Part shown: positions 1 to 32,000 of the stretch, piece after piece | Layout of the letters: each line of letters opens with the position of its first letter | Position numbering within the stretch: the stretch's first letter is position 1 | Source: Prochlorococcus sp. MIT 0801 | GTDB taxonomy: Bacteria > Cyanobacteriota > Cyanobacteriia > PCC-6307 > Cyanobiaceae | NCBI RefSeq assembly: GCF_000757865.1 | Contig: NZ_CP007754.1 | Coordinates: 30,001-62,000, forward strand | Direction: 5' to 3' | Length of the DNA stretch: 32,000 bases | Notes under the pieces: generated by a model | Seen by the model: the letters and a program-made list of their open reading frames with translations, nothing else | What the model was told of the DNA's origin: nothing | The model's database searches: none | Program-made: the position numbers and the translations under genes

Positions 1-216
1 GTTCGGATCGGGAATATTATCTATTCCATGCTTAATTAACTTTGAATAGGTTTCATGAATATTATTTTCGCATCCAACAAGCAAAGGCTTTATATTTTTA
101 TTTAACCTCTTAGAGCCAAGAGCTTTTAATGTTATTTCAGTCCCTATGCCTGCAGGATCTCCTAATGAAATAATAAGTTTAGTTTTCTTTTCTTTTGTAT
201 TTTGAGATTTTGTCAT
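1..216 (-). CDS. pdxA: PdxA (4-hydroxythreonine-4-phosphate dehydrogenase), N-terminal 72 codons; the gene runs off the left edge
   Basis: My translation of the reverse strand from the ATG at 216-214 gives MTKSQNTKEKKTKLIISLGDPAGIGTEITLKALG... GDPAGIG.E is the PdxA N-terminal signature. It is absent from the ORF track because it has no stop inside the window. Confidence 0.7.
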   Translation of the reverse strand, partial: MTKSQNTKEKKTKLIISLGDPAGIGTEITLKALGSKRLNKNIKPLLVGCENNIHETYSKLIKHGIDNIPDPN

Positions 217-402
217 GTTTCGATTTTTTCTTTGGGGTTTTAATTTTTTAGCCAAGTGTTAAGTAAAAGTTGGCTTGCAATAGATTGGAATAAGTTTTTT
301 AAAATATTGGGTTAATTTCATTTGACTTTAATTATTTAGTAACTAGGTTAAAATGACTTTTAAAATACATTTATTAATGATAATTTAAAAAAATAAAGAT
401 TA

Positions 403-1332
403 TTAATTCATTTTTATATGCGAAAAACAATTCTTTAACCCAGATTTAAAATCAGGATAAATTAGAGAATAGCCAAGTTTTTTACATAATAACTCGTTAT
501 CAACTTTTCTATTCTCCTGCCAAAAAGATATTGCCATTGGACTCATTGTTGTTTGCGCAATTTCAAAAGGTACTGTTGATGGTAGAGATTTTTTGGCTAT
601 TTTGGCTGCGAAATTAAGCACGTCAAGATTACTTGCTGGCAAGTTATCGGCTACATTCACTACTGATGGAGTTCTCCCTTGAAAAAAGAGATTAATTAAG
701 AATAAGACAGATCCAGCAATATCATCGACATGAATTCTTGAAAAAACTTGACCGGGTTTATCGATCATTTTCGTTGTTCCATTTAACAGGCTTTCAAATG
801 CAGATCTTCCAGGCCCATAAATTCCTGGTAATCTGAGTATTTGAATCGGTAGCTTTGTATCTAGCCATTGTTTTTCACAGGACAATCTACGAATACTTCT
901 TTCTTGTTGAGGGTTTGGAGACGTATTCTCATTTACCCAGTTACCTTTTGAATCTCCATATACACCAGTAGTTGATAAATAACCCACCCACTTTATCTTT
1001 TTTGAATTTAGTAATTGATTTTTAAGTTTAAGAAGCACAGGATCTTCTCCACTTAATAAAGGAGGTATACAACTTAAGACATGTGTTGCTCCTTCCAGAA
1101 TTTCATTAGAAAATTTTTGATCGGTGTTAAATACAAAATCAGCTCCTTTGCTACCTTCTTTTCTCCGGCTGCATAAAACTTTTACTCCTAAATGCCTTCC
1201 TACACTTGCGATTCTTTGACCACTAAATCCACCTCCAAATATGATTAATTTTGATCTAGGCGGTAGAGGCTCAGATCGCTTGACAATATCTTGAATCATT
1301 AGTACAAATGTATTATGTTGATTATTTAGCAA
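403..1332 (-). CDS. NAD(P)-binding Rossmann-fold protein, epimerase/dehydratase (extended SDR)-like
   Basis: 309-aa ORF with an N-terminal glycine-rich dinucleotide-binding motif (KLIIFGGGFSGQRIA). Length is typical of the family. The true start may be the internal Met (MIQDIV...). Confidence 0.7.
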   Translation of the reverse strand: MLNNQHNTFVLMIQDIVKRSEPLPPRSKLIIFGGGFSGQRIASVGRHLGVKVLCSRRKEGSKGADFVFNTDQKFSNEILEGATHVLSCIPPLLSGEDPVLLKLKNQLLNSKKIKWVGYLSTTGVYGDSKGNWVNENTSPNPQQERSIRRLSCEKQWLDTKLPIQILRLPGIYGPGRSAFESLLNGTTKMIDKPGQVFSRIHVDDIAGSVLFLINLFFQGRTPSVVNVADNLPASNLDVLNFAAKIAKKSLPSTVPFEIAQTTMSPMAISFWQENRKVDNELLCKKLGYSLIYPDFKSGLKNCFSHIKMN

Positions 1333-1556
1333 TGATTGCTTCTTATTTAAAGCCTAGTCTGAATTCCTCTAATGGCGCTAGGAAATTAAGGAACTATAAA
1401 AGAATATCTGAACAAGACAAAAATCAGATCATTATAAAACCCATACTCGCGTCAATTTGCTTTCTTTTTTGCATCATTCTTGTACCAGAAAAACCTTCTA
1501 ACTTGACTTCGATTTGTGAAAAATATAATTCTTCTGCCGCTTGTCAAGTTTGGTAG
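1308..1556 (+). CDS. Hypothetical small protein with one hydrophobic segment
   Basis: 82-aa ORF that exactly fills the gap between two minus-strand genes. It has one hydrophobic stretch (ILASICFLFCIILV). This size is within chance expectation at this GC content. Confidence 0.3.
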   Translation: MYYVDYLAMIASYLKPSLNSSNGARKLRNYKRISEQDKNQIIIKPILASICFLFCIILVPEKPSNLTSICEKYNSSAACQVW

Positions 1557-1560
1557 AGTT

Positions 1561-1971
1561 TTAAGCTGCTTGCCAAGAATAATCTTCATTTGATCGCGAT
1601 TTTGAATTTTTACGACTCTCATTAGGTTTAGGCTCAGCCCATTTTAGAAGCCTTAAAGCTAAACGTATGTCTCCTTCCGTCCAAGCTCTTATTGCCATAG
1701 ATCGTCTTGGGTCGTAAAAACGTTGTTTTCTGTACCATTCAAAAGCATCATTATCTGTTTTGCTTCCATTACATGAGAGGCAGGCAGGCACACAATTTTC
1801 AGTAGTGCTTAACCCACCTCTACTTCTAGGTAGAATATGGTCAATTGATTCTGAATTTTTCCCACAATAAATACAATTGTTTCCGGTGAATTCATGTAAT
1901 GATTTGCGCCATCTTCGATCACGTAGCTTTGGGCATAGATCTTCTAAGAAAACCGCATCCCTGTTATGCAT
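1561..1971 (-). CDS. HNH endonuclease family protein
   Basis: CIYCG ... DHILPRSRGGLSTTENCVPACLSCNGSK is a canonical HNH/zinc-finger nuclease core. Confidence 0.85.
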   Translation of the reverse strand: MHNRDAVFLEDLCPKLRDRRWRKSLHEFTGNNCIYCGKNSESIDHILPRSRGGLSTTENCVPACLSCNGSKTDNDAFEWYRKQRFYDPRRSMAIRAWTEGDIRLALRLLKWAEPKPNESRKNSKSRSNEDYSWQAA

Positions 1972-2112
1972 GTGTAGAAATTAGCTAGTTGAATTTTGCC
2001 TTGATAGACCGATAAGTCAATGTATCGGATATTGCAATATTGTACTTTATAAGATTTTTTTTTAAATTGACTTTGAATTAGATCTAAAGTCTTCTTGTTT
2101 ATATTAAATTAA

Positions 2113-2535
2113 CTAATAACTATAACGATCTATATATTTCCCTTTTGGAGTTTTCTCTTCACTTTCCCCTGAAGAAGTTACTTCATTTCCTAATTCTTTA
2201 TCATTATTAATTCCTATAGAACTCGAGTCACCCGTATATAGATCACCTAAATAATTAATGCAATCTGCATATTTTGTAGGATCTTGAACTACTTCTTCAA
2301 CAATTAATGAAGCAGCTTGTTTTGGGGAAGTTTTGAATAAACCTTGTTTTTTATTTTTTATAAATTGATAGGCTGCTTGCCAGCTTGGTTCATGAGTATT
2401 GCCCCCATTCCTCATGAAGCAATATATATCTGCTCCATTTGTGACTGCTGCGTTAATTCTTAATCCTAAAGTGCTGCTGCAGAGTAAACAAATTATTGAA
2501 AGTGGTAAAAAGTTTCGCTTTATCCCTAATGGCAT
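2113..2535 (-). CDS. Hypothetical secreted or periplasmic protein
   Basis: 140-aa ORF with a signal-peptide-like N-terminus (LPLSIICLLCSSTLGLRINAAV). I recognise no domain. Confidence 0.5.
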   Translation of the reverse strand: MPLGIKRNFLPLSIICLLCSSTLGLRINAAVTNGADIYCFMRNGGNTHEPSWQAAYQFIKNKKQGLFKTSPKQAASLIVEEVVQDPTKYADCINYLGDLYTGDSSSIGINNDKELGNEVTSSGESEEKTPKGKYIDRYSY

Positions 2536-2953
2536 GATTTTAAGAGAATTATCAAATTTAAATTATCTATTTTTTTTGCTTCTGTCTAGCGTTAGTTAGT
2601 ATTAGTTTTTTTTTATCGCATAAACTTTACGACATTGACTTTGGAAAAATTGTATATAAAAATATTGAATGAGATTTTGATTTTTTTTATATCTATCTTT
2701 CTTTTATTGTAGTTCAACAATATTTTTTGTGCCTACAAAAATACTAATGAATGCAGTTCAAGTGAAAAATAGATATTTTAAAAGAGGCTTATTTGTTCTT
2801 TAAAAATTTATCTAAGTATGCTGAGGAAGAAAATTTACAATCATGTGCTGGCTTGTTTTTCATAATTAGATAAAAGCTTTTAGGGAAGGACCTCAAGTGC
2901 TTCATCTAATTAAAACAATAAAGTTAAAAGTTATTCTATTGATCTATTAAATA

Positions 2954-4108
2954 TTATTCTTTATTTAGTACTGAAATTGTTTTTGCAATTCCTTGACCAA
3001 TGGGGACGTTTAGTTTGCCCATTTTATCAAGAGTACTTTCTAAAGCTGATATGACACTAATAATATCTCTATTATTGACAAAACCCAAATGTCCAATTCT
3101 AAATATTTTTCCTTTTAAATGATCTTGACCTCCAGCAAGGAGTATGTCGAAATCATTTTTTAATGCTTTTCTTATACTTTCAGCGTCGATATTCTCAGGT
3201 TTAACAGCTGTTATCGCTGGACTTCCAAAATCTTCTTTTGTAAATAACTTCAAACCCATTGCTTTTATTCCTTCTTGAGTTGCTTTCTGATGAAGAGAAT
3301 GACGGGCAAATATATTATTTAACCCTTCTTTTTGCATCATTGTGAGTGAAGCTTCTAAAGCAAAGTATAAATTTATTGCAGGGGTAAAAGGATTGCTATT
3401 TTGATTAACTGTCTTTAAATATTGTTTTAGATCTAAATAAAATTTAGGTAAATCAGATTTATTATTTGCTTCCCATGCTCTTTTGCTCATAGCAACAAAG
3501 CTAAGGCCAGGTGGAATCATGTAACCTTTTTGAGAGCCTGAAGCTATTACATCTATTCCCCAGTCATCCATGGGGATGTTACATGCACCAAGACTTGTTA
3601 CACAATCAGCAATAGTAATAGCTTGACTATGATTTTTTACTTCATTATTAATCGATTTAAGATCATTAATCACTCCTGTTGAAGTTTCTGAGTGAGTTAA
3701 AATAACTGCTTTAATTTTTTTATTAGTGTCTTCTTCAAGAATCTTTTTGAATTGATTTGGATCAAGAGGAGTTCCCCAATCAGCTTTGACTACTTTTACA
3801 TTTAATCCATATGCTTTTGCTACTTTTACCCATCTTTCACCAAATTTTCCATTATCGCCGCAAATGACTTGATCACCTTTGCTTAATGTATTAATTATTC
3901 CTGCCTCCATTGCAGCTGTCCCACTTCCTGTAATTGTTAGGACGTCTGCAGTTGTTTGGTGAAGCCATTTGAGTTGCTCAGTTGTTTTTTGAACAATTTT
4001 TTGAAAATCTCCACTTCTGTGACCAATGGGGTGTTTACTCATGGAACTCAAAACATTCTCTGGAACCGGTGTCGGTCCAGGAATCATTAGATTGAGTTTG
4101 TCCTGCAT
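2954..4108 (-). CDS. Class-V PLP aminotransferase (serine-pyruvate / alanine-glyoxylate type; in cyanobacteria often annotated 'soluble hydrogenase small subunit')
   Basis: MIPGPTPVP N-terminus, the SGSQKGYMIPPG PLP-lysine motif and a 384-aa length. Confidence 0.9.
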   Translation of the reverse strand: MQDKLNLMIPGPTPVPENVLSSMSKHPIGHRSGDFQKIVQKTTEQLKWLHQTTADVLTITGSGTAAMEAGIINTLSKGDQVICGDNGKFGERWVKVAKAYGLNVKVVKADWGTPLDPNQFKKILEEDTNKKIKAVILTHSETSTGVINDLKSINNEVKNHSQAITIADCVTSLGACNIPMDDWGIDVIASGSQKGYMIPPGLSFVAMSKRAWEANNKSDLPKFYLDLKQYLKTVNQNSNPFTPAINLYFALEASLTMMQKEGLNNIFARHSLHQKATQEGIKAMGLKLFTKEDFGSPAITAVKPENIDAESIRKALKNDFDILLAGGQDHLKGKIFRIGHLGFVNNRDIISVISALESTLDKMGKLNVPIGQGIAKTISVLNKE

Positions 4109-4187
4109 TTACTTATTTAAATCTAGATTACTATTATTTTAAAAAATTATTTAGGGAATTTCCTTTATCGTCAGCTCTTCCAATGAT

Positions 4188-5333
4188 TTGAATCAATTTA
4201 CTCTTCCCGTTTGGGTCGTTGCGGCTGCAAAGTCAGCAACAAACACTCTTATTGGCAATAAATTTTTGGATAATGAGAGTATTGATTTACCAAATAAAGA
4301 AGAATCGATTACTGTACCTATTTCTTCTTCTGCTTTACTTGATAAGGGTGATAGATCTTTAGCAGTAACTCATTGTCAGTCTGGATTGGCTCTTGACATA
4401 ACAAGAGGAGTAGAAATCTGGGCATATGTTCAATTTAGTAAAACAAGTTTTCAATCTAAAAGGGTAGTTGAAAATGGTTTCCCCGATTGGCTTGATTTTC
4501 ATGCAGGTTTTGGAGTAGGTAAATTGCAAGGATCCGGTCAGCCATGTATATCTCAGTTTGCGCGTGATTTGCTTTGTATGAACCTATACCCCCTTTTGCC
4601 CAAGGGTAATTTAATTAAAGTCGAAATTATTTTACCTGAAGGGAAAGACCGTGCATTAAAGACAAGTAATGAAGCCTTTGGAGTTGTAGATGGATTGTCT
4701 CTCATTGGGACACAGGCGGAGGTTCAAATTAGTGCGTCTCCCGATCAGTTGAAAAACTGTAAAGAGATCTTGGAACACAAATGCTCTGAAGCAACATTTG
4801 ATGGATGTCTGACTTTTGTAATTGGTGAAAATGGAATGGACTTAGCAATGAAATATGGACTTCCAGCTAATCAAATTATTAAAACGGGGAATTGGTTAGG
4901 TCCTCTTCTTGTTGCTGCTGCAGAAAATGGAGTCAAGAAACTTTTATTATTTGGGTATCATGGAAAACTGATAAAACTGTCTGGTGGCGTTTTTCATACA
5001 CATCATCATCTTGCCGATGGAAGGATTGAAATTCTCACCTCACTTGCATTTAGAGAGGGCATCTCATTTGATTTGATTGAGTTAATAAGTAAATCAACAT
5101 CGGTGGAAAATGCTTTATTGACCCTTGAAGTTAGTAACCCAGAGGCTGTGTCGTTGATTTGGAGAAGGATGGCCAAAGAAATTGAAATTAAAAGCAGAAA
5201 CTATGTGAATAGATACTTGTCTTCATCGATGGAAATAGGATCTGTTTTATTTGATCGTAAAAGACAAATTCGTTGGGCTGGTTTTGACGGGTTAAAACAA
5301 ATTAATTCTTTTGGGTTAATTCTTAAGCGATAG
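4188..5333 (+). CDS. cbiD: Cobalt-precorrin-5B C1-methyltransferase CbiD
   Basis: GYHGKLIKLSGGVFHTHHHLADGRIEIL and the overall length match CbiD. The codon at 4188 is TTG, so the exact start is uncertain. Confidence 0.85.
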   Translation: MNQFTLPVWVVAAAKSATNTLIGNKFLDNESIDLPNKEESITVPISSSALLDKGDRSLAVTHCQSGLALDITRGVEIWAYVQFSKTSFQSKRVVENGFPDWLDFHAGFGVGKLQGSGQPCISQFARDLLCMNLYPLLPKGNLIKVEIILPEGKDRALKTSNEAFGVVDGLSLIGTQAEVQISASPDQLKNCKEILEHKCSEATFDGCLTFVIGENGMDLAMKYGLPANQIIKTGNWLGPLLVAAAENGVKKLLLFGYHGKLIKLSGGVFHTHHHLADGRIEILTSLAFREGISFDLIELISKSTSVENALLTLEVSNPEAVSLIWRRMAKEIEIKSRNYVNRYLSSSMEIGSVLFDRKRQIRWAGFDGLKQINSFGLILKR

Positions 5334-5399
5334 GCATATTCCTATTCTCTTAATTAGTCTATTTGATAAGAATGTTTCATAAGGATTCATCAGGTTGAT

Positions 5400-6986
5400 A
5401 TGGCTTCAATGATTTCAGCTGAAAAACGTAATCCAGCAATCGTAATTCTCGATTTTGGTTCTCAATATTCAGAATTAATTGCTCGAAGGGTTAGAGAGAC
5501 AGAGGTTTATTCATTAGTTATGAGTTACACAACATCTGCTGACCAATTACGTCATCTCAAGCCTAAGGGAATTATTTTAAGCGGAGGCCCTGGATCTGTT
5601 TACGAAGAAGGTGCTCCATATTGTGATCCAGAGATTTTTAATTTAGGGATTCCTGTTCTTGGTGTTTGTTATGGAATGCAATTAATGGTTCATTTGCTAG
5701 GAGGATCTGTAAAACCTGCTACTGGCAAAGCCGAATATGGAAAGGCTCCTTTAGAAGTTGATGATCCAACAGCGTTATTAACTAATGTTATAAGTGGATC
5801 AACAATGTGGATGAGTCATGCTGATTCAGTTCAGAAATTACCCAATGGATTTGTCAGATTAGCTCATACTTCAAATACTTTAGAGGCAGCTATTGCTTTG
5901 CACGATAAGAGTTTTTATGGAGTGCAATTTCATCCCGAAGTTGTTCATTCCACTCATGGAATGGTTTTAATAAGAAATTTCGTATATTTTATTTGCTCCT
6001 GTGAGCCAGACTGGACAACAAATTTATTTATAGATGAAGCTGTTTCTCAAGTAAAAGAACAGGTAGGCGATAAAAAAGTTTTATTGGCTCTATCTGGTGG
6101 AGTTGATTCATCAACTCTTGCATTTTTATTAAACAAAGCCATAGGACCTCAATTGACGTGCATGTTTATTGATCAAGGTTTTATGAGAAAAGGTGAGCCA
6201 GAATTTTTAATGTCTTTTTTTGATGAGAAGTTCAAAATTAATGTTGAATATATCAATGCCAGAGAAAGATTTATTTCAAAATTAAAAGGAGTAACTGATC
6301 CTGAGCAAAAGCGTAAAATCATAGGTAGAGAATTTATTCGGGTTTTTGAAGAAGAGAGTCTTCGATTGGGACCTTTTGATTACTTGGCTCAAGGTACGCT
6401 TTATCCAGATGTAATTGAAAGTTCTGGAACAAATATTGATCCAAAAACTGGCGAACGAATAGCGGTTAAAATCAAAAGTCATCACAATGTAGGAGGCTTA
6501 CCAAAAGATTTACAATTTAAATTGGTAGAGCCATTGAGACGTTTATTTAAAGATGAAGTCAGAAAAGTTGGTACATCACTGGGATTGCCTGATGAGATTG
6601 TTCGCAGACATCCATTCCCAGGTCCAGGATTGGCTATCAGAATTTTAGGAGAGGTTACTCATGAGAAACTAAATTGTTTAAGGAATGCAGATTTAATTGT
6701 GAGAGAGGAGGTTAATAATGCAGGCTTGTATAACCAGATTTGGCAGGCTTTTGCTGTCTTGTTGCCTGTGTATTCAGTTGGAGTAATGGGAGATCAAAGA
6801 ACTTATGAGTGGCCAGTTGTTGTTCGTTGTGTTTCTAGTGAGGATGGAATGACCGCTGATTGGTCTCGTTTACCGTATGAAGTCTTAGAGAAAATTTCTA
6901 ATCGAATAGTTAACGAAGTCGAGGGAGTTAATAGAGTTGTTTTGGATATAACAAGTAAACCACCAGGAACTATTGAGTGGGAGTAG
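5400..6986 (+). CDS. guaA: GMP synthase (glutamine-hydrolysing)
   Basis: GATase domain ([11 protein letters not shown]), ATP-PPase P-loop (SGGVDSS) and the canonical C-terminus ...PPGTIEWE-stop. Confidence 0.97.
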
Positions 6987-7024
6987 CGGGAACGTCTACT
7001 TTCTAGTGATAACTTGATTTATAT

Positions 7025-7046
7025 GGTTTTACGTAGGTTTTACGTG
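7025..7046 (+). repeat. Iteron pair GGTTTTACGTA GGTTTTACGTG (11-bp period)
   Basis: Direct reading. Confidence 0.9.
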
Positions 7047-7085
7047 AGAGGTATGATGAGGATATAACTAGGGTTTTGAAGTGTC

Positions 7086-7107
7086 AGTTTTACGTGGGTT
7101 TTACGTG
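7086..7107 (+). repeat. Iteron pair AGTTTTACGTG GGTTTTACGTG
   Basis: Direct reading. Confidence 0.9.
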
Positions 7108-7130
7108 GCACATTTTCACCGTCTCCATGA

Positions 7131-7160
7131 AGAAATCGTAGAAAGATGCTTTTCTCTACA
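7131..7160 (+). repeat. Boundary motif AGAAATCGTAGAAAGATGCTTTTCTCTACA (imperfect inverted repeat CGTAGA.A / T.TCTACA)
   Basis: One of six full copies. The others are at 9649-9674, 10486-10518, 12892-12925, 15914-15945 and 18295-18325. Half-sites CGATTTCTCTA(C/T) are at 9727-9738 and 18378-18389. Confidence 0.8.
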
Positions 7161-7284
7161 CAACCAAATTATTTTTATACTTGTGAAGAGGTCTGATTTT
7201 CGCTTTACAAACCCAGAATAGATACATTCCCCTGAAAGTATTAGGATGTTTCTCTTCAAACTTTGCCCAGTTTTGTAAGTTTGT
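7156..7284 (-). pseudogene. Fossil C-terminal tail of a methyltransferase-type TPR gene, in frame directly after the stop of the sulfotransferase gene
   Basis: My translation after the TAA at 7287-7285 gives TNLQNWAKFEEKHPNTFRGMYLFWVCKAKIRP... The genuine C-terminus of the 10557 gene is QTNLQNWAKFEEKHPNTFEGMYQFWVCKS-stop. The track ORF 7116..7331 covers this DNA in a different frame. Confidence 0.75.
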
Positions 7285-9240
7285 TTAGGAGGCGATGTCT
7301 TTGTATTTATCAGTTTGGGTAAGGATTTCAATCGCAGGTTTCAGCATATCTTTATAGTTCTTCCATCCACCAATTGATTTTGAATTGATTGGGGAACGAA
7401 CTTGAACACTACTTGCCGTAGATACTGAGCGTGGATTTAGATGCGGTGTTAAAAATGAATCTTGCCATTTCCACCCTAACCAAGAGATCAAGGATTTAAT
7501 TTCTTCCTTAGGATTGTTGACTAATGAGTCATAATTTAGGTCATATATTTTTGATTTAAATCTATTCTTATATTTTGTCATTAAGTCTTCTTGATCTAAA
7601 TAAACTCTTGTGCAATCAACCAAGCAAGAGGAATAATCATTTCCATTAGCAAAATGTGTTCTGTAAATTGAAAGAATATTATCTAAAGGATTTCTATAGC
7701 AGTGAATAATGTATGCGTTGGGTATATGACAATGAATAATACCTGCGTATTGGTAGTTGTATAACCATTTGTTGGTTGTGATATTCATTTCCGTCTTATT
7801 ATTTACTTTTTTCTTATATAAGTCAGCAAGATTTATATCTTGTTTAGACTTCTTATACTCAAGGAACGATTCCTCAAGAATATTAATTTCACCTAGATCA
7901 TATACATCATTGCTCATACTAAGAATTGATTCCAATAATGTAGAACCACATCTAGGCATTCCTACAATAAAAATACTCTGAGAAGAATTTCTTGATGCTT
8001 TTTTATTAATTTCTTTCTTATCAGACTCAATAAGTAATGCTTTAGATTTATTGAACCTTATTTTAGGTTTAGATGGGTTAATATCAAGTTTTAATTTATT
8101 CGCTAATTTAAGGTATCTAGAACTTTCCTTATAATTTTTTTCCTTATGCAAAATATTTGCTATTGCGAAGTAAATATCAACTTGATTCTTTTGTAATTTA
8201 TTTTTTAAAATATTTTTTGATAAGAGTTGATCCTGCCATATCTTATTCTCATCAGAATAGTTAATTAATGATAGTGAATAGTATGCTTTTGCGAAATCAG
8301 GATTAAGTTCAATTGCTTTGCGGTATGACAATTCTGCGTCTTGTAATTTACCAAGATCTCTCAATACATTCCCCAGATTGGAATGCGCCATTGCGAAATC
8401 AGGTTTGAGTGCAATTGCTTTGCGTTGAGACAATTCTGCATCTTGTAATTTGCCGAGATCTCTCAATACATTCCCCAGATTGGAATGCGCCATTGCGTAA
8501 TCAGGTTTGAGTGCAATTGCTTTGCGGTATGACAATTCTGCATCTTGTAATTTGCCAAGATCATTCAATAAGACTCCCAGATTGGAATGCGCCATTGCGT
8601 AATCAGGTTTGAGTGCAATTGCTTTGCGGTATGACAATTCTGCATCTTGTAATTTGCCAAGATCTCTCAATACATTCCCCAGATTGGAATGCGCCATTGC
8701 GAAATCAGGTTTGAGTGCAATTGCTTTGCGGTATGACAATTCTGCATCTTGTAATTTGCCAAGATCTCTCAATACATTCCCCAGATTGGAATGCGCCATT
8801 GCGTAATCAGGTTTGAGTGCAATTGCTTTGCGGTATGACAATTCTGCATCTTGTAATTTGCCAAGATCTCTCAATACATTCCCCAGATTGGAATGTGCCA
8901 TTACGAAATCAGGTTTGAGTGCAATTGCTTTGCGAGTAGATAATTCTGCTTCTTGTAATTTGCCAAGATCTTTTAATATGATTCCATAATTAGAAAAAAC
9001 TCGGTGATCATTAAAACCTTGATTAATAAAATATTGATAATATTTTATTGCTTCTGAAATATTTCCTTTTACATTAAACTGAATTGCTTGATTAATTATT
9101 TTTTCTTGAGAAAGTTTAGAAATAGTATTGATATTAATAGTAAGATTTTCTTTGATTTCTCCTGAAGCAAATGGAACTGGAAATGTTTTTACTTCAGTGA
9201 CTTTCTTCTTTTCTCCTCCTTCTTGAGTAGAACTATCCAT
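7285..9240 (-). CDS. TPR-repeat protein with a C-terminal sulfotransferase domain
   Basis: About 8 TPR units (AMAHSNLGNVLRDLGKLQDAELSYRKAIALKPDY). The PAPS 5'-phosphosulfate loop is IFIVGMPRCGSTLLESIL, and the C-terminal ...RSPINSKSIGGWKNY is typical of TPR-sulfotransferases. Starts with ATG at 9240. Confidence 0.85.
   Translation of the reverse strand: MDSSTQEGGEKKKVTEVKTFPVPFASGEIKENLTININTISKLSQEKIINQAIQFNVKGNISEAIKYYQYFINQGFNDHRVFSNYGIILKDLGKLQEAELSTRKAIALKPDFVMAHSNLGNVLRDLGKLQDAELSYRKAIALKPDYAMAHSNLGNVLRDLGKLQDAELSYRKAIALKPDFAMAHSNLGNVLRDLGKLQDAELSYRKAIALKPDYAMAHSNLGVLLNDLGKLQDAELSYRKAIALKPDYAMAHSNLGNVLRDLGKLQDAELSQRKAIALKPDFAMAHSNLGNVLRDLGKLQDAELSYRKAIELNPDFAKAYYSLSLINYSDENKIWQDQLLSKNILKNKLQKNQVDIYFAIANILHKEKNYKESSRYLKLANKLKLDINPSKPKIRFNKSKALLIESDKKEINKKASRNSSQSIFIVGMPRCGSTLLESILSMSNDVYDLGEINILEESFLEYKKSKQDINLADLYKKKVNNKTEMNITTNKWLYNYQYAGIIHCHIPNAYIIHCYRNPLDNILSIYRTHFANGNDYSSCLVDCTRVYLDQEDLMTKYKNRFKSKIYDLNYDSLVNNPKEEIKSLISWLGWKWQDSFLTPHLNPRSVSTASSVQVRSPINSKSIGGWKNYKDMLKPAIEILTQTDKYKDIAS
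8293..9006 (-). repeat. Tandem 102-bp (34-codon) TPR coding repeats: 7 units, six of them nearly identical at nucleotide level
   Basis: Visible periodicity. Adjacent units around 8609-8806 are almost base-for-base identical. Confidence 0.9.
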
Positions 9241-9419
9241 CTTCTCTTATCTTTTCTCTCTTTTGGTTTTTCCGATTTTACTACTAATTTCAATCCTGAT
9301 TAATTCTTTCTGAAATCATTTATCATTTATAGAGCGAGAATAAAAAGTAGGTCTGTATATTATTTCGCTACAAAAGCATCATTGAGTATATTTTTTCTTG
9401 TAATCCATTGGCACGACTG

Positions 9420-9441
9420 GGGTTTACGTGGGTTTTACGTG
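9420..9441 (+). repeat. Iteron pair GGGTTTACGTG GGTTTTACGTG
   Basis: Direct reading. It lies inside a 56-bp segment that is absent from the paralogous region at 18170-18190. Confidence 0.9.
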
Positions 9442-9503
9442 CTATGTATAAAGATGAAATCCGTTGGTATGACTGGGGTTTAGGGGTGCTCTTTTGCAAA
9501 GGA

Positions 9504-9520
9504 CTATTGAGTGGGAATAG
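9504..9520 (+). repeat. att-like copy of the guaA 3' end (CTATTGAGTGGGAATAG)
   Basis: Identical to the 13044 copy and one synonymous difference from guaA 6970-6986. It is followed by TTTAGGGCAGTCAAAC, a flank shared with the 18211 copy. Confidence 0.85.
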
Positions 9521-9558
9521 TTTAGGGCAGTCAAACCCAGTCCACCACTCAAAGTGCT

Positions 9559-9580
9559 TGTTCCACGTGAGTTCCACGTA
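9559..9580 (+). repeat. Iteron pair, CC variant: TGTTCCACGTG AGTTCCACGTA
   Basis: Direct reading. A single further copy, AGTTCCACGTG, is at 9619-9629. Confidence 0.85.
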
Positions 9581-9784
9581 GAAATTTAAGTGACAGAGTG
9601 ACAGGGATTTGAAGAGTAAGTTCCACGTGTCACCTTCTCTGTAAAGACATCGTAGATAGTTCATTTTCTCTACACCTATTATTTTTAGTCAAATTACGAT
9701 GGTTCTTAATTTTGAAAATCAATTGACGATTTCTCTACGGATTTAAAAAATTAATCAGACCCAAAAAGTACATTGCATGAAAAA

Positions 9785-9808
9785 GGGGGCGAGATTTTGG
9801 TCGCCCCC
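9785..9808 (-). terminator. GC-rich hairpin GGGGGCGA-loop-TCGCCCCC with a U-tract on the minus strand; it opens a ~120-nt conserved module (copy 1)
   Basis: 8-bp perfect stem. The minus-strand reading is followed by TTTTTTC. It is paralogous to 13328-13351 with a compensatory G:C to A:T change. Confidence 0.55.
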
Positions 9809-9956
9809 TTTGAGTTCAGCACTCATAATTCCAACTGAACTTTCCATCCGTACTAACCAACTTTGACCTACTGGAACGAAAGTGCTAGAACTCCTGATTT
9901 CTTTTTAATTCTTCTAAGATTCAAATTCAATCGTTAGAAGTACCTGATTAGGTCTT

Positions 9957-10148
9957 ATGGCAAAAACTGAAAATGATCTTGATATTTACTATGCAGTTGG
10001 GAATGCCAATACTTCTAGGCAAGAAACTGAGATCGGAGAAATTATTAAAAAACGAAATTCATTGGGATGGAAATTAGTCTCTACCAGTACTGCTGTGGTT
10101 GATACGTCTAATCAATTCTCTAATTTGTATCTTTTTTGGGAAAAATAA
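9957..10148 (+). CDS. Hypothetical small protein
   Basis: 63-aa ORF downstream of the hairpin module. The GWKLVS...LYLFWEK pattern is loosely like small alpha/beta DUF proteins. Size is within chance expectation. Confidence 0.3.
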   Translation: MAKTENDLDIYYAVGNANTSRQETEIGEIIKKRNSLGWKLVSTSTAVVDTSNQFSNLYLFWEK

Positions 10149-10295
10149 TATGAGTAAGGGAAAAGAGAAATTCAACGTGACGCAGGGTATGACTCTTTTG
10201 CTGCTAAAAAAACTTTCTTTGCCTGCAAACGTAGTTTTTCTAATGATTCTCTTTATTACTAACCCATCAAACAAGATTGGTTATGAGGATGAGTA

Positions 10296-10362
10296 GGCAC
10301 AACAAAACCTGACCTAAAGCAGTTCTTTTTGAAGATCAGTCGCAAGTGTTTCCTTGTTCCTT
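10296..10362 (-). ncRNA. Decayed Yfr2-like sRNA remnant
   Basis: The plus strand GGCACAACAAAACCTGACC...GATCAGTCGCAAGTGTTTCCTTGTTCC is colinear with 14821-14890. The terminator stem is degraded and the GUGAGGAG 5' motif is missing. Confidence 0.4.
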
Positions 10363-10556
10363 ATTGACTACTTTTTTAAGATGACTACTTATTCCTTTTC
10401 CAGTATTTCACTTCGTCCTCCTTTGAAAAGTCCATATGATAAAGAACAAAAGTTTATTTCTGCTCTATGCAACTATGCATATTTTCGTAGAGAAATCGTT
10501 GAAAGGTGTTTTTCTCTGAAATATTCAATATTTTTATACTTGTTAATTAGTCAGAT

Positions 10557-12737
10557 TTACGATTTACAAACCCAGAACTGATACATACCTTCGAAGGTAT
10601 TGGGATGTTTTTCTTCAAACTTTGCCCAGTTTTGTAAGTTCGTTTGTTTTTTATCTTCTGGGAAATATTGCTCATAGATCGATTTAATTTGTTTTTGAAG
10701 CAAGAATCCAAGAAACTTTAATTCATTAGATTTGAGAATTTCTTGTAGTTGCTTAATGTTGAATCTATGTTCCTGTGCATGAAAACAAAGATCACGGCAA
10801 GAAGAAAGTGTATAGAAATCAGAACTCTTTGTTAGAGAGTTTATTTCTGGTGTTTTTCCGGAAAAGATAGTTTCTCTAAAATTACGAATATGGTCCTCAT
10901 TTGTTTGAAGTTTTTTGCTGGCAATATAATTCCTTGCTTTAATAATATTTTGTCTTGCTAATTCGCTATATAAACCCAATTTAAGAAATCCATTAGTTTT
11001 TAAAACCCCTAATAATGCTTTCAAACCTTTTGAGGGTTCATCCATATGATGTAAAACCCCTGAACATAAAATGATATCAAATTTTTCCTCTAGTAAATTA
11101 ACTTCTAAGATATCCATTTGAATCAATTTAACATTATTGATTTCAAGTTCTTTTATTTTTCTTTGGGCATAAGAAAGACTAGACAAACTTAAATCTATGC
11201 CAGTAATCGTAGCATGGTTATAAATTTTCGCATGTAAAATCTGTTGACCTGTTCCACACCCAGCAATTAGAACTTTTAATTGACTATTTTCAGATTTGAA
11301 ATTGATAGAACTAGGTTTTATTTCATTATTTATTGCCTGTGTAATAGATATCTTTTGACTTTCTAAATTATTCCCATACCTCCATCTAGGATATGGATTT
11401 TTCTCATATTGTGATTTTACTTTTCGAGAAATATAATCATTTATTCTACCTAGTTTTTTTATATTCTTAGACAAGTCAATTTCTTCTAGAGGTTCTGATA
11501 TTTGTATGTTTATTAATTCTTTAAAACTTTGATTTGAAGAATTAAAAGATTTCAAAGATGGTATCCTATCCAGGAGTTTATATAAAGAAAAATAACAAGA
11601 TAAAATTGAAATATTTATCTCATTTAATTCATTATTTTGGCATCTTTTGATGATATTATTTAGAGATATATTTTCTTCTTCAGTTAATGAGAAAATATAT
11701 TCGTTAAGGAAGCATTGTTTTCCTAAAGTAATAATAAATTGTAATTCATAGTAATTTATTTCTTTTTTATTCTTTGCAATTTTAATGCATAAATACTTTC
11801 TTAAATTCGTTAGCAATTTCTCAAATCTAATATCCTGAAAAGTTATTTTTTTAAGGGCATTGATTATGACTTTATTATTAATTATTAATTCTATCTGGGA
11901 ACATTCTGAATCTAATTTTTCTAGTTTACTGATTATTTCATTGTTATATACATAGTTAAATGAGTTTATTAATTCTTTATGAGATATATCATTTCTTTCT
12001 AGTAGAAGATTTAATATAGTTTTCACTTTTGATTTGCTTAACTTTGACGTATCAAAATCTCTAAGAAATTCCGTTATGAAGGAATAAATATTAGGATATG
12101 TTGGATTAATTTTAATTATTTGCAAGTAAGAATCAAATGCTTCTTCTAACTTGCCAACATCTGTCAATATTATCCCCAGATTTAAATGTGCTTCTGCGAA
12201 ATTAGGATTCAGTTCAATTGCTTTGAGGTATGAGATTTCTGCGTCTTGTAATTTGCCAAGATCTGTCAATGTTATTCCCAGATTGTAATGTGCTTCTGCG
12301 AAATCAGGTTTAATATCAATTGCTTTTCGGTGGCATAATTCTGCATCTTTTAATTTGCCAAGATCTCTCAATGTTATTCCTAGATTGGAACGTGCTTCTG
12401 CGAAATCAGGTTTAATATCAATTGCTTTTCGGTGGCATAATTCCGCATCTTTTAATTTCCCAAGATCTCTCAATATCACTCCATAATTAGAAAAAACTTT
12501 GTGATCCTTATAACCTTGATTAATAAAAAGTTGATAATATTTTACCGCTTCTGAAACGTTTCCCTGTAAATGAAACTGGATTGCTTGATTAATGATTTGT
12601 TCTTTAGATGGTTTAGAAGAAGTATTTGTATTAATAGTAAGATTTTCTTTGATTTTTCCTAAATCAAATGCAACTGGGAATGTTTTCACCTCGGACATCT
12701 TCTTCTTTCCTTCATCTTCTTGACTAGAAAGATCCAT
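10557..12737 (-). CDS. TPR-repeat protein with a C-terminal class-I SAM-dependent methyltransferase domain
   Basis: 4 TPR units. Motif I is VLIAGCGTGQQ and motif II/III is DIILCSGVLHHMDEP. The track starts at a TTG at 12776. I prefer the ATG at 12737 (MDLSSQEDEGKKK...), which aligns with the paralog start MDSSTQEGGEKKK. Confidence 0.85.
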   Translation of the reverse strand: MDLSSQEDEGKKKMSEVKTFPVAFDLGKIKENLTINTNTSSKPSKEQIINQAIQFHLQGNVSEAVKYYQLFINQGYKDHKVFSNYGVILRDLGKLKDAELCHRKAIDIKPDFAEARSNLGITLRDLGKLKDAELCHRKAIDIKPDFAEAHYNLGITLTDLGKLQDAEISYLKAIELNPNFAEAHLNLGIILTDVGKLEEAFDSYLQIIKINPTYPNIYSFITEFLRDFDTSKLSKSKVKTILNLLLERNDISHKELINSFNYVYNNEIISKLEKLDSECSQIELIINNKVIINALKKITFQDIRFEKLLTNLRKYLCIKIAKNKKEINYYELQFIITLGKQCFLNEYIFSLTEEENISLNNIIKRCQNNELNEINISILSCYFSLYKLLDRIPSLKSFNSSNQSFKELINIQISEPLEEIDLSKNIKKLGRINDYISRKVKSQYEKNPYPRWRYGNNLESQKISITQAINNEIKPSSINFKSENSQLKVLIAGCGTGQQILHAKIYNHATITGIDLSLSSLSYAQRKIKELEINNVKLIQMDILEVNLLEEKFDIILCSGVLHHMDEPSKGLKALLGVLKTNGFLKLGLYSELARQNIIKARNYIASKKLQTNEDHIRNFRETIFSGKTPEINSLTKSSDFYTLSSCRDLCFHAQEHRFNIKQLQEILKSNELKFLGFLLQKQIKSIYEQYFPEDKKQTNLQNWAKFEEKHPNTFEGMYQFWVCKS
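12096..12503 (-). repeat. Tandem 102-bp TPR coding repeats (4 units)
   Basis: Periodicity in both DNA and protein (DLGKLKDAELCHRKAIDIKPDFAEA occurs twice, almost identically). Confidence 0.85.
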
Positions 12738-12970
12738 CTTCTCTCCTGGTTCTTTTGACTTTACTACTAATCTCAACTCTTATGACTTCTTTCTGAAATC
12801 ATATACCACCTATAGAGCAAGAATAAAAAGTAGATCTCTATATTATTTCTTTACGTATATGACCAGCTGACAAAAACATAGATGGCCACATAAATCGTAG
12901 AGAAATAATATACTACTTCTCTACATTTTATAGTTCCACACGAAAAAACCTTAAAAGTTATGGCATTTTC

Positions 12971-12992
12971 ATTTTCACACCATTTCCACACC
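12971..12992 (+). repeat. Iteron-like pair ATTTTCACACC ATTTCCACACC
   Basis: Direct reading; 11-bp period. A single copy, AGTTCCACACG, is at 12932-12942. Confidence 0.6.
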
Positions 12993-12995
12993 GCA

Positions 12996-13030
12996 TATTA
13001 AGTGGTGCAAACCATATGCACCACTTAATA
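12996..13030. repeat. Perfect 14-bp inverted repeat TATTAAGTGGTGCA-N7-TGCACCACTTAATA
   Basis: Direct reading. It lies 13 bp left of the att-like copy at 13044. Confidence 0.85.
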
Positions 13031-13098
13031 ATTTCCATAGTTGCTATTGAGTGGGAATAGCAGAAACGTCTACTTTCCAGTGATAATTTGATTTATAT

Positions 13099-13120
13099 GG
13101 TTTTACGTAGGTTTTACATG
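13099..13120 (+). repeat. Iteron pair GGTTTTACGTA GGTTTTACATG
   Basis: Direct reading. Confidence 0.9.
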
Positions 13121-13158
13121 AGAGGATAGAGAACCTATGGCTAGGTTTTGGATGGGTC

Positions 13159-13180
13159 TGTTTTACGTAGGCTTTACGTG
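13159..13180 (+). repeat. Iteron pair TGTTTTACGTA GGCTTTACGTG
   Basis: Direct reading. Confidence 0.9.
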
Positions 13181-13327
13181 CTATTTGTAAAGATGAACCC
13201 CTTTGTTTGGTGCTTTAATTCGATCCATTTTGACTCTCTTTGTCGGTTTAGTGATGGGGACAATACTAATACAAATGTACTATATTTATCTATTAGGTCA
13301 AGTCACTTATTTTGTTCCATTAAAGAA

Positions 13328-13351
13328 GGGAGCGAGATTTTGGTCGCTCCC
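13328..13351 (-). terminator. Hairpin GGGAGCGA-loop-TCGCTCCC, copy 2 of the conserved hairpin module
   Basis: 8-bp perfect stem with the same GATTTTGG loop as copy 1. The downstream ~100 nt partly align with 9809-9900. Confidence 0.5.
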
Positions 13352-13720
13352 TCTGAGTCAAGCACTCAACTGACTGAACTTAAATTTTCATCCTTTATTT
13401 ACTTTGACCCACAGAAGGTGCTGTGACTTCTAATTCATTAATTAAAAATCCAGATCAGGTAGAACATGAGAAAAAACTCCTGTTTAACCAACCACCCAAT
13501 AATCTTTGTGTTTTCTGAGAATGAGTTTGAGAAGATCGGGAATCATTCGTTTTACCTCAATATTTCAACTTTAAGTAATCAGGAACAAGGTGTGGAAGTG
13601 TTCCAAGTGAGATTAAAAAGACAGAAAACCAAAGAAAGATCGATGAAAGAGTATTCGACCCATTGGATCTGAAACTACGTGTTGTTTGCATAATTAGACC
13701 TCCTGTTAGTTCAATGTTTT

Positions 13721-13906
13721 TTAGTAGTCCATTGAGCAGTTGCCAAACTGCAAGCATTCATTCTCATAATCGACCTCATCAAAATCAGCTTCATAATTCG
13801 AAACCAGATCGCACCAATCGTTCCCTTGCATCGGAACTCCACAAGATTTCGAGAATGTTTCTTTTACGTCTTCGATTGCATGTTTAAAAGGATTACCGCA
13901 TGCCAT
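13721..13906 (-). CDS. Hypothetical small acidic Cys-containing protein (61 aa)
   Basis: A strong Shine-Dalgarno site (AGGAGG) ends 6 nt upstream of the ATG (minus-strand reading CTATTAGGAGGTCAAACCATG). The protein is MACGNPFKHAIEDV...ECLQFGNCSMDY. Confidence 0.5.
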   Translation of the reverse strand: MACGNPFKHAIEDVKETFSKSCGVPMQGNDWCDLVSNYEADFDEVDYENECLQFGNCSMDY

Positions 13907-14361
13907 GGTTTGACCTCCTAATAGTGCCTTGATTTATATCTACTCCTCCTAATAAAAAATATCTATAGGACAAAAACCCTAAAGTATTAACTCTGATTAC
14001 CCTACAAAGAAAAAACCCTGCAACTAATCAGGGGTTTGGGTTGTTCCGACCATTGCAGAGACCGCACGAAAGGTGACTCTGTTCACATCAGGAGGTGTGA
14101 GATGTCTCCTTAGAGTCAATGTACATTTCCCTTTTTTTAATATCTTCGAGAGTGCTATTACTCTTAATTTATATTCAATACCACTAATCAAAAATATCTA
14201 TGCAGAGAATCCAAATGTAGAAATACCTTGGTGTTCTCACCCCTATGAATTTCCATTTAATAGGAGTAGAACAAGATCAGGAGTCAAAGCACTTCAATTT
14301 CTGGGGTGATGGACTCGAAGGGGAGAAATACATGCCCCCTTACTTCATTTGAGGTATCTCT

Positions 14362-14532
14362 ATGACTAGAAAAAGAGACAAGATTTGGACAGCAATCATT
14401 GCAACTAGACAATGGTTCACCAAACTTTTTACTAGTGAGGCAGATGCTTTAGTTGATAACTTCGGAAATAATCCACCACCAGAGATAGGACCTCAATCTT
14501 ATTCGGGAGATATTCACGATAAAGGAGACTGA
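14362..14532 (+). CDS. Hypothetical 56-aa protein (not in the ORF track because it is under 60 aa)
   Basis: My translation is MTRKRDKIWTAIIATRQWFTKLFTSEADALVDNFGNNPPPEIGPQSYSGDIHDKGD. GAGG ends 7 nt upstream of the ATG, and the hairpin at 14560-14593 follows. Confidence 0.3.
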   Translation: MTRKRDKIWTAIIATRQWFTKLFTSEADALVDNFGNNPPPEIGPQSYSGDIHDKGD

Positions 14533-14559
14533 TTGAATTCATTTAAATTGCATTAAGAA

Positions 14560-14634
14560 AGGGACCCTGCTGCTTCAGCGACCTTGAGTCCCTCTCTTCA
14601 TTGACAGAACGAATTTTGGTAAGGAGTTGTTCTG
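14560..14634. ncRNA. Hairpin plus stem-loop module, variant copy: stem CAGAAC/GTTCTG with loop GGTAAGGAGTT (plus strand) or AACTCCTTACC (minus strand)
   Basis: Colinear with 15011-15083 and 21351-21421. The strand of expression is undetermined. Confidence 0.4.
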
Positions 14635-14824
14635 CTTTTCCTTTTCTAATCAATTTCACAAAGGTTCTGCATCCGAAAAAATTCCTAATTAGATATCGTC
14701 CTCACTGTTTCCGAATGGGTTGTATCTGATATCAAAAATCAAAACTACTGCTGTGCTTAAAAGCAGTAATCCAAAAACAACTTGGGGAGGTGGAAATATC
14801 ATTAGACCACTCTAGAAAAGGCAC

Positions 14825-14920
14825 AAAAAAACCGCCCAGTTCTGTTAGGGCGGTTTCTTTGTGAGATCAGGCGCAAGTGTTTCCTTGTTTCCACTGCGGA
14901 GGATCTCAACTCCTCACAAA
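14825..14920 (-). ncRNA. Yfr2-family-like sRNA
   Basis: Minus-strand reading: a TAAGTT -10-like box, then UGUGAGGAGUUGAGAUCCUCCGCAGUGGAAACAAGGAAACACUUGCGCCUGAUCUCAC, then the terminator AACCGCCC-N10-GGGCGGUUUUUUU. Length is about 95 nt. The GUGAGGAGU seed and GGAAACA-rich loop match my recollection of Yfr2-5. Confidence 0.6.
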
Positions 14921-15010
14921 ATAAACTTAATCAACATGACTCTTAGAAGGAATCCTGAGTATTTGAGTTCTTGAACTGTCACATATGACAATTCTTGTAC
15001 ATAAGGTATT

Positions 15011-15126
15011 AAAAAAGCACCCCACTTAAGCGAAGTTGAGTGCCTTTTTATAACAGAACTATTGTGTGAGGAGTTATTCTGTTATTTCATTTCTACTCCT
15101 GCATGCACCTTTTGTCACTACTAAAA
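15011..15126. ncRNA. Hairpin plus stem-loop module: stem AACAGAA/TTCTGTT with loop carrying TGTGTGAGGAGTT (plus strand) or AACTCCTCACACA (minus strand)
   Basis: A bidirectional-looking terminator hairpin at 15017-15043 is flanked by A- and T-runs. A conserved TTTTGTCACTACTAAAA box is at 15110-15126. Read on the minus strand, it contains the exact ACUCCUCACAC motif known from Yfr1. Confidence 0.45.
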
Positions 15127-15269
15127 AGATAAACTGATGAGAACCTACAAAATAGGAATAAGAACAAAGGATCCAAGAATAAAAAGTGGCGACCTTGCAC
15201 GAGTTCTATCAATCATTAGATCCTGAATCAAATAAACTTTCTGAGTGGATTTGTGAAAAATAGAAGATT

Positions 15270-15632
15270 ATGGATGAAACTTGGTTAAAAGAACTCAATC
15301 AAAGAAATATTGAGTTGGAAGGAGAAGATAGGGCGAAATGGGATGGTGCAACTGTCTCTGTTTCCTTCTCAGTTTTAAACAAATTAAGTCAGGCAGAACA
15401 AGGGAAATTTGAGATTACTGAATTCAAAAGAGCAACGAATGAAATTGAGCATTGGGCACGAGTAGAAGAAATATGCGATTTCTTTGGAGTTGTAGACCCT
15501 GATCTAGCAGGAGATGTCTATGTCAGAAAGTTCAAAAACTTAACTGTAGATGAAGAGAGTAAATGGATGGATTTAAAAGATATTAATGACGAGATGCCTG
15601 AGGGTTTTGGCGTAAAAATCGATCGGAGTTAA
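15270..15632 (+). CDS. Hypothetical acidic protein (120 aa)
   Basis: An ORF of a length unlikely by chance at this GC content. It is D/E-rich and followed by an imperfect hairpin at 15633-15658. Confidence 0.5.
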   Translation: MDETWLKELNQRNIELEGEDRAKWDGATVSVSFSVLNKLSQAEQGKFEITEFKRATNEIEHWARVEEICDFFGVVDPDLAGDVYVRKFKNLTVDEESKWMDLKDINDEMPEGFGVKIDRS

Positions 15633-15686
15633 GGGAAGGCAAATAATTGTTTGCTCCCTTGTCAATGAAAATATTTGCTAATTGAC

Positions 15687-15708
15687 GGTTCCACGTAAGG
15701 TCCATGTG
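15687..15708 (+). repeat. Iteron pair, decayed CC variant: GGTTCCACGTA AGGTCCATGTG
   Basis: Direct reading. Confidence 0.7.
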
Positions 15709-15764
15709 GTAAAACAGGGGAGCAAATCCCTATATACCACTAAATAATTCAAGTAGGTGCTGTG

Positions 15765-15781
15765 CTATTGGGTAGGAATAA
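15765..15781 (+). repeat. Decayed att-like copy (CTATTGGGTAGGAATAA)
   Basis: 14 of 17 bases match the guaA end. It sits in the same position relative to the downstream degenerate iterons and the CGTAGAAAG motif as the other copies. Confidence 0.55.
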
Positions 15782-15913
15782 TACTGACTACTAAAACGTA
15801 GTTATAGACTTAAAATATATATTCCCCGTGAGTTCTCTGTGAACGTGAACTGAGGAAGTGACAAGGGTTTTCAAGTGCTCTGTTACTCGTGAGACTTTGT
15901 CACCTACTCTGCA

Positions 15914-15945
15914 GAGAAATCGTAGAAAGATGGTTTTTCTCTACA
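15914..15945 (+). repeat. Boundary motif GAGAAATCGTAGAAAGATGGTTTTTCTCTACA
   Basis: Direct reading. It holds the same position relative to the TPR-gene 3' tail as the copies at 7131 and 10486. Confidence 0.8.
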
Positions 15946-15973
15946 AAATTAAATATTTTATGGTGTGGACTTT

Positions 15974-16084
15974 TCAATTTTCCGTATTACACGCCCAGAA
16001 TTGAAACATTCCTATGAAGGTCGTGGGGTGTTGCTCTTCATGTTTTGGTCACGTTTGTAAGTTTGTTTGCGTCTTGTCTTTTCC
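15974..16084 (-). pseudogene. Decayed fossil of the methyltransferase-type C-terminal tail, in frame after the stop of the 16085 gene
   Basis: My translation after the TAA at 16087-16085 gives GKDKTQTNLQT-stop-PKHEEQHPTTFIGMFQFWACNTEN-stop. The intact tail in the 10557 gene is KKQTNLQNWAKFEEKHPNTFEGMYQFWVCKS. Confidence 0.65.
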
Positions 16085-18007
16085 TTAAATTCCTATTAAT
16101 TTCACCGCAACTTGCTTCGTCATATAGGAGATCGCCAAAACTTCATAACTTAAATTATTATTAGAGCAAAATTCATTGAGTGCTTTATATTCATCCTGCT
16201 CCCAATTTTTATTAATAATAAACTCATCAAATATTAAAATTGTATCTTTATCTATGACAGACTTTGAATAGTTCAAGGCACAAATAGTAGAAGAATATAG
16301 ATCGGCATCAAAATTGATTAGTGATGCGATAGGTCTAGGTTTGGAATAAAAAGTTGGAAGTGTTTCTTCAAATTTACCTGCTATAAATGTTCCGCCATCA
16401 ATGTTGGGAATGACTCCATCTGCTGAATAAAATCCTTGTTTCTCTTCATGCCAATCTTCTGGTAAGCCTTGAAAAGTATCAAATCCATAACCTTTTTTGA
16501 AGGTATTAATTAAGTACTGAAAGGATTCACCTCGCCAAACACCAAACTCATAGAAAGGGCGATCTGTTTTGCTTTTATTAATCATACTGTCAAATAATGC
16601 CCATCTATGAAAAAACAATTCAGGTAACTTTGGTAAAGTAGAAACCCATTTTAGGGAACGGATTGTAGGATGATCTTTATAAATTGATTGTATAAGATTA
16701 TCAAATAATGATTGATAACCTTGATGTAATTTTAGACCACTTAGAGAGAGTTTTGCTTCTAAATGATTTTCATCTATTTTCAAGCATTGATTAATCCTTT
16801 CTTCTGCTTCCTCAATAGTATTGGCTAATCCATATAAATTCCAAGCAGCTTCAGCGAAATCAGGTTTAAGTTGAATTGCTTTGCGAAATGACAATTCTGC
16901 TTCTTGTAATTTACCAAGATCACTCAATATGATGCCCAGATTGGAATGCGCCTCTGCGTAATCAGGATTAATTTCAATTGCTTTGCGATATGAGATTTCT
17001 GCTTCTTGTAATTTGCCAATATTATTTAATATGTTTCCCATATTTAGATGCGCCATTGCGAAATCAGGTTTAAGTTGAATTGCTTTGCGAAATGACGATT
17101 CTGCTTCTTGCAATTTGCCAAGATCTTTCAATATGTTTCCTAGATTGGAATGCGCCTCTGCGAAATCAGGATTAATTTCAATTGCTTTGCGATATGAGAT
17201 TTCTGCTTCTTGGAATTTGCAAAGATCTCTCGAAATGGTTCCCAGATTGTAATGCGCCTCTGCGAAATCAGGATTAATTTCAATTGCTTTGCGAAATGAC
17301 AATTCTGCTTCTTGCAATTTGCCAAGATCTCTCGAAATGGTTCCCAGATTGTAATGCGCCTCTGCGAAATCAGGATTAATTTCAATTGCTTTGCGAAATG
17401 ACAATTCTGCTTCTTGCAATTTGCCAAGATCTTTCAATATGTTTCCTAGATTGGAATGCGCCTCTGCGAAATCAGGATTAATTTCAATTGCTTTGCGATA
17501 TGAGATTTCTGCTTCTTGCAATTTGCCAAGATCTTTCAATATGACTCCCAGATTGGAATGCGCCATAGCGCAATTAGGATTAATTTCAATTGCTTTACGA
17601 GTAGATAATTCTGCTTCTTGTAATTTGCCAACATTTTTTAATATGTCTCCCAAATTTACATACGCATCTCTGTACTCAGGATTAATTTCAATTGCTTTGC
17701 GAAATGACAATTCTGCTTCTTGTAATTTGCCTAGAGTTTTTAATATGACTCCATAATTACAAAAAACTTTGTGGTGAGAGAAACCTTCATTAATGAAATA
17801 TTGATAATATTTTTCTGCTTCTGAAATGTTTCCTTGTGAATGAAACTTAAATGCTTGATTTATTATTTGTTCTTTAGAAGGTTTCGAAGGCGTGTTAGTG
17901 GAAATAGAGATATTCTCTTTAATTTCTCCTAAACTAAATGGAACTGGGAATGTTGTTATTTCAGTGACTTTTTTTTTAACCTCTTTTATTGGACCGGATT
18001 CTTCCAC
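16085..18007 (-). CDS. TPR-repeat protein with a C-terminal TylF/macrocin-O-methyltransferase-like domain
   Basis: 9 TPR units. The C-terminal FYEFGVWRGESF...GFDTFQGLPEDW...LINFDADLYSSTICALN...ILIFDEF matches the TylF-family pattern. The start codon at 18007 is GTG, at the position aligned with the ATG of the paralogs. Confidence 0.8.
   Translation of the reverse strand: MEESGPIKEVKKKVTEITTFPVPFSLGEIKENISISTNTPSKPSKEQIINQAFKFHSQGNISEAEKYYQYFINEGFSHHKVFCNYGVILKTLGKLQEAELSFRKAIEINPEYRDAYVNLGDILKNVGKLQEAELSTRKAIEINPNCAMAHSNLGVILKDLGKLQEAEISYRKAIEINPDFAEAHSNLGNILKDLGKLQEAELSFRKAIEINPDFAEAHYNLGTISRDLGKLQEAELSFRKAIEINPDFAEAHYNLGTISRDLCKFQEAEISYRKAIEINPDFAEAHSNLGNILKDLGKLQEAESSFRKAIQLKPDFAMAHLNMGNILNNIGKLQEAEISYRKAIEINPDYAEAHSNLGIILSDLGKLQEAELSFRKAIQLKPDFAEAAWNLYGLANTIEEAEERINQCLKIDENHLEAKLSLSGLKLHQGYQSLFDNLIQSIYKDHPTIRSLKWVSTLPKLPELFFHRWALFDSMINKSKTDRPFYEFGVWRGESFQYLINTFKKGYGFDTFQGLPEDWHEEKQGFYSADGVIPNIDGGTFIAGKFEETLPTFYSKPRPIASLINFDADLYSSTICALNYSKSVIDKDTILIFDEFIINKNWEQDEYKALNEFCSNNNLSYEVLAISYMTKQVAVKLIGI
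16856..17773 (-). repeat. Tandem 102-bp TPR coding repeats (9 units, several nearly identical)
   Basis: Periodicity. For example, AEAHYNLGTISRDL.K.QEAE.S.RKAIEINPDF occurs twice in succession. Confidence 0.9.
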
Positions 18008-18210
18008 TATGCCGTTTTTATCTTTTGATTACTGGACTTTACTACATACTCCAATCCTTGTTGATTCTTTCTGAAATTATTTTGGAACTGATAGAGCGAG
18101 AAGAAAATTAGGTCTCTATATTATTTCTCTATAAAAGTTTCATTGAGTGTATATCCCCTTGTAATTTGTTGGTATGACTTGGTTTTAGGGGGTCTTCTTT
18201 TGCGAAAACC

Positions 18211-18226
18211 TTTTGAGAGGGTATAG
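18211..18226 (+). repeat. Decayed att-like copy (TTTTGAGAGGGTATAG)
   Basis: 13 of 16 bases match. The surrounding ~250 bp (18121-18390) is colinear with 9361-9740, including the identical TTTAGGGCAGTCAAAC flank. Confidence 0.6.
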
Positions 18227-18294
18227 TTTAGGGCAGTCAAACGTTGTCCACTACTCAAAATATACTTCCACTTCCACTTGTCACCGTTTCTATT

Positions 18295-18325
18295 GAGAAA
18301 TCGTAGAAAGTCGTTTTTCTCTACA
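18295..18325 (+). repeat. Boundary motif GAGAAATCGTAGAAAGTCGTTTTTCTCTACA
   Basis: Direct reading. Confidence 0.8.
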
Positions 18326-18539
18326 TCTACTATTTTTAGTCAAATCTATAGGGATCTAAATTTGGAACATTAATTGACGATTTCTCTATATATTTTTCTG
18401 TATTCACTACTTAAAAAGCACAAAAAAACACCCCTTTGGATGCTCTCTTAGCACAGAACAATGTATTCTAATCAAGGATAAATTATGGCGAGGCTTCAAA
18501 AAAGACGTGATCATTTAAATAAGAGATAGTTAGGGTCCA

Positions 18540-19268
18540 ATGTCATTTGAAGTTACTTACAACGGGGATATTCAATACGTTAAGGTTTTCTACTCAACTG
18601 AAAAAACGAGAGCTGGAAAATATTATGGCGAGTTTTATAAAAAAATGGATGCAATAGCTAGTGACTTAAAACGCCTTAAACAGGAACTTGATGAAGATAG
18701 TGAAAAGGCAGCGAAGATTGCTAAAGATGCTGCTAATAAAGCACTTTCTGAAAGATTTGGCTCACTTCGATACATTATTGATGAGCATATATGGGATGAA
18801 GACATGGTTATCAGCAAGATTCTTGATGACAGAAAAGAAGAGATGTTGGCATTAGCACAGAAGACTTTTAATAATGAAGTTCTTCTTGAAGAGGATGGGG
18901 CAGAGGAATACAAAATTCACTTGGCTGAAGGAACAGTCGAAGTTGATGGTGAAAGTGTAGAGACATCGATAATGGAGTTTTTTGATTCTGACGACTACCA
19001 CGTATCGAATGAGGCAAAACTAGAAAAATTGGAACAATTGGATTGGTTTATAATCTGGTCGAGAACCGAAGCAGGAGAGTTTAAGACAGAGGGTGGACTA
19101 CACGAGGGGAATTTTTCATCAAAGGACTTAAATATGGAAAATTGTTTGCTTACTTACCGAGATTTACCTCTTGTTACTCCCTCTAATGGCACGGACATCT
19201 TCAGTAATGAACTTGAAATTCATTTTGTAGATGAAACTAGGGCAACCCTTGAGATCAGTGAAGCTTAA
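18540..19268 (+). CDS. Hypothetical acidic protein (242 aa)
   Basis: A long ORF, very unlikely by chance. It is strongly D/E-rich and I recognise no motif. Confidence 0.6.
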   Translation: MSFEVTYNGDIQYVKVFYSTEKTRAGKYYGEFYKKMDAIASDLKRLKQELDEDSEKAAKIAKDAANKALSERFGSLRYIIDEHIWDEDMVISKILDDRKEEMLALAQKTFNNEVLLEEDGAEEYKIHLAEGTVEVDGESVETSIMEFFDSDDYHVSNEAKLEKLEQLDWFIIWSRTEAGEFKTEGGLHEGNFSSKDLNMENCLLTYRDLPLVTPSNGTDIFSNELEIHFVDETRATLEISEA

Positions 19269-19572
19269 GTGGCATTTTTATGAATTTGATGGTCTACTAA
19301 TTCCCAACTATTGCAAATTAGTTCTCTTCGAGTTCTGTTGCAATATCTAAATTGATTTCTTTTGTGTCTTTAATTTTGTGGGACTTCCTTCAATAGTCTT
19401 TCAGTAAAGTTGACTGAATAAAGGTGGGAAATTAGTTGTTGATTTTGGATCAGGGTAAATAACACTCAAAAATCTCTTTGTGAATAAACTAATCAACCTG
19501 TAATCGTTGGTCATGCCTCTAGTCATAGTTCGTTCATTCATCCGTCTCTTGGATAATTCAAAAGATCCAAAA

Positions 19573-19604
19573 AGCACCTTTTTACTAGTATTGAACAAGG
19601 TGCT
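19573..19604. terminator. Hairpin AGCACC-N20-GGTGCT flanked by A- and T-runs
   Basis: Direct reading. The following CAAGAATGCTTTCGTGAGTGAC resembles a decayed copy of the ACAGAACGATTTGGTGAGGAG module. Confidence 0.4.
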
Positions 19605-19715
19605 TTTTGCTCAAGAATGCTTTCGTGAGTGACAATCTTAGTACAGATACACTCTTTCGGCGTTTAGTGTCGTCAAGTAATTTGAGGAAAAATCAGAAAG
19701 ATTTGCCTAACTTGT

Positions 19716-20540
19716 ATGCATTCCTATTTCATTTTACGGGAAGCTATGAATGAATTACGTCTAAGAATCTATAAGGAGCTAATAAATAACTCACCAGGAG
19801 GCAGAACTTCTGTATCCAATAAAATCTGTGGTGTTACTATTTTTATTTCGATTTTTTTTGCTGTTATCATTACTGAAAACTCAATCGATTATCAATTTGG
19901 AGATCAAATAGATTTTTTGGATTGGATTATTGGCGGTTTGTTTTGCGTGGAATATCTTTGTCGTTTATGGGTCGCACCACTTGAAAAAAAGTACGGACAA
20001 GGTTGGAAAGGCGTTTTGCGTTATGTAATCTCACCATTGGCAATTATTGATGTAATTGCAATCGTCCCATCTTTTTTTGGTGTTCGTGCCGAATTAAAGA
20101 TTCTTAGAATTATTCGTCTTTTAAGAATATTGAAAATTGGAAGAAGTGAAAAATTTAAGCAGAGTATTTATCACTTTAATTATGCACTTCGATCCAAGAG
20201 TCAAGAACTACAAATTTCGACTTTTTATACAGTTTTACTTTTGTTGATTAGCAGTACTTTTATGTATCTTGCTGAATCTTCTATTCAACCAGAATTGTTA
20301 GGTTCAATCCCAAGATGTCTTTGGTGGTCGATTACAACTGTCAGTGCTGTTGGATATGGAGATTCAATACCAGTTACAGCATTTGGAAAAATAATTGCAT
20401 CGATTACTTCTCTTATGGGTATTGCTGCAATTGCAATACCCACTGGAATACTTGCATCTGGATTCAGCGAATCAATTGGTGTACAAGATAAAAAGAACAA
20501 AATTTCTAATGTAGTTCAGCTTCCTACTAATACTGATTAA
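19716..20540 (+). CDS. 6TM voltage-gated-type K+ channel
   Basis: S4-like LKILRIIRLLRILKIGR. The pore region IPRCLWWSITTVSAVGYGDSIPVT aligns with KcsA YPRALWWSVETATTVGYGDLYPVT. The start may be the second ATG at 19746. Confidence 0.85.
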   Translation: MHSYFILREAMNELRLRIYKELINNSPGGRTSVSNKICGVTIFISIFFAVIITENSIDYQFGDQIDFLDWIIGGLFCVEYLCRLWVAPLEKKYGQGWKGVLRYVISPLAIIDVIAIVPSFFGVRAELKILRIIRLLRILKIGRSEKFKQSIYHFNYALRSKSQELQISTFYTVLLLLISSTFMYLAESSIQPELLGSIPRCLWWSITTVSAVGYGDSIPVTAFGKIIASITSLMGIAAIAIPTGILASGFSESIGVQDKKNKISNVVQLPTNTD

Positions 20541-20802
20541 TAATGATATTCAAATCAAAAACGGAAAATAATTTACTGAATATGAAGCTATAGATTTAAT
20601 GGTGTCATTGAGTGGAACTGACGCAAATTCAGAAAAGGAAATGGAGATGTTGCCATAGCTCTCTATCGCAGAAAGATTGAAAGGAGTATTTGGACGAATA
20701 CTGGATAAACTATGAAATAAAAAATGGGATAAAAAATAAGTGCATCACATATCTGTTATCAGTTGATTAGTGGAATAACCCTTTAAATTTGTTGATTGAA
20801 AA

Positions 20803-21042
20803 CTATTTACCGCCATTGCAGAAGCGAACTGCATTAGATGAACTCTTGCCTGTAGCTTGTACCTCTTCAACACATTCAATGAATACGTTCGATTCTTGTT
20901 TGAGAGAACAAAAACTAATGGCGATAGCCGCAAGAGCCACAGCAGAAAGAACACTAGAACCTAGTTGAATAATGCCATAAGCAAACATCGCTTTACTTTT
21001 CCCTCCACACTTCTTTTTGTCAGTTTTATTTTCTTCAGTCAT
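20803..21042 (-). CDS. Hypothetical single-pass membrane protein (79 aa)
   Basis: Lys-rich N-terminus, one clear TM segment (FAYGIIQLGSSVLSAVALAAIAISF) and a Cys-containing tail. It overlaps the alternative-frame ORF 20745..20954, which I reject. Confidence 0.45.
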   Translation of the reverse strand: MTEENKTDKKKCGGKSKAMFAYGIIQLGSSVLSAVALAAIAISFCSLKQESNVFIECVEEVQATGKSSSNAVRFCNGGK

Positions 21043-21164
21043 AAGTGATTTGGTTAATGTTTAAATTTAATTGATTTGGTGGTTTAATTATTTCATAAAA
21101 ATGTCGTGAATACCGTTCTACTTGCTTGTTTTGGATGTTGTTTTTTCTAAATTTAAATAATGTC

Positions 21165-21258
21165 ATAAAAACCGCGTCGTTATGACCAAGGCGGTTTTTA
21201 TGAGATCGGGCGCAAGTGTTTCCTTGTCTCCACTGTGGATGATCTCAACTCCTCATTA
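21165..21258 (-). ncRNA. Yfr2-family-like sRNA (second full copy)
   Basis: Minus-strand reading: a TAAATT -10-like box, then AUGAGGAGUUGAGAUCAUCCACAGUGGAGACAAGGAAACACUUGCGCCCGAUCUCAU, then the terminator AAAAACCGC-N15-GCGGUUUUU. It is colinear with 14825-14920. Confidence 0.6.
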
Positions 21259-21350
21259 AAAATTTATTTGCACATTTGATGAACAAACTCAAATATTGGC
21301 AGGTTGCTTTATTGATTGTCATATGTCAGCATTCGTAAAAGTAGTCATTA

Positions 21351-21465
21351 AAAAAGCACCCTCCTTGCAAGAAGATGGGTGCTTTTTTAAACAGAACGAT
21401 TTGGTGAGGAGTTGTCTTGTTAAATTTATTTCTACTCTAATGAAGAGTTTTTGTCACTACTAAAA
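21351..21465. ncRNA. Hairpin plus stem-loop module: loop TTGGTGAGGAGTT (plus strand) or AACTCCTCACCAA (minus strand)
   Basis: Terminator-like hairpin GCACCC-N15-GGGTGC at 21356-21382, stem AACAGAAC/GTCTTGTT at 21390-21421 and the box TTTTTGTCACTACTAAAA at 21448-21465. Its spacing to the Yfr2-like gene is the same as in the 14.8-15.1 kb copy. Confidence 0.45.
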
Positions 21466-21518
21466 TGGAAATGACTTAGATCATGAAGGTAAATTGTTTT
21501 ATACCCTTCAAGATTAAT

Positions 21519-21836
21519 TTAGTCTTCTGCGTTCTCAAACTGTTTTGCTAATCTAAAACCTTTTCTTAGAATTAAATATATTCCGTATAAACCAGCAATT
21601 AAGGGAAGAACTATTAAAGGGTTTAGACTATAATTAGAATAGTCTTTCACACCATCAACATATTCGATTCCTGAGCATTTCAAATAAAGAAAACTTGTGA
21701 AGATAATTCCCCAGCCAATGATGGAGAGAATTCCTCCTTTTTTGTCACCTTCATAAAATCTATCTAAACCCCATCCCCAACCAATCGCAAGGATCACTCC
21801 TCTTGTGATAGCATTTTTTTCTTGCTTACGTAACAT
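21519..21836 (-). CDS. TM2-domain membrane protein
   Basis: GWGWGLDRFYEGDKKGGILSIIGWGIIF fits the TM2 domain pattern (G.hG.hRFY.G...G). It has two or three hydrophobic helices. Confidence 0.6.
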   Translation of the reverse strand: MLRKQEKNAITRGVILAIGWGWGLDRFYEGDKKGGILSIIGWGIIFTSFLYLKCSGIEYVDGVKDYSNYSLNPLIVLPLIAGLYGIYLILRKGFRLAKQFENAED

Positions 21837-21850
21837 TGCTTTTATTTGAG

Positions 21851-21869
21851 TATGTTCATCATGAACATA
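21851..21869. promoter_or_regulatory. Perfect 19-bp palindrome TATGTTCAT-C-ATGAACATA, 15 bp upstream of the TM2 gene start
   Basis: Direct reading. Its geometry is operator-like. Confidence 0.4.
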
Positions 21870-22147
21870 ACTGAATAATTGTTATTTCGCATCAACTGAC
21901 TCAAGAAGATACTTGTTCTTGTGAGAATCTGAATATCGTTTGTCAAGATAATTAGTATGAAATCGTCCGATATAGCTTTCCAGTTAATTAAACAAAAGAG
22001 AGAATTAGACTGTAATTGATCAGAATAAATTTTATCTGTACTTTTTTAAGTTAGATCAATTGTAAGTATTCCTAAGTTGAGTAATCTTATTAGGGGGGTG
22101 GTCTCCTACTAAAAAAAAAGATAACTTAGTTCAATGGCCTATTACTT

Positions 22148-22759
22148 TTGATAGTTGCACATCAGACTGATTCGCATTTAAGCCGACGGCTTCAGAAGGA
22201 TAGTATTACTATCTCAGGAAAGGTTATTTACATTAATCCCTTTCTGTATTGGCGACGCTTCGATAACAATACTGATAGATGGTTGAGAGAGCCTGGTCAG
22301 TTAGGGGAGGAGCAGATCAATCTCAATAGAGCTCGTTTTTATCCTGAACTTGATTGGACTTTTCTTAGAGACGAAGAGCGGGTTATTAAAGACGCGGCAG
22401 TTGAAATGTTTTTAAAAACGCTTGAATTAATAAGTACTTTTCACCCTCATCTCACTGCAGGACAATTATTAGAGGTAGAGAGAAAAATGGCAGTAACTAA
22501 AAAAAAGTCGTTTGAACGTTGGGTAGAAAAATCTTTTAGAAAAAAAATTAATCAAGCTTCAAAAGAGCGCAATAGGTTTGCTAGAGAACGTTTGATAAGA
22601 GGTTGGAAAGAGTGGTTGACTCTTGAAACTACCCATCAAGCTTTTTTGCCATTTGCAGCAATAATTGTGATGTCAATCTTTGCTGGTTGGTCCATAGGTA
22701 TTTCAAATAATAGTTGTACTCCATACTTTTCAACCTCAGAAACAGGTATTCTTAAGTAG
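22148..22759 (+). CDS. Hypothetical protein with a basic central region and a C-terminal TM anchor
   Basis: 203-aa ORF. The codon at 22148 is TTG, so the start is uncertain. It lies 16 nt upstream of the next gene on the same strand. Confidence 0.5.
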   Translation: MIVAHQTDSHLSRRLQKDSITISGKVIYINPFLYWRRFDNNTDRWLREPGQLGEEQINLNRARFYPELDWTFLRDEERVIKDAAVEMFLKTLELISTFHPHLTAGQLLEVERKMAVTKKKSFERWVEKSFRKKINQASKERNRFARERLIRGWKEWLTLETTHQAFLPFAAIIVMSIFAGWSIGISNNSCTPYFSTSETGILK

Positions 22760-22775
22760 CATTCAACGAGCCATT

Positions 22776-23150
22776 ATGGCTAAAGATCAATTAAAGGATT
22801 TCCATTTATTTGCAATGGAGTCTGCTTTGCCATTTGGTATGGGCATTATTAAAAATGCTAAAACTGGTGGATTAAAAAAAATAATGAATGTAATTAAATC
22901 AAAAGATCCATTTTCAGAATTCCAGGTTGATGGCGAAACCTCGGCAAAGAAAGTGAGGGATAAGATTGATCAATTGATTCCTGGCTTGGGTTATCCAGTT
23001 GTTTCAGTTGATGTAACTGTTGAAGAGAATTATCCTGATCATGACATCAATGATCAAGATTCTTTAGTATCAACTTTAAATAGAATTGATAATGACTTAG
23101 ATTATTTGAGACGTATGATTAGTAATGACTCATTGAGTATAGATGATTAA
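22776..23150 (+). CDS. Hypothetical acidic protein (124 aa)
   Basis: ORF tightly packed between 22759 and the PBP gene (22-nt gap), so probably in the same operon. Confidence 0.55.
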   Translation: MAKDQLKDFHLFAMESALPFGMGIIKNAKTGGLKKIMNVIKSKDPFSEFQVDGETSAKKVRDKIDQLIPGLGYPVVSVDVTVEENYPDHDINDQDSLVSTLNRIDNDLDYLRRMISNDSLSIDD

Positions 23151-23172
23151 TAAATATTCTTAATTTTTAGAC

Positions 23173-25008
23173 ATGAAGAAAAAAGAAAAATTACATCTTA
23201 GTTCTAAAAAGCATGTAGGTGCTTTTAATCAACCTCTGATTTTCTTTTTGTTTATTTGTTTAATTTTTTCAGTAACAGGTGCGCGTCTTTTTTGGATACA
23301 AATAATTAGGGGACCATACTATAAAAAACTTTCAGAGGAAAATAGAGTCAAGCTAATTGCTAATCCACCAATACGAGGAAGATTATTAGATCGTAATGGC
23401 GTAGTTCTTGCCGATAATAAACTCTTTTACTCATTATCTATTCAACCTAGACTTCTAACAAATAGTGATTGGATTGATCTAAGAAATTCTCTATCTGCTT
23501 TATTAAATGTTTCTACTGATCAATTAGAGATTGCATTTAATAGAAGTAATTCTGACACTCCTTATAAAAAAGTACTTTTAACTGATTTATCGGTGGAGCA
23601 GGTTATTAGGTTTAAAGAACAAGAGAATAACTTGTATGGTGCTCAAATTGATATTGGTTTAATTAGAAACTATCCATATAAGTCTTTAGCTGCACATGCT
23701 TTGGGTTATACACAGCTGATAACTCAAAACGAGTTTTCTAAGCTTTCAGAAAGAGGATATAAACTATCTGATCGAATTGGACGGAAAGGTATAGAAGCTG
23801 CTTTTGAATCTCAATTGAGAGGTACATGGGGAGGTGAAATGCTTGAGATTGATTCAATAGGTACGGTTCAACGAAGCCTAGGTTTAAAGTTGCCAAAAGC
23901 AGGCAGGGATATCAAATTAACTCTAGATTTAGAGCTACAACGTACGGCAGAAAAAGTTTTATCCGATAAAACTGGTGGGGCAATAGTAGCTATTGATCCC
24001 CATACTGGTGCAATACGAGCAATTGCTAGTCAACCCACTTTCGACCTTAATTTTTTTTCTCAGCCTTTTACCAATAAAGAATATAACAATCTTTTTTTGT
24101 CATCGAACCTTCCTCTTTTGAGTAGGGTATTTAATGCATACGATCCAGGAAGTACGTGGAAGCCCATAACTGCTATGGCAGGGATGGAAAGTGGCAAATT
24201 TCCTGCCAGTACAAAATTATATACGGTTCCTTGTATTACTTATGGGAGTCATTGTTTTCCAGAATATAATAAAAGAGGTTTTGGTTGGATTGGATACGAA
24301 GATGCATTGAGAGTCTCCAGTAATACTTTCTTTTACCAAGTTGGGGTTGGTTCTGGTTCGAAGGCTTTATATGATGCGGCAACTAAACTTGGCTTTGACA
24401 ATTACACTGGTATAGAAACTTTTATTGATGAAAATAAAGGTTTAGTAGGGAATAAGAAATGGGCTGATGAGGGTCGTGGGTGGGGAAATCCTGGAGAAAC
24501 GCCTTGGATCGTAGAGGATATGGCTAGTGCATCTATTGGGCAATCTGTTGTTTTAGTTACTCCATTGCAATTAGCACGAGCATACGCAGTTTTTGCAAAT
24601 GGTGGCTATTTGATTACTCCTCATTTAGTTAATGCCAATATAAACTGGAGATCAGAGAAATATTTAAAAAAAGTAGATATTAAAGATACGACACTTGACA
24701 CAATTCGTCGTGGGCTTCGTAAAGTAGTAACTAGTGGTACTGCTATGGGAATCAATCTAGATACATCTATTTTACCTCCGGTTGCTGGTAAAACTGGTAC
24801 AGCAGAAGATAGTAGTGGAGGTGCTGATCATGCATGGTTTGCTGGCTTTGCACCTTATGACTCTGGAGAAATTGTTATTGTTGCATTTGCTCAGAATACT
24901 CCTGGAGGAGGTTCAGTACATGCTCTCCCTATGGCAAGAAAAATGTTGCAGTCATGGTATGAGGCGCAGACTTCTAACCAATCAAGTAGTGGTAAAAATG
25001 ATGAATAG
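23173..25008 (+). CDS. Class-B penicillin-binding protein (PBP2/FtsI-type transpeptidase)
   Basis: N-terminal TM anchor, IRGRLLDRNGVVLADN, and the active-site triad motifs STWK (GSTWKP), SSN (RVSSNTFF) and KTG (GKTGTA). Confidence 0.93.
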   Translation: MKKKEKLHLSSKKHVGAFNQPLIFFLFICLIFSVTGARLFWIQIIRGPYYKKLSEENRVKLIANPPIRGRLLDRNGVVLADNKLFYSLSIQPRLLTNSDWIDLRNSLSALLNVSTDQLEIAFNRSNSDTPYKKVLLTDLSVEQVIRFKEQENNLYGAQIDIGLIRNYPYKSLAAHALGYTQLITQNEFSKLSERGYKLSDRIGRKGIEAAFESQLRGTWGGEMLEIDSIGTVQRSLGLKLPKAGRDIKLTLDLELQRTAEKVLSDKTGGAIVAIDPHTGAIRAIASQPTFDLNFFSQPFTNKEYNNLFLSSNLPLLSRVFNAYDPGSTWKPITAMAGMESGKFPASTKLYTVPCITYGSHCFPEYNKRGFGWIGYEDALRVSSNTFFYQVGVGSGSKALYDAATKLGFDNYTGIETFIDENKGLVGNKKWADEGRGWGNPGETPWIVEDMASASIGQSVVLVTPLQLARAYAVFANGGYLITPHLVNANINWRSEKYLKKVDIKDTTLDTIRRGLRKVVTSGTAMGINLDTSILPPVAGKTGTAEDSSGGADHAWFAGFAPYDSGEIVIVAFAQNTPGGGSVHALPMARKMLQSWYEAQTSNQSSSGKNDE

Positions 25009-25010
25009 AT

Positions 25011-25535
25011 TTAATTTGTGTGATTAAGTTGTAGTAGTTGATTTAGAATAGCGTTGATTGATTTATCCTCAGCAACTTTTGATTTGTTCGTAGCTAATTG
25101 ACGACCTAAGACTAAAGCCCCAAGGTGGGTTAATTGAATTCGCATCGAAAGTAATAACTCCATACATCCTCCTCCAGAAAAACTTGCAATTGCAATTGGA
25201 CGTTCGTTGAATAAACTGCGAAAATCTTTTCCTTGCACAGACAGCCAAGCTATTGCATTTGTAAGAATTGGAGGAATTGAGCCGTTATATTCAGGTGCAC
25301 AAATGACCCAGTGTGAGTGGCTCTCCATTTGAGTATTGATCGAATTAAGATTTTCTGGTGCTTTATCTTTTGAATCATGACGTGGATTAAATATAGGTAA
25401 ATCATTTTTTGATTCTGTCAAATCAAGTAATTCGCATGAGTAATTGAGTTCTTTGCCTGCGGCTAGAAATCTTTTGGCTAATTTGAGATTTTCACCATTA
25501 CTAGCAGCTATAACAAGAAGCTTTTTATTAGACAT
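25011..25535 (-). CDS. NADPH-dependent FMN reductase family (flavodoxin-like fold) protein
   Basis: KLLVIAASNG... and APEYNGSIPPILTNAIAWLS match the FMN_red family signature. Confidence 0.8.
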   Translation of the reverse strand: MSNKKLLVIAASNGENLKLAKRFLAAGKELNYSCELLDLTESKNDLPIFNPRHDSKDKAPENLNSINTQMESHSHWVICAPEYNGSIPPILTNAIAWLSVQGKDFRSLFNERPIAIASFSGGGCMELLLSMRIQLTHLGALVLGRQLATNKSKVAEDKSINAILNQLLQLNHTN

Positions 25536-25585
25536 TGTGAATCAACAGGGAAGTGTAAATGGATGATGTCATTTTTGTAATGGAT

Positions 25586-27436
25586 CTAGTAGTTCGCTCC
25601 GGTTTTTCGATGATGAACTGCTGTTACTCCATCTTTTTTAATGACTTTTCCATGTTTAATCTCAGCATATATCAGCCAATGATCCCCACACTCCATTCGT
25701 TGATTAACTGTACCCTCCAGCCACGCTAAAGCTTCGTTTAATAATGGCTGATTGCTTGGACTTAATTTGATCTCAAGATCGGTAAATCTATTATCTCCAG
25801 GTTTAAATGATTGGAGAAATTGTTTAAGGAGGCTTTGGTGATTGTTTTGCTCTAAAATGTTTAGAGCAAAGTTATCTCCTTTATGCAGTAAGTTTTCTAC
25901 AGCTCTTTCTTTAGCAACTGCAATCGTAATACCAGGAGGAGAAAAGCTTGCTTGACTAACCCAACTTGCAACCATAGCTCCGCTAATCATATTATCTTTA
26001 TCTCCTTTTTGAGCAGTCAATATACATAGTGATCCAACGACTCTTCCAAGTGCATTAATCTTTGGATCACTTTTACTTGTATTTAAACCGACATTAGCTT
26101 TTCTTTGTTGACGTAATTTTGAGTTAATTAATTTCTTACCAAATTGGATACCTGTTTCTTCAAGTTTTTTAATCATTAAAGGATCGGGACTGAATTTGAT
26201 TTTGATAGGTTCGAATCCAAATTTAAAGCCTCCATCTTTTAATTTTTTTTCAAGTAAATCAAGGGCTTCTCCACTCCATCCATAACTCCCAAATACTCCA
26301 GCCGGCTTTCCTCTATCTCCCTCAGCCAAAAGCGAGCCAAGTGCAGAAACAATCGGGGTGGGTGCATGTCCTCCTAATGTTGGCGATCCAATTAAATATC
26401 CATCTGCTTTACGAATTTCAGTGACTAAGCTATCTGATGCGGTGAATTCACAATTAATTATCTTAACTTTGACCCCTGTTTTACTAATTCCTCTAGCAAT
26501 TGCATCAGCAATAGCAGCAGTATTTCCATATGCACTAGCAAATAATAGAGCAACTCTTAAGTTGCTGTATTTTTGGCTTTCTCCCCAGCTTTGGTAGTTG
26601 TTTAATAAACTCCTCCAACTTCCGCTAATTGCAGGTCCATGCCCAGGTATTATCGTATCAATCTCAAAGTCTTCAAATTTTTCGATAATACTATTCACTT
26701 GCGTAGACATTGGTGCCATTAGACAATCGAAGTAATGTCTTCTCTCTTCTTCCGTGCTACTACTGTTTAATTCAGCCCAATTTTCTTCATAAATATGTGC
26801 ACCAAATAATTTATCACTCATCAACAAACCAGTTTGCTTTTCAAAAACAATTAATCCACCAGGCCAGCGAGCTGTTGGCGCGGGAATGAAATTAATCTCA
26901 AAATGACTGTCGAGTGACAGAGTTTCTAATTGCTTAATGATTTGTATATTTGGAAGAACTTCAACTGTCTCCAATGCTTCTTGAGGATTTGTATTTTGCG
27001 ATGGTTTTCGTAAATTCCAAATCTCTTTGAATAATTTTGCACCTGGATTAGAACAAATAACCGTTAAATTTTTATACTTCACATTCATTCTTTTCACAAA
27101 AGCTACTTTATTAGGATTGATATGACCCATGACTAACTTTATTGCAGAAGAATCACTGCTAATTAATGTCTCAAACTCTTCTAAAAATTCTTTTTCAAAT
27201 GTTAAACCAGGAGGATGAATTAAAACATAATCATGTGATTTACAATGTTCATCTTTAGAAGACTTAAATAAAAAAGAATTAGTGCAACTACCTTTTTCAA
27301 GAGAATATTCAACTTCAAATCTTGTTCTTTTTGGGTTTAGGCTTCTTAAGCAAATGAAGTTCTCCTCAATTGGAATCTGAATGGTTTTTTTTATGAAAGT
27401 ATTTAAATTTGATGAAGAAATATTGTCTACTATCAT
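25586..27436 (-). CDS. flv1: Flavodiiron protein, Flv1/FlvA-type (non-canonical diiron site)
   Basis: Metallo-beta-lactamase, flavodoxin and C-terminal flavin-reductase domains. The H-x-E-x-D-H position reads GHINPNK (H-x-N-x-N-K), which I recall is typical of the Flv1/Flv2 cluster. Confidence 0.75.
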   Translation of the reverse strand: MIVDNISSSNLNTFIKKTIQIPIEENFICLRSLNPKRTRFEVEYSLEKGSCTNSFLFKSSKDEHCKSHDYVLIHPPGLTFEKEFLEEFETLISSDSSAIKLVMGHINPNKVAFVKRMNVKYKNLTVICSNPGAKLFKEIWNLRKPSQNTNPQEALETVEVLPNIQIIKQLETLSLDSHFEINFIPAPTARWPGGLIVFEKQTGLLMSDKLFGAHIYEENWAELNSSSTEEERRHYFDCLMAPMSTQVNSIIEKFEDFEIDTIIPGHGPAISGSWRSLLNNYQSWGESQKYSNLRVALLFASAYGNTAAIADAIARGISKTGVKVKIINCEFTASDSLVTEIRKADGYLIGSPTLGGHAPTPIVSALGSLLAEGDRGKPAGVFGSYGWSGEALDLLEKKLKDGGFKFGFEPIKIKFSPDPLMIKKLEETGIQFGKKLINSKLRQQRKANVGLNTSKSDPKINALGRVVGSLCILTAQKGDKDNMISGAMVASWVSQASFSPPGITIAVAKERAVENLLHKGDNFALNILEQNNHQSLLKQFLQSFKPGDNRFTDLEIKLSPSNQPLLNEALAWLEGTVNQRMECGDHWLIYAEIKHGKVIKKDGVTAVHHRKTGANY

Positions 27437-27438
27437 TG

Positions 27439-29214
27439 TTAATAATTACTACCAACTCTTCTGTGATGAACTGCTGTTTTACTTAGAGTATTAGATAAAT
27501 TACCTTTTTCAACTGATGAATAAATGATCCAATGATCTGTTGTCTCCATTCTTTGCATAACTTTACATGAAAGGAACGCTAGCGCATCAGACAGAACTGG
27601 TCCCCCAACTGCAAGATCATTCATTAATTCAACTCCTTCAAATCGATTAGCACCTGGTGGAAAACGTTTTAAAAAGTGTCTGAAGAGATGCAAATAGTTA
27701 TTTTCTTGAAGGATATTGAGAACAAAACGATCATTGACTTGTAATAGTGATTCAATAGCTCTATCTTTAGCTACCGCTACGGTTATTCCTGGTGGTTCAA
27801 AACTTGCTTGACTAACCCAACTTGCGACCATCGCACCGTCTCGACTGTCCGCCCCTTCACTGTCTTTCGCTGTAACAATGTAGAGTCCACCGCTTAAGCA
27901 ACCAAGTGCTTTATTTAAGTCTCCATCAATGCTTTTAGTAGCAGCTAAATTTTTCTTTCTAGTAAGAATTTGACCTAAATCTGTACCAGCTTCTTCAAAT
28001 TGTTGATAAATACTTTTGTTTGGCTCGTCATGAACTCGAAGTGGTTTAAAAGCTTCTTTTTGTCCAAGCTTTCTTAATTGGTTGGTAATAAAGTCTATAG
28101 GCTCTTCATTTCCGCCATAGGAGTCATAAGTCGCTACCCACTGCTTTTGTTTTAAGGATGCAAGTAGAGTTCCAATATTGCTTTGTAATTCTGAATCAGA
28201 TTTGATAGGCCAAGTTGGTACAACGACTGCACTTGCTTCACTAATTAAAGCACTTAACTCTTGAGTGTCTGAAGCAATAAGATCAACTAATTGGACTGGA
28301 GCGTTTGCCTTGCCTATACCATGAGCAATTGCTTGACTAAGTCGATCACAAAAACCATATTGGCTCAGATAGCAAACCACAGCGTAATTTTCGCCTGTAC
28401 TTCTTTGCTTACTCCATTCTCTATAATTATTCAGCCATAACTGCGTATTAAAATTAAGGATTGGCCCATGTCCAACACCAATAGTATTGATAGTTGGCAA
28501 TGCATCAATTTTTTTTAATGCTTGAACTACGCTGCGGGCATTAGGACCCATGAGGCAGTCGTAATAAAATCGAAAATCTTCATTTAATAAACTTGGATTT
28601 TCGTCATATAATTTTTCTGAGCAATAATGCAAACCAAACGCATCACAAGTATATAAAACTTGTGTACCGTGATCAAAAGAAAAAATAGTATCGGGCCAGT
28701 GTAGATTTGGTGCACTAATAAATTCAATTTTATGTACGATTCCACTTATTGAATTAATTTCTAAATTGAGTTCTTCTCCACTTTTGACTGCTCTTGACCT
28801 AAAAGGTTGATGAATTTGATCTTCAAGGAATTTTATAGCTACTTTAGATGCGACGATTTCAATATTTGGGTTTAATTCAATTAAATATTTTATGAGTCCT
28901 GAATGATCTGGTTCTGTGTGACTGACTATTAAATAATCAATTTCTATTGGATTGATTTCTTGTCTTAGTTTTTCAAACCAAATATCTTTAAATTTTAAAT
29001 GACTTGTATCTATAAGTGCAGTTTTTTTACCTCTTATTAGAAAGCTATTATATGTTGTCCCATTTCGAAGGCCAAATTCAATATCAAATCTGCTTCGATC
29101 CCAATCCAATGACCTTAAAGTATGTGTATCTGTAGCAATTTGTTCATATTGCAGTGAAAGCTTAGGAGTATCGCTTTTCTGATTTTCTAAAGCTGTTGAT
29201 TCAGTAAAAATCAT
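27439..29214 (-). CDS. flv3: Flavodiiron protein, Flv3/FlvB-type (canonical diiron site)
   Basis: Same three-domain layout, with canonical SHTEPDHSG (H-x-E-x-D-H). Its stop lies 2 nt before the start of the next flv gene. Confidence 0.75.
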   Translation of the reverse strand: MIFTESTALENQKSDTPKLSLQYEQIATDTHTLRSLDWDRSRFDIEFGLRNGTTYNSFLIRGKKTALIDTSHLKFKDIWFEKLRQEINPIEIDYLIVSHTEPDHSGLIKYLIELNPNIEIVASKVAIKFLEDQIHQPFRSRAVKSGEELNLEINSISGIVHKIEFISAPNLHWPDTIFSFDHGTQVLYTCDAFGLHYCSEKLYDENPSLLNEDFRFYYDCLMGPNARSVVQALKKIDALPTINTIGVGHGPILNFNTQLWLNNYREWSKQRSTGENYAVVCYLSQYGFCDRLSQAIAHGIGKANAPVQLVDLIASDTQELSALISEASAVVVPTWPIKSDSELQSNIGTLLASLKQKQWVATYDSYGGNEEPIDFITNQLRKLGQKEAFKPLRVHDEPNKSIYQQFEEAGTDLGQILTRKKNLAATKSIDGDLNKALGCLSGGLYIVTAKDSEGADSRDGAMVASWVSQASFEPPGITVAVAKDRAIESLLQVNDRFVLNILQENNYLHLFRHFLKRFPPGANRFEGVELMNDLAVGGPVLSDALAFLSCKVMQRMETTDHWIIYSSVEKGNLSNTLSKTAVHHRRVGSNY

Positions 29215-29508
29215 GTTCCTAAAGCGATTAATTGAAGAAAGCTGGACAGTCGCAACAAGTCAGATTGCTAAGTGAAAATACCTAGATCAGCTCAAATATA
29301 ATAGGATACTGAGGATTGCAAGTGTGATACTGCTTCCCGTAAATAGTATTTCTTTGCAATAGATACTGTTCTTGATTGCCTTTTTTGCGTATTTTTCTCT
29401 TTCAAAGTCTCACGGGTTTCTATTTTGTTATTGTTTAAGGGTGAGTTGAGCAAATTTGACGTTTTTTGTGATTGTTTTCAAAAACCTTTTTAGAGATAAT
29501 TTTTAGGT

Positions 29509-32000
29509 ATGGAAAAAAGTTCTTCCTCTTTAATCAATCCGCCATCTCTTTCAGGAGATGAAATAAGAGAGGCATTTATAAACTTTTTTGTGCAACACAA
29601 TCATAAAAAACTAGCAAGTTCTTCTTTAATTCCAGATGATCCAACAGTTTTATTGACAATTGCAGGGATGCTACCTTTTAAGCCTATCTTCTTAGGACTA
29701 AAAGAGTCTTCTACTCCGAGGGCAACATCCAGTCAAAAATGTATAAGAACAAATGATATTGAAAATGTAGGAAGAACTGCGAGGCATCATACTTTTTTTG
29801 AGATGCTCGGTAATTTTTCTTTTGGTGATTATTTTAAAAAAGAGGCAATTCAATGGGCATGGGAATTATCTACTGAGGTTTTTCGACTAAATCCACAAAA
29901 TATAGTCATTAGCGTTTTTAAAGAAGACTTAGAAGCAGAACAAATATGGAAAGAAGTTGTAGGGGTTGATGCAAAAAGAATCATCAGAATGGGTGCTGCT
30001 GATAATTTTTGGTCATCTGGAGCTACAGGACCTTGCGGTCCATGTTCGGAACTTTATTTTGATTTTAAACCCGAGTTAGGAAGTGATGAAATAGATCTTG
30101 AAGACGATAGTCGATTTATAGAATTTTATAATTTGGTTTTTATGCAATACAACCGCGACTTAAAGGGCAATCTTGAACCATTGGCGAATTGTCATATTGA
30201 TACAGGAATGGGCTTAGAAAGAATGGCTCAAATTTTGCAGGGCAAATCTAATAATTATGAAACGGATCTTATTTTTCCTCTCATTGAGGCAGCGGCTTTA
30301 TTAGCTCAAATTAAGTATGAAACTATAGATGAAAAAAATAAAACATCATTAAAAATTATTGGAGATCATTGCAGGGCTGTTACTCATTTAATTTGTGATG
30401 GTGTAAGTGCTAGTAATCTAGGGCGAGGCTATATTCTTCGTCGTCTCATACGGCGTATGATTCGACATGGTCGACTGGTAGGCATTAATCAGCCGTTTTT
30501 ACCTCAACTGGCTGAAATTGCTATTGAGTTGATGAAAAATGCTTATCCTCAATTACTTGAGAAAAAGAAAATTATTCTTAATGAGTTAAAAATAGAAGAA
30601 TCTCGTTTCCTTGAAACGCTTGAACGGGGAGAGAAACTTTTGGCAGAGATAACAGCTCATGAATGTGATCTTATCTCTGGAGCGCAGGCATTTGAGCTTT
30701 ATGATACTTATGGTTTTCCTTTGGAATTAACAGAAGAGATCGCGAATGAAAAAGGTATTTCTGTTGATACTAATGGTTTTGAGAATGAGATGGCACAGCA
30801 ACGTAAACGTGCAAAAGAGGCTTCTGTCAGTATTGATTTAACTGAAGAAGGTTCAATTGAAAGAGAAATTTCTTTATTTGATGAAACAAGATTTCAGGGC
30901 TATGAAAAATTAGAAACCATTTCAACTGTGATAGGCATTTTTAAAAATAATGAATCAGTGAAACAAGCTGTTCAGGGTGATTTAGTAAAGATTATTGTTA
31001 ATAGAACGCCTTTTTATGCTGAGTCGGGTGGCCAAATAGGAGATAAAGGCTTAATAACGTCTAAGAATCTTGAGGTATCCATCGAAAATGTTAGAAAAAA
31101 GAAGAATATTTATATTCATTCTGGATGTGTTAACACTGGAGTTCTAAAAGTTAACTCATCTGTTCAGATGAATGTTACTCCATCTTTTCGTCAACGAACT
31201 ACATCAAATCACACTGCTACACATCTATTACAATCAGCTTTAAAGTTATCTATTGACTCAAGTATAAGTCAAAGAGGCTCTTTAGTTTCAAATCATCGAT
31301 TGAGATTTGATTTTAATGCTCCACAACCTTTGACAATAAAAGAACTTGAAGATGTGGAAGTACGAATAAATCAATGGATTAACGAAGATCATCCAATTCA
31401 GATTAAAACAATGCCAATTAAGAAGGCTATGGCTATTGGTGCTTTGGCAATGTTTGGTGAGAAATATGGTGACGTAGTACGTGTTGTAGATGTTCCAGGC
31501 GTTTCTATGGAGTTATGCGGAGGAACCCATGTGACTCGCACGTCACAATTAGGTACATTTAAGATTATTAATGAGACAGGTATTGCTTCAGGTGTCAGAC
31601 GAATAGAGGCCATAGCGGGTCCATCAGTTTTAGATTATTTTAATGAACGTGATTTGGTAGTTAAGGAGTTAAGTAAATCATTCAAAGTTCAATCATATGA
31701 AATTGTTGAGAGAGTCTCATCTCTTCAACTGGAATTGAAAGATAAAACAAAAGAACTTATCAAAGTAAAAAATGAACTCGCTTTGGCGAAGGCACTGGGT
31801 TTAGCGAGTTATGCAAAATCTGTTGGTAAGAGTAAATTATTAATTAGACGTTTAGATGGAATTGACGGATCTGGATTGCAATCTGCTGCTTCAAGTTTGA
31901 TAGATCATTTAGGCAAGTACTCTGCTGTTATTTTTGGAGGCATTCCAAATCAGGAGATTGATAATAAATTAGTCTTTGTTGCGGCATTTTCTCCTGATTT
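29509..32000 (+). CDS. alaS: Alanyl-tRNA synthetase; 830 codons present and the 3' end runs off the window
   Basis: My translation from the ATG at 29509 gives MEKSSSSLINPPSLSGDEIREAFINFFVQHNHKKLASSSLIPDDPTVLLTIAGMLPFKPIFLG... Later motifs are HTFFEMLGNFSFGDYFK, TSNHTATHLL and CGGTHV. It is absent from the ORF track because there is no stop in the window. Confidence 0.95.
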   Translation, partial: MEKSSSSLINPPSLSGDEIREAFINFFVQHNHKKLASSSLIPDDPTVLLTIAGMLPFKPIFLGLKESSTPRATSSQKCIRTNDIENVGRTARHHTFFEMLGNFSFGDYFKKEAIQWAWELSTEVFRLNPQNIVISVFKEDLEAEQIWKEVVGVDAKRIIRMGAADNFWSSGATGPCGPCSELYFDFKPELGSDEIDLEDDSRFIEFYNLVFMQYNRDLKGNLEPLANCHIDTGMGLERMAQILQGKSNNYETDLIFPLIEAAALLAQIKYETIDEKNKTSLKIIGDHCRAVTHLICDGVSASNLGRGYILRRLIRRMIRHGRLVGINQPFLPQLAEIAIELMKNAYPQLLEKKKIILNELKIEESRFLETLERGEKLLAEITAHECDLISGAQAFELYDTYGFPLELTEEIANEKGISVDTNGFENEMAQQRKRAKEASVSIDLTEEGSIEREISLFDETRFQGYEKLETISTVIGIFKNNESVKQAVQGDLVKIIVNRTPFYAESGGQIGDKGLITSKNLEVSIENVRKKKNIYIHSGCVNTGVLKVNSSVQMNVTPSFRQRTTSNHTATHLLQSALKLSIDSSISQRGSLVSNHRLRFDFNAPQPLTIKELEDVEVRINQWINEDHPIQIKTMPIKKAMAIGALAMFGEKYGDVVRVVDVPGVSMELCGGTHVTRTSQLGTFKIINETGIASGVRRIEAIAGPSVLDYFNERDLVVKELSKSFKVQSYEIVERVSSLQLELKDKTKELIKVKNELALAKALGLASYAKSVGKSKLLIRRLDGIDGSGLQSAASSLIDHLGKYSAVIFGGIPNQEIDNKLVFVAAFSPD

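Follow-up and report, generated by a model that had tools for sequence, protein, structure and literature searches.

Recombinase-less cassettes at the 3' end of guaA in Prochlorococcus: a probable additive island built at a 17-nucleotide core

Why should the last letters of a gene recur along the DNA that follows it? In the window (the whole stretch of DNA analysed, 32,000 nucleotides), the final 17 nt of guaA have the core consensus CTATT-GAGTGGG-ARTAG and appear five times within 6970-18226, always on the + strand. The first-pass annotation had already reported these same-orientation copies and suggested that elements integrated serially at the guaA end. A scan of the window with CTATTGAGTGGGAATAG, allowing up to 3 mismatches, recovered all five against a chance expectation of 0.05, and 0 of 100 dinucleotide-preserving shuffles reached that number; the fifth copy is present as described, only with its start at 18210 and not 18211. 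In our estimation the interval from guaA to penicillin-binding protein 2 (PBP2) is probably, at roughly 70%, an additive island that arose by repeated site-specific recombination at the 17-nt core, its cassettes carrying no recombinase of their own. The features on which this reading draws are as follows.

5400-6986, + strand: guaA (GMP synthase), ORF ending ...TIEWE*; Pfam GATase/GMP_synt_C
6970-6986, + strand: core copy 1, attL-like, CTATT-GAGTGGG-AGTAG; 1 mismatch, guaA end GAG TAG
6987-7160, + strand: right arm of cassette 1, type B; repeat families D8, D11, D12
7285-9240, - strand: cargo 1, fusion of TPR repeats and a sulfotransferase domain; Pfam TPR_1 4e-60, Sulfotransfer_3 4e-26
9343-9503, + strand: left arm of cassette 1, type LF4; families D11, D13, D20; cognate 11-mer pair GGTTTACGTGGGTTTTACGTG at 9421-9441
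9504-9520, + strand: core copy 2, exact
9521-9674, + strand: right arm type A (TTTAGGGCAGTCAAACCCAGTCCACCACTCAAA); 11-mer pair 9560-9581; D8 copy 9627-9674
9675-10358, + strand: segment with small ORFs; truncated copy of Cyano-1 RNA at its end (10319-10358)
10359-10520, + strand: ghost junction; right-arm remnant TATTGACTAC at 10362; D8 copy 10473-10520; core deleted
10557-12776, - strand: cargo 2, fusion of TPR repeats and a class I SAM methyltransferase; Pfam Methyltransf_31 1e-18
12972-13043, + strand: left arm, LF2-like; 11-mer pair TTTTCACACCATTTCCACACC at 12972-12992, 51 nt before core copy 3
13044-13060, + strand: core copy 3, exact
13061-13180, + strand: right arm type B after core copy 3, 93% identity to 6987-7051; 11-mer pairs 13100-13120 and 13160-13180
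13181-15689, + strand: segment with small ORFs; Cyano-1 RNA 14859-14923 (- strand); ORF 15270-15632
15690-15764, + strand: left arm, LF2-like; 11-mer pair 15690-15709, 55 nt before core copy 4
15765-15781, + strand: core copy 4, decayed; 3 mismatches
15782-15944, + strand: right arm type C (palindrome ACTACtaaaacGTAGT); 11-mer pair 15821-15842; D8 copy 15897-15944
16085-18007, - strand: cargo 3, fusion of TPR repeats and a TylF-like O-methyltransferase; Pfam TPR_1 3e-90, TylF 9e-7 (C-terminal part)
18104-18209, + strand: left arm type LF4, 78% identity to 9343-9431; families D13, D15
18210-18226, + strand: core copy 5, decayed; 3 mismatches
18227-18325, + strand: right arm type A with D8 copy (18278-18325); families D8, D9, D15
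18326-22147, + strand: older island content without recognisable cores, common to strain loci L003 and L008
22148-25008, + strand: conserved right island border; 203-aa gene, 124-aa gene, PBP2

Copy 1 of the core is laid out as a 5-7-5 inverted repeat, and the centre of the core is GAGTGGGA. The flanks are repeated as well: 6970-7051 and 13044-13125 are 93% identical over 82 nt (6 mismatches) within a repeat that extends to 7107 and 13180, which bears out the ~137-bp repeat described earlier, and copies 2 and 5 do share the right flank TTTAGGGCAGTCAAAC. In the type B arm of cassette 1, tandem 11-mers (GTTTTACGTAG x2) lie at 7026-7046 and 7087-7107 and are followed at 7113-7160 by D8, a conserved hairpin-like GTAGA...TCTAC element; the first pair begins 39 nt past the core, and the 11-mer pair in the left arm of the same cassette is a 15/16 match to the right-arm repeat. 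Two features had escaped the first-pass annotation. Each of the three large segments carries one paralogous TPR-fusion gene with repeated flanks (D6-D8), and a sixth, "ghost" junction exists at 10358/10362, where right-arm sequence abuts the truncated Cyano-1 RNA copy. The boundary at 10358 is an ordinary deletion and not a core junction. Beyond the last core, the older content comprises an ORF (18540-19268), a K+ channel gene (19716-20540), a Cyano-1 RNA (21198-21262, - strand) and a further ORF (21519-21836). No tRNA is found at the guaA array.

Comparison of strains shows that the core is tied to guaA and that segment content changes at it. Around guaA in 25 Prochlorococcus loci there are 37 cores in 213 kb downstream, 1 in 268 kb upstream and 0 in inverted orientation, so the 17-mer is not a dispersed repeat; each locus has 1-5 downstream cores, with internal copies in 16 of the 25. 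GuaA itself is 96-97% identical at the amino acid level to that of Prochlorococcus SAGs and 95% to that of MIT 1012, and the right-border genes are syntenic in 14 loci. Alignments to the window end at 6984-6986 in 10 of 12 close relatives. In six of them (L003, L006-L009 and L013) homology restarts at 9503, the guaA core being joined directly to the flank of copy 2, and the 2.5-kb TPR1 segment (6987-9503) is absent, an alignment of the attL/attB/attR type; because these relatives stop and resume at such positions, the segment is an insertion bounded by core copies 1 and 2. The type A flank of 9521-9674 is what directly follows guaA in most relatives. In L013, window sequence to the right of copy 3 follows a core with different left-hand cargo, and a cassette like the cargo 3 unit occupies the first position in L010 but the third in both L007 and L012. 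The sister clade supplies both an empty site (L255), with the right-border genes directly 3' of guaA, and a single cassette between two cores (L256). The serial integration proposed earlier is supported by polymorphic content that breaks at the 17-mer; neither of the results that the first-pass annotation had named as fatal to it, identical segment content in related strains or a 17-mer scattered over unrelated loci, was observed. Even at the empty site of L255, the DNA downstream of guaA looks like the right arm of a cassette; the attB flank of the ancestor is therefore related to the cassette arms, and a duplicative origin keeps a small probability. The proposal that older copies were pushed rightward fares less well: copies 4 and 5 are indeed decayed, and an age order along the array is only faintly indicated, since strains differ in the order of their cassettes and any copy could take an insertion.

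The genes between the cores are of unrelated kinds, among them TPR fusions, DUF4214, a K+ channel with DUF4236 and a helicase-nuclease, Dcm methylases, a Z1/SNF2 ATPase, HNH, an acyltransferase and a resolvase. The cargo includes defence ATPases. Cassettes measure about 1.4-6.5 kb and hold 1-4 genes. Marine Synechococcus shows the same core and arm architecture built from other repeat sequences, and there a low-GC TPR cassette sits inside a 54% GC genome. Low-GC (0.28-0.31) metagenome contigs that look like high-light-clade Prochlorococcus have the architecture too; it is absent from ~45 high-GC loci (Cyanobium and others, mostly freshwater).

The arms themselves are highly ordered. Each cassette unit has matched arms: to the right of a core, a pair of tandem 11-mers begins after 37-39 nt, and a second pair precedes the following core by about 52, 63 or 74 nt. 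A tandem 11-mer (at least 9 of 11 positions matching) is present in 23 of 58 right flanks, 21 of these 23 starting 37-39 nt after the core, as against 2% of shuffled flanks, and period 11 alone gives the right-flank signal. Left flanks have such a pair in 20 of 33 cases, in ~11-nt steps from the core, and guaA coding flanks in 0 of 25. Arms within one cassette resemble each other more than arms of different cassettes do (p = 2e-6), and left-flank families pair freely with right-flank families. The tail of the core (last Glu and stop codons) co-varies with the right-flank family (p = 5e-5, in statistics that ignore shared ancestry; p = 0.21 for internal copies alone), while its head shows no such link and the tail varies independently of left-flank family, which supports the earlier suggestion that elements bring along a replacement end for the gene. 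Some arms hold an inverse core copy (CCACTCAA opposite TTGAGTGG); single-strand folding was not consistently better than that of shuffles. This order of left arm, core and right arm is the one seen in attP sites.

From these patterns we infer integration of the following kind. A circular cassette would carry one attP-like site, made of left arm, core and right arm, and would insert by recombining either with the core of guaA or with one that the array already holds. Insertion would restore the Ile-Glu-Trp-Glu-stop of guaA, in which the cassette provides the last Glu and the stop codon, and would leave a second core on its far side, the recombinase being supplied in trans. The array would later be reshuffled by deletion, by homologous exchange between strains and by decay, and recombination between matched arm repeats would be one route of deletion, leaving the "empty" 128-bp units that are present among the arrays. 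Strain comparison speaks for recent exchange: in several island segments the similarity between strains exceeds that of the core genome (97% vs 84%; window 9731-10355 against MIT 1012). The stretch 13239-14600 is 92% identical to L013.

Much of this could also be the residue of an old process. If the site-specific integration is ancient and its recombinase lost, present polymorphism would reflect homologous recombination and deletions only. Exchange could then use guaA, the conserved arms and the core genes on the right as stretches of homology. Arms of 100-160 nt suffice for such exchange, and island identity is a mosaic, 97% beside 79%. The decay of copies 4 and 5, the plain deletion at 10358, the lack of an integrase found near the arrays and the 128-bp units, explicable by matched arm-repeat recombination, also fit a fossil. 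However, many internal, non-coding cores are perfect beside arms only ~73-79% identical within a family, although this is partly a selection effect because internal copies were detected by their similarity to the core. Moreover, the exact 37-39 nt spacing and 11-nt phasing are kept in Prochlorococcus and Synechococcus despite sequence differences, both arms of a cassette are still matched, and the same kinds of ends enclose unrelated cargo. We therefore regard a purely fossil array as unlikely, if the best of the alternatives.

Pfam analysis of the ORFs in 6987-22147 and in the rest of the window found no recombinase, primase or replication gene, as had been noted for 6987-22147 from the letters alone. 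Nor was a tyrosine integrase found among the cassettes of the 25 loci, whose variable regions hold 33 internal cores, or on 23 metagenome contigs, in alignment-based Pfam scans that show the best 25 of 37 and the best 25 of 30 families, so that a weak integrase fragment could be hidden. The attP form and excised circles that the first-pass annotation had proposed to look for did not appear in IMG/VR and isolated-phage searches, which gave no picocyanobacteria-like match. A recombinase acting in trans is what we infer, most likely a tyrosine recombinase, given the 5-7-5 core, the arm-type repeats and the central GAGTGGGA, which is the GIsul2 crossover site. Candidates from the literature are the Prochlorococcus core-gene recombinases YR_Pro and SSR_Pro and the integrases of non-tRNA "cryptic" elements, among them group YR_6 with "no tRNA, ~20bp repeats", as given in the Hackl preprint supplement (bioRxiv 10.1101/2020.12.28.424599).

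Could a small serine recombinase of the resolvase/invertase type, resident in these islands, instead shuffle, invert or excise cassettes at the cores? It is the sole recombinase seen within a matched-arm cassette (L025 15544-16125; Pfam Resolvase 1e-21), its family has 1835 homologues in marine metagenomes, and it lies near argJ in 3 of 5 loci looked up, ~35 kb from guaA by MIT0604 gene order; in L247 a rearranged guaA/argJ island goes together with an inverted core. Enzymes of this 190-aa type with a C-terminal HTH, however, normally resolve or invert and do not integrate. No cores or arms flank its usual place near argJ, and core plus arm-type repeats look like the attP of a tyrosine integrase, whose site in GIsul2 is the same 8-mer (PMC9376610). 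Even with a small serine recombinase listed as a core gene by Hackl et al. (bioRxiv 10.1101/2020.12.28.424599), its action at the cores seems improbable. Hardly credible is amplification of the guaA end, downstream DNA and TPR gene by unequal crossing-over and later divergence, with no mobile element: the TPR genes of three window segments are indeed paralogous and alike in their 5' and 3' flanks, and right arms resemble the native flank of L255, but this is already contradicted by cores around non-TPR cargo in many strains, and varying cassette order, free combination of flank families, the low-GC cassette in Synechococcus and the different enzymatic domains of the three TPR proteins also speak against it.

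Site-specific accretion at guaA, our preferred reading, has partial counterparts. GIsul2 likewise enters the guaA 3' end, where GAGTGGGA has been proven to be the crossover site of its tyrosine integrase. This enzyme also excises and integrates the integrase-less CR2-sul2, a unit bounded by an extra att site; in Aeromonas caviae, insertion of such units into the attR core of a guaA island restores perfect cores (PMC9376610). Target, central GAGTGGGA and short att sites repeated at the ends (19 bp in GIsul2, 17 bp here) are alike; GIsul2, however, has its own integrase next to guaA and transfer and replication genes, whereas no integrase was found in the arrays here, and the cassettes are much smaller, with conserved arms bearing tandem 11-mers and picocyanobacterial hosts. 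Tycheposons, also of Prochlorococcus, share serial integration at one site with partial target copies between elements, displacement of older, degenerating elements into the island, and defence and niche-adaptation type cargo. Their definition, in contrast, calls for an integrase encoded on the element, in most cases a replication module as well, and a target among seven tRNAs/tmRNAs, with ~40-bp partial tRNA duplications as repeats, while the target here is protein-coding, lacks a tRNA and comes without integrase or replication gene; the accessible preprint text and supplements do not mention guaA as a target (bioRxiv 10.1101/2020.12.28.424599). Integrons and CALINs (cassette arrays without a nearby integron integrase) offer arrays of small cassettes at one chromosomal platform, most with a single gene and every one closed by a recombination site, a recombinase that is not cassette-borne, and a parallel to the inverse core copies; the present arrays differ in having no GTTRRRY core, no attC-type imperfect palindrome and no intI seen, and in cassettes with their own flanks in either orientation. 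The CIMEs at the fda 3' end of Streptococcus thermophilus (ICESt1/ICESt3) are att-flanked, lack recombination and transfer genes, and accrete in tandem; they are probably deletion derivatives of conjugative elements, presumably mobilised by the integrase of a related element, with few per site. They too are recombinase-less units in tandem at a protein-gene 3' end; the arrays here differ in having up to five small cassettes with dedicated arm architecture, and Prochlorococcus is not known to have a conjugative partner. Docking at the end of guaA would be a second route, besides tRNA-targeting elements, to a variable island in these streamlined ocean cyanobacteria.

The 17-bp end of guaA (CTATTGAGTGGGAATAG), here called the core, occurs five times in the window at up to three mismatches (6970-6986, 9504-9520, 13044-13060, 15765-15781 and 18210-18226), with all five copies on the + strand. 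Copy 1 is the terminus of guaA itself (ORF 5400-6986, ending T-I-E-W-E-stop), and the core forms a 5-7-5 inverted repeat, CTATT-GAGTGGG-AATAG. Chance repetition is ruled out, since 0.05 matches are expected in shuffles of the window and none of 100 shuffles attained five. The five direct repeats of the guaA 3' end reported in the first-pass annotation were thus recovered, and it was right about both the 82-nt and 137-nt repetition of the copy 1 flank at copy 3 and the right flank common to copies 2 and 5.

Three of the segments between cores carry paralogous TPR-repeat genes, assigned by Pfam, each with a different C-terminal enzyme domain:

7285-9240, - strand: TPR-repeat gene with a sulfotransferase domain at the C-terminus (TPR1)
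10557-12776, - strand: TPR-repeat gene with a SAM methyltransferase domain at the C-terminus (TPR2)
16085-18007, - strand: TPR-repeat gene with a TylF-like methyltransferase domain at the C-terminus (TPR3)

These segments have a common layout, in which the core is followed by a right arm about 110 nt long, a conserved GTAGA...TCTAC element (D8), the gene, a left arm and the next core. D8 was not called a terminator by a simple terminator scan, so "hairpin-like element" is used for it as a description only. At a sixth junction the core has been lost, and a truncated Cyano-1 RNA copy meets the start of a right arm (TATTGACTAC) at 10358. This truncated copy (10319-10358) ends at a rearrangement boundary, with a full copy at the corresponding place in another locus (L003); two further island copies of Cyano-1 RNA (RF01701) lie at 14859-14923 and 21198-21262, both on the - strand, with 64 and 46 bits. 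Beyond copy 5 the island is free of cores up to a conserved 203-aa gene (22148) and PBP2 (23173), which are followed by flavoproteins and by alaS from 29500 to the end of the window. Upstream of guaA lie cbiD, an aminotransferase, DUF6554, an HNH protein and an epimerase-like protein. The gene order in MIT0604 is identical according to the supplementary gene table of the Hackl et al. preprint (bioRxiv 10.1101/2020.12.28.424599). Within and between the cargo genes, 102-nt units (34-aa TPR) are 80-95% identical in DNA (8187-9100, 12088-12600, 16746-17870), which suggests recent repeat expansion or gene conversion. Because of these near-identical units, short-read public assemblies of MIT 0801 break there (contigs L001 and L251). 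Exact look-ups of window proteins returned only fragments from assemblies of MIT 0801 itself, broken in the TPR repeats.

A GuaA scan of species-representative genomes gave 80 loci. The 25 Prochlorococcus-type loci, window included, have one to five cores downstream of guaA, with at least one internal core in 16. Across these 25 loci there are 37 cores in the 213 kb downstream of guaA, a single one in the 268 kb upstream and zero in reverse orientation, which rules out the dispersed repeat that had been named as a possible refutation. Core copy counts are lower bounds, as MIT 1012 was scored as single-copy at three or fewer mismatches and carries a decayed internal core with four (CTATTGAGTAGAAGTAA, L008 14727-14743), followed by a type-B right arm. 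Additional cores were also found in two marine Synechococcus (L034, L036), and none in about 45 Cyanobium and other high-GC, mostly freshwater, loci. Core arrays occur on metagenome contigs of 28-31% GC as well, so high-light clades also appear to carry them.

The cores coincide with the points at which strains differ. In 10 of 12 close relatives the alignment to the window stops at 6984-6986, and in six of those 10 it picks up again at 9503, so that exactly 6987-9503 is missing there. The expectation that presence and absence of segments would break at the 17-mer is therefore borne out, and an alignment of these breakpoints gives the classical attL/attB/attR picture. In another clade, the complete genome CP138965.1 has an empty site with the conserved 203-aa gene 372 bp after guaA, and in CP114779.1 two cores enclose one TPR-sulfotransferase cassette. 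In L013, the core that precedes the right-hand sequence of copy 3 has a helicase-nuclease gene rather than TPR2 on its left. The order of cassettes also varies by strain: a TPR3-like cassette is first in L010 and third in L007 and L012, and TPR3 occupies the fourth inter-core interval in the window. Some island segments are closer between strains than the core genome is (97% versus 84% for MIT 1012).

TPR-fusion proteins are the commonest cargo, with 28 ORFs forming one similarity cluster. The remainder is varied, for which reason pure tandem duplication was rejected:

Other cargo between cores
DUF4214 proteins; a DUF4379 zinc-finger protein; DUF1651 proteins
a K+ channel with DUF4236 and an AAA_11/AAA_12 helicase-nuclease
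an acyltransferase; HNH proteins; C-5 DNA methylases; a Z1/SNF2-type ATPase
a small serine recombinase, in one case (L025)

The presence of TPR-fused sulfo- and methyltransferases, DUF4214 proteins, DNA methylases and defence ATPases suggests that the guaA platform diversifies surface modification and phage defence. In Synechococcus AG-683-C23 (L036 10805-11530), a visibly AT-rich TPR lipoprotein-like gene lies in a genome region of 54% GC, which suggests transfer of this cassette from a lower-GC donor.

The arms on either side of the core have an architecture of their own. A tandem 11-mer (at least 9 of 11 positions matching) is present in 23 of 58 right flanks compared with 2% of shuffled flanks, and in 21 of these 23 it starts 37-39 nt past the core; right flanks tested at periods of 9, 10, 12 and 13 had no tandem repeats. 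Left flanks of internal copies have an 11-mer pair in 20 of 33 cases, ending 51-54, 62-64 or 72-78 nt before the core, distances which are steps of one helical turn, and none of the 25 guaA coding flanks has such a pair. The repeat differs by cassette family (GTTTTACGTAG, GTTCCACGTGA, ACTTCACCGTG, ACTTCCACACC, GTTTGTCACGG, and AACTACCCCGT in Synechococcus), and arms of the same cassette resemble each other more closely than do arms taken from different ones (mean best 16-mer match 12.8 versus 11.5, p = 2e-6), with examples in cassette 1 of the window, L025, L036 and the single-cassette genome L256. The arms look like those of an attP site. Units of 128-188 bp between two cores consist of one right and one left arm with a single 11-mer pair in common, and are most simply explained as probable scars from which cargo would have been deleted by recombination between matched arm repeats.

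Several further observations concern the arms. The core centre TTGAGTGG recurs as its reverse complement, CCACCACTCAA, in right arms of type A (at 9542-9552 and 18248-18258 in the window) and in left arms of type LF2 (L002, L004). The distance to the core is about 22-35 nt, so that a single-stranded core can pair with either arm (9-bp stems by folding). On the SAG contig QCAH01000002.1 (L247 8296-8313 and 17078-20026), an argJ-adjacent island adjoins a reversed guaA array, an arrangement that implies a large inversion. Between argJ and a recombinase gene there is a full unit of left arm, core, right arm and D8 whose core has an additional G; it runs opposite to the guaA array. An 11-mer pair scan of IMG/VR matched only unrelated phages of 50% GC with a similar repeat beside DnaA boxes. 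In these (L133, L135, L139, L142, L143), tandem TAAGTTTCACG lies directly beside the DnaA-box-like TTATCCACA in what looks like an origin; tandem 11-mers can also be iterons.

Where strands would be exchanged is indicated by the core itself. Its last six bases (the final Glu and stop codons) co-vary with the right-flank family (permutation p = 5e-5, in a test that ignores shared ancestry and falls short of significance when restricted to internal copies, p = 0.21), with GAATAG preceding 13 of 14 type-A right flanks. No association was seen between this tail and the left-flank family (p = 0.39), or between the first eleven bases and the right-flank family (p = 0.78). This pattern would place the exchange inside ATTGAGTGGG, with the crossover left of core position 12, and the last codons of guaA would then come from the incoming DNA; it supports the earlier suggestion that each element supplies a replacement gene end.

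The Pfam scans found no recombinase or replication gene (primase, helicase, polymerase) in the ORFs of the window. Among the Pfam families listed, there was no tyrosine integrase in 126 ORFs of the 25 loci or in 31 ORFs of 23 metagenome contigs, these being 23 further cassettes retrieved with the left arm LF1 plus the core. The claim that no recombinase, primase or replication gene lies between 6987 and 22147 thus holds by Pfam for the window, and extends to integrases in the 25 loci and 23 contigs. No integrase adjoins guaA, the first gene after it being cargo in 25 of 25 loci, and no integrase-bearing partner element was found in the 25 loci, the 23 metagenome contigs or IMG/VR.

The only recombinase match among the scanned cassette ORFs was a small resolvase, the L025 serine recombinase (193 aa, Resolvase plus HTH; 15544-16125), which sits in a matched-arm cassette. 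Marine data contain 1835 homologues belonging to its family. In three of five loci looked up (L246-L250) the enzyme is encoded 3-4.5 kb from argJ, followed by several small ORFs, with no cores or arms around it at that place. The recombinase and four or five small ORFs make up a conserved module, found once inside a guaA cassette. This enzyme, possibly the "SSR" listed by Hackl et al., is a minor candidate for the recombinase of the array.

A mobile form was sought among viruses. No picocyanobacterial attP was present among the 51 matches of an IMG/VR scan with the 17-mer; most of these were provirus-border guaA ends from unrelated bacteria, and the others were at chance level. About 30 predicted proviruses of unrelated bacteria (L084-L128; E. 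coli-like with 49% GC, and taxa of 25-30% GC) start or end within some 60-130 nt of a guaA stop, so the guaA 3' end looks like a widely used target of phages and islands; in L124 the core lies between long direct repeats in an attP-like arrangement. A scan with CCCWGTCCACCACTCA, its total matches near chance, picked up an intergenic element conserved across about 25 cyanomyovirus-like contigs, to which no Rfam family or tRNA corresponds. This element (...GAGTCTCACTGAGAA CCCWGTCCACCACTCAA NCAAAAACC...; L160 6169-6184 and about 25 other IMG/VR contigs, GC 0.37-0.42) has 16-18 nt in common with cassette arms, a likeness that could be due to chance. The D8 scan of IMG/VR gave two matches, both in coding regions and put down to chance, and two junctions compared by blastn with 50,697 genomes of isolated phages matched nothing.

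Known systems resemble the array in part. Integron cassettes and CALINs differ from it in that no attC (R''-L''...L'-R' palindrome, GTTRRRY core) is present and the core sequence is another; attC-like folding was rejected because the z-scores of six junctions were inconsistent (-0.6 to -3.5, below -2.5 in two), and no integron integrase is found among the genes upstream of guaA. Xer-dependent elements (IMEX, pdif modules) use a 28-bp dif-like site (11-6-11), unlike the 17-bp core with its 5-bp inverted ends and 7-bp centre. With tycheposons the array shares serial integration at a single site and an island that grows while older copies degenerate, with up to five cores per locus, decayed copies 4 and 5 in the window and one ghost junction. 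Unlike theirs, its target is not a tRNA or tmRNA: the repeats are the guaA 3' end, and ARAGORN found neither RNA in the window. Seven tRNA or tmRNA targets are listed for tycheposons (bioRxiv 10.1101/2020.12.28.424599), and guaA is absent as a target from the preprint text and the supplements searched. A further difference is that Pfam detects no replication module (primase, helicase or polymerase) in the window and no element-encoded integrase of tycheposon type (tyrosine or large serine), among the families listed, in the window, the 25 loci or the metagenome cassettes. The tables of that preprint include a cryptic group, "YR_6, no tRNA, ~20bp repeats", whose signature gene is a small serine recombinase, and for the MIT0604 guaA-PBP2 interval they give mitomycin-induced hypothetical genes and a "replicative DNA helicase" (bioRxiv 10.1101/2020.12.28.424599).

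The closest parallel in target is GIsul2 of Proteobacteria, which inserts at the guaA 3' end at GAGTGGGA with 19-bp att sites (PMC9376610). The core CTATTGAGTGGGARTAG likewise includes GAGTGGGA, lies in the guaA 3' end and is duplicated at both ends; unlike in GIsul2, no tyrosine integrase of its own is adjacent to guaA. That the core centre is the GIsul2 crossover 8-mer fits the crossover mapping and, by analogy, favours a recombinase of the tyrosine type. The GIsul2 integrase also excises and integrates an integrase-less CR2-sul2 unit via a third att site, and in Aeromonas caviae CR2-sul2-type units in the attR core of a guaA island regenerate perfect cores (PMC9376610). Flanking att sites without recombination and transfer genes, as seen here, also characterize CIMEs, or cis-mobilisable elements, for which the mobilising integrase would come from a related element integrated in tandem.

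The 17-mer repeats are real and locus-specific, and they mark insertion and deletion boundaries between strains. The best explanation for the array is that site-specific recombination inserted recombinase-less cassettes at the guaA 3' end. They would have been reshuffled later by deletion and homologous exchange, and a putative enzyme would have been supplied in trans; the wide occurrence of integrase-less arrays points to such a trans-acting recombinase. A bolder version, which we regard as rather improbable, has a host-encoded recombinase acting on the guaA end as a chromosomal platform for cassettes. Candidates would be YR_Pro and SSR_Pro, recombinases encoded by Prochlorococcus core genes according to the Hackl et al. 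tables (bioRxiv 10.1101/2020.12.28.424599). If true, Prochlorococcus and some marine Synechococcus would possess an integron-like acquisition system, in which recombinase-less cassettes with a matched-arm attP enter, stack up, are lost and are exchanged, with vesicles as a possible vehicle and no self-mobile element involved.

Islands that target guaA, tandem accretion, integrase-less att-flanked elements and additive islands in Prochlorococcus are already known; the combination of a protein-gene target in picocyanobacteria, tiny cassettes with phased arms and integrase-free arrays has no description in the literature searched. As far as we are aware, Prochlorococcus lacks plasmids, conjugation and most prophages, and its very large pangenome is concentrated in islands. 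We know of no described island-building mechanism other than tycheposons, whose integrases are encoded on the element and which use seven tRNA or tmRNA targets. Both sides of the proposed reaction, the left arm-core-right arm donor site and the guaA end as target, are defined to base resolution and so open to experiment. The guaA locus adds a second site class, the end of a protein-coding gene, occupied by recombinase-less cassettes of conserved attP-like architecture. It occurs in genomes of low-light clades, in low-GC contigs resembling high-light clades and in marine Synechococcus, and suggests a pool of very small mobile units that integrase-based screens would miss.

Follow-up and report, generated by a model that had tools for sequence, protein, structure and literature searches.

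The guaA gene (GMP synthase, with Pfam domains GMP_synt_C and GATase; 5400..6986, plus strand) lies near the start of the 32,000-nt stretch of Prochlorococcus sp. MIT 0801 DNA analyzed here (the window), in the same synteny as in Synechococcus WH 8101 and the single-cell genome (SAG) contig QCVK01000008. Its last 18 nt are the putative chromosomal attachment core (core copy A, ACTATTGAGTGGGAGTAG, the attL core; 6969..6986, plus strand; repeat family D14), in which direct sequence reading gives the dyad CTATT-GAGTGGG-ARTAG. Copies of this guaA 3' end (ACTATTGAGTGGGARTAG) begin at 6969, 9503, and 13043.

Around these cores lie 11-bp repeat units. The consensus RGTTYYACGTR has 9 matches in the window, all on the plus strand, compared with 0.03 expected from shuffles, and the shorter TTYYACGTR has 13 matches (1.3 expected), including 11 plus-strand matches within 7025-15708. 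The units form pairs 11 bp apart at 7025/7036, 7086/7097, 9420/9431, 9559/9570, 13099/13110, and 13159/13170 and again at 15687/15698, where the second unit is degenerate (AGGTCCATGTG); the unit at 9619 is alone, and CACAC-variant units occur singly at 12932 and as a pair at 12971/12982. Each site listed in an earlier note on this DNA was found, on the plus strand and mostly as pairs 11 bp apart. Further decayed guaA-end copies occur at 15764, 18211, and 20604, the first two with decayed units beside them, and the array therefore extends to about 20.6 kb. The interval 7025-15708 given in that note holds for the sites within it but not as the limit of the array, since the array goes past 15708.

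We refer to the stretches between cores as cassettes, to the unit-bearing flanks as P and P' arms, and to the unit sequence variants as flavors. Cassette 1 begins with a P' arm of two GGTTTTACGTR pairs (7025-7046 and 7086-7107, with a 39-nt spacer between them; 7025..7107, plus strand), which over 138 nt shares 77% identity with the P' arm ahead of the integrase gene in contig L176. Next is the H element (TCTCC..GAAGAAATCGTAGAAAG..TTTTCTCTAC; 7118..7161, plus strand; repeat families D5 and D8), which in intact relatives lies directly 5' of the int start codon. The cargo gene encodes a TPR-repeat protein with a sulfotransferase domain (7285..9240, minus strand) and is followed by a P-arm pair of the TTTACGT flavor (9420..9441, plus strand), which is 74 nt from core copy B (second-unit start to ATTGAG start). 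Core copy B (ACTATTGAGTGGGAATAG; 9503..9520, plus strand; family D14) is the junction with cassette 2, whose P' arm consists of a TTCCACGT pair (9559-9580) and the lone unit (9619-9629; whole arm 9559..9629, plus strand) and over 195 nt shares 72% identity with the attL arm ahead of integrase P0036 in contig L258. Cassette 2 continues with its H element (9632..9673, plus strand), a second H-like element (10478-10519) near the cargo gene, the cargo gene itself, encoding a TPR-repeat protein with a methyltransferase domain (10557..12776, minus strand), and P-arm units of the CACAC flavor (lone unit 12932-12942, pair 12971-12992; 12932..12992, plus strand). The TCACACA flavor is the arm repeat of integrase P0119.

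Core copy C (GCTATTGAGTGGGAATAGC; 13043..13060, plus strand; families D6 and D14) has flanking bases altered in such a way that a 6-bp dyad is retained. It is followed by the arm of a remnant cassette 3, with a TTTTACGT pair at 13099-13120 and a second pair at 13159-13180 (13099..13180, plus strand; families D4 and D7); next to the second pair is P-arm-type sequence in the place where H is expected, which suggests an internal deletion. Another P-arm pair (TTCCACGT, second unit decayed; 15687..15708, plus strand) lies 66 nt from decayed core D (GCTATTGGGTAGGAATAA; 15764..15781, plus strand), measured from second-unit start to core start. Beyond it are the decayed P' arm of cassette 4 (units 15822-15841 and 15878-15891) and its H element (15902-15944; together 15822..15944, plus strand; family D5), a TPR cargo gene (16085-18007, minus strand), and a decayed junction (18211..18326, plus strand) composed of core E (18211-18226), decayed CC units (18264-18280), and H (18283-18326). 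A distal core-like copy (GTCATTGAGTGGAACTGA; 20604..20621, plus strand) lies 3' of an ion-channel cargo gene (19716-20540). The window array comprises at least five integrase-less cassettes, with flavors TTTTACGT, TTCCACGT, and CACAC.

We searched for the pair pattern in 185,579 species genomes, divided into 8-kb stretches (tiles). The pattern matched 110 tiles, 90 of which are titled Prochlorococcus and one more of which is a clear Prochlorococcus contig in a mislabeled MAG; the unit pair is almost limited to Prochlorococcus. Among low-GC tiles, 123 of 127 matches lie beside H or at a fixed distance from a guaA-end core (53-54 or 114-124 nt after the core, 71-105 nt before it), so that the genome-wide count proposed in the earlier note places the motif at guaA-end copies and H. 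Two complete genomes were matched, MIT 9107 and MIT 9302, and all matches in each fall in one guaA-bearing tile. This distribution bears on the reading that the pairs are promoter operators or -35-like parts, that is, a transcription-factor box near which recombination is incidental. Each unit does contain TT(T/C)ACG, a 4/6 match to TTGACA, one promoter-like match was flagged at 7028, and the pair is followed by a -10-like TAnnnT more often in P arms (29 of 67 distinct arms) than in P' arms (7 of 100). However, promoter-like matches in the region number 38 versus 36.4 in shuffles, the many flavors on a conserved layout are ill suited to a host regulator, and the boxes are absent from promoters of unrelated core genes, where the earlier note had expected them if they were a general regulatory box. 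We consider this the least probable of the readings weighed here, although the P arm could have a promoter role alongside arm binding. Direct repeats of the OmpR/PhoB type, as a host regulator box, would be expected upstream of several unrelated regulated genes, but the matches are confined to guaA-end copies and to one tile each in MIT 9107 and MIT 9302.

Spacing was compared across 93 low-GC genome tiles (all but two from Prochlorococcus) and 75 low-GC metagenome contigs. The P arm in the genome tiles runs pair, 63 to 94 nt, core, and the P' arm runs core, 54 nt, pair, 50 nt, pair, 34 nt, H. A conserved hairpin-like element 34 nt from the second P' pair is also what might be expected if the pairs were replication-origin iterons and H a Rep nick or unwinding site, a protein with weak REP_ORF2-G2P likeness is encoded by some of the intact elements, and similar 11-mers occur beside DnaA boxes in unrelated phage contigs. 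On the other hand, the units stand on both sides of the recombination core with their spacing locked to it, no DnaA box near any site and no rep gene were found in the window, and the 5.6-kb circle described below has no recognizable Rep. The H sequence is constant across flavors and therefore does not co-vary with the units. An origin function is thus very unlikely in our judgment.

Flavor distinguishes the cassettes from their junctions. Within a cassette, the flavors at the two ends are the same in 41 of 43 cases, or in 33 of 35 once cassettes under 300 bp, in which one pair serves as both arms in the count, are dropped, whereas flavors agree across core junctions in only 8 of 27 cases; these counts, like the integrase pairs considered below, share phylogeny and hence are non-independent. 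Flavors match within a cassette but not across a junction, and therefore each core-to-core cassette represents one integrated element. The P-core-P' order that the earlier note had attributed to abutting elements is consistent with this contrast and is also found within a circle. The two sides of a core do belong to different elements, as proposed there, but its count of two flavors was too low; at least twelve were found. Contigs L057 and L072 have a cassette in common (97.7% identity) that starts exactly at the core, and in L057 a further cassette of 1,572 bp, which has GCTCACCC units of its own, separates guaA from the shared cassette, an insertion polymorphism bounded by cores.

No integrase gene is present in the window or in the 93 low-GC genome tiles (all but two from Prochlorococcus). 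Relatives with the same layout, in contrast, carry a gene for a ~455-aa tyrosine recombinase directly after the P' arm and H. A PF00589 integrase follows P' and H in nine places (L197, L143, L176, L139, WH 8101, QCVK01000008, L258, L260, and L262), and the integrase-bearing relatives include Synechococcus WH 8101, two SAG contigs, metagenome contigs, and one circle. One of these SAG contigs belongs to the clade of the window by guaA identity, and the guaA of L258 has 89% DNA identity to that of the window. Remnants of 80 aa from the integrase N terminus follow P' and H in the Prochlorococcus SAG L063 and in contig L149. The binder encoded outside the window, as the earlier note supposed, has a strong candidate in this family, whose members always adjoin these arms, and the co-occurrence with integrase genes that it proposed to check is seen in Synechococcus WH 8101 and in SAG and metagenome contigs. 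Circularly permuted contigs with integrase P0112 have terminal overlaps that in both cases close to a circle of 5,607 bp with the order P-core-P'-H-int, and a complete P-core-P' site is also present in L176, L253, L254, L260, and L262. Integrase P0017 is seen both in the attL form, integrated after guaA, and in the attP form (P-core-P'), which have ATTGAGTGGGAATAG and the P' side in common. The inverted half-sites and the overlap of the core are common to element and chromosomal sites, and the flank variants A..T and G..C preserve the dyad around CTATT-GAGTGGG-AATAG.

Thirteen full-length integrases and two N-terminal remnants correspond to twelve unit sequences, and wherever both arms of an integrase-bearing element are visible they carry the identical unit; the repeat sequence is specific to the integrase lineage. 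An Arg, a Lys, an Arg, and a Tyr are invariant among the integrases, in motifs typical of the catalytic set, and are putative catalytic residues. Besides the integrase, the intact elements encode a serine recombinase (resolvase), small ORFs, and in some cases a Rep-like protein, and each of these would co-vary with flavor equally well. The pairs might bind an excisionase (directionality factor) or some other small accessory protein that the element encodes, and not the integrase. Xis-type sites, as in λ and L5, are typically direct repeats in tandem, about one helical turn apart, a spacing that the pairs resemble, and several unannotated ORFs of 52 to 80 aa adjoin int in intact elements. But the pairs keep fixed distances and are present on each of the two arms, whereas Xis sites are as a rule limited to one; in Pfam and PHROGs searches, the small ORFs tested matched no known excisionase or HTH family; and these ORFs vary among elements with a common layout. 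We regard an accessory binder as unlikely. Among the three binders suggested in the earlier note, an integrase fits best and a replication initiator fits worst.

We observed a rigid layout, confinement to guaA-end copies, flavor matching, an adjacent integrase family, and a circular attP, and we consider it likely that the 11-bp units are arm-type sites of guaA-end integrative elements with a λ/L5-like integrase and that the window holds a decayed tandem array of such elements. In the mechanism that we propose, the recombination target of small integrative elements would be the final ~15 nt of guaA (CTATT-GAGTGGG-ARTAG). The intact element would be a circle of roughly 5.6 to 9 kb, with an attP ordered P pair, ~75 nt, core, 43 nt, P' pair, 39 nt, P' pair, H, and int gene. 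The central and catalytic domains of the ~455-aa recombinase would act on the core, and its N-terminal domain presumably binds the arm units, as in λ and L5, with strand exchange inside GAGTGGG. Integration would restore the guaA stop codon and generate attL (guaA-core-P') and attR (P-core). New arrivals would enter at the guaA-proximal core and displace older elements outward, which would lose int and retain cargo and arms. The integrase-less cassettes may still be able to move, and further movement in the window would then require a flavor-matched integrase in trans. More tentatively, the array might be a system of trans-served cassette exchange, in which a matching circle, such as the 5.6-kb one, on entering the cell mobilizes integrase-less cassettes with intact arms through excision, circularization, and reintegration, with arm specificities as addresses that set the range of cassettes open to each integrase. 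If so, it would provide an integron-like route for swapping single defense or cell-surface genes in Prochlorococcus.

The sites resemble those of λ (P1/P2/P'1-3) and L5 (P1/P2 and P4/P5 pairs), in which short repeats of one orientation likewise occur on each arm, often as neighboring pairs spaced by about one helical turn, and the dyad core has a ~7-bp overlap that is common to a chromosomal site at a gene 3' end. In λ and L5, as in the guaA-family relatives, int adjoins attP; the λ and L5 integrases have an extra N-terminal domain, which the guaA-family integrase is predicted to have as well. Unlike those systems, guaA elements have a longer integrase (~455 aa) whose sequence does not significantly match any known arm-binding domain, a conserved element, H, between P' and int, and at least twelve repeat specificities on one scaffold for one target. 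Integrons are likewise one-site arrays of small, mostly single-gene cassettes with proximal entry, but there is no IntI beside the guaA array and there are no attC hairpins; here, direct repeats surround a dyad core, and every cassette has arms of the λ type and stems from an element that formerly encoded an integrase. Another parallel is provided by cis-mobilizable elements and the tandem accretion of ICE-derived islands, for example at the fda 3' end in Streptococcus thermophilus. There, as in the guaA array, elements without an integrase line up at the 3' end of a housekeeping gene, retain attL and attR, and need the integrase of a newly arriving element. The guaA cassettes differ in being much smaller, lacking conjugation genes, and holding several arm specificities side by side.

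Closer to home are the tycheposons and "cryptic" integrase elements of Prochlorococcus, which are small, cargo-carrying integrative elements (Hackl et al., bioRxiv 10.1101/2020.12.28.424599). One end of a tycheposon carries a tyrosine recombinase gene that faces inward; a small serine recombinase and, optionally, replication genes are also present, and the stacking of these elements displaces older insertions into the island, which is built from degenerate remnants (bioRxiv 10.1101/2020.12.28.424599). Their targets are seven tRNA/tmRNA genes, and the main text mentions neither guaA nor arm repeats (bioRxiv 10.1101/2020.12.28.424599). The guaA array shares the stacked small cargo elements and remnants, but the target is the guaA 3' end, with no tRNA gene in the window, and the hallmarks of tycheposons (int at the P' end, a resolvase, and some Rep-like ORFs) are found in the intact guaA relatives and not in the window.

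To our knowledge, Prochlorococcus has no plasmids, conjugation, natural competence, or common prophages, and how its islands gain and lose genes is accordingly a long-standing question. With the guaA 3' end, a protein-coding gene joins the previously described tRNA sites as an integration hotspot, the sequence layout allows elements and remnants to be recognized, and a likely recombinase family is identified, with a free circular form present in many ocean metagenomes. Cargo here and in related arrays includes TPR-domain transferases, restriction-modification genes, helicases, and other defense or cell-surface genes, and the guaA site is therefore a probable source of diversity in phage resistance.

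With at least twelve repeat specificities on one scaffold, the family is also a natural test case for the evolution of integrase arm recognition. In the AlphaFold model of P0112, an N-domain of four β-strands and a helix (residues 11-89; pLDDT about 85) precedes the core-binding and catalytic domains, and the best Foldseek match of the model as a whole is full-length λ integrase (1z1b). At the sequence level, hhalign of the N-domain against the λ arm-binding domain was not significant (probability 0.8%), and a profile search of PDB sequences with the N-domain gave no match. A first blind prediction, which tied a His for Arg replacement in strand 3 to TTTTAC units, failed, as such integrases had quite different units. 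Between integrases of different flavors, the N-domain diverges faster than the remainder of the protein (13.2 versus 5.1 identity points; permutation P = 0.03), and a blind prediction linking "DKQ" in the integrase to TTTCACC units was correct in both of two cases.

The 11-bp repeats (consensus RGTTYYACGTR) beside the copies of the guaA 3' end are very likely attachment-site arm elements of integrative elements that target guaA. In the window (34% G+C), cbiD (4188-5333) and guaA (5400-6986, plus strand) are followed, about 15 to 16 kb beyond guaA, by a 203-aa ORF, a 124-aa ORF, and a gene for a PBP2-type transpeptidase (23173-25008). The genes flanking guaA are the same in Synechococcus WH 8101 and in single-cell (SAG) contig QCVK01000008 (49% G+C), which marks the 15 kb from guaA to the 203-aa ORF as an insertion-rich island. 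The repeat consensus occurs nine times in the window (0.03 expected), with exact 11-bp pair spacing in most units, and all the sites listed in the earlier note were found on the plus strand, confirming what it had observed of units, strand, and pairing. The guaA 3' end (ACTATTGAGTGGGARTAG), here called the core, recurs at 9503 and 13043, with decayed copies at 15764, 18211, and 20604. Its dyad, CTATT-GAGTGGG-AATAG, is flanked by A..T at 9503 and by G..C at 13043, so both copies retain an inverted repeat of 6 bp with a 7-bp spacer between its halves.

One arrangement was found throughout the genomes and 75 low-GC metagenome contigs. To the right of the core (P' arm), a first pair of units lies at 54 nt (start to start), a second pair follows after 50 nt, and a conserved element, H, after a further 34 nt, with shorter versions of this arm having one pair; to the left (P arm) is a pair whose second unit starts 63 to 94 nt upstream of the core. 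H (consensus CCGTCTCYnnRGAGAAATCGTAkAAAG-N5-TTTTCTCTAC; window positions 7118-7161, 9632-9673, 10478-10519, 15902-15944, and 18283-18326) begins with a 12-bp palindrome (TCTCYnnRGAGA) showing compensating variants across loci, followed by AATCGTAkAAAG and TTTTCTCTAC. It is kept across all flavours (sequence variants) of the arm units and lies directly upstream of the integrase gene, int, in intact relatives; possible roles are as an operator or promoter of int or as a site for some accessory protein. The sequence TTCTCTAC was observed nine times in the window (0.91 expected), with all copies but one within attachment modules (7152, 9666, 9731, 12917, 15937, and 18317 on the plus strand; 10487 and 12897 on the minus strand); more copies lie about 55 to 75 nt outside the P-arm pairs of many loci, and the sequence seems to form a further repeat family of the attachment region. 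P arms may have a promoter role alongside arm binding: of 67 distinct P arms, 29 have a −10-like TAnnnT hexamer after the pair, versus 7 of 100 P' arms. This hexamer, seen in P arms of the window (9442-9452) and of loci L010 to L240, points across the core and in a circular form would read toward int.

Unit flavours, of which TTTTACGT, TTTCACGT, TTCCACGT, and TTACACGT were scored automatically and GCTCACCC, TCACACGT, TCACACA, TTTCACCY, TTTTACTT, TTCCCCGT, TTTGTTGCG, and ACTACCCCGT were spotted by eye, indicate what is inherited together. When a right arm was compared with the left arm of the following core, their flavours matched in 41 of 43 cases (33 of 35 without cassettes of <300 bp, in which one pair serves both arms), whereas the two arms of a single core agreed in only 8 of 27; the element is thus the core-to-core cassette. 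In the window, cassette 1 (6969-9503) has TTTTACGT at both ends, and cassette 2 (9503-13043) has TTCCACGT in its right arm and a CACAC-type flavour in its left. It follows from the pattern of agreement that each junction consists of the P arm of one element, the core, and the P' arm of the next, in support of the proposal in the earlier note that abutting integrated elements create a P-core-P' arrangement; as possible binders of the repeats, that note named an integrase, a directionality factor, or a replication initiator. Tn7-like end repeats were rejected, as the units are direct rather than inverted between ends and a 15- to 18-nt core is duplicated.

The window yielded no integrase, and in 93 Prochlorococcus tiles a catalytic-motif regular expression, Pfam searches of 57 cargo representatives, and tblastn recovered none except an N-terminal remnant in tile L063. 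As candidate recombinases, the conserved flanking ORFs of 203, 124, and 242 aa and the HL-clade Cas4-like nuclease received no support. Metagenome contigs of the same layout encode a PF00589 tyrosine recombinase of 452 to 476 aa starting 30 to 120 nt after H, a family of 129 clusters with no member detected in a scan of IMG/VR. One such contig, L197, reads guaA-core-P'-H-int, a Rep-like ORF, a resolvase, and P-core-B'; contig L143 carries a related integrase, L139 is likewise integrase bearing, and the integrase of L176 (34% G+C) is accompanied on both arms by TTTTACGT, the main flavour of the window. In Synechococcus WH 8101, the integrase gene directly follows guaA within a 9.1-kb element with TTTCACCY arms at both ends, and SAG contigs show the same position. 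Among the latter, L258 carries integrase P0036, whose units are TTCCCCGT, after a guaA 89% identical in DNA to that of the window, with an attL arm that aligns at 72% to the window arm at 9503-9680; it also contains a second, inverted guaA 5' fragment (3751-4383, minus strand), which may be an amplification chimera. Integrase P0112 occurs on contigs of about 5.6 to 6.2 kb with circularly permuted gene order, from which a circle of 5,607 bp was obtained twice, through independent terminal overlaps; its intergenic region has the order P pair, core, P' pair, P' pair, H, int; integrase P0017 was seen in both attL and attP forms. Remnants of 80 N-terminal integrase residues follow P' and H in Prochlorococcus SAG tile L063 and in L149, indicating decay in progress.

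The guaA-end system works like attP sites of the λ/L5 type, with their paired arm-type sites, and we infer that the integrases read the units. That the units are arm elements bound by the integrase N-domain is a likely reading overall. In an AlphaFold model of P0112 with a mean pLDDT of 79, four β-strands and a helix (residues 11 to 89) precede the helical and catalytic domains, and the best Foldseek match is full-length λ integrase; sequence comparison of the N-domain with the λ arm-binding domain was not significant, and a profile search matched no solved structure. Twelve unit sequences could be paired with thirteen full-length integrases and two N-terminal remnants. Among eleven full-length integrases, the N-terminal 95 residues were more diverged than the rest by 13.2 identity points where flavours differed versus 5.1 where they agreed (permutation P = 0.03, kinship ignored). 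Of two blind predictions, the first, made from a single-residue recognition code, failed; the second, that “DKQ” integrases accompany TTTCACC units, was correct in both cases. The units could instead be bound by an excisionase or another small protein of the element, but sites on both arms with fixed spacing better fit integrase arm sites, and none of the small ORFs tested had a match to a known excisionase or HTH family. Iterons are unlikely because the units keep fixed positions on either side of the recombination core, the 5,607-bp circle has no recognisable Rep, and no DnaA boxes lie near the units.

The pair pattern GTTYYACGTRRGTTYYACGT had matches in 110 8-kb tiles from 185,579 species genomes, 90 of them titled Prochlorococcus and another being a Prochlorococcus-like contig in a mislabelled MAG. 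In low-GC tiles, 123 of 127 pair matches lie at a fixed distance from a core copy or beside H, and in the complete genomes of MIT 9107 and MIT 9302 all fall within the single tile containing guaA. The proposed confinement to guaA-end copies thus holds, with no broad occurrence at unrelated promoters across these genomes; the boxes of NtcA, Pho, and RpaB (HLR1) are unlike the units in spacing or sequence. The junctions had no relevant BLAST match among 50,697 phage records. Eight unrelated contigs came from a pair scan of IMG/VR; in several, AAGTTYCACGT repeats lie next to DnaA boxes and terminase genes, and we judged these contigs not to be homologous. In such higher-GC phage contigs, two to four tandem AAGTTYCACGT units (L002, 6774-6794; L003, 1429-1449; L005, 9529-9571; L006, 376-396; L007, 839-859; L008, 1665-1707) adjoin clustered DnaA boxes (TTATCCACA), with a terminase module adjacent in both contigs whose ORFs were checked (L002 and L005); they probably mark an origin or packaging region unlinked to guaA. 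A core-plus-unit scan of IMG/VR yielded one Firmicute-like prophage junction, probably by chance. A high-GC prophage-like junction at a guaA stop codon (L120, 2214-2271) has a lone GGTTTTACGTGG about 41 nt downstream and an ATTGAG-to-unit spacing of 61 nt versus 54 nt in Prochlorococcus, and this match may be chance.

Insertion at cores is seen in loci L057 and L072, which have in common a cassette (97.7% identity) starting exactly at the core; it directly follows guaA in L072, and a 1,572-bp cassette with GCTCACCC units intervenes in L057. Other cassette families recur beside different neighbours. Mini-cassettes of 138 to 157 bp without cargo (core, 54 nt, pair, 85 nt, core; e.g., 139 bp), present in L011, L020, L035, L037, L079, and L095, several of which are SAG tiles, are probably deletions between P' and P pairs of the same flavour. 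Such island building resembles the tycheposon model, whose preprint lists seven tRNA/tmRNA targets and, in its text and the supplements searched, mentions neither guaA nor arm repeats (bioRxiv 10.1101/2020.12.28.424599). For strain MIT0604, its supplementary table records mitomycin C induction of the genes that immediately follow guaA (MIT0604_00038 to _00046), with the highest log2 fold change (6.35) for MIT0604_00040 and one gene annotated as a replicative DNA helicase (bioRxiv 10.1101/2020.12.28.424599). Nothing in the literature searched describes a guaA hotspot or arm sites in picocyanobacteria.

Cargo in the window comprises three minus-strand TPR-repeat proteins, of which one has a sulfotransferase and another a methyltransferase domain, together with small ORFs and an ion channel; related arrays carry restriction-modification genes, helicases, asparagine synthase, and acyltransferases. 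The three TPR genes contain 102-bp (34-aa TPR) tandem repeats of up to 95% identity (8233-9144, 12036-12539, and 16836-17762) and have 3' ends and 5' leaders in common (repeat families D2 and D3). A G+C-rich hairpin repeat (GGGGGCGA..TCGCCCCC), 87% identical between two different cassettes (9780-9825 and 13323-13368), looks like a terminator. A tRNA scan of the window found no tRNA genes, and an Rfam gathering scan detected two Cyano-1 (Yfr2-type) sRNAs only, with no match at motif sites. These sRNA genes lie inside the island on the minus strand (14859-14923 and 21198-21262), a partial third copy lies at 10319-10358, and AACTCCTCA-type sequence occurs near each copy, including the partial one.

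What the first reader, a model, noticed from the sequence alone, without database searches (positions are those of the whole stretch)
7156..18140. Three paralogous TPR genes share 5' and 3' homology arms but carry different catalytic domains, and two keep in-frame fossil tails after their stop codons
Seen: the genes at 7285-9240, 10557-12737 and 16085-18007 share three things. First, a conserved ~120-bp upstream leader (9241-9370, 12777-12890 and 18008-18135, e.g. TTCTTTCTGAAAT...ATAGAGCGAGAA...TCT.TATATTATTTC). Second, a ~110-aa N-terminus (..KKK.(T/S)E(V/I).TFPV.F..G.IKEN..I.TNT.SK.S.E.IINQA..F...GN.SEA.KYYQ.FIN.G). Third, 102-bp TPR units. Their C-terminal domains differ: sulfotransferase (PRCGSTL loop), class-I SAM methyltransferase (VLIAGCGTG) and TylF-like methyltransferase (FDTFQGLPEDW, FDADLYSST). 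Only the class-I methyltransferase gene ends with ...NLQNWAKFEEKHPNTFEGMYQFWVCKS-stop. The other two have their own stop followed immediately, in the same frame, by a recognisable copy of that tail: 7284-7156 is nearly intact, and 16084-15974 is decayed with an internal stop. Inference: catalytic modules, each with its own stop, were swapped in between fixed arms by homologous recombination. The locus therefore behaves as a cassette system that diversifies what a common TPR scaffold does. Sulfation and methylation enzymes suggest cell-surface glycan or lipid decoration, which would fit the phage and grazer selection known to act on Prochlorococcus island genes, but that link is speculation.
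Basis: partly seen in the sequence, partly recalled or inferred. Interest (0 to 1): 0.75.

Follow-up and report, generated by a model that had tools for sequence, protein, structure and literature searches.

The report
Module-swapping tandem TPR enzyme gene array
Beside the guaA gene of a Prochlorococcus genome, a tandem gene family keeps the same front half (a TPR docking scaffold) while its enzyme back half has been replaced repeatedly, and each replacement left small fossils of the earlier gene end that record how new multi-domain enzymes were built.

Summary
Three minus-strand genes (7285-9240, 10557-12737, 16085-18007) share a 5' leader, an N-terminus and 102-bp TPR units. They end in a sulfotransferase, a class-I methyltransferase (MT, closest to protein-lysine MTs) and a TylF-like methyltransferase. 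The last 28-32 MT codons recur after the stop codons of the other two genes (E=1.5e-12 and 4e-9).

In about 30 related Prochlorococcus genomes the same scaffold carries at least 12 unrelated modules. Nine are followed by this tail, in all three frames, so "in-frame" here is coincidence. The tail is the native C-terminus of this MT family in distant bacteria, so TPR-MT is ancestral.

Each 3' arm continues through a ~200-nt spacer into ~19 nt of the guaA 3' end, even far from guaA. The family is therefore a tandem amplification of one [TPR-MT, spacer, guaA-end] unit whose catalytic core was later replaced, sometimes serially (NKWYS over FkbM over MT). Beside guaA, intact MT, sulfotransferase+tail and another module+tail alternate between genomes. 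Neither arm tracks module type, so the arms recombine.

First captures needed non-homologous joins, and the target is unknown but may be a protein rather than a glycan.

The parts
7285..9240 (-). g1: TPR-sulfotransferase gene (651 aa). N-terminus 8979-9240, TPR array 8289-8978, sulfotransferase module about 7288-8292.
   Evidence: ORF. Pfam TPR families plus Sulfotransfer_3 E=3.7e-26. TRF 6.8 x 102 bp. Module boundary from the last TPR at aa 316. Weak similarity to TPST2.
9241..9436 (-). Non-coding 5' arm (leader) of g1, shared with g2 and g3.
   Evidence: Alignment A2. Self-BLAST 8289-9436 = 17056-18196 and 8641-9366 = 12138-12849.
7201..7284 (-). Fossil of the last 28 codons of the MT gene, directly after the g1 stop codon (TNLQNWAKFEEKHPNTFRGMYLFWVCKA).
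   Evidence: Translation. tblastn 89% identity, E=1.5e-12. Junction at MT coordinate -92, shared by 10 other SulfoT genes of the same subtype.
6987..7200 (-). Non-coding part of g1's 3' arm: spacer down to the guaA stop codon. It holds a conserved block GTAGAGAAAAGCATCTTTCTACGATTTCT and four copies of the word CACGTAAAAC.
   Evidence: Collinear with the spacer between an intact MT gene and guaA in L021 (87.9% over 704 nt, running into guaA). Word count 11 against 1.2 expected.
5400..6986 (+). guaA (GMP synthase), convergent with g1. Its last ~19 nt are the template of the guaA-end fossils carried by every unit.
   Evidence: ORF. Pfam GATase/GMP_synt_C on the identical protein. Boundary alignment.
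10557..12737 (-). g2: TPR-class I methyltransferase gene (726 aa), the ancestral architecture. TPR array 12138-12474, module 10560-12095, native tail 10560-10643.
   Evidence: ORF. Pfam Methyltransf_11/25/31. PDB: protein lysine methyltransferases, 8hkr E=1.8e-17, also 5doo and 5dnk. The tail motif is conserved in Synechococcus, Pelagibacter and Methyloligellaceae homologs.
12738..12853 (-). Non-coding 5' arm (leader) of g2.
10489..10556 (-). Non-coding 3' arm of g2 just after its stop codon.
   Evidence: Self-BLAST 10489-10657 = 15913-16080 and 10491-10645 = 7131-7286. Alignment A1.
16085..18007 (-). g3: TPR-TylF-like methyltransferase gene (640 aa, GTG start). TPR array 16854-17747, module 16088-16855.
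   Evidence: ORF. TRF 8.8 x 102 bp. Pfam TylF E=8.3e-7, above cutoff. PDB: CalS11 sugar O-methyltransferase E=5.4e-5.
18008..18196 (-). Non-coding 5' arm (leader) of g3.
15983..16078 (-). Decayed fossil of the MT tail after the g3 stop codon (KDKTQTNLQT*PKHEEQHPTTFIGMFQFWACNT).
   Evidence: Translation. tblastn 62.5% identity, E=4e-9. Junction at MT coordinate -104, as in other TylF-type genes.
15765..15982 (-). Distal 3' arm of g3, ending in a degraded guaA-end fossil (about 15765-15778).
   Evidence: blastn against the L015 MT-guaA flank: homology ends 14 nt into guaA. Arm sequence ends ...TATTCCTAC.
13040..13180 (-). Orphan distal 3' arm with a guaA-end fossil (13040-13055) upstream of g2. 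It is the remnant of a unit whose gene is gone.
   Evidence: Self-BLAST 6970-7107 = 13044-13180, 84%. guaA-end pattern. Boundary alignment.
9500..9687 (-). Orphan 3'-arm fragments between g2 and g1: a copy of the conserved block (9630-9687) and a guaA-end fossil (9500-9515).
   Evidence: Self-BLAST 7116-7177 = 9630-9687. guaA-end pattern with 2 mismatches. Boundary alignment.
18278..18325 (-). Orphan copy of the conserved 3'-arm block, upstream of g3.
   Evidence: Self-BLAST 7113-7160 = 18278-18325 (83%) and 15897-15945 = 18278-18325 (83.7%).

Best explanation
What it is. The locus is a co-directional tandem array of paralogous genes. All descend from one ancestral unit that lay convergent with guaA: about 300 nt of upstream region, a TPR-methyltransferase gene, a ~200-nt spacer, and the last ~19 nt of guaA.

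Step 1 (shown by pattern). This unit was amplified head-to-tail, so every copy still ends in a small guaA-end fossil.

Step 2 (shown). In individual copies, everything between the last TPR unit and the last ~80-140 nt of the MT ORF was replaced by an unrelated enzyme module that brought its own stop codon. The MT tail was left stranded behind that stop. This happened about ten times independently, with one fixed junction per module subtype, and sometimes serially (NKWYS over FkbM over MT).

Step 3 (inferred). The first joins cannot have used homology on the module side. The most likely route is homology-facilitated illegitimate recombination: a 5' crossover in the TPR repeats, and a 3' end joined in the A-rich end of the resident ORF.

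Step 4 (pattern shown, process inferred). Once made, every module lies between arms shared by all units. Homologous recombination or gene conversion in those arms has reassorted N-termini, TPR number, modules and 3' arms, within and between genomes. It also changes which module occupies a given chromosomal slot.

Step 5 (inferred, low confidence). The constant N-terminus and TPR superhelix acts as a docking scaffold, as in O-GlcNAc transferase. The variable modules include a protein-lysine-MT-like methyltransferase, a TPST-like sulfotransferase, GT41, 2OG-Fe(II) oxygenases, and sugar or FkbM-type O-methyltransferases. They would put different chemical marks on a shared target that is still unknown, probably a protein or glycoprotein.
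For: Arms and fossils in the window.

Family survey. 151 N-terminal hits and 114 complete genes from about 30 Prochlorococcus genomes, in tandem arrays whose composition differs between genomes.

Module diversity. 12 module clusters, or 21 subtypes at 50% identity: Sulfotransfer_3, class-I MT, 2OG-FeII_Oxy_5, TylF, GT41 (E=2.9e-79), FkbM, NKWYS, weak GT9 and 2OG_Oxy_3, and three unknowns.

MT tail. It is found after the stop codon of 9 module types, in all 3 frames. It is the native, conserved C-terminus of this MT family in Synechococcus, Pelagibacter and Methyloligellaceae.

Replacement, not insertion. No MT remnant lies upstream of any module.

Junctions are fixed per subtype. SulfoT -92, unk8 -122, Oxy5 about -132, unk7 -126 to -141, TylF -87 to -104, FkbM -111 to -119.

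guaA-end fossil. Homology of about 38 non-guaA-adjacent 3' arms to the guaA-proximal flank ends 14-24 nt (mode 19) inside guaA, with a sharp boundary. There are five pattern matches (up to 3 mismatches) in the window against 0.16 expected: the real guaA end, two placed fossils (9500-9515, 13040-13055) and two unassigned.

Orthologous slot beside guaA. MT in L021 and L015; SulfoT+tail in the window, L016 and L010; unk7+tail in L007. All have a collinear flank into guaA.

Stratigraphy. After the NKWYS stop codon come the FkbM 3' end, stop codon and junction, and then the MT tail. A SulfoT internal fossil follows a GT9-like gene.

Reassortment.
- N-terminal nearest neighbour has the same module in 14/85 genes against 11.8 by chance; within-module identity 0.607 against 0.615 between modules.
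- Within a module type, C-terminal and N-terminal identity are nearly uncorrelated (rho 0.08 for SulfoT and for MT).
- 3'-arm nearest neighbour has the same module in 14/46 against 9.9; neighbours in one array reach 93%.
- TPR number varies from 1 to 9 within each module type.

Feasibility. Exact runs of 27 and 29 nt are shared by g1 and g2. Genes with different modules share up to 53 and 70 nt.

Conservation. Fossil tails (per-site identity about 0.72 across paralogs) are no more diverged than 4-fold degenerate sites of orthologous guaA (0.65).

Function. PDB similarities and the GT41 sister architecture.
Against: - No recent swap was caught. Arms of genes with different modules are 70-93% identical, never near-identical, and each genome sampled represents a different species-level cluster. 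Ongoing recombination is therefore inferred from scrambled relationships, not observed.
- The N-terminal test rests on only 80 aa.
- Most loci come from single-cell assemblies, which fragment in repeats. A finished genome, MIT 0916, does show the same features.
- The 5' arms of guaA-proximal genes are only marginally closer to each other than to other positions (0.79 against 0.77). Whole-gene replacement or array contraction, with only the 3' crossover in the arm, cannot be separated from a clean double crossover.
- Why about ten independent junctions all fall in the last ~140 nt of a 1.5-kb module is not explained.
- About half of the main SulfoT subtype, and most GT9-like and unk5 genes, have lost the tail. 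The tail is therefore dispensable.
- The functional model has no experimental support. The TylF/CalS11-like and FkbM modules fit sugar substrates rather than protein substrates.
Confidence: 0.7

Rival explanations
1. A dedicated cassette-exchange system. The arms are maintained by selection because they serve as recombination sites. Modules are exchanged often, as an adaptive diversification device comparable to antigenic variation.
For: Both arms are uncoupled from module type. Array composition differs in every genome. Fossil tails are as conserved across paralogs as neutral sites are between orthologs. Junctions cluster in a narrow zone. Exact-match runs are long enough for RecA.
Against: The arms are fully explained as leftovers of a duplicated unit, including a 19-nt guaA fragment with no conceivable recombination function. 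The tail is lost in many genes. There is one junction per subtype, so captures were rare. No recombinase, integrase or invertase lies in the window. No near-identical arms with different modules were seen, and there is no within-array homogenisation of N-termini (0.606 against 0.614).
Confidence: 0.2
2. Relics only. The arms are similar purely by descent from the duplicated unit. Each module type is an old, vertically inherited lineage, and no recombination has occurred since.
For: Junctions are fixed within each subtype. Arm identities are moderate, 70-90%. The guaA-end fossil shows common descent.
Against: Under pure descent the N-termini and 3' arms should group by module. They do not. At the orthologous guaA slot the module differs while the flank is collinear, on two different flank haplotypes. 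TPR number varies from 1 to 9 within subtypes. Neighbouring units in L003 have 93%-identical 3' arms but different modules.
Confidence: 0.07
3. The tail and the downstream block persist because they form a functional cis-element of the mRNA or DNA, such as a terminator, a stability element or a protein-binding palindrome. Any module must keep this element.
For: A conserved block GTAGAGAAAA.CATCTTTCTACGATTTCT follows the tail in nearly all units. One pair covaries in the palindrome TCTC-CATG-GAGA (CG 14, UA 12, UG 3). A similar hairpin at 12896-12925 scores as terminator-like.
Against: RNAalifold finds no consensus structure. Fold z-scores are -0.6 to -1.8. Rfam finds nothing in the arms. The covarying pair splits along two flank haplotypes, so it may be one event. 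The outer pairs of the main hairpin are broken in about a third of units. Many genes lack the tail altogether. This idea would explain retention of the block, not of the coding tail itself.
Confidence: 0.12
4. The in-frame tails are translated by stop-codon readthrough or frameshifting. This would give g1 and g3 an alternative C-terminal extension.
For: Both window fossils are in frame 0, and the g1 tail is open for 28 codons or more.
Against: In related genomes the same fossil lies in frames 0, 1 and 2, at offsets +1 to +141, and often has internal stops. g3's own copy has an internal stop. In L010 an indel makes the SulfoT ORF read the tail out of frame.
Confidence: 0.02

Closest known systems
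Polymorphic toxin loci with C-terminal displacement (Rhs, CdiA and MafB 'orphan' modules; sequential displacement of T6SS effectors in Vibrio cholerae; PMC3967940, PMC5361080)
   Same: A constant N-terminal part is joined to unrelated, exchangeable C-terminal modules. New modules arrive by recombination that uses the conserved part as homology. Remnants of displaced gene ends accumulate downstream and record the order of events. Content varies strongly between strains.
   Different: There is no toxin domain, no immunity gene and no secretion signal. The modules are modification enzymes. Every module sits in a complete gene with its own promoter region and N-terminus, not as a promoterless orphan. 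The displaced remnants are only about 35-150 nt. The units arose by tandem amplification that included a piece of the neighbouring core gene.
TPR-scaffold protein-modifying enzymes: O-GlcNAc transferase / SPINDLY (TPR+GT41) and aspartyl beta-hydroxylase-type TPR+2OG oxygenases; TPR-fused 2OG dioxygenases in cyanophage arrays (PMC2938197)
   Same: An N-terminal TPR superhelix precedes a C-terminal catalytic domain. One sister architecture here is a genuine GT41 (E=2.9e-79), and two others are 2OG-Fe(II) oxygenases.
   Different: Here one and the same N-terminus/TPR scaffold, recognisable at the DNA level, is combined with at least 12 different catalytic folds inside one gene family. No phage homologs of the N-terminus, of the one module tested (2OG_Oxy5) or of the 3' arm were found.
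Protein lysine methyltransferases with solved structures (PDB 8hkr; 5doo and 5dnk, PKMT2/PKMT1, which from my own knowledge are the rickettsial OmpB methyltransferases)
   Same: The MT module of g2 matches them best among solved structures (E=1.8e-17 to 1.7e-7).
   Different: The matches cover only the Rossmann core (aa 271-465 of the module). The ~270-aa region upstream of the core, and the conserved tail, were not shown to align. The substrate is untested. All NCBIfam hits are far below their cutoffs.
Hypervariable genomic islands of Prochlorococcus (own knowledge: Coleman et al. 2006, Avrani et al. 2011). Enrichment of TPR families in low-light strains is noted in PMC11357015.
   Same: A strain-variable block wedged between core genes (guaA on one side, PBP2 and flavodiiron genes further on). 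The content is plausibly linked to cell-surface or interaction traits.
   Different: Variation arises from internal amplification and module replacement within one gene family, not from import of unrelated gene sets. No tRNA, integrase or transposase is present. I found no paper describing this architecture or its fossils.
Integron gene cassettes
   Same: Arrays of exchangeable units with varied functions.
   Different: There is no integrase in the window. No repeat search or alignment turned up attC-like sites, though none was specifically looked for. The units are not promoterless cassettes, and the junctions are not at one recombination site but vary by subtype.

Membership tests
TPR repeat proteins (Pfam TPR_1/TPR_2/TPR_8/TPR_11) | Tandem 34-aa helix-turn-helix repeats that score above the family cutoffs | tested here: met
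   TPR_1 E=3.9e-60 (g1), 9.7e-34 (g2), 3.2e-90 (g3). 102-bp DNA period.
Sulfotransferase (Pfam Sulfotransfer_3 / Sulfotransfer_1) | Domain score above the gathering cutoff | tested here: met
   g1: PF13469, 93.2 bits against cutoff 27; PF00685, 42.6 against 22.
Sulfotransferase (Pfam Sulfotransfer_3 / Sulfotransfer_1) | 5'-phosphosulfate-binding loop near the start of the domain | tested here: met
   The sequence GMPRCGSTLLESIL lies at the start of the domain match (aa 422 onward). That this is the PAPS loop rests on family knowledge.
Protein-tyrosine sulfotransferase (TPST) as a specific subfamily | Clear sequence relationship to TPST, and a protein-tyrosine substrate | tested here: inconclusive
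   The best PDB match is TPST2, but only at E=8e-4 over about 100 aa. The substrate cannot be tested here.
Class I SAM-dependent methyltransferase | Rossmann-fold MT domain above cutoff, with the glycine-rich motif I | tested here: met
   Methyltransf_11, 65.5 bits against 21.2; Methyltransf_25, 64.3 against 27. VLIAGCGTG is invariant across distant homologs.
Protein lysine methyltransferases of the PKMT type | Homology across the whole enzyme, and lysine methylation of a protein substrate | tested here: inconclusive
   These are the top PDB hits (8hkr 1.8e-17, 5doo 2.8e-10, 5dnk 1.7e-7), but only over the MT core. Activity cannot be tested here.
TylF / macrocin O-methyltransferase family (PF05711) | Domain score above cutoff over the full model | tested here: inconclusive
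   28.9 bits against cutoff 23, but the match covers only model positions 176-256 of 264. Methyltransf_24 scores 24.8 against 26.3, just below cutoff. The nearest structure is the CalS11 sugar O-MT, E=5.4e-5.
Polymorphic toxin systems (Rhs/CdiA/MafB type) | C-terminal toxin domain with a cognate immunity gene immediately downstream | tested here: not met
   The modules are transferases or oxygenases. The DNA after each stop codon is the MT-tail arm, not an ORF. This is an analogy only.
Polymorphic toxin systems (Rhs/CdiA/MafB type) | Conserved N-terminal region, variable C-terminus, and displaced remnants downstream | tested here: met
Integron | Tyrosine-recombinase integrase and attC sites flanking cassettes | tested here: not met
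   No integrase or recombinase appears among the window ORFs scanned with Pfam. Junctions differ by subtype.
Tandem segmental amplification of one ancestral unit | All units share the same end-points, including sequence copied from a neighbouring gene | tested here: met
   A guaA-end fossil of 14-24 nt (mode 19) terminates the 3' arm of about 38 units not adjacent to guaA. The window holds copies at 9500-9515 and 13040-13055.

The most novel reading that the evidence does not exclude
The array is a natural domain-shuffling engine. A fixed targeting scaffold (N-terminus plus TPR) is continually recombined, within and between cells, with a population-wide pool of more than 20 modification modules. 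Each Prochlorococcus lineage therefore writes a different combination of marks (methyl, sulfate, hydroxyl, sugar) on the same protein or glycoprotein target, under selection from phage or grazers. This would be a polymorphic system like those known for toxins, but applied to post-translational modification.
Probability: 0.2. Interest if true: 0.85.

Novelty: new variant of a known kind. Interest (0 to 1): 0.66.

Why it matters
How bacteria create new multi-domain enzymes is usually inferred only from end products. Here the intermediate steps can be read directly from the DNA:
- the duplicated unit, whose end-point lies inside a core gene;
- about ten independent replacements of a catalytic core, each with its junction preserved;
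- at least one three-layer succession of modules;
- later reassortment through the shared arms.

This gives a concrete, datable model for domain accretion in a streamlined genome that is thought to lose non-functional DNA quickly.

It also identifies a large, strain-variable family of TPR-tethered sulfo-, methyl- and glycosyl-transferases and oxygenases in one of the most abundant phototrophs in the ocean. If these enzymes share a target, they define an unexplored layer of variable protein or envelope modification, relevant to phage and grazer interactions. The question can be tested directly with TPR pull-downs and modification proteomics.

Tried and rejected
- Exact-sequence look-ups of g1 and g2 found nothing. 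The only contig holding this guaA ends inside g1.
- The word-indexed protein search with the N-terminal profile returned only fragments under 200 aa, useless for architectures. I used genomic loci instead.
- Phages as donors or vectors: no match for the one module tested (2OG_Oxy5), for the N-terminus or for the 3' arm.
- RNA element in the arms: Rfam hits only Cyano-1 RNAs elsewhere. Folds are not clearly better than shuffles. RNAalifold predicts no structure. One covarying pair only.
- Promoter and terminator scans were at chance level (45 against 46 expected), so no promoter is claimed for the leader.
- Positional orthology of the 5' arm beside guaA: tested and found weak (0.79 against 0.77). 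The claim of a clean double crossover at that slot was dropped.
- Concerted evolution of N-termini within arrays: not seen.
- MT remnants upstream of the modules (insertion model): none.
- NCBIfam: no module reaches any curated cutoff.
- Readthrough of the in-frame tails: rejected on frame variation.
- Literature: no description of this architecture was found.

Full report
1. THE OBSERVATION

The window carries three minus-strand ORFs at 7285-9240 (g1, 651 aa), 10557-12737 (g2, 726 aa from the ATG that aligns with g1's start) and 16085-18007 (g3, 640 aa, GTG start). All three have many TPR matches. Their C-terminal domains differ:
- g1: Sulfotransfer_3, E=3.7e-26.
- g2: class-I SAM methyltransferase (Methyltransf_11/25/31).
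- g3: TylF-like. The score is above cutoff, but the match covers only the C-terminal third of the model.

The TPR arrays have a 102-bp period, with 6.8, 3.3 and 8.8 copies. The N-termini are 66-70% identical over 110 aa. A self-BLAST shows DNA homology from about 125-200 nt upstream of the start codons through the TPR arrays (8289-9436 = 17056-18196; 8641-9366 = 12138-12849). There is none across the modules. Homology appears again directly after the stop codons (7131-7286 = 10491-10645 = 15915-16068).

Translating the DNA after the g1 and g3 stop codons gives TNLQNWAKFEEKHPNTFRGMYLFWVCKA and KDKTQTNLQT*PKHEEQHPTTFIGMFQFWACNT. The native end of g2 is ...KKQTNLQNWAKFEEKHPNTFEGMYQFWVCKS. tblastn scores the two fossils at E=1.5e-12 and 4e-9.

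2. THE FAMILY IN OTHER GENOMES

The window comes from a Prochlorococcus genome. Its GC content is about 35%, which from my own knowledge is typical of the low-light LLI clade. A profile of the shared N-terminus retrieved 76 loci from about 30 Prochlorococcus genomes, mostly single-cell assemblies plus the closed genome MIT 0916. In these loci I found 151 N-terminal matches and 114 complete genes. They lie in co-directional tandem arrays of up to six genes, and the composition and order of the arrays differ from genome to genome.

I clustered the sequence after the last TPR unit. This gave 12 unrelated module types, or 21 subtypes at 50% identity:
- sulfotransferase;
- class-I MT;
- 2OG-FeII_Oxy_5;
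- TylF-like;
- GT41, the O-GlcNAc-transferase type (E=2.9e-79);
- FkbM methyltransferase;
- NKWYS;
- weak GT9-like and weak 2OG_Oxy_3;
- three types with no Pfam match.

TPR number varies from 1 to 9 within each type. Some "TPR-only" genes are simply TPR-SulfoT or TPR-GT41 genes broken by a frameshift.

3. THE TAIL IS A GENERAL FEATURE, AND ITS FRAME IS IRRELEVANT

The MT tail is found after the stop codon of nine different module types, with up to 94% amino-acid identity (E=5e-24). It lies at offsets from +1 to +141, in all three reading frames, and often has internal stops. In L010 an indel makes a sulfotransferase ORF read the tail out of frame. The in-frame position in the window is therefore coincidence, and readthrough is excluded.

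Distant homologs of the MT module in Synechococcus, Pelagibacter and Methyloligellaceae (about 50% identity) end with the same motif, L.NW..FE..NP.TF..MYQFW, with invariant residues. The tail is thus the native C-terminus of this enzyme family. The fossils derive from an MT gene, and TPR-MT is the ancestral architecture. No other MT remnant lies upstream of any module, so the core was replaced rather than interrupted.

4. JUNCTIONS

On the 5' side, homology between genes with different modules ends within about 20 nt of the end of the shorter TPR array. On the 3' side, each subtype has its own junction in MT coordinates:
- main SulfoT subtype: -92 in most (11 genes with an arm, range -83 to -92, one at -62);
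- second SulfoT subtype: -121 and -136;
- TylF: -87 to -104;
- unk8: -122 (3 of 3);
- unk7: -126 to -141;
- Oxy5: -130 to -133;
- FkbM: -111 to -119;
- NKWYS and GT41: -103;
- unk5 and one unk7: about +20.

One junction per subtype means one capture per subtype, so there were about ten independent captures. All captures fall in the last ~140 nt of a 1.5-kb module or just beyond it. This stretch is A-rich (GAAGATAAAAAACAAACAAACTTACAAAAC), and the SulfoT stop codon TAA aligns with an MT CAA codon. Microhomology-mediated joining in this tract is a plausible explanation, but it is untested.

5. A SECOND FOSSIL: THE END OF guaA

In about 38 genes that are not next to guaA, the 3' arm continues past the tail. 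It runs through a conserved block and a ~200-nt spacer and then 14-24 nt (mode 19) into the reverse complement of guaA's last codons, (stop)TCCCACTCAATAG. There the homology stops abruptly.

In the window, the real guaA end is at 6966-6986. Fossils lie at 9500-9515 (upstream of g1) and at 13040-13055 (upstream of g2, inside an orphan copy of the whole distal arm, 13044-13180). A degraded copy lies at about 15765-15778, at the end of g3's arm. The pattern search gave five matches (up to 3 mismatches) against 0.16 expected: the real end, these two fossils and two unassigned matches.

The simplest reading is that the whole family arose by head-to-tail amplification of one unit: about 300 nt upstream, TPR-MT, spacer, and 19 nt of guaA. 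The "homology arms" are therefore the unreplaced parts of that unit.

6. REPLACEMENT AT AN ORTHOLOGOUS SLOT, AND STRATIGRAPHY

The gene convergent with guaA differs between genomes:
- an intact MT in L021 and L015;
- SulfoT plus MT tail in the window, L016 and L010;
- unk7 plus MT tail in L007.

The flank is collinear from the tail into guaA (window against L021: 87.9% over 704 nt). Both replaced and intact forms occur on each of two flank haplotypes.

In L003 the NKWYS gene is followed first by the last ~12 codons, the stop codon and the 3' junction of an FkbM gene, and only then by the MT tail. This is a three-layer succession, MT then FkbM then NKWYS. After a GT9-like gene in L011 lies a fossil of an internal part of a sulfotransferase module (E=3.6e-15).

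7. REASSORTMENT THROUGH THE ARMS

If each architecture had simply been inherited, the arms would group by module. They do not.
- The nearest N-terminal relative has the same module in 14 of 85 genes, against 11.8 expected by chance. Mean identity is 0.607 within modules and 0.615 between them, although nearest-neighbour identities reach 0.89.
- Within a module type, C-terminal and N-terminal identities are almost uncorrelated (rho 0.08 for both SulfoT and MT).
- The 3' arms behave the same way: 14 of 46 against 9.9 expected. There is some local homogenisation, for example 93% between neighbouring FkbM and MT units in L003.
- Fossil tails compared across paralogs (per-site identity about 0.72) are no more diverged than 4-fold degenerate sites of orthologous guaA (0.65). 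This argues for exchange or constraint rather than long independent decay.
- Exact-match runs are long enough for RecA-type recombination. g1 and g2 share 27 nt (5' arm) and 29 nt (3' arm). Genes with different modules in different genomes share up to 53 and 70 nt.

Caveats:
- No near-identical arms with different modules were seen.
- The sampled genomes each represent a different species-level cluster.
- The 5' arms of guaA-proximal genes are only marginally closer to one another than to others (0.79 against 0.77). A clean double crossover cannot be told apart from whole-gene replacement with just the 3' crossover in the arm.

8. RIVALS

- A functional RNA or DNA element in the arm gains little support. 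Rfam finds nothing there, fold z-scores are -0.6 to -1.8, RNAalifold predicts no structure, and the one covarying pair is confounded with haplotype. Many genes have also lost the tail.
- No recombinase, integrase, transposase or tRNA is present.
- No phage homologs were found.
- Assembly artefacts are unlikely, because the window itself and the closed MIT 0916 genome show the same features.

9. WHAT THE PROTEINS MAY DO (INFERENCE)

Among solved structures:
- the MT module is closest to protein lysine methyltransferases (8hkr E=1.8e-17; 5doo, 5dnk);
- the sulfotransferase is weakly closest to protein-tyrosine sulfotransferase 2;
- the TylF-like module is closest to the sugar O-methyltransferase CalS11.

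Sister architectures carry GT41 and 2OG-Fe(II) oxygenases. TPR plus GT41 is the O-GlcNAc transferase design, in which the TPR superhelix holds the protein substrate (established knowledge). Bacterial systems that combine hydroxylases, sulfotransferases and methyltransferases have been proposed to modify peptides or proteins (PMC2938197).

I therefore favour a shared docking scaffold that delivers different modifying activities to a common protein or glycoprotein target, but with low confidence. No module reaches any curated NCBIfam cutoff.

10. NOVELTY

TPR enrichment in low-light Prochlorococcus has been noted (PMC11357015), and TPR proteins are listed among abundant accessory genes (PMC7779031). 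I found no description of this array, its module replacement or its fossils.

The closest known logic is C-terminal displacement in polymorphic toxin loci (PMC3967940, PMC5361080). Here the same logic applies to modification enzymes, and the origin lies in tandem amplification. I rate it a new variant of a known kind.

Noticed in passing
window 7026-7107, 9421-9441, 13100-13180 (minus strand): The 10-nt word CACGTAAAAC occurs 11 times against 1.2 expected, always on the minus strand and in pairs 11 nt apart (10 of the 11 lie in these three flanks; the eleventh is at 19940-19949). In orthologous flanks of other genomes the same four positions carry a different word (CACGTGAAAC, CACACAAAAC, CGTGACAAAC), so the copies change together within one element. 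Short stems such as ACGT..ACGT or GTCAC..GTGAC are possible. The cause is unexplained.
   Followed up: partly
window 14859-14923 (-) and 21198-21262 (-); partial copy 10323-10358: Two Cyano-1 RNA genes (Rfam RF01701; 64.2 and 45.8 bits against a gathering score of 41). Each lies in a ~300-nt repeat (14824-15126 = 21164-21465, 70% identity). One sits inside the TPR array between g2 and g3. A 36-nt fragment lies downstream of g2.
   Followed up: no
window 15270-15632 (+): A 120-aa ORF with no Pfam match is conserved (mostly 68-93% aa identity; one diverged copy in L025) inside the TPR arrays of at least nine other genomes. It is always on the strand opposite to the TPR genes, so it travels with the array.
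   Followed up: partly
L003 2984-3130: Three-layer fossil stack. After the NKWYS-type gene come the last ~12 codons, the stop codon and the junction of an FkbM-type gene, and then the MT tail. This records serial replacement MT to FkbM to NKWYS.
   Followed up: yes
L011, directly after the GT9-like gene (12129-13814), +2 to +148: A fossil of an internal part (aa 76-124) of a sulfotransferase module, 71% identity, E=3.6e-15. The GT9-like module apparently displaced part of a TPR-sulfotransferase gene, not an MT gene.
   Followed up: partly
L003 12067-13830; L045 about 9965-11500: Some genes scored as 'TPR only' are followed, in another frame, by a complete sulfotransferase module (74% identity, E=1.7e-179) or by most of a GT41 module (aa 2-341 of 471, running to the end of the searched stretch). 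They are frameshifted pseudogenes or sequencing errors, not a separate architecture.
   Followed up: partly
L010 6830-6960: An indel removes the sulfotransferase stop codon, so the ORF reads 27 codons of the MT-tail DNA in the wrong frame before stopping. This shows that the tail DNA is not constrained as coding sequence.
   Followed up: yes
window 1561-1971 (-): A small HNH endonuclease ORF (Pfam HNH, E=2e-10) lies among core genes about 5 kb from the array. It is also present in the only other contig with an identical guaA. No link to the array is evident.
   Followed up: no
window 25586-27436 and 27439-29214 (-): Two adjacent paralogous flavodiiron-type genes (ODP/metallo-beta-lactamase, flavodoxin and flavin reductase domains) share an 88-nt stretch at 78% identity (25895-25982 = 27751-27838). 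This is an ordinary gene pair.
   Followed up: no
window 7140-7170, 10480-10510, 15905-15945, 12896-12925: A recurrent motif GTAGAGAA...TTCTCTAC-GATTT followed by a short palindrome, TCTCCATGGAGA or TCTTCATGAAGA. One pair covaries (CG 14, UA 12, UG 3), but it splits along two flank haplotypes. It could be a small hairpin or a protein-binding palindrome.
   Followed up: partly

Follow-up and report, generated by a model that had tools for sequence, protein, structure and literature searches.

A unit of about 300 bp occurs twice in a 32,000-nt stretch of the Prochlorococcus sp. MIT 0801 genome (the window, meaning the whole stretch that was analysed), and each copy joins a gene resembling the Yfr2 family of small RNAs to a module of a different kind. 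What does this unit encode, do the products of its two parts act on each other, and how did the window come to hold two copies? A sequence-only reading had proposed an sRNA/anti-sRNA pair, possibly a decoy or sponge, delivered by a genomic island. The composite is best explained as a tandem of two independent minus-strand sRNA genes, a Yfr10-type gene followed by a Yfr2-family gene, on a chromosome of low-light clade I (LLI), whose products would act as pairing antagonists as they do in strain MED4. The probability of this explanation is put at about 0.88.

The duplicated unit is real, and the positions originally given for it are correct: copy A spans 14821-15126 and copy B 21160-21465, both read from the minus strand. 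In that direction each copy consists of a putative promoter block, a Yfr10-type sRNA gene with its terminator, a spacer and a Yfr2-family sRNA gene (Table 1). Aligned on the minus strand, the copies share in succession a block running from TTTTAGTAGTGACAAAA to GAGTAGAAAT, a hairpin with AACUCCUCAC in its loop, a G+C-rich hairpin with U6 behind it, a spacer that has diverged and a well-conserved Yfr2-like gene. Overall identity is 68%, and conservation is much better in the sRNA parts than in the spacer. According to a repeat finder, the Yfr2 part and the module part are each displaced by 6339 bp from one copy to the other, so the internal spacing is identical despite the diverged spacer. The distance from the Yfr2 motif to the A-run that opens the module is 103 bp in both copies, and not the 103-104 bp first reported, once the start of the copy-B A-run is moved from 21351 to 21350.

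The two parts of each unit also carry opposed motifs. On the plus strand, AACTCCTCA lies in the Yfr2 part at 14908 and 21247, and its complement lies within the module hairpins at 15067-15074 and 21405-21412. The window contains ACTCCTCA five times against a chance expectation of 0.84, a count reached in 0 of 100 shuffles, and four of these five occurrences make up two opposed pairs within the composites.

Table 1. Features of the two composite units and of the element downstream of copy A, in window coordinates.
Feature	Position	Strand	Description
Putative promoter block of Yfr10-type gene, copy A	15090..15126	-	Has TTTTAGTAGTGACAAAA and a -10-like TAGAAA at 15095-15090
Yfr10-type sRNA, copy A	15010..15085	-	10-bp hairpin with AAUAACUCCUCACACAAUAG in the loop, then terminator hairpin and U6 tail
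CGRE1-like palindrome AATTGTCATATGTGACAGTT	14974..14993	.	In the spacer, within the putative Yfr2-A promoter; read from the sequence
Yfr2-family sRNA, copy A	14825..14918	-	Single-stranded 5′ end (U)GUGAGGAGUU, stem-loop with GGAAACAAGGAAACA, terminator
Third Yfr10-like gene (tentative)	14555..14636	-	Variant motif AACUCCUUACC in hairpin loop, and terminator; directly downstream of Yfr2-A
Putative promoter block of Yfr10-type gene, copy B	21429..21465	-	Aligns to copy A, L084 and L095
Yfr10-type sRNA, copy B	21350..21422	-	Loop CAACUCCUCACCAAAUCG, weaker 5′ hairpin, then terminator
Yfr2-family sRNA, copy B	21165..21256	-	5′ end AUGAGGAGUUG; first loop motif changed to GGAGACA

The downstream gene of each copy is a member of the Yfr2 family. 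The Rfam Cyano-1 model (RF01701, the Yfr2 family) matches copy A with 64.2 bits (14859-14923, minus strand) and copy B with 45.8 bits (21198-21262, minus strand), in both cases above the gathering score of 41 and over the full length of the model (positions 1-69). Yfr2-A has a predicted fold of -35.8 kcal/mol (z -4.3), leaves its 5′ 10 nt unpaired in the minimum-energy structure and bears both the loop motif and the unpaired 5′ motif of the family. Yfr2-B has one change in each of these motifs (GGAGACA and AUGAGGAG), both unique among the six LLI copies compared, and its fold is weaker (z -2.95). Elsewhere in the window, the region 9900-10700 contains only a 5′-truncated Yfr2 remnant, which gave no Rfam match.

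The spacer upstream of Yfr2-A holds a further recognizable element. CGRE1, to which the GntR regulator PMM1637 binds, has the form xAAC-N13/14-GTTx with its proximal edge at -55 to -57 and is found in many, not all, members of the Yfr2 family (PMC6191309). The copy-A palindrome, whose proximal edge precedes the G of GUGAGGAG, the presumed Yfr2 start, by about 57 nt, agrees with the published position and form and is a putative PMM1637 binding site. Palindromes of a related kind are found at the corresponding position in high-light (HL) and low-light (LL) loci. Copy B keeps the proximal half only, and the MED4 yfr5 promoter, with half a motif, is not bound by PMM1637 (PMC6191309). With substitutions at conserved positions of both its genes and half a CGRE1-like site, copy B may be weakly functional or decaying.

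Recognition of the upstream modules depends on the model used. At gathering thresholds Rfam finds only the two Yfr2 genes, and the modules appear at permissive thresholds only. The Rfam Yfr10 model (RF02362) matches module A with 37.8 bits (E 4e-4 in a 601-nt search) and module B with 27.9 bits (E 0.05), each time over its full length (positions 1-78) and below the gathering score of 43. Its consensus (AUCAGAaACUCCUC...) fits the sampled HL-type sequences and not the LLI type. Public genomes were scanned for the Yfr2 loop motif, the hairpin-plus-terminator elements upstream of HL-clade Prochlorococcus Yfr2 genes were extracted, and a covariance model (R1) was built from 20 HL-clade Yfr10 homologs among the matches listed, with the window left out. 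Run on both strands of the whole 32 kb window with filters off, R1 finds exactly these two modules, each matched over its full length and solely on the minus strand, at 48.1 bits for A (E ~8e-8) and 31.4 bits for B (E ~2e-4), the E-values being rough because calibration was shortened. The next-best match in the window reaches 16.7 bits, and these two are the only significant ones.

Structure supports the same assignment. In both modules the motif lies in the loop of a 5′ hairpin that is followed by an intrinsic terminator (12-13-bp stem) and U6, and a terminator-like site was called on the minus strand after each. Module A has the exact 11-mer ACUCCUCACAC within a 16-nt loop, at the place where module B has ACUCCUCACCA; the minus-strand folds reach -24.3 kcal/mol (z -6.5) for A and -20.2 kcal/mol (z -4.0) for B. 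Plain MAFFT aligned the HL and LL modules on the motif and left the 5′ stems out of register, and RNAalifold recovered part of the terminator only; a model-guided alignment was used in its place. Across 73 related modules, both sides have changed in 11 of the 14 pairs, and 98.7% of the cells in the two helices are paired, against at most 56% in slid controls; the fitting of this alignment to the model biases these counts towards the structure.

These modules are thus sRNA genes bearing the Yfr1 motif, as had been supposed. The further label of a Yfr1 mimic is apt as to function, with the proviso that the module is not Yfr1 itself. That identification is ruled out by the position of the motif in a hairpin loop and by the neighbours of the modules, which are Yfr2 and genes for TPR, ion-channel and penicillin-binding proteins. 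No family named Yfr1 was found among the Rfam matches to the modules up to E = 10. Upstream, the promoter block of copy A is conserved in both window copies and in three other LLI loci (L084, L095 and L045), and TAGAAA occupies the site of TAGATT in the HL homologs, about 7 nt before the hairpin. Conservation and position together suggest that this block is the promoter of the Yfr10-type gene; a simple sigma-70 scan called no minus-strand promoter for the Yfr10-type or the Yfr2 gene in either copy.

The loop of each module is complementary to the 5′ end of its neighbouring Yfr2, as originally claimed. Perfect pairing covers at most 11 bp in copy A (UGUGAGGAGUU : AACUCCUCACA), provided that the U before GUGAGG is transcribed, where a G.U pair could extend it, and at most 10 bp in copy B (UGAGGAGUUG : CAACUCCUCA). 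Whole-molecule RNAduplex predictions are uninformative because pairing between terminator A/U tails dominates them, and seed-region duplexes and cofolding were used instead. On cofolding, the Yfr10 hairpin is opened and its loop pairs with the Yfr2 5′ end, for a predicted gain of -6 to -15 kcal/mol. LL-type pairs have an uninterrupted complementarity of 10-12 nt, against a longest perfect run that averages about 6 nt in the sampled HL pairs among the matches listed.

The sequence-only reading went further and held that each loop is matched to its own local partner. This is literally true, yet the match is not specific: Yfr2-A pairs at least equally well with module B, both as a seed duplex (-20.1 kcal/mol, against -18.8 with its own module A) and by cofold gain (-15.4 against -10.4 kcal/mol). 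Nor does the proposed co-adaptation stand. In permutations over the sampled loci among the matches listed, cis pairs were no better than trans pairs (p 0.28 and 0.50 for LL, 0.08 and 0.38 for HL), and partner-specific co-evolution was rejected on this comparison. The extra G:C pair of copy B is not compensatory, because its C is the LLI consensus and the opposing G is invariant. CAACUCC is present in five of six LLI modules, the UAACUCC of module A being derived and giving the G.U pair, and the G is identical in all six LLI Yfr2 copies compared. A G-to-A change at the Yfr2-B 5′ end in turn loses a pair with a C found in both modules. As the neighbours are not specifically co-adapted, their adjacency arguably serves co-localisation or co-expression and not private partner recognition.

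That adjacency extends well beyond the window. The genome scan gave at least 120 stretches, about half of them chance matches in unrelated bacteria, and the linkage frequencies that follow are those of a sample. Among the matches listed, 63 Prochlorococcus/Synechococcus Yfr2 genes had enough flank, the two window copies included, and 42 of them are preceded on the same strand, at a distance of 100-260 nt, by ACUCCUCAC with up to one mismatch; for the same 63 genes the motif was found twice on the opposite strand of that region and never downstream. Linkage was seen for 34 of 44 HL and 8 of 19 LL genes among the matches listed. About a third of the Yfr2 genes in this sample are without an upstream module, so adjacency is not required for Yfr2 function.

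Spacing is kept as well. In the window the motif precedes the Yfr2 loop motif by 181 and 182 nt; the distance is 156-185 nt in four other LLI loci (L045, L084, L095 and L060) and 165-205 nt in the HL loci among the matches listed. When metagenomes were scanned for the LL-type composite, it turned up in 69 contigs, whose modules comprise 60 distinct sequences. Almost all of these fold as the same two hairpins, and the gap in the contigs has its mode at 146-150 nt and measures 144-150 nt in 51 of the 69. Linkage and spacing are therefore conserved elsewhere, in genomes and metagenomes alike, which removes one of the grounds on which the paired arrangement might have been doubted.

The window itself is about 34-35% G+C and 85-97% identical to segments of MIT1012, a clade LLI strain; over 8 kb it is 92% identical to a contig of the single-cell genome AG-402-B05. 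Around the composites lie three genes for TPR-repeat proteins that carry fused sulfotransferase or methyltransferase domains, together with genes for an ion channel and a penicillin-binding protein. Copy A is located in a variable region with the three TPR-domain genes and repeated intergenic blocks.

Three other explanations of the unit deserve consideration. If the module were read from the plus strand, or were a mere bidirectional terminator, it would carry GUGAGGAGUU like Yfr2 and would not be a pairing partner of it. The A6 and T6 that flank the terminator hairpin could indeed let it act both ways, and for copy B the plus-strand RNA folds better than the minus-strand RNA (-27.9 against -20.2 kcal/mol). 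On the plus strand, however, the terminator precedes the motif hairpin, and a transcript would end before the motif. Folding energy alone is indecisive, and the minus-strand reading follows from the model matches (full-length R1 and Rfam Yfr10 matches on the minus strand only, plus-strand overlaps of at most 16 bits), the terminators, the gene order, the conserved promoter-like block on the minus-strand 5′ side and homology to MED4 Yfr10, which was mapped by 5′-RACE and Northern blot in the orientation that is the minus strand here (PMC2518516). Both genes are accordingly placed on the minus strand, as previously assumed, and the plus-strand alternative is barely credible. A different proposal retains the strand and gives up the independence of the genes: the unit may be made mainly as one ~260-nt Yfr10-spacer-Yfr2 precursor that folds on itself, with the motifs pre-paired in cis and freed, or kept inactive, by processing. 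A 261-nt co-transcript is indeed predicted to fold with its two motifs joined in a long-range helix (-88.4 kcal/mol, z -6.9), and the gap is held within a few nucleotides in most LL-type composites, yet the module ends in a strong terminator (12-13-bp stem and U6) and the spacer has its own -10-like box besides a CGRE1-like element placed as far from the Yfr2 start as published. MED4 provides evidence on both sides, since a precursor of 270 nt that spans Yfr10 and Yfr2 was reported there (PMC2518516), whereas the main species are separate 78-nt and ~90-nt RNAs that differ in their responses to light and nitrogen (PMC6778093). A mainly self-paired precursor is thus unlikely, if far from negligible.

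The remaining alternative concerns origin and holds that the two copies are a recent duplication on a mobile genomic island, each sRNA having co-evolved with its own decoy. The variable surroundings of copy A would fit, as would the situation in MED4, where Yfr10 and Yfr2 are among the many sRNA genes of genomic island 1 (PMC2518516). The copies nevertheless fall into two orthology groups, one of copy A with L045 and L060 and the other of copy B with L084 and L095, with 73-79% identity within groups and 63-72% between them, and the paralogs must therefore predate the divergence of these LLI genomes. Copy B moreover lies inside the 8-kb block shared with AG-402-B05, and the cis pairs, as noted, are no better than the trans pairs. 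Marks of mobility were sought with negative results: the window has no tRNA, the ten ORFs scanned gave no match to an integrase family, and IMG/VR yielded no Yfr2. Its 43 exact matches to the Yfr2 loop motif all proved to be chance occurrences without Yfr2 context, and carriage of Yfr2 by phages was rejected on these grounds. Judged from orthology and synteny, the copies are old, positionally conserved paralogs; recent duplication, or the delivery by an island that was first suggested, was rejected and is very improbable.

Directly downstream of Yfr2-A lies a third element that resembles the modules. It folds at -29.3 kcal/mol into the same two-hairpin layout, and conservation of both the element and its TAGAAA box extends to MIT1012 (L060) and seven metagenome contigs. 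R1 gives it only 13.6 bits (E ~1), and its membership in the Yfr10 family is therefore tentative. If it is included, LLI strains could possess a conserved array of Yfr10, Yfr2 and a Yfr10 variant with a C-to-U seed change, characterized by uninterrupted 11-12-nt complementarity, tight spacing and a partly self-paired precursor. This array reading is doubtful and quite unlikely. Were it true, the antagonists would be made in fixed proportion and already neutralised, to be freed by RNase processing, a mechanism that goes beyond the published remark that proximity enhances interaction.

The preferred explanation, that of two independent and antagonistic sRNA genes, combines the observed identity, strand, structure, complementarity and conserved linkage and spacing of both genes with what is established for MED4. 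The Yfr10-type gene would have its own promoter, a 5′ hairpin that displays the Yfr1 motif AACUCCUCAC(AC) and an intrinsic terminator, and the Yfr2 gene a promoter with the CGRE1-like palindrome and an unpaired 5′ end, (U)GUGAGGAGUUG, that is the complement of the Yfr1 motif. By homology with MED4, the two RNAs would pair through these motifs and neutralise each other as regulators: Yfr2 would block the seed with which Yfr1 and Yfr10 act on their mRNA targets, and would itself, while bound, escape cleavage by RNase E. The physical interaction, the antagonism and the protection from RNase E are taken here from the MED4 literature, and from that analogy we infer that they also operate in the LLI strain; promoter function, CGRE1 function and a precursor in this strain are likewise presumed. 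Pairing could couple a light-responsive input through Yfr10 with the nitrogen and high-light input that would drive Yfr2 via the GntR regulator. Adjacency of the genes probably raises the local chance of pairing, and read-through of the Yfr10 terminator would give a transcript of about 260 nt with the two motifs paired intramolecularly.

Much of this arrangement is already known. The linked sRNA/anti-sRNA genes, their complementarity and their antagonism were published for MED4 in 2008 and 2019. The belief that a physically linked pair had not been described was mistaken, as Yfr10, Yfr12 and Yfr18 directly adjoin Yfr2, Yfr4 and Yfr5, Yfr10 has ACUCCUCACAC, and the Yfr2/4/5 5′ ends can base-pair with this motif (Steglich 2008, PMC2518516). 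The same paper cites GlmY/GlmZ as an sRNA-sRNA analogy (PMC2518516). The idea of an antagonist or sponge, by contrast, is an experimentally backed model in MED4. Yfr1 and Yfr10 co-purify with Yfr2 in a pull-down, Yfr2 relieves Yfr1 repression in a GFP reporter assay, and Yfr1 or Yfr10 shields Yfr2 from RNase E (Lambrecht 2019, PMC6778093). Yfr10 homologs are listed for MED4, MIT9313, SS120, WH8102, Synechocystis and Nostoc (PMC6778093 supplement). In the accessible portions of the Yfr10 literature, no mention of an LLI-clade Yfr10 was found and adjacency is given for HL strains only.

The new points are modest. The arrangement is not limited to high-light clades, being present at two conserved LLI loci and in the 69 marine metagenome contigs; the LLI members are missed by the Rfam Yfr10 model; the complementarity of LL-type pairs is longer and uninterrupted compared with that of HL pairs; a third, conserved and tentatively Yfr10-like variant accompanies copy A; and neighbouring genes show no sign of partner-specific co-evolution.

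The closest known counterparts of the modules are Yfr10, Yfr12 and Yfr18 of MED4 (RF02362). These too are sRNAs of about 75 nt with ACUCCUCACAC in a 5′ hairpin loop and an intrinsic terminator behind it, they immediately precede a Yfr2-family gene in the same orientation, with the -10 box placed alike, and several such pairs occur per genome. The stem here is AACAGAA/UUCUGUU and not the AUCAGAA/UUCUGAU of known Yfr10, and the loop has two extra bases on its 5′ side; unlike known Yfr10, the LLI modules fall below the Rfam threshold. The LLI pairing runs uninterrupted for 10-12 nt, whereas pairing in MED4 needs a bulged C and one mismatch (PMC2518516). Yfr12, the MED4 variant with a mutated motif, is the counterpart of the third element.

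The comparison extends to three other systems. Members of the Yfr2 family (Yfr2-5; RF01701) share with the genes described here a 5′ anti-Yfr1 motif that is left unpaired, two GGAAACA in a stem-loop, a terminator and, putatively, the palindromic element about 57 nt upstream of the start, a pattern from which copy B departs by its GGAGACA, its AUGAGGAG and its half palindrome. Yfr1, located between guaB and trxA, shares the ACUCCUCACAC seed and can therefore pair with the Yfr2 5′ end; its motif is a single-stranded linker between two stem-loops in guaB-trxA synteny, unlike the hairpin-loop motif next to Yfr2 in the modules. With GlmY and GlmZ, too, a small RNA governs how active or how stable another one is. 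GlmY does so by titrating a protein and not by base pairing, whereas the pair found here is predicted to act by direct seed-to-seed pairing between the products of adjacent genes.

Copy B of the Yfr2 gene (Yfr2-B, 21165-21256, minus strand) departs from its homologs at positions that are elsewhere invariant: its first loop motif reads GGAGACA and its 5' end AUGAGGAG. Both changes are found in no other of the six copies from low-light clade I (LLI). Its terminator is weaker, and only one half of the CGRE1-like promoter palindrome is present. Yfr2-B may be a decaying paralog or one under different regulation. A further Yfr2 gene survives as a 5'-truncated remnant (Table): its stem has no 5' side, and the GUGAGGAG end is missing as well; Rfam returned no match there. 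At the homologous position, AG-311-D23 (L089) encodes an intact Yfr2.

The three TPR proteins of the window contain many 34-residue repeats, corresponding to 102-nt DNA repeats, with 19 copies over the three genes. Their fusion partners vary: a protein may carry a sulfotransferase domain or a methyltransferase domain, or have neither. Around these genes, conserved intergenic blocks also recur in families, which could represent terminators, promoters or additional small-RNA genes. The TPR gene region looks like a variable, segmentally amplified region.

Table. Positions of the TPR genes, small-RNA features and repeated intergenic blocks
Feature	Positions	Strand	Remarks
Three paralogous TPR-repeat protein genes	7285-9240, 10557-12776, 16085-18007	-	
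Yfr2 gene remnant	10319-10361	-	5'-truncated; reads AGGAACAAGGAAACACUUGCGACUGAUCUUC...
48-nt intergenic unit	7113-7160, 9627-9674, 10473-10520, 15897-15944, 18278-18325		ends GAGAAATCGTAGAAAG..TTTTCTCTACA
82-nt intergenic block pair	6970-7051/13044-13125		93% identical
Further intergenic block pair near TPR genes	9474-9553/18180-18259		
Third Yfr10-like gene	14555-14636	-	directly 3' of Yfr2-A; TAGAAA box, hairpin and terminator

Arrays of Yfr10-type units seem common in LL-type populations, because several environmental (metagenome) contigs (L165, L166, L186 and L224) have two modules, with 1-5 kb between them. An LL-type arrangement of a different kind is found in Prochlorococcus AG-409-L14 (L083) and AG-363-P19 (L103), where a Yfr10-like hairpin, ACGACACUCCUCACACAAGUUUGUCG, precedes the Yfr2 loop motif by only 124 nt and the spacer is shorter. 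This is probably the same Yfr10-Yfr2 tandem in the version of another clade.

The third Yfr10-like gene of the window has a CAGAAC/GUUCUG hairpin stem and the loop AACUCCUUACCAAAAUUC, whose seed carries a C-to-U change that still permits a G.U pair with Yfr2. The gene scores just 13.6 bits with Model R1, a covariance model built from 20 HL-clade Yfr10 homologs with the window left out. It is kept in MIT1012 and seven metagenome contigs, one of which (L224) shows a compensatory change in the terminator. The gene resembles MED4 Yfr12, itself a variant with a mutated motif.

Follow-up and report, generated by a model that had tools for sequence, protein, structure and literature searches.

The closest described relatives of the elements analysed here are the small RNAs Yfr10, Yfr12 and Yfr18 of Prochlorococcus MED4. 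Each carries ACUCCUCACAC, with the motif in a loop, and their genes are located directly upstream of Yfr2, Yfr4 and Yfr5, respectively; a 270-nt RNA, the joint precursor of Yfr10 and Yfr2, was detected as well (Steglich et al. 2008, PMC2518516). Yfr2 binds Yfr1 and Yfr10, blocking pairing with ppa mRNA; Northern blots of Yfr10 are available for MED4, SS120 and WH8102 (Lambrecht et al., PMC6778093). In NATL2A, a strain of low-light clade I (LLI), ‘yfr10-like’ transcribed intergenic contigs with no Rfam model match were listed; one such element of this metatranscriptome (983243–983323) is located directly upstream of yfr2 (983395–983510) (Lott et al. 2020, PMC7368042, Table S2). Further NATL2A entries of that table are at 386802–386896 and 44984–45069.

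Yfr1 (RF01116) shares with the elements described below the 11-mer ACUCCUCACAC, which is ultraconserved, and is likewise complementary to Yfr2. In Yfr1, two stem-loops flank the unpaired linker that holds the motif; in all Prochlorococcus the locus lies between guaB and trxA (PMC2190773). Titration of an RNA by RNA pairing or mimicry is also a feature of enterobacterial sRNA–sponge pairs (GlmY/GlmZ; ChiX and the chbBC spacer; SroC–GcvB); their sequences are unrelated and, unlike in these pairs, the two genes of the locus studied here are adjacent and duplicated as a cassette. Pairing of Prochlorococcus sRNAs is not known to involve Hfq.

Modules and cassettes in the window

The window, i.e. 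the whole stretch of 32,000 nt, contains three copies (c1, c2 and c3) of a module made of a stem-loop and a terminator. These modules very probably are minus-strand genes for trans-acting sRNAs of the Yfr10 family that are titrated by Yfr2. The host is assigned by sequence to LLI (NATL-like) Prochlorococcus; the PBP2 encoded in the window is 83–95% identical to those of Prochlorococcus single-cell genomes, MIT 0916 and MIT 1012. The main features are as follows.

15126→14825 and 21465→21166, minus: cassettes A and B (Yfr10-like gene and Yfr2 gene)
15090–15126, minus: c2 promoter (−35 GTGACA at 15118–15113, 17-nt spacer, −10 TAGAAA at 15095–15090)
15010–15086, minus: c2, Yfr10-like sRNA gene of cassette A (Rfam Yfr10, covariance model R2, fold)
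15084–15076 and 15059–15051, minus: 5′ and 3′ stem arms of c2
15075–15060, minus: 16-nt loop of c2, AACUCCUCACACAAUA
15050–15011, minus: terminator hairpin of c2 and U6
14977–14990, no strand assigned: palindrome TGTCACATATGACA, in the spacer that separates Yfr2-A from the c2 terminator
14825–14923, minus: Yfr2-A, Yfr2-family sRNA gene (Rfam Cyano-1, RF01701, at 14923–14859, 64.2 bits versus a threshold of 41)
ending at 14825, minus: Yfr2-A terminator, CCGCCC..GGGCGG and U7
14555–14639, minus: c1, Yfr10-like paralogue downstream of Yfr2-A, with an altered seed
21428–21465, minus: c3 promoter (−35 GTGACA, 17-nt spacer, −10 TAGAAA)
21349–21424, minus: c3, Yfr10-like sRNA gene of cassette B (R2, Rfam Yfr10, synteny)
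21166–21262, minus: Yfr2-B and its terminator (RF01701 at 21262–21198, 45.8 bits versus a threshold of 41)
15051–15084, ~21390–21421 and ~14603–14636: stem (A)ACAGAA(C)/(G)TTCTGT(T) with its 16–18 nt loop
15110–15126 and 21449–21465: box TTTTGTCACTACTAAAA

An earlier note, made from the sequence alone, had described three copies with a shared stem and loop, boxes and hairpins, and all these features were found in place. Read on the minus strand, each module has an 8–9 bp stem, a loop of 16–18 nt, a GC-rich hairpin and then a U-run. The stem pairs (U)AACAG(A/G)A(C/U) with (A/G)UUCUGUU(A) and presents CUCCU(C/U)AC in the loops of c1, c2 and c3. Hairpins flanked by A- and T-runs are located at 15010–15050 and 21349–21389; the runs are weaker in the copy at 14560. 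Predicted transcripts, with 5′ and 3′ ends inferred from sequence, are 73–77 nt long and end in the hairpin and U6. Compared with shuffled sequences, the minus-strand folds of the three copies have z-scores of −6.3, −4.4 and −3.3, the first of them belonging to c2 (−24.4 kcal/mol).

The c2 seed AACUCCUCACACA spans 15075→15063 of the minus strand and is an exact 11-mer inside the 16-nt loop. Searching the window for the 11-mer with up to two mismatches gave 5 matches versus 4.4 expected; with this lack of enrichment, the 11-mer alone is uninformative at window scale. Similarity of the modules as a whole is far above chance. In c3, the stem AACAAGAC/GUUCUGUU has one A–C mismatch, and the loop AACUCCUCACCAAAUC, in which the equivalent motif reads ACUCCUCACCA, is followed by a terminator with U6. 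Given this mismatch and the changed 3′ part of the seed (CACCAAA versus CACACAA), c3 may be partly impaired.

The c2 and c3 cassettes are 80% identical across 372 aligned columns. The duplicated unit of ~330 nt has the minus-strand order box TTTTAGTAGTGACAAAA, GAGTAGAAAT, stem-loop with terminator, palindrome spacer and another RNA gene, which has a terminator of its own. Yfr2-A and Yfr2-B, with which the earlier note did not connect the modules, are each located ~90 nt downstream of c2 and c3, respectively, on the same strand. The arrangement recurs in relatives: in an Rfam scan of seven of them, a Yfr10-like match was found upstream on the same strand for 13 of 13 Cyano-1 genes. Of 29 related loci, at least 22 have a module positioned like c3, on the strand opposite to the PBP2 gene and ~1.75 kb upstream of it, and further module subtypes occur within the same 10 kb of these loci.

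The 5′ end of Yfr2-A, UUGUGAGGAGUU, is complementary to the c2 loop; Yfr2-B has the 5′ variant AAUGAGGAGUU. Duplexes were computed between a loop and a 5′ end; duplex folding of full-length RNAs, which is blind to intramolecular structure, was dropped. The loops of c1, c2 and c3 form 10–16 bp with the two Yfr2 5′ ends at −14 to −21 kcal/mol, compared with a mean of about −7 kcal/mol for shuffles. Duplexes of c2 with Yfr2-A (−20.4 kcal/mol), c3 with Yfr2-B (−16.7 kcal/mol) and c1 with Yfr2-A (−18.7 kcal/mol) were each matched by none of 500 shuffles. The C-to-U change in c1 retains the pairing with Yfr2 through a G–U pair; the same G–U-preserved pairing was noted for Yfr12 (Steglich et al. 2008, PMC2518516). 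In loop versus 5′-end folding of c4, a fourth, decayed copy, complementarity to Yfr2 was lost and no such duplex formed.

The palindrome between c2 and Yfr2-A is conserved in 17 aligned spacers, with the consensus AATTG(T/G)CACATGTGACAGT; in relatives the consensus reads TGTCACATGTGACA, also given as AATTGTCACATGTGACAGTCAAT. In the copy at locus B (21317–21328) one half-site is degenerate. For the Yfr2 promoter, we regard the palindrome as a candidate operator. It directly follows the terminator of the upstream sRNA and precedes Yfr2, which fits the place described for CGRE1, the operator of GntR regulator PMM1637 (PMC6191309). Judged by this position, it is possibly a CGRE1 site bound by a PMM1637/PlmA-type GntR regulator.

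Placement in the Yfr10 family

When thresholds are relaxed, Yfr10 (RF02362) matches the modules better than any other Rfam model; its match is on the minus strand and places the same stem, loop and terminator. The scores (c2, 37.8 bits, E 0.0054; c3, 27.9 bits, E 0.63; c1, no match to this model) leave all window copies under the gathering threshold of 43 bits. Two syntenic orthologues of c3 pass it, with 45.9 bits in locus L030 and 43.7 bits in L018 (strain MIT 0916). The RF02362 consensus has a stem AUCAGAA/UUCUGAU around CUCCUCACACAC, followed by the terminator. Its seed sequences are evidently high-light-clade RNAs, and the sub-threshold scores seem to reflect a limitation of this seed alignment, not a difference in architecture. 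The Rfam Yfr10 model under-detects LLI members, which could be annotated with a model based on the 30 LLI copies.

The true Yfr2 neighbours point to the known tandem arrangement and thereby to placement in the Yfr10 family (Yfr10, Yfr12 and Yfr18 of MED4; the yfr10-like RNAs of NATL2A, SS120 and WH8102). Window modules resemble Yfr10 in length (~75–80 nt), in presenting the motif ACUCCUCAC(AC) in a loop atop an (A/U)CAGAA/UUCUG(A/U) stem that is followed by a terminator, in the position of the gene directly upstream of a same-strand Yfr2 homologue and in a loop complementary to the Yfr2 5′ end. With Yfr2/Cyano-1 (RF01701) as the partner, the pairs in the window mirror Yfr10–Yfr2, Yfr12–Yfr4 and Yfr18–Yfr5 of MED4. 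Not every copy has all these features. The hairpin-loop motif and the complementarity to Yfr2 are present in c1, c2 and c3; an RNA of ~78 nt ending in a Rho-independent terminator is predicted, with a weak U-tract in c1; a Yfr2 homologue directly downstream is found for c2 and c3 and is missing for c1 and c4. Three differences deserve mention: the loop context is AACUCCUCACACAAU instead of ACUCCUCACACACUAA; LLI genomes hold several subtypes within ~10 kb; and c1, with its altered seed CUCCUUACC, is placed after a Yfr2 gene.

Resemblance to Yfr1 is confined to the motif and the Yfr2 complementarity. Unlike Yfr1, the modules have the motif within a hairpin loop with no 5′ stem-loop ahead of it, and they have other neighbours: TPR-repeat proteins, an ion channel, hypothetical proteins and PBP2. 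The search with the Yfr1 model, suggested earlier as a check, found no match at E ≤ 10 in 14300–21800 and none at gathering score in the whole window. The earlier view that the modules belong to no described family is superseded by the Yfr10 architecture, the RF02362 match and the orthologues above threshold. What holds of that interpretation is a structured minus-strand sRNA displaying a seed; its plus-strand alternative and the unplaceable family do not.

Strand signals, conserved promoter and terminator, stem covariation, synteny and complementarity are observed; transcription, target pairing and titration by Yfr2 are modelled on published MED4 experiments, as follows. Each Yfr10-like gene would be transcribed from its own sigma-70-type promoter, GTGACA-17-TA(G/A)AAA, into a transcript of ~75 nt ending at the Rho-independent terminator. 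The 8–9 bp stem would hold the C/U-rich seed AACUCCUCAC(AC) open in the 16–18 nt loop. By analogy with MED4 Yfr10, the seed would pair with GGAG-containing mRNA sites; it could also pair with the complementary Yfr2 5′ end UGUGAGGAGUU, so that Yfr2 would titrate the regulator as a sponge. As Yfr2 is ~90 nt downstream on the same strand, regulator and antagonist would be made side by side, with Yfr2 behind a palindromic operator-like site in two cassettes. Occasional read-through would produce a single ~260-nt precursor.

Such a precursor could also be the main product, with the seed hairpin as the 5′ part of a ~260-nt primary transcript that is processed into Yfr2 and acts in cis, e.g. by masking the Yfr2 5′ end. 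The loop is indeed complementary to that end, the stretch from the predicted start at 15085 to 14825, where the Yfr2-A terminator ends, measures 261 nt, and a precursor of 270 nt that comprises Yfr10 and Yfr2 was reported in MED4 (PMC2518516). We nevertheless consider this reading improbable. All copies retain a strong terminator with U5–U7 behind the seed hairpin, and Yfr2 has a conserved operator-like and promoter region of its own in front of it. Loci L018 and L012 keep a Yfr10-like gene with no Yfr2 behind it, c1 stands alone, and in MED4 a discrete Yfr10 RNA of 78 nt accumulates. A single transcript is compatible with separate trans-acting Yfr10-type RNAs and does not exclude them.

For the field, these results change little: a published Yfr10-type arrangement with its antagonist Yfr2 is extended to an LLI Prochlorococcus genome. 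Novelty is small, with the conserved variant-seed paralogue (CUCCUUACC) as the only mildly new aspect.

Strand, structure and conservation

The promoter GTGACA-17-TA(G/A)AAA is kept in 32 copies from relatives. Their upstream consensus, TAGTGACAAAAaGTcCt.AtAGGAGTAAAAAT, which can also be written TAGTGACAAAA-N-GAGTA(A/G)AAAT, ends ~5 nt before the stem. The box TTTTGTCACTACTAAAA is the −35 region with the A/T tract upstream of it, viewed from the opposite strand. In a generic promoter scan of the window the GTGACA/TAGAAA pair scored under the cut-off and was not listed; the promoter call rests on conservation.

In the helix columns of the alignment, 49 cells form G–U pairs only on the minus strand and would be C–A mismatches if read on the plus strand, versus 16 cells that favour plus. 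The terminator U-tract is located 3′ of the hairpin on the minus strand. Together with the conserved promoter, these signals identify minus as the predicted functional strand, in agreement with the earlier minus-strand reading of a Yfr1-type motif in an RNA whose 3′ end is formed by the hairpin and U-tract.

A functional plus strand, giving a Yfr2-type RNA with the seed GUGAGGAGUU, was offered earlier as the alternative. The plus strand does fold (z −3.1 and −5.2), and runs are present on both sides of the hairpins. At the modules, though, the Cyano-1 model gave no plus-strand match at E ≤ 10, and only the neighbouring minus-strand genes matched. The modules, unlike Yfr2, carry the complementary seed and have neither the GGAAACA loop element nor GGAAACAAGGAAACAC, the second element conserved in Yfr2. 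No terminator is found 3′ of the seed hairpin in that direction, where the models match the terminator only, and both the wobble counts (49 versus 16) and the direction of the conserved promoter favour minus. We regard a plus-strand function as highly improbable.

The covariance model R2, built from other genomes only, was applied to the window without filters. Its minus-strand matches are listed below; on the plus strand its matches cover bidirectional terminators only.

c2, minus: 87.2 bits, E 1.8e-15
c3, minus: 87.0 bits, E 1.9e-15
c1, minus: 37.3 bits, E 1.2e-5
c4, 19645→19567, minus: 23.0 bits, E 0.008
remnant, 18475→18421, minus: 16.7 bits, E 0.14

These matches and the fold z-scores bear out the earlier idea of structured sRNA modules in multiple copies with a seed in the loop. 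Alignment of the stem was also proposed as a check. In 30 aligned copies, 95.8% of the seed stem is paired, and three pairs have undergone compensatory changes (e.g. C–G to G–C in L002_621 and A–U to U–A in the UACAGAAC subtype). One pair shows a one-sided G–U/A–U alternation (20 versus 10 sequences). None of 500 shuffles reached the observed pairing measures, a slide of the partner by 1–3 columns collapsed the pairing and RNAalifold recovered the same stem from relatives alone. Since the copies are closely related, the covariation is supportive, not decisive, and the shuffle control overstates the support. The loop is the most conserved part of the module across genomes (it holds 10 of the module's 22 invariant columns), and its similarity does extend to other strains, as the earlier reading demanded.

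Among viral contigs, CAACTCCTCAC-N5-9-GTTCTGT had five matches, none of which fitted model R1, giving no sign of phage-borne copies there; exact-protein look-ups of the flanking ORFs returned only short Logan contigs. Bidirectional hairpins, along with decayed copies in a variable, island-like region, could suggest that the modules are mere bidirectional terminators, 3′ UTR elements or a selfish repeat whose loop likeness has no function, but there is very little chance of this, given that c2, c3 and c4 have no coding gene upstream on the minus strand, that the loop is the most conserved part, the stem covaries and the promoter keeps a fixed distance, and that neither terminal repeats nor a transposase were found.

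Variant and decayed copies and their surroundings

The c1 loop carries AACUCCUUACCAAAAUUC, with the altered seed CUCCUUACC and the equivalent-loop motif ACUCCUUACCA. The gene has its own −10 box, TTAGAAAA at ~14652–14645, and a terminator GGGAC..GUCCC with a weak U-tract (UUUCUU). Near-identical copies, including the variant loop and the −10 box, were detected in three relatives and eight metagenome contigs, and the order Yfr10-like gene, Yfr2, c1 is found in all four metagenome contigs with enough upstream sequence. The metagenome search with the c1 loop also collected unrelated sequences (13 of 21 matches). Hence c1 is no private decay product. Copies at the c1 position in other relatives have CUUCUCACAC, CUCCUCAAC or CUCCUCGUC.

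Two further copies are damaged.

19567–19645, minus: c4, decayed copy of a related subtype (R2; homologues in L002 and L013)
18421–18480, minus: seed-deleted remnant of a third Yfr10-like subtype (28-nt gap in the alignment)

The first of these had been suspected as a fourth, decayed copy, and its R2 match (23.0 bits, E 0.008) agrees. Its terminator and 5′ region are conserved, the −10 box is weakened and the seed reads GUCACUCAC in place of the CUCCUCAC retained, together with a TTGACG-17-TAGTAT promoter, by the homologues in L002 and L013. The remnant at 18421–18480, a fifth copy that the earlier note did not contain, was aligned with the intact L005_4987, L013_3718, L019_313 and L025_1224. 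It has kept the −10 box, the 3′ stem arm and the terminator; a 28-nt deletion took the CUCCUCAC loop together with the 5′ arm. The remnant has no Yfr2 gene downstream. Damaged seeds were also seen in the syntenic copies of L004 (8182–8256, minus, ACUUCUCACUC) and L005 (8179–8255, minus, ACUCUUUUCACAC), along with a U–G stem variant; seed decay at a conserved position is therefore recurrent across genomes.

We offer only as a tentative idea, on balance doubtful, that the LLI island upstream of PBP2 is a birth-and-death nursery of regulator and sponge cassettes in which paralogues gain new seeds. If this were true, it would amount to seed diversification inside one sponge-controlled network. The variants, if expressed, would have targetomes distinct from those of Yfr1 and Yfr10, yet could be titrated by Yfr2 through G–U pairs. 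The cassettes, the variant-seed paralogue and the decayed copies make up a small natural data set on the duplication, divergence and death of an sRNA with its sponge.

Several other repeated elements are present nearby. Three TPR-repeat paralogues, all on the minus strand (7285–9240, 10557–12776 and 16085–18007), have similar N-termini and differing C-terminal enzyme domains; in two of them these are a sulfotransferase and a SAM methyltransferase. One TPR gene contains 102-nt tandem repeats (16746–17861), and upstream regions 12757–12853 and 18035–18131 are also repeated. This TPR region looks like a variable genomic island. A 41-nt direct repeat (TTGTCACC...GAGAAATCGTAGAAAG; 15897–15937 and 18278–18318, 78% identity) flanks the TPR gene at 16085–18007 and has a promoter-like GTGACA hexamer inside on the minus strand. 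Another direct repeat, of 39 nt (79% identity), is located at 13928–13966 and 14163–14201. Finally, the ~2.5 kb at 12776–15270 have no long ORF and include this 39-nt repeat and a bidirectional terminator-like hairpin (14016–14033); additional sRNAs or small ORFs may be encoded in this interval.
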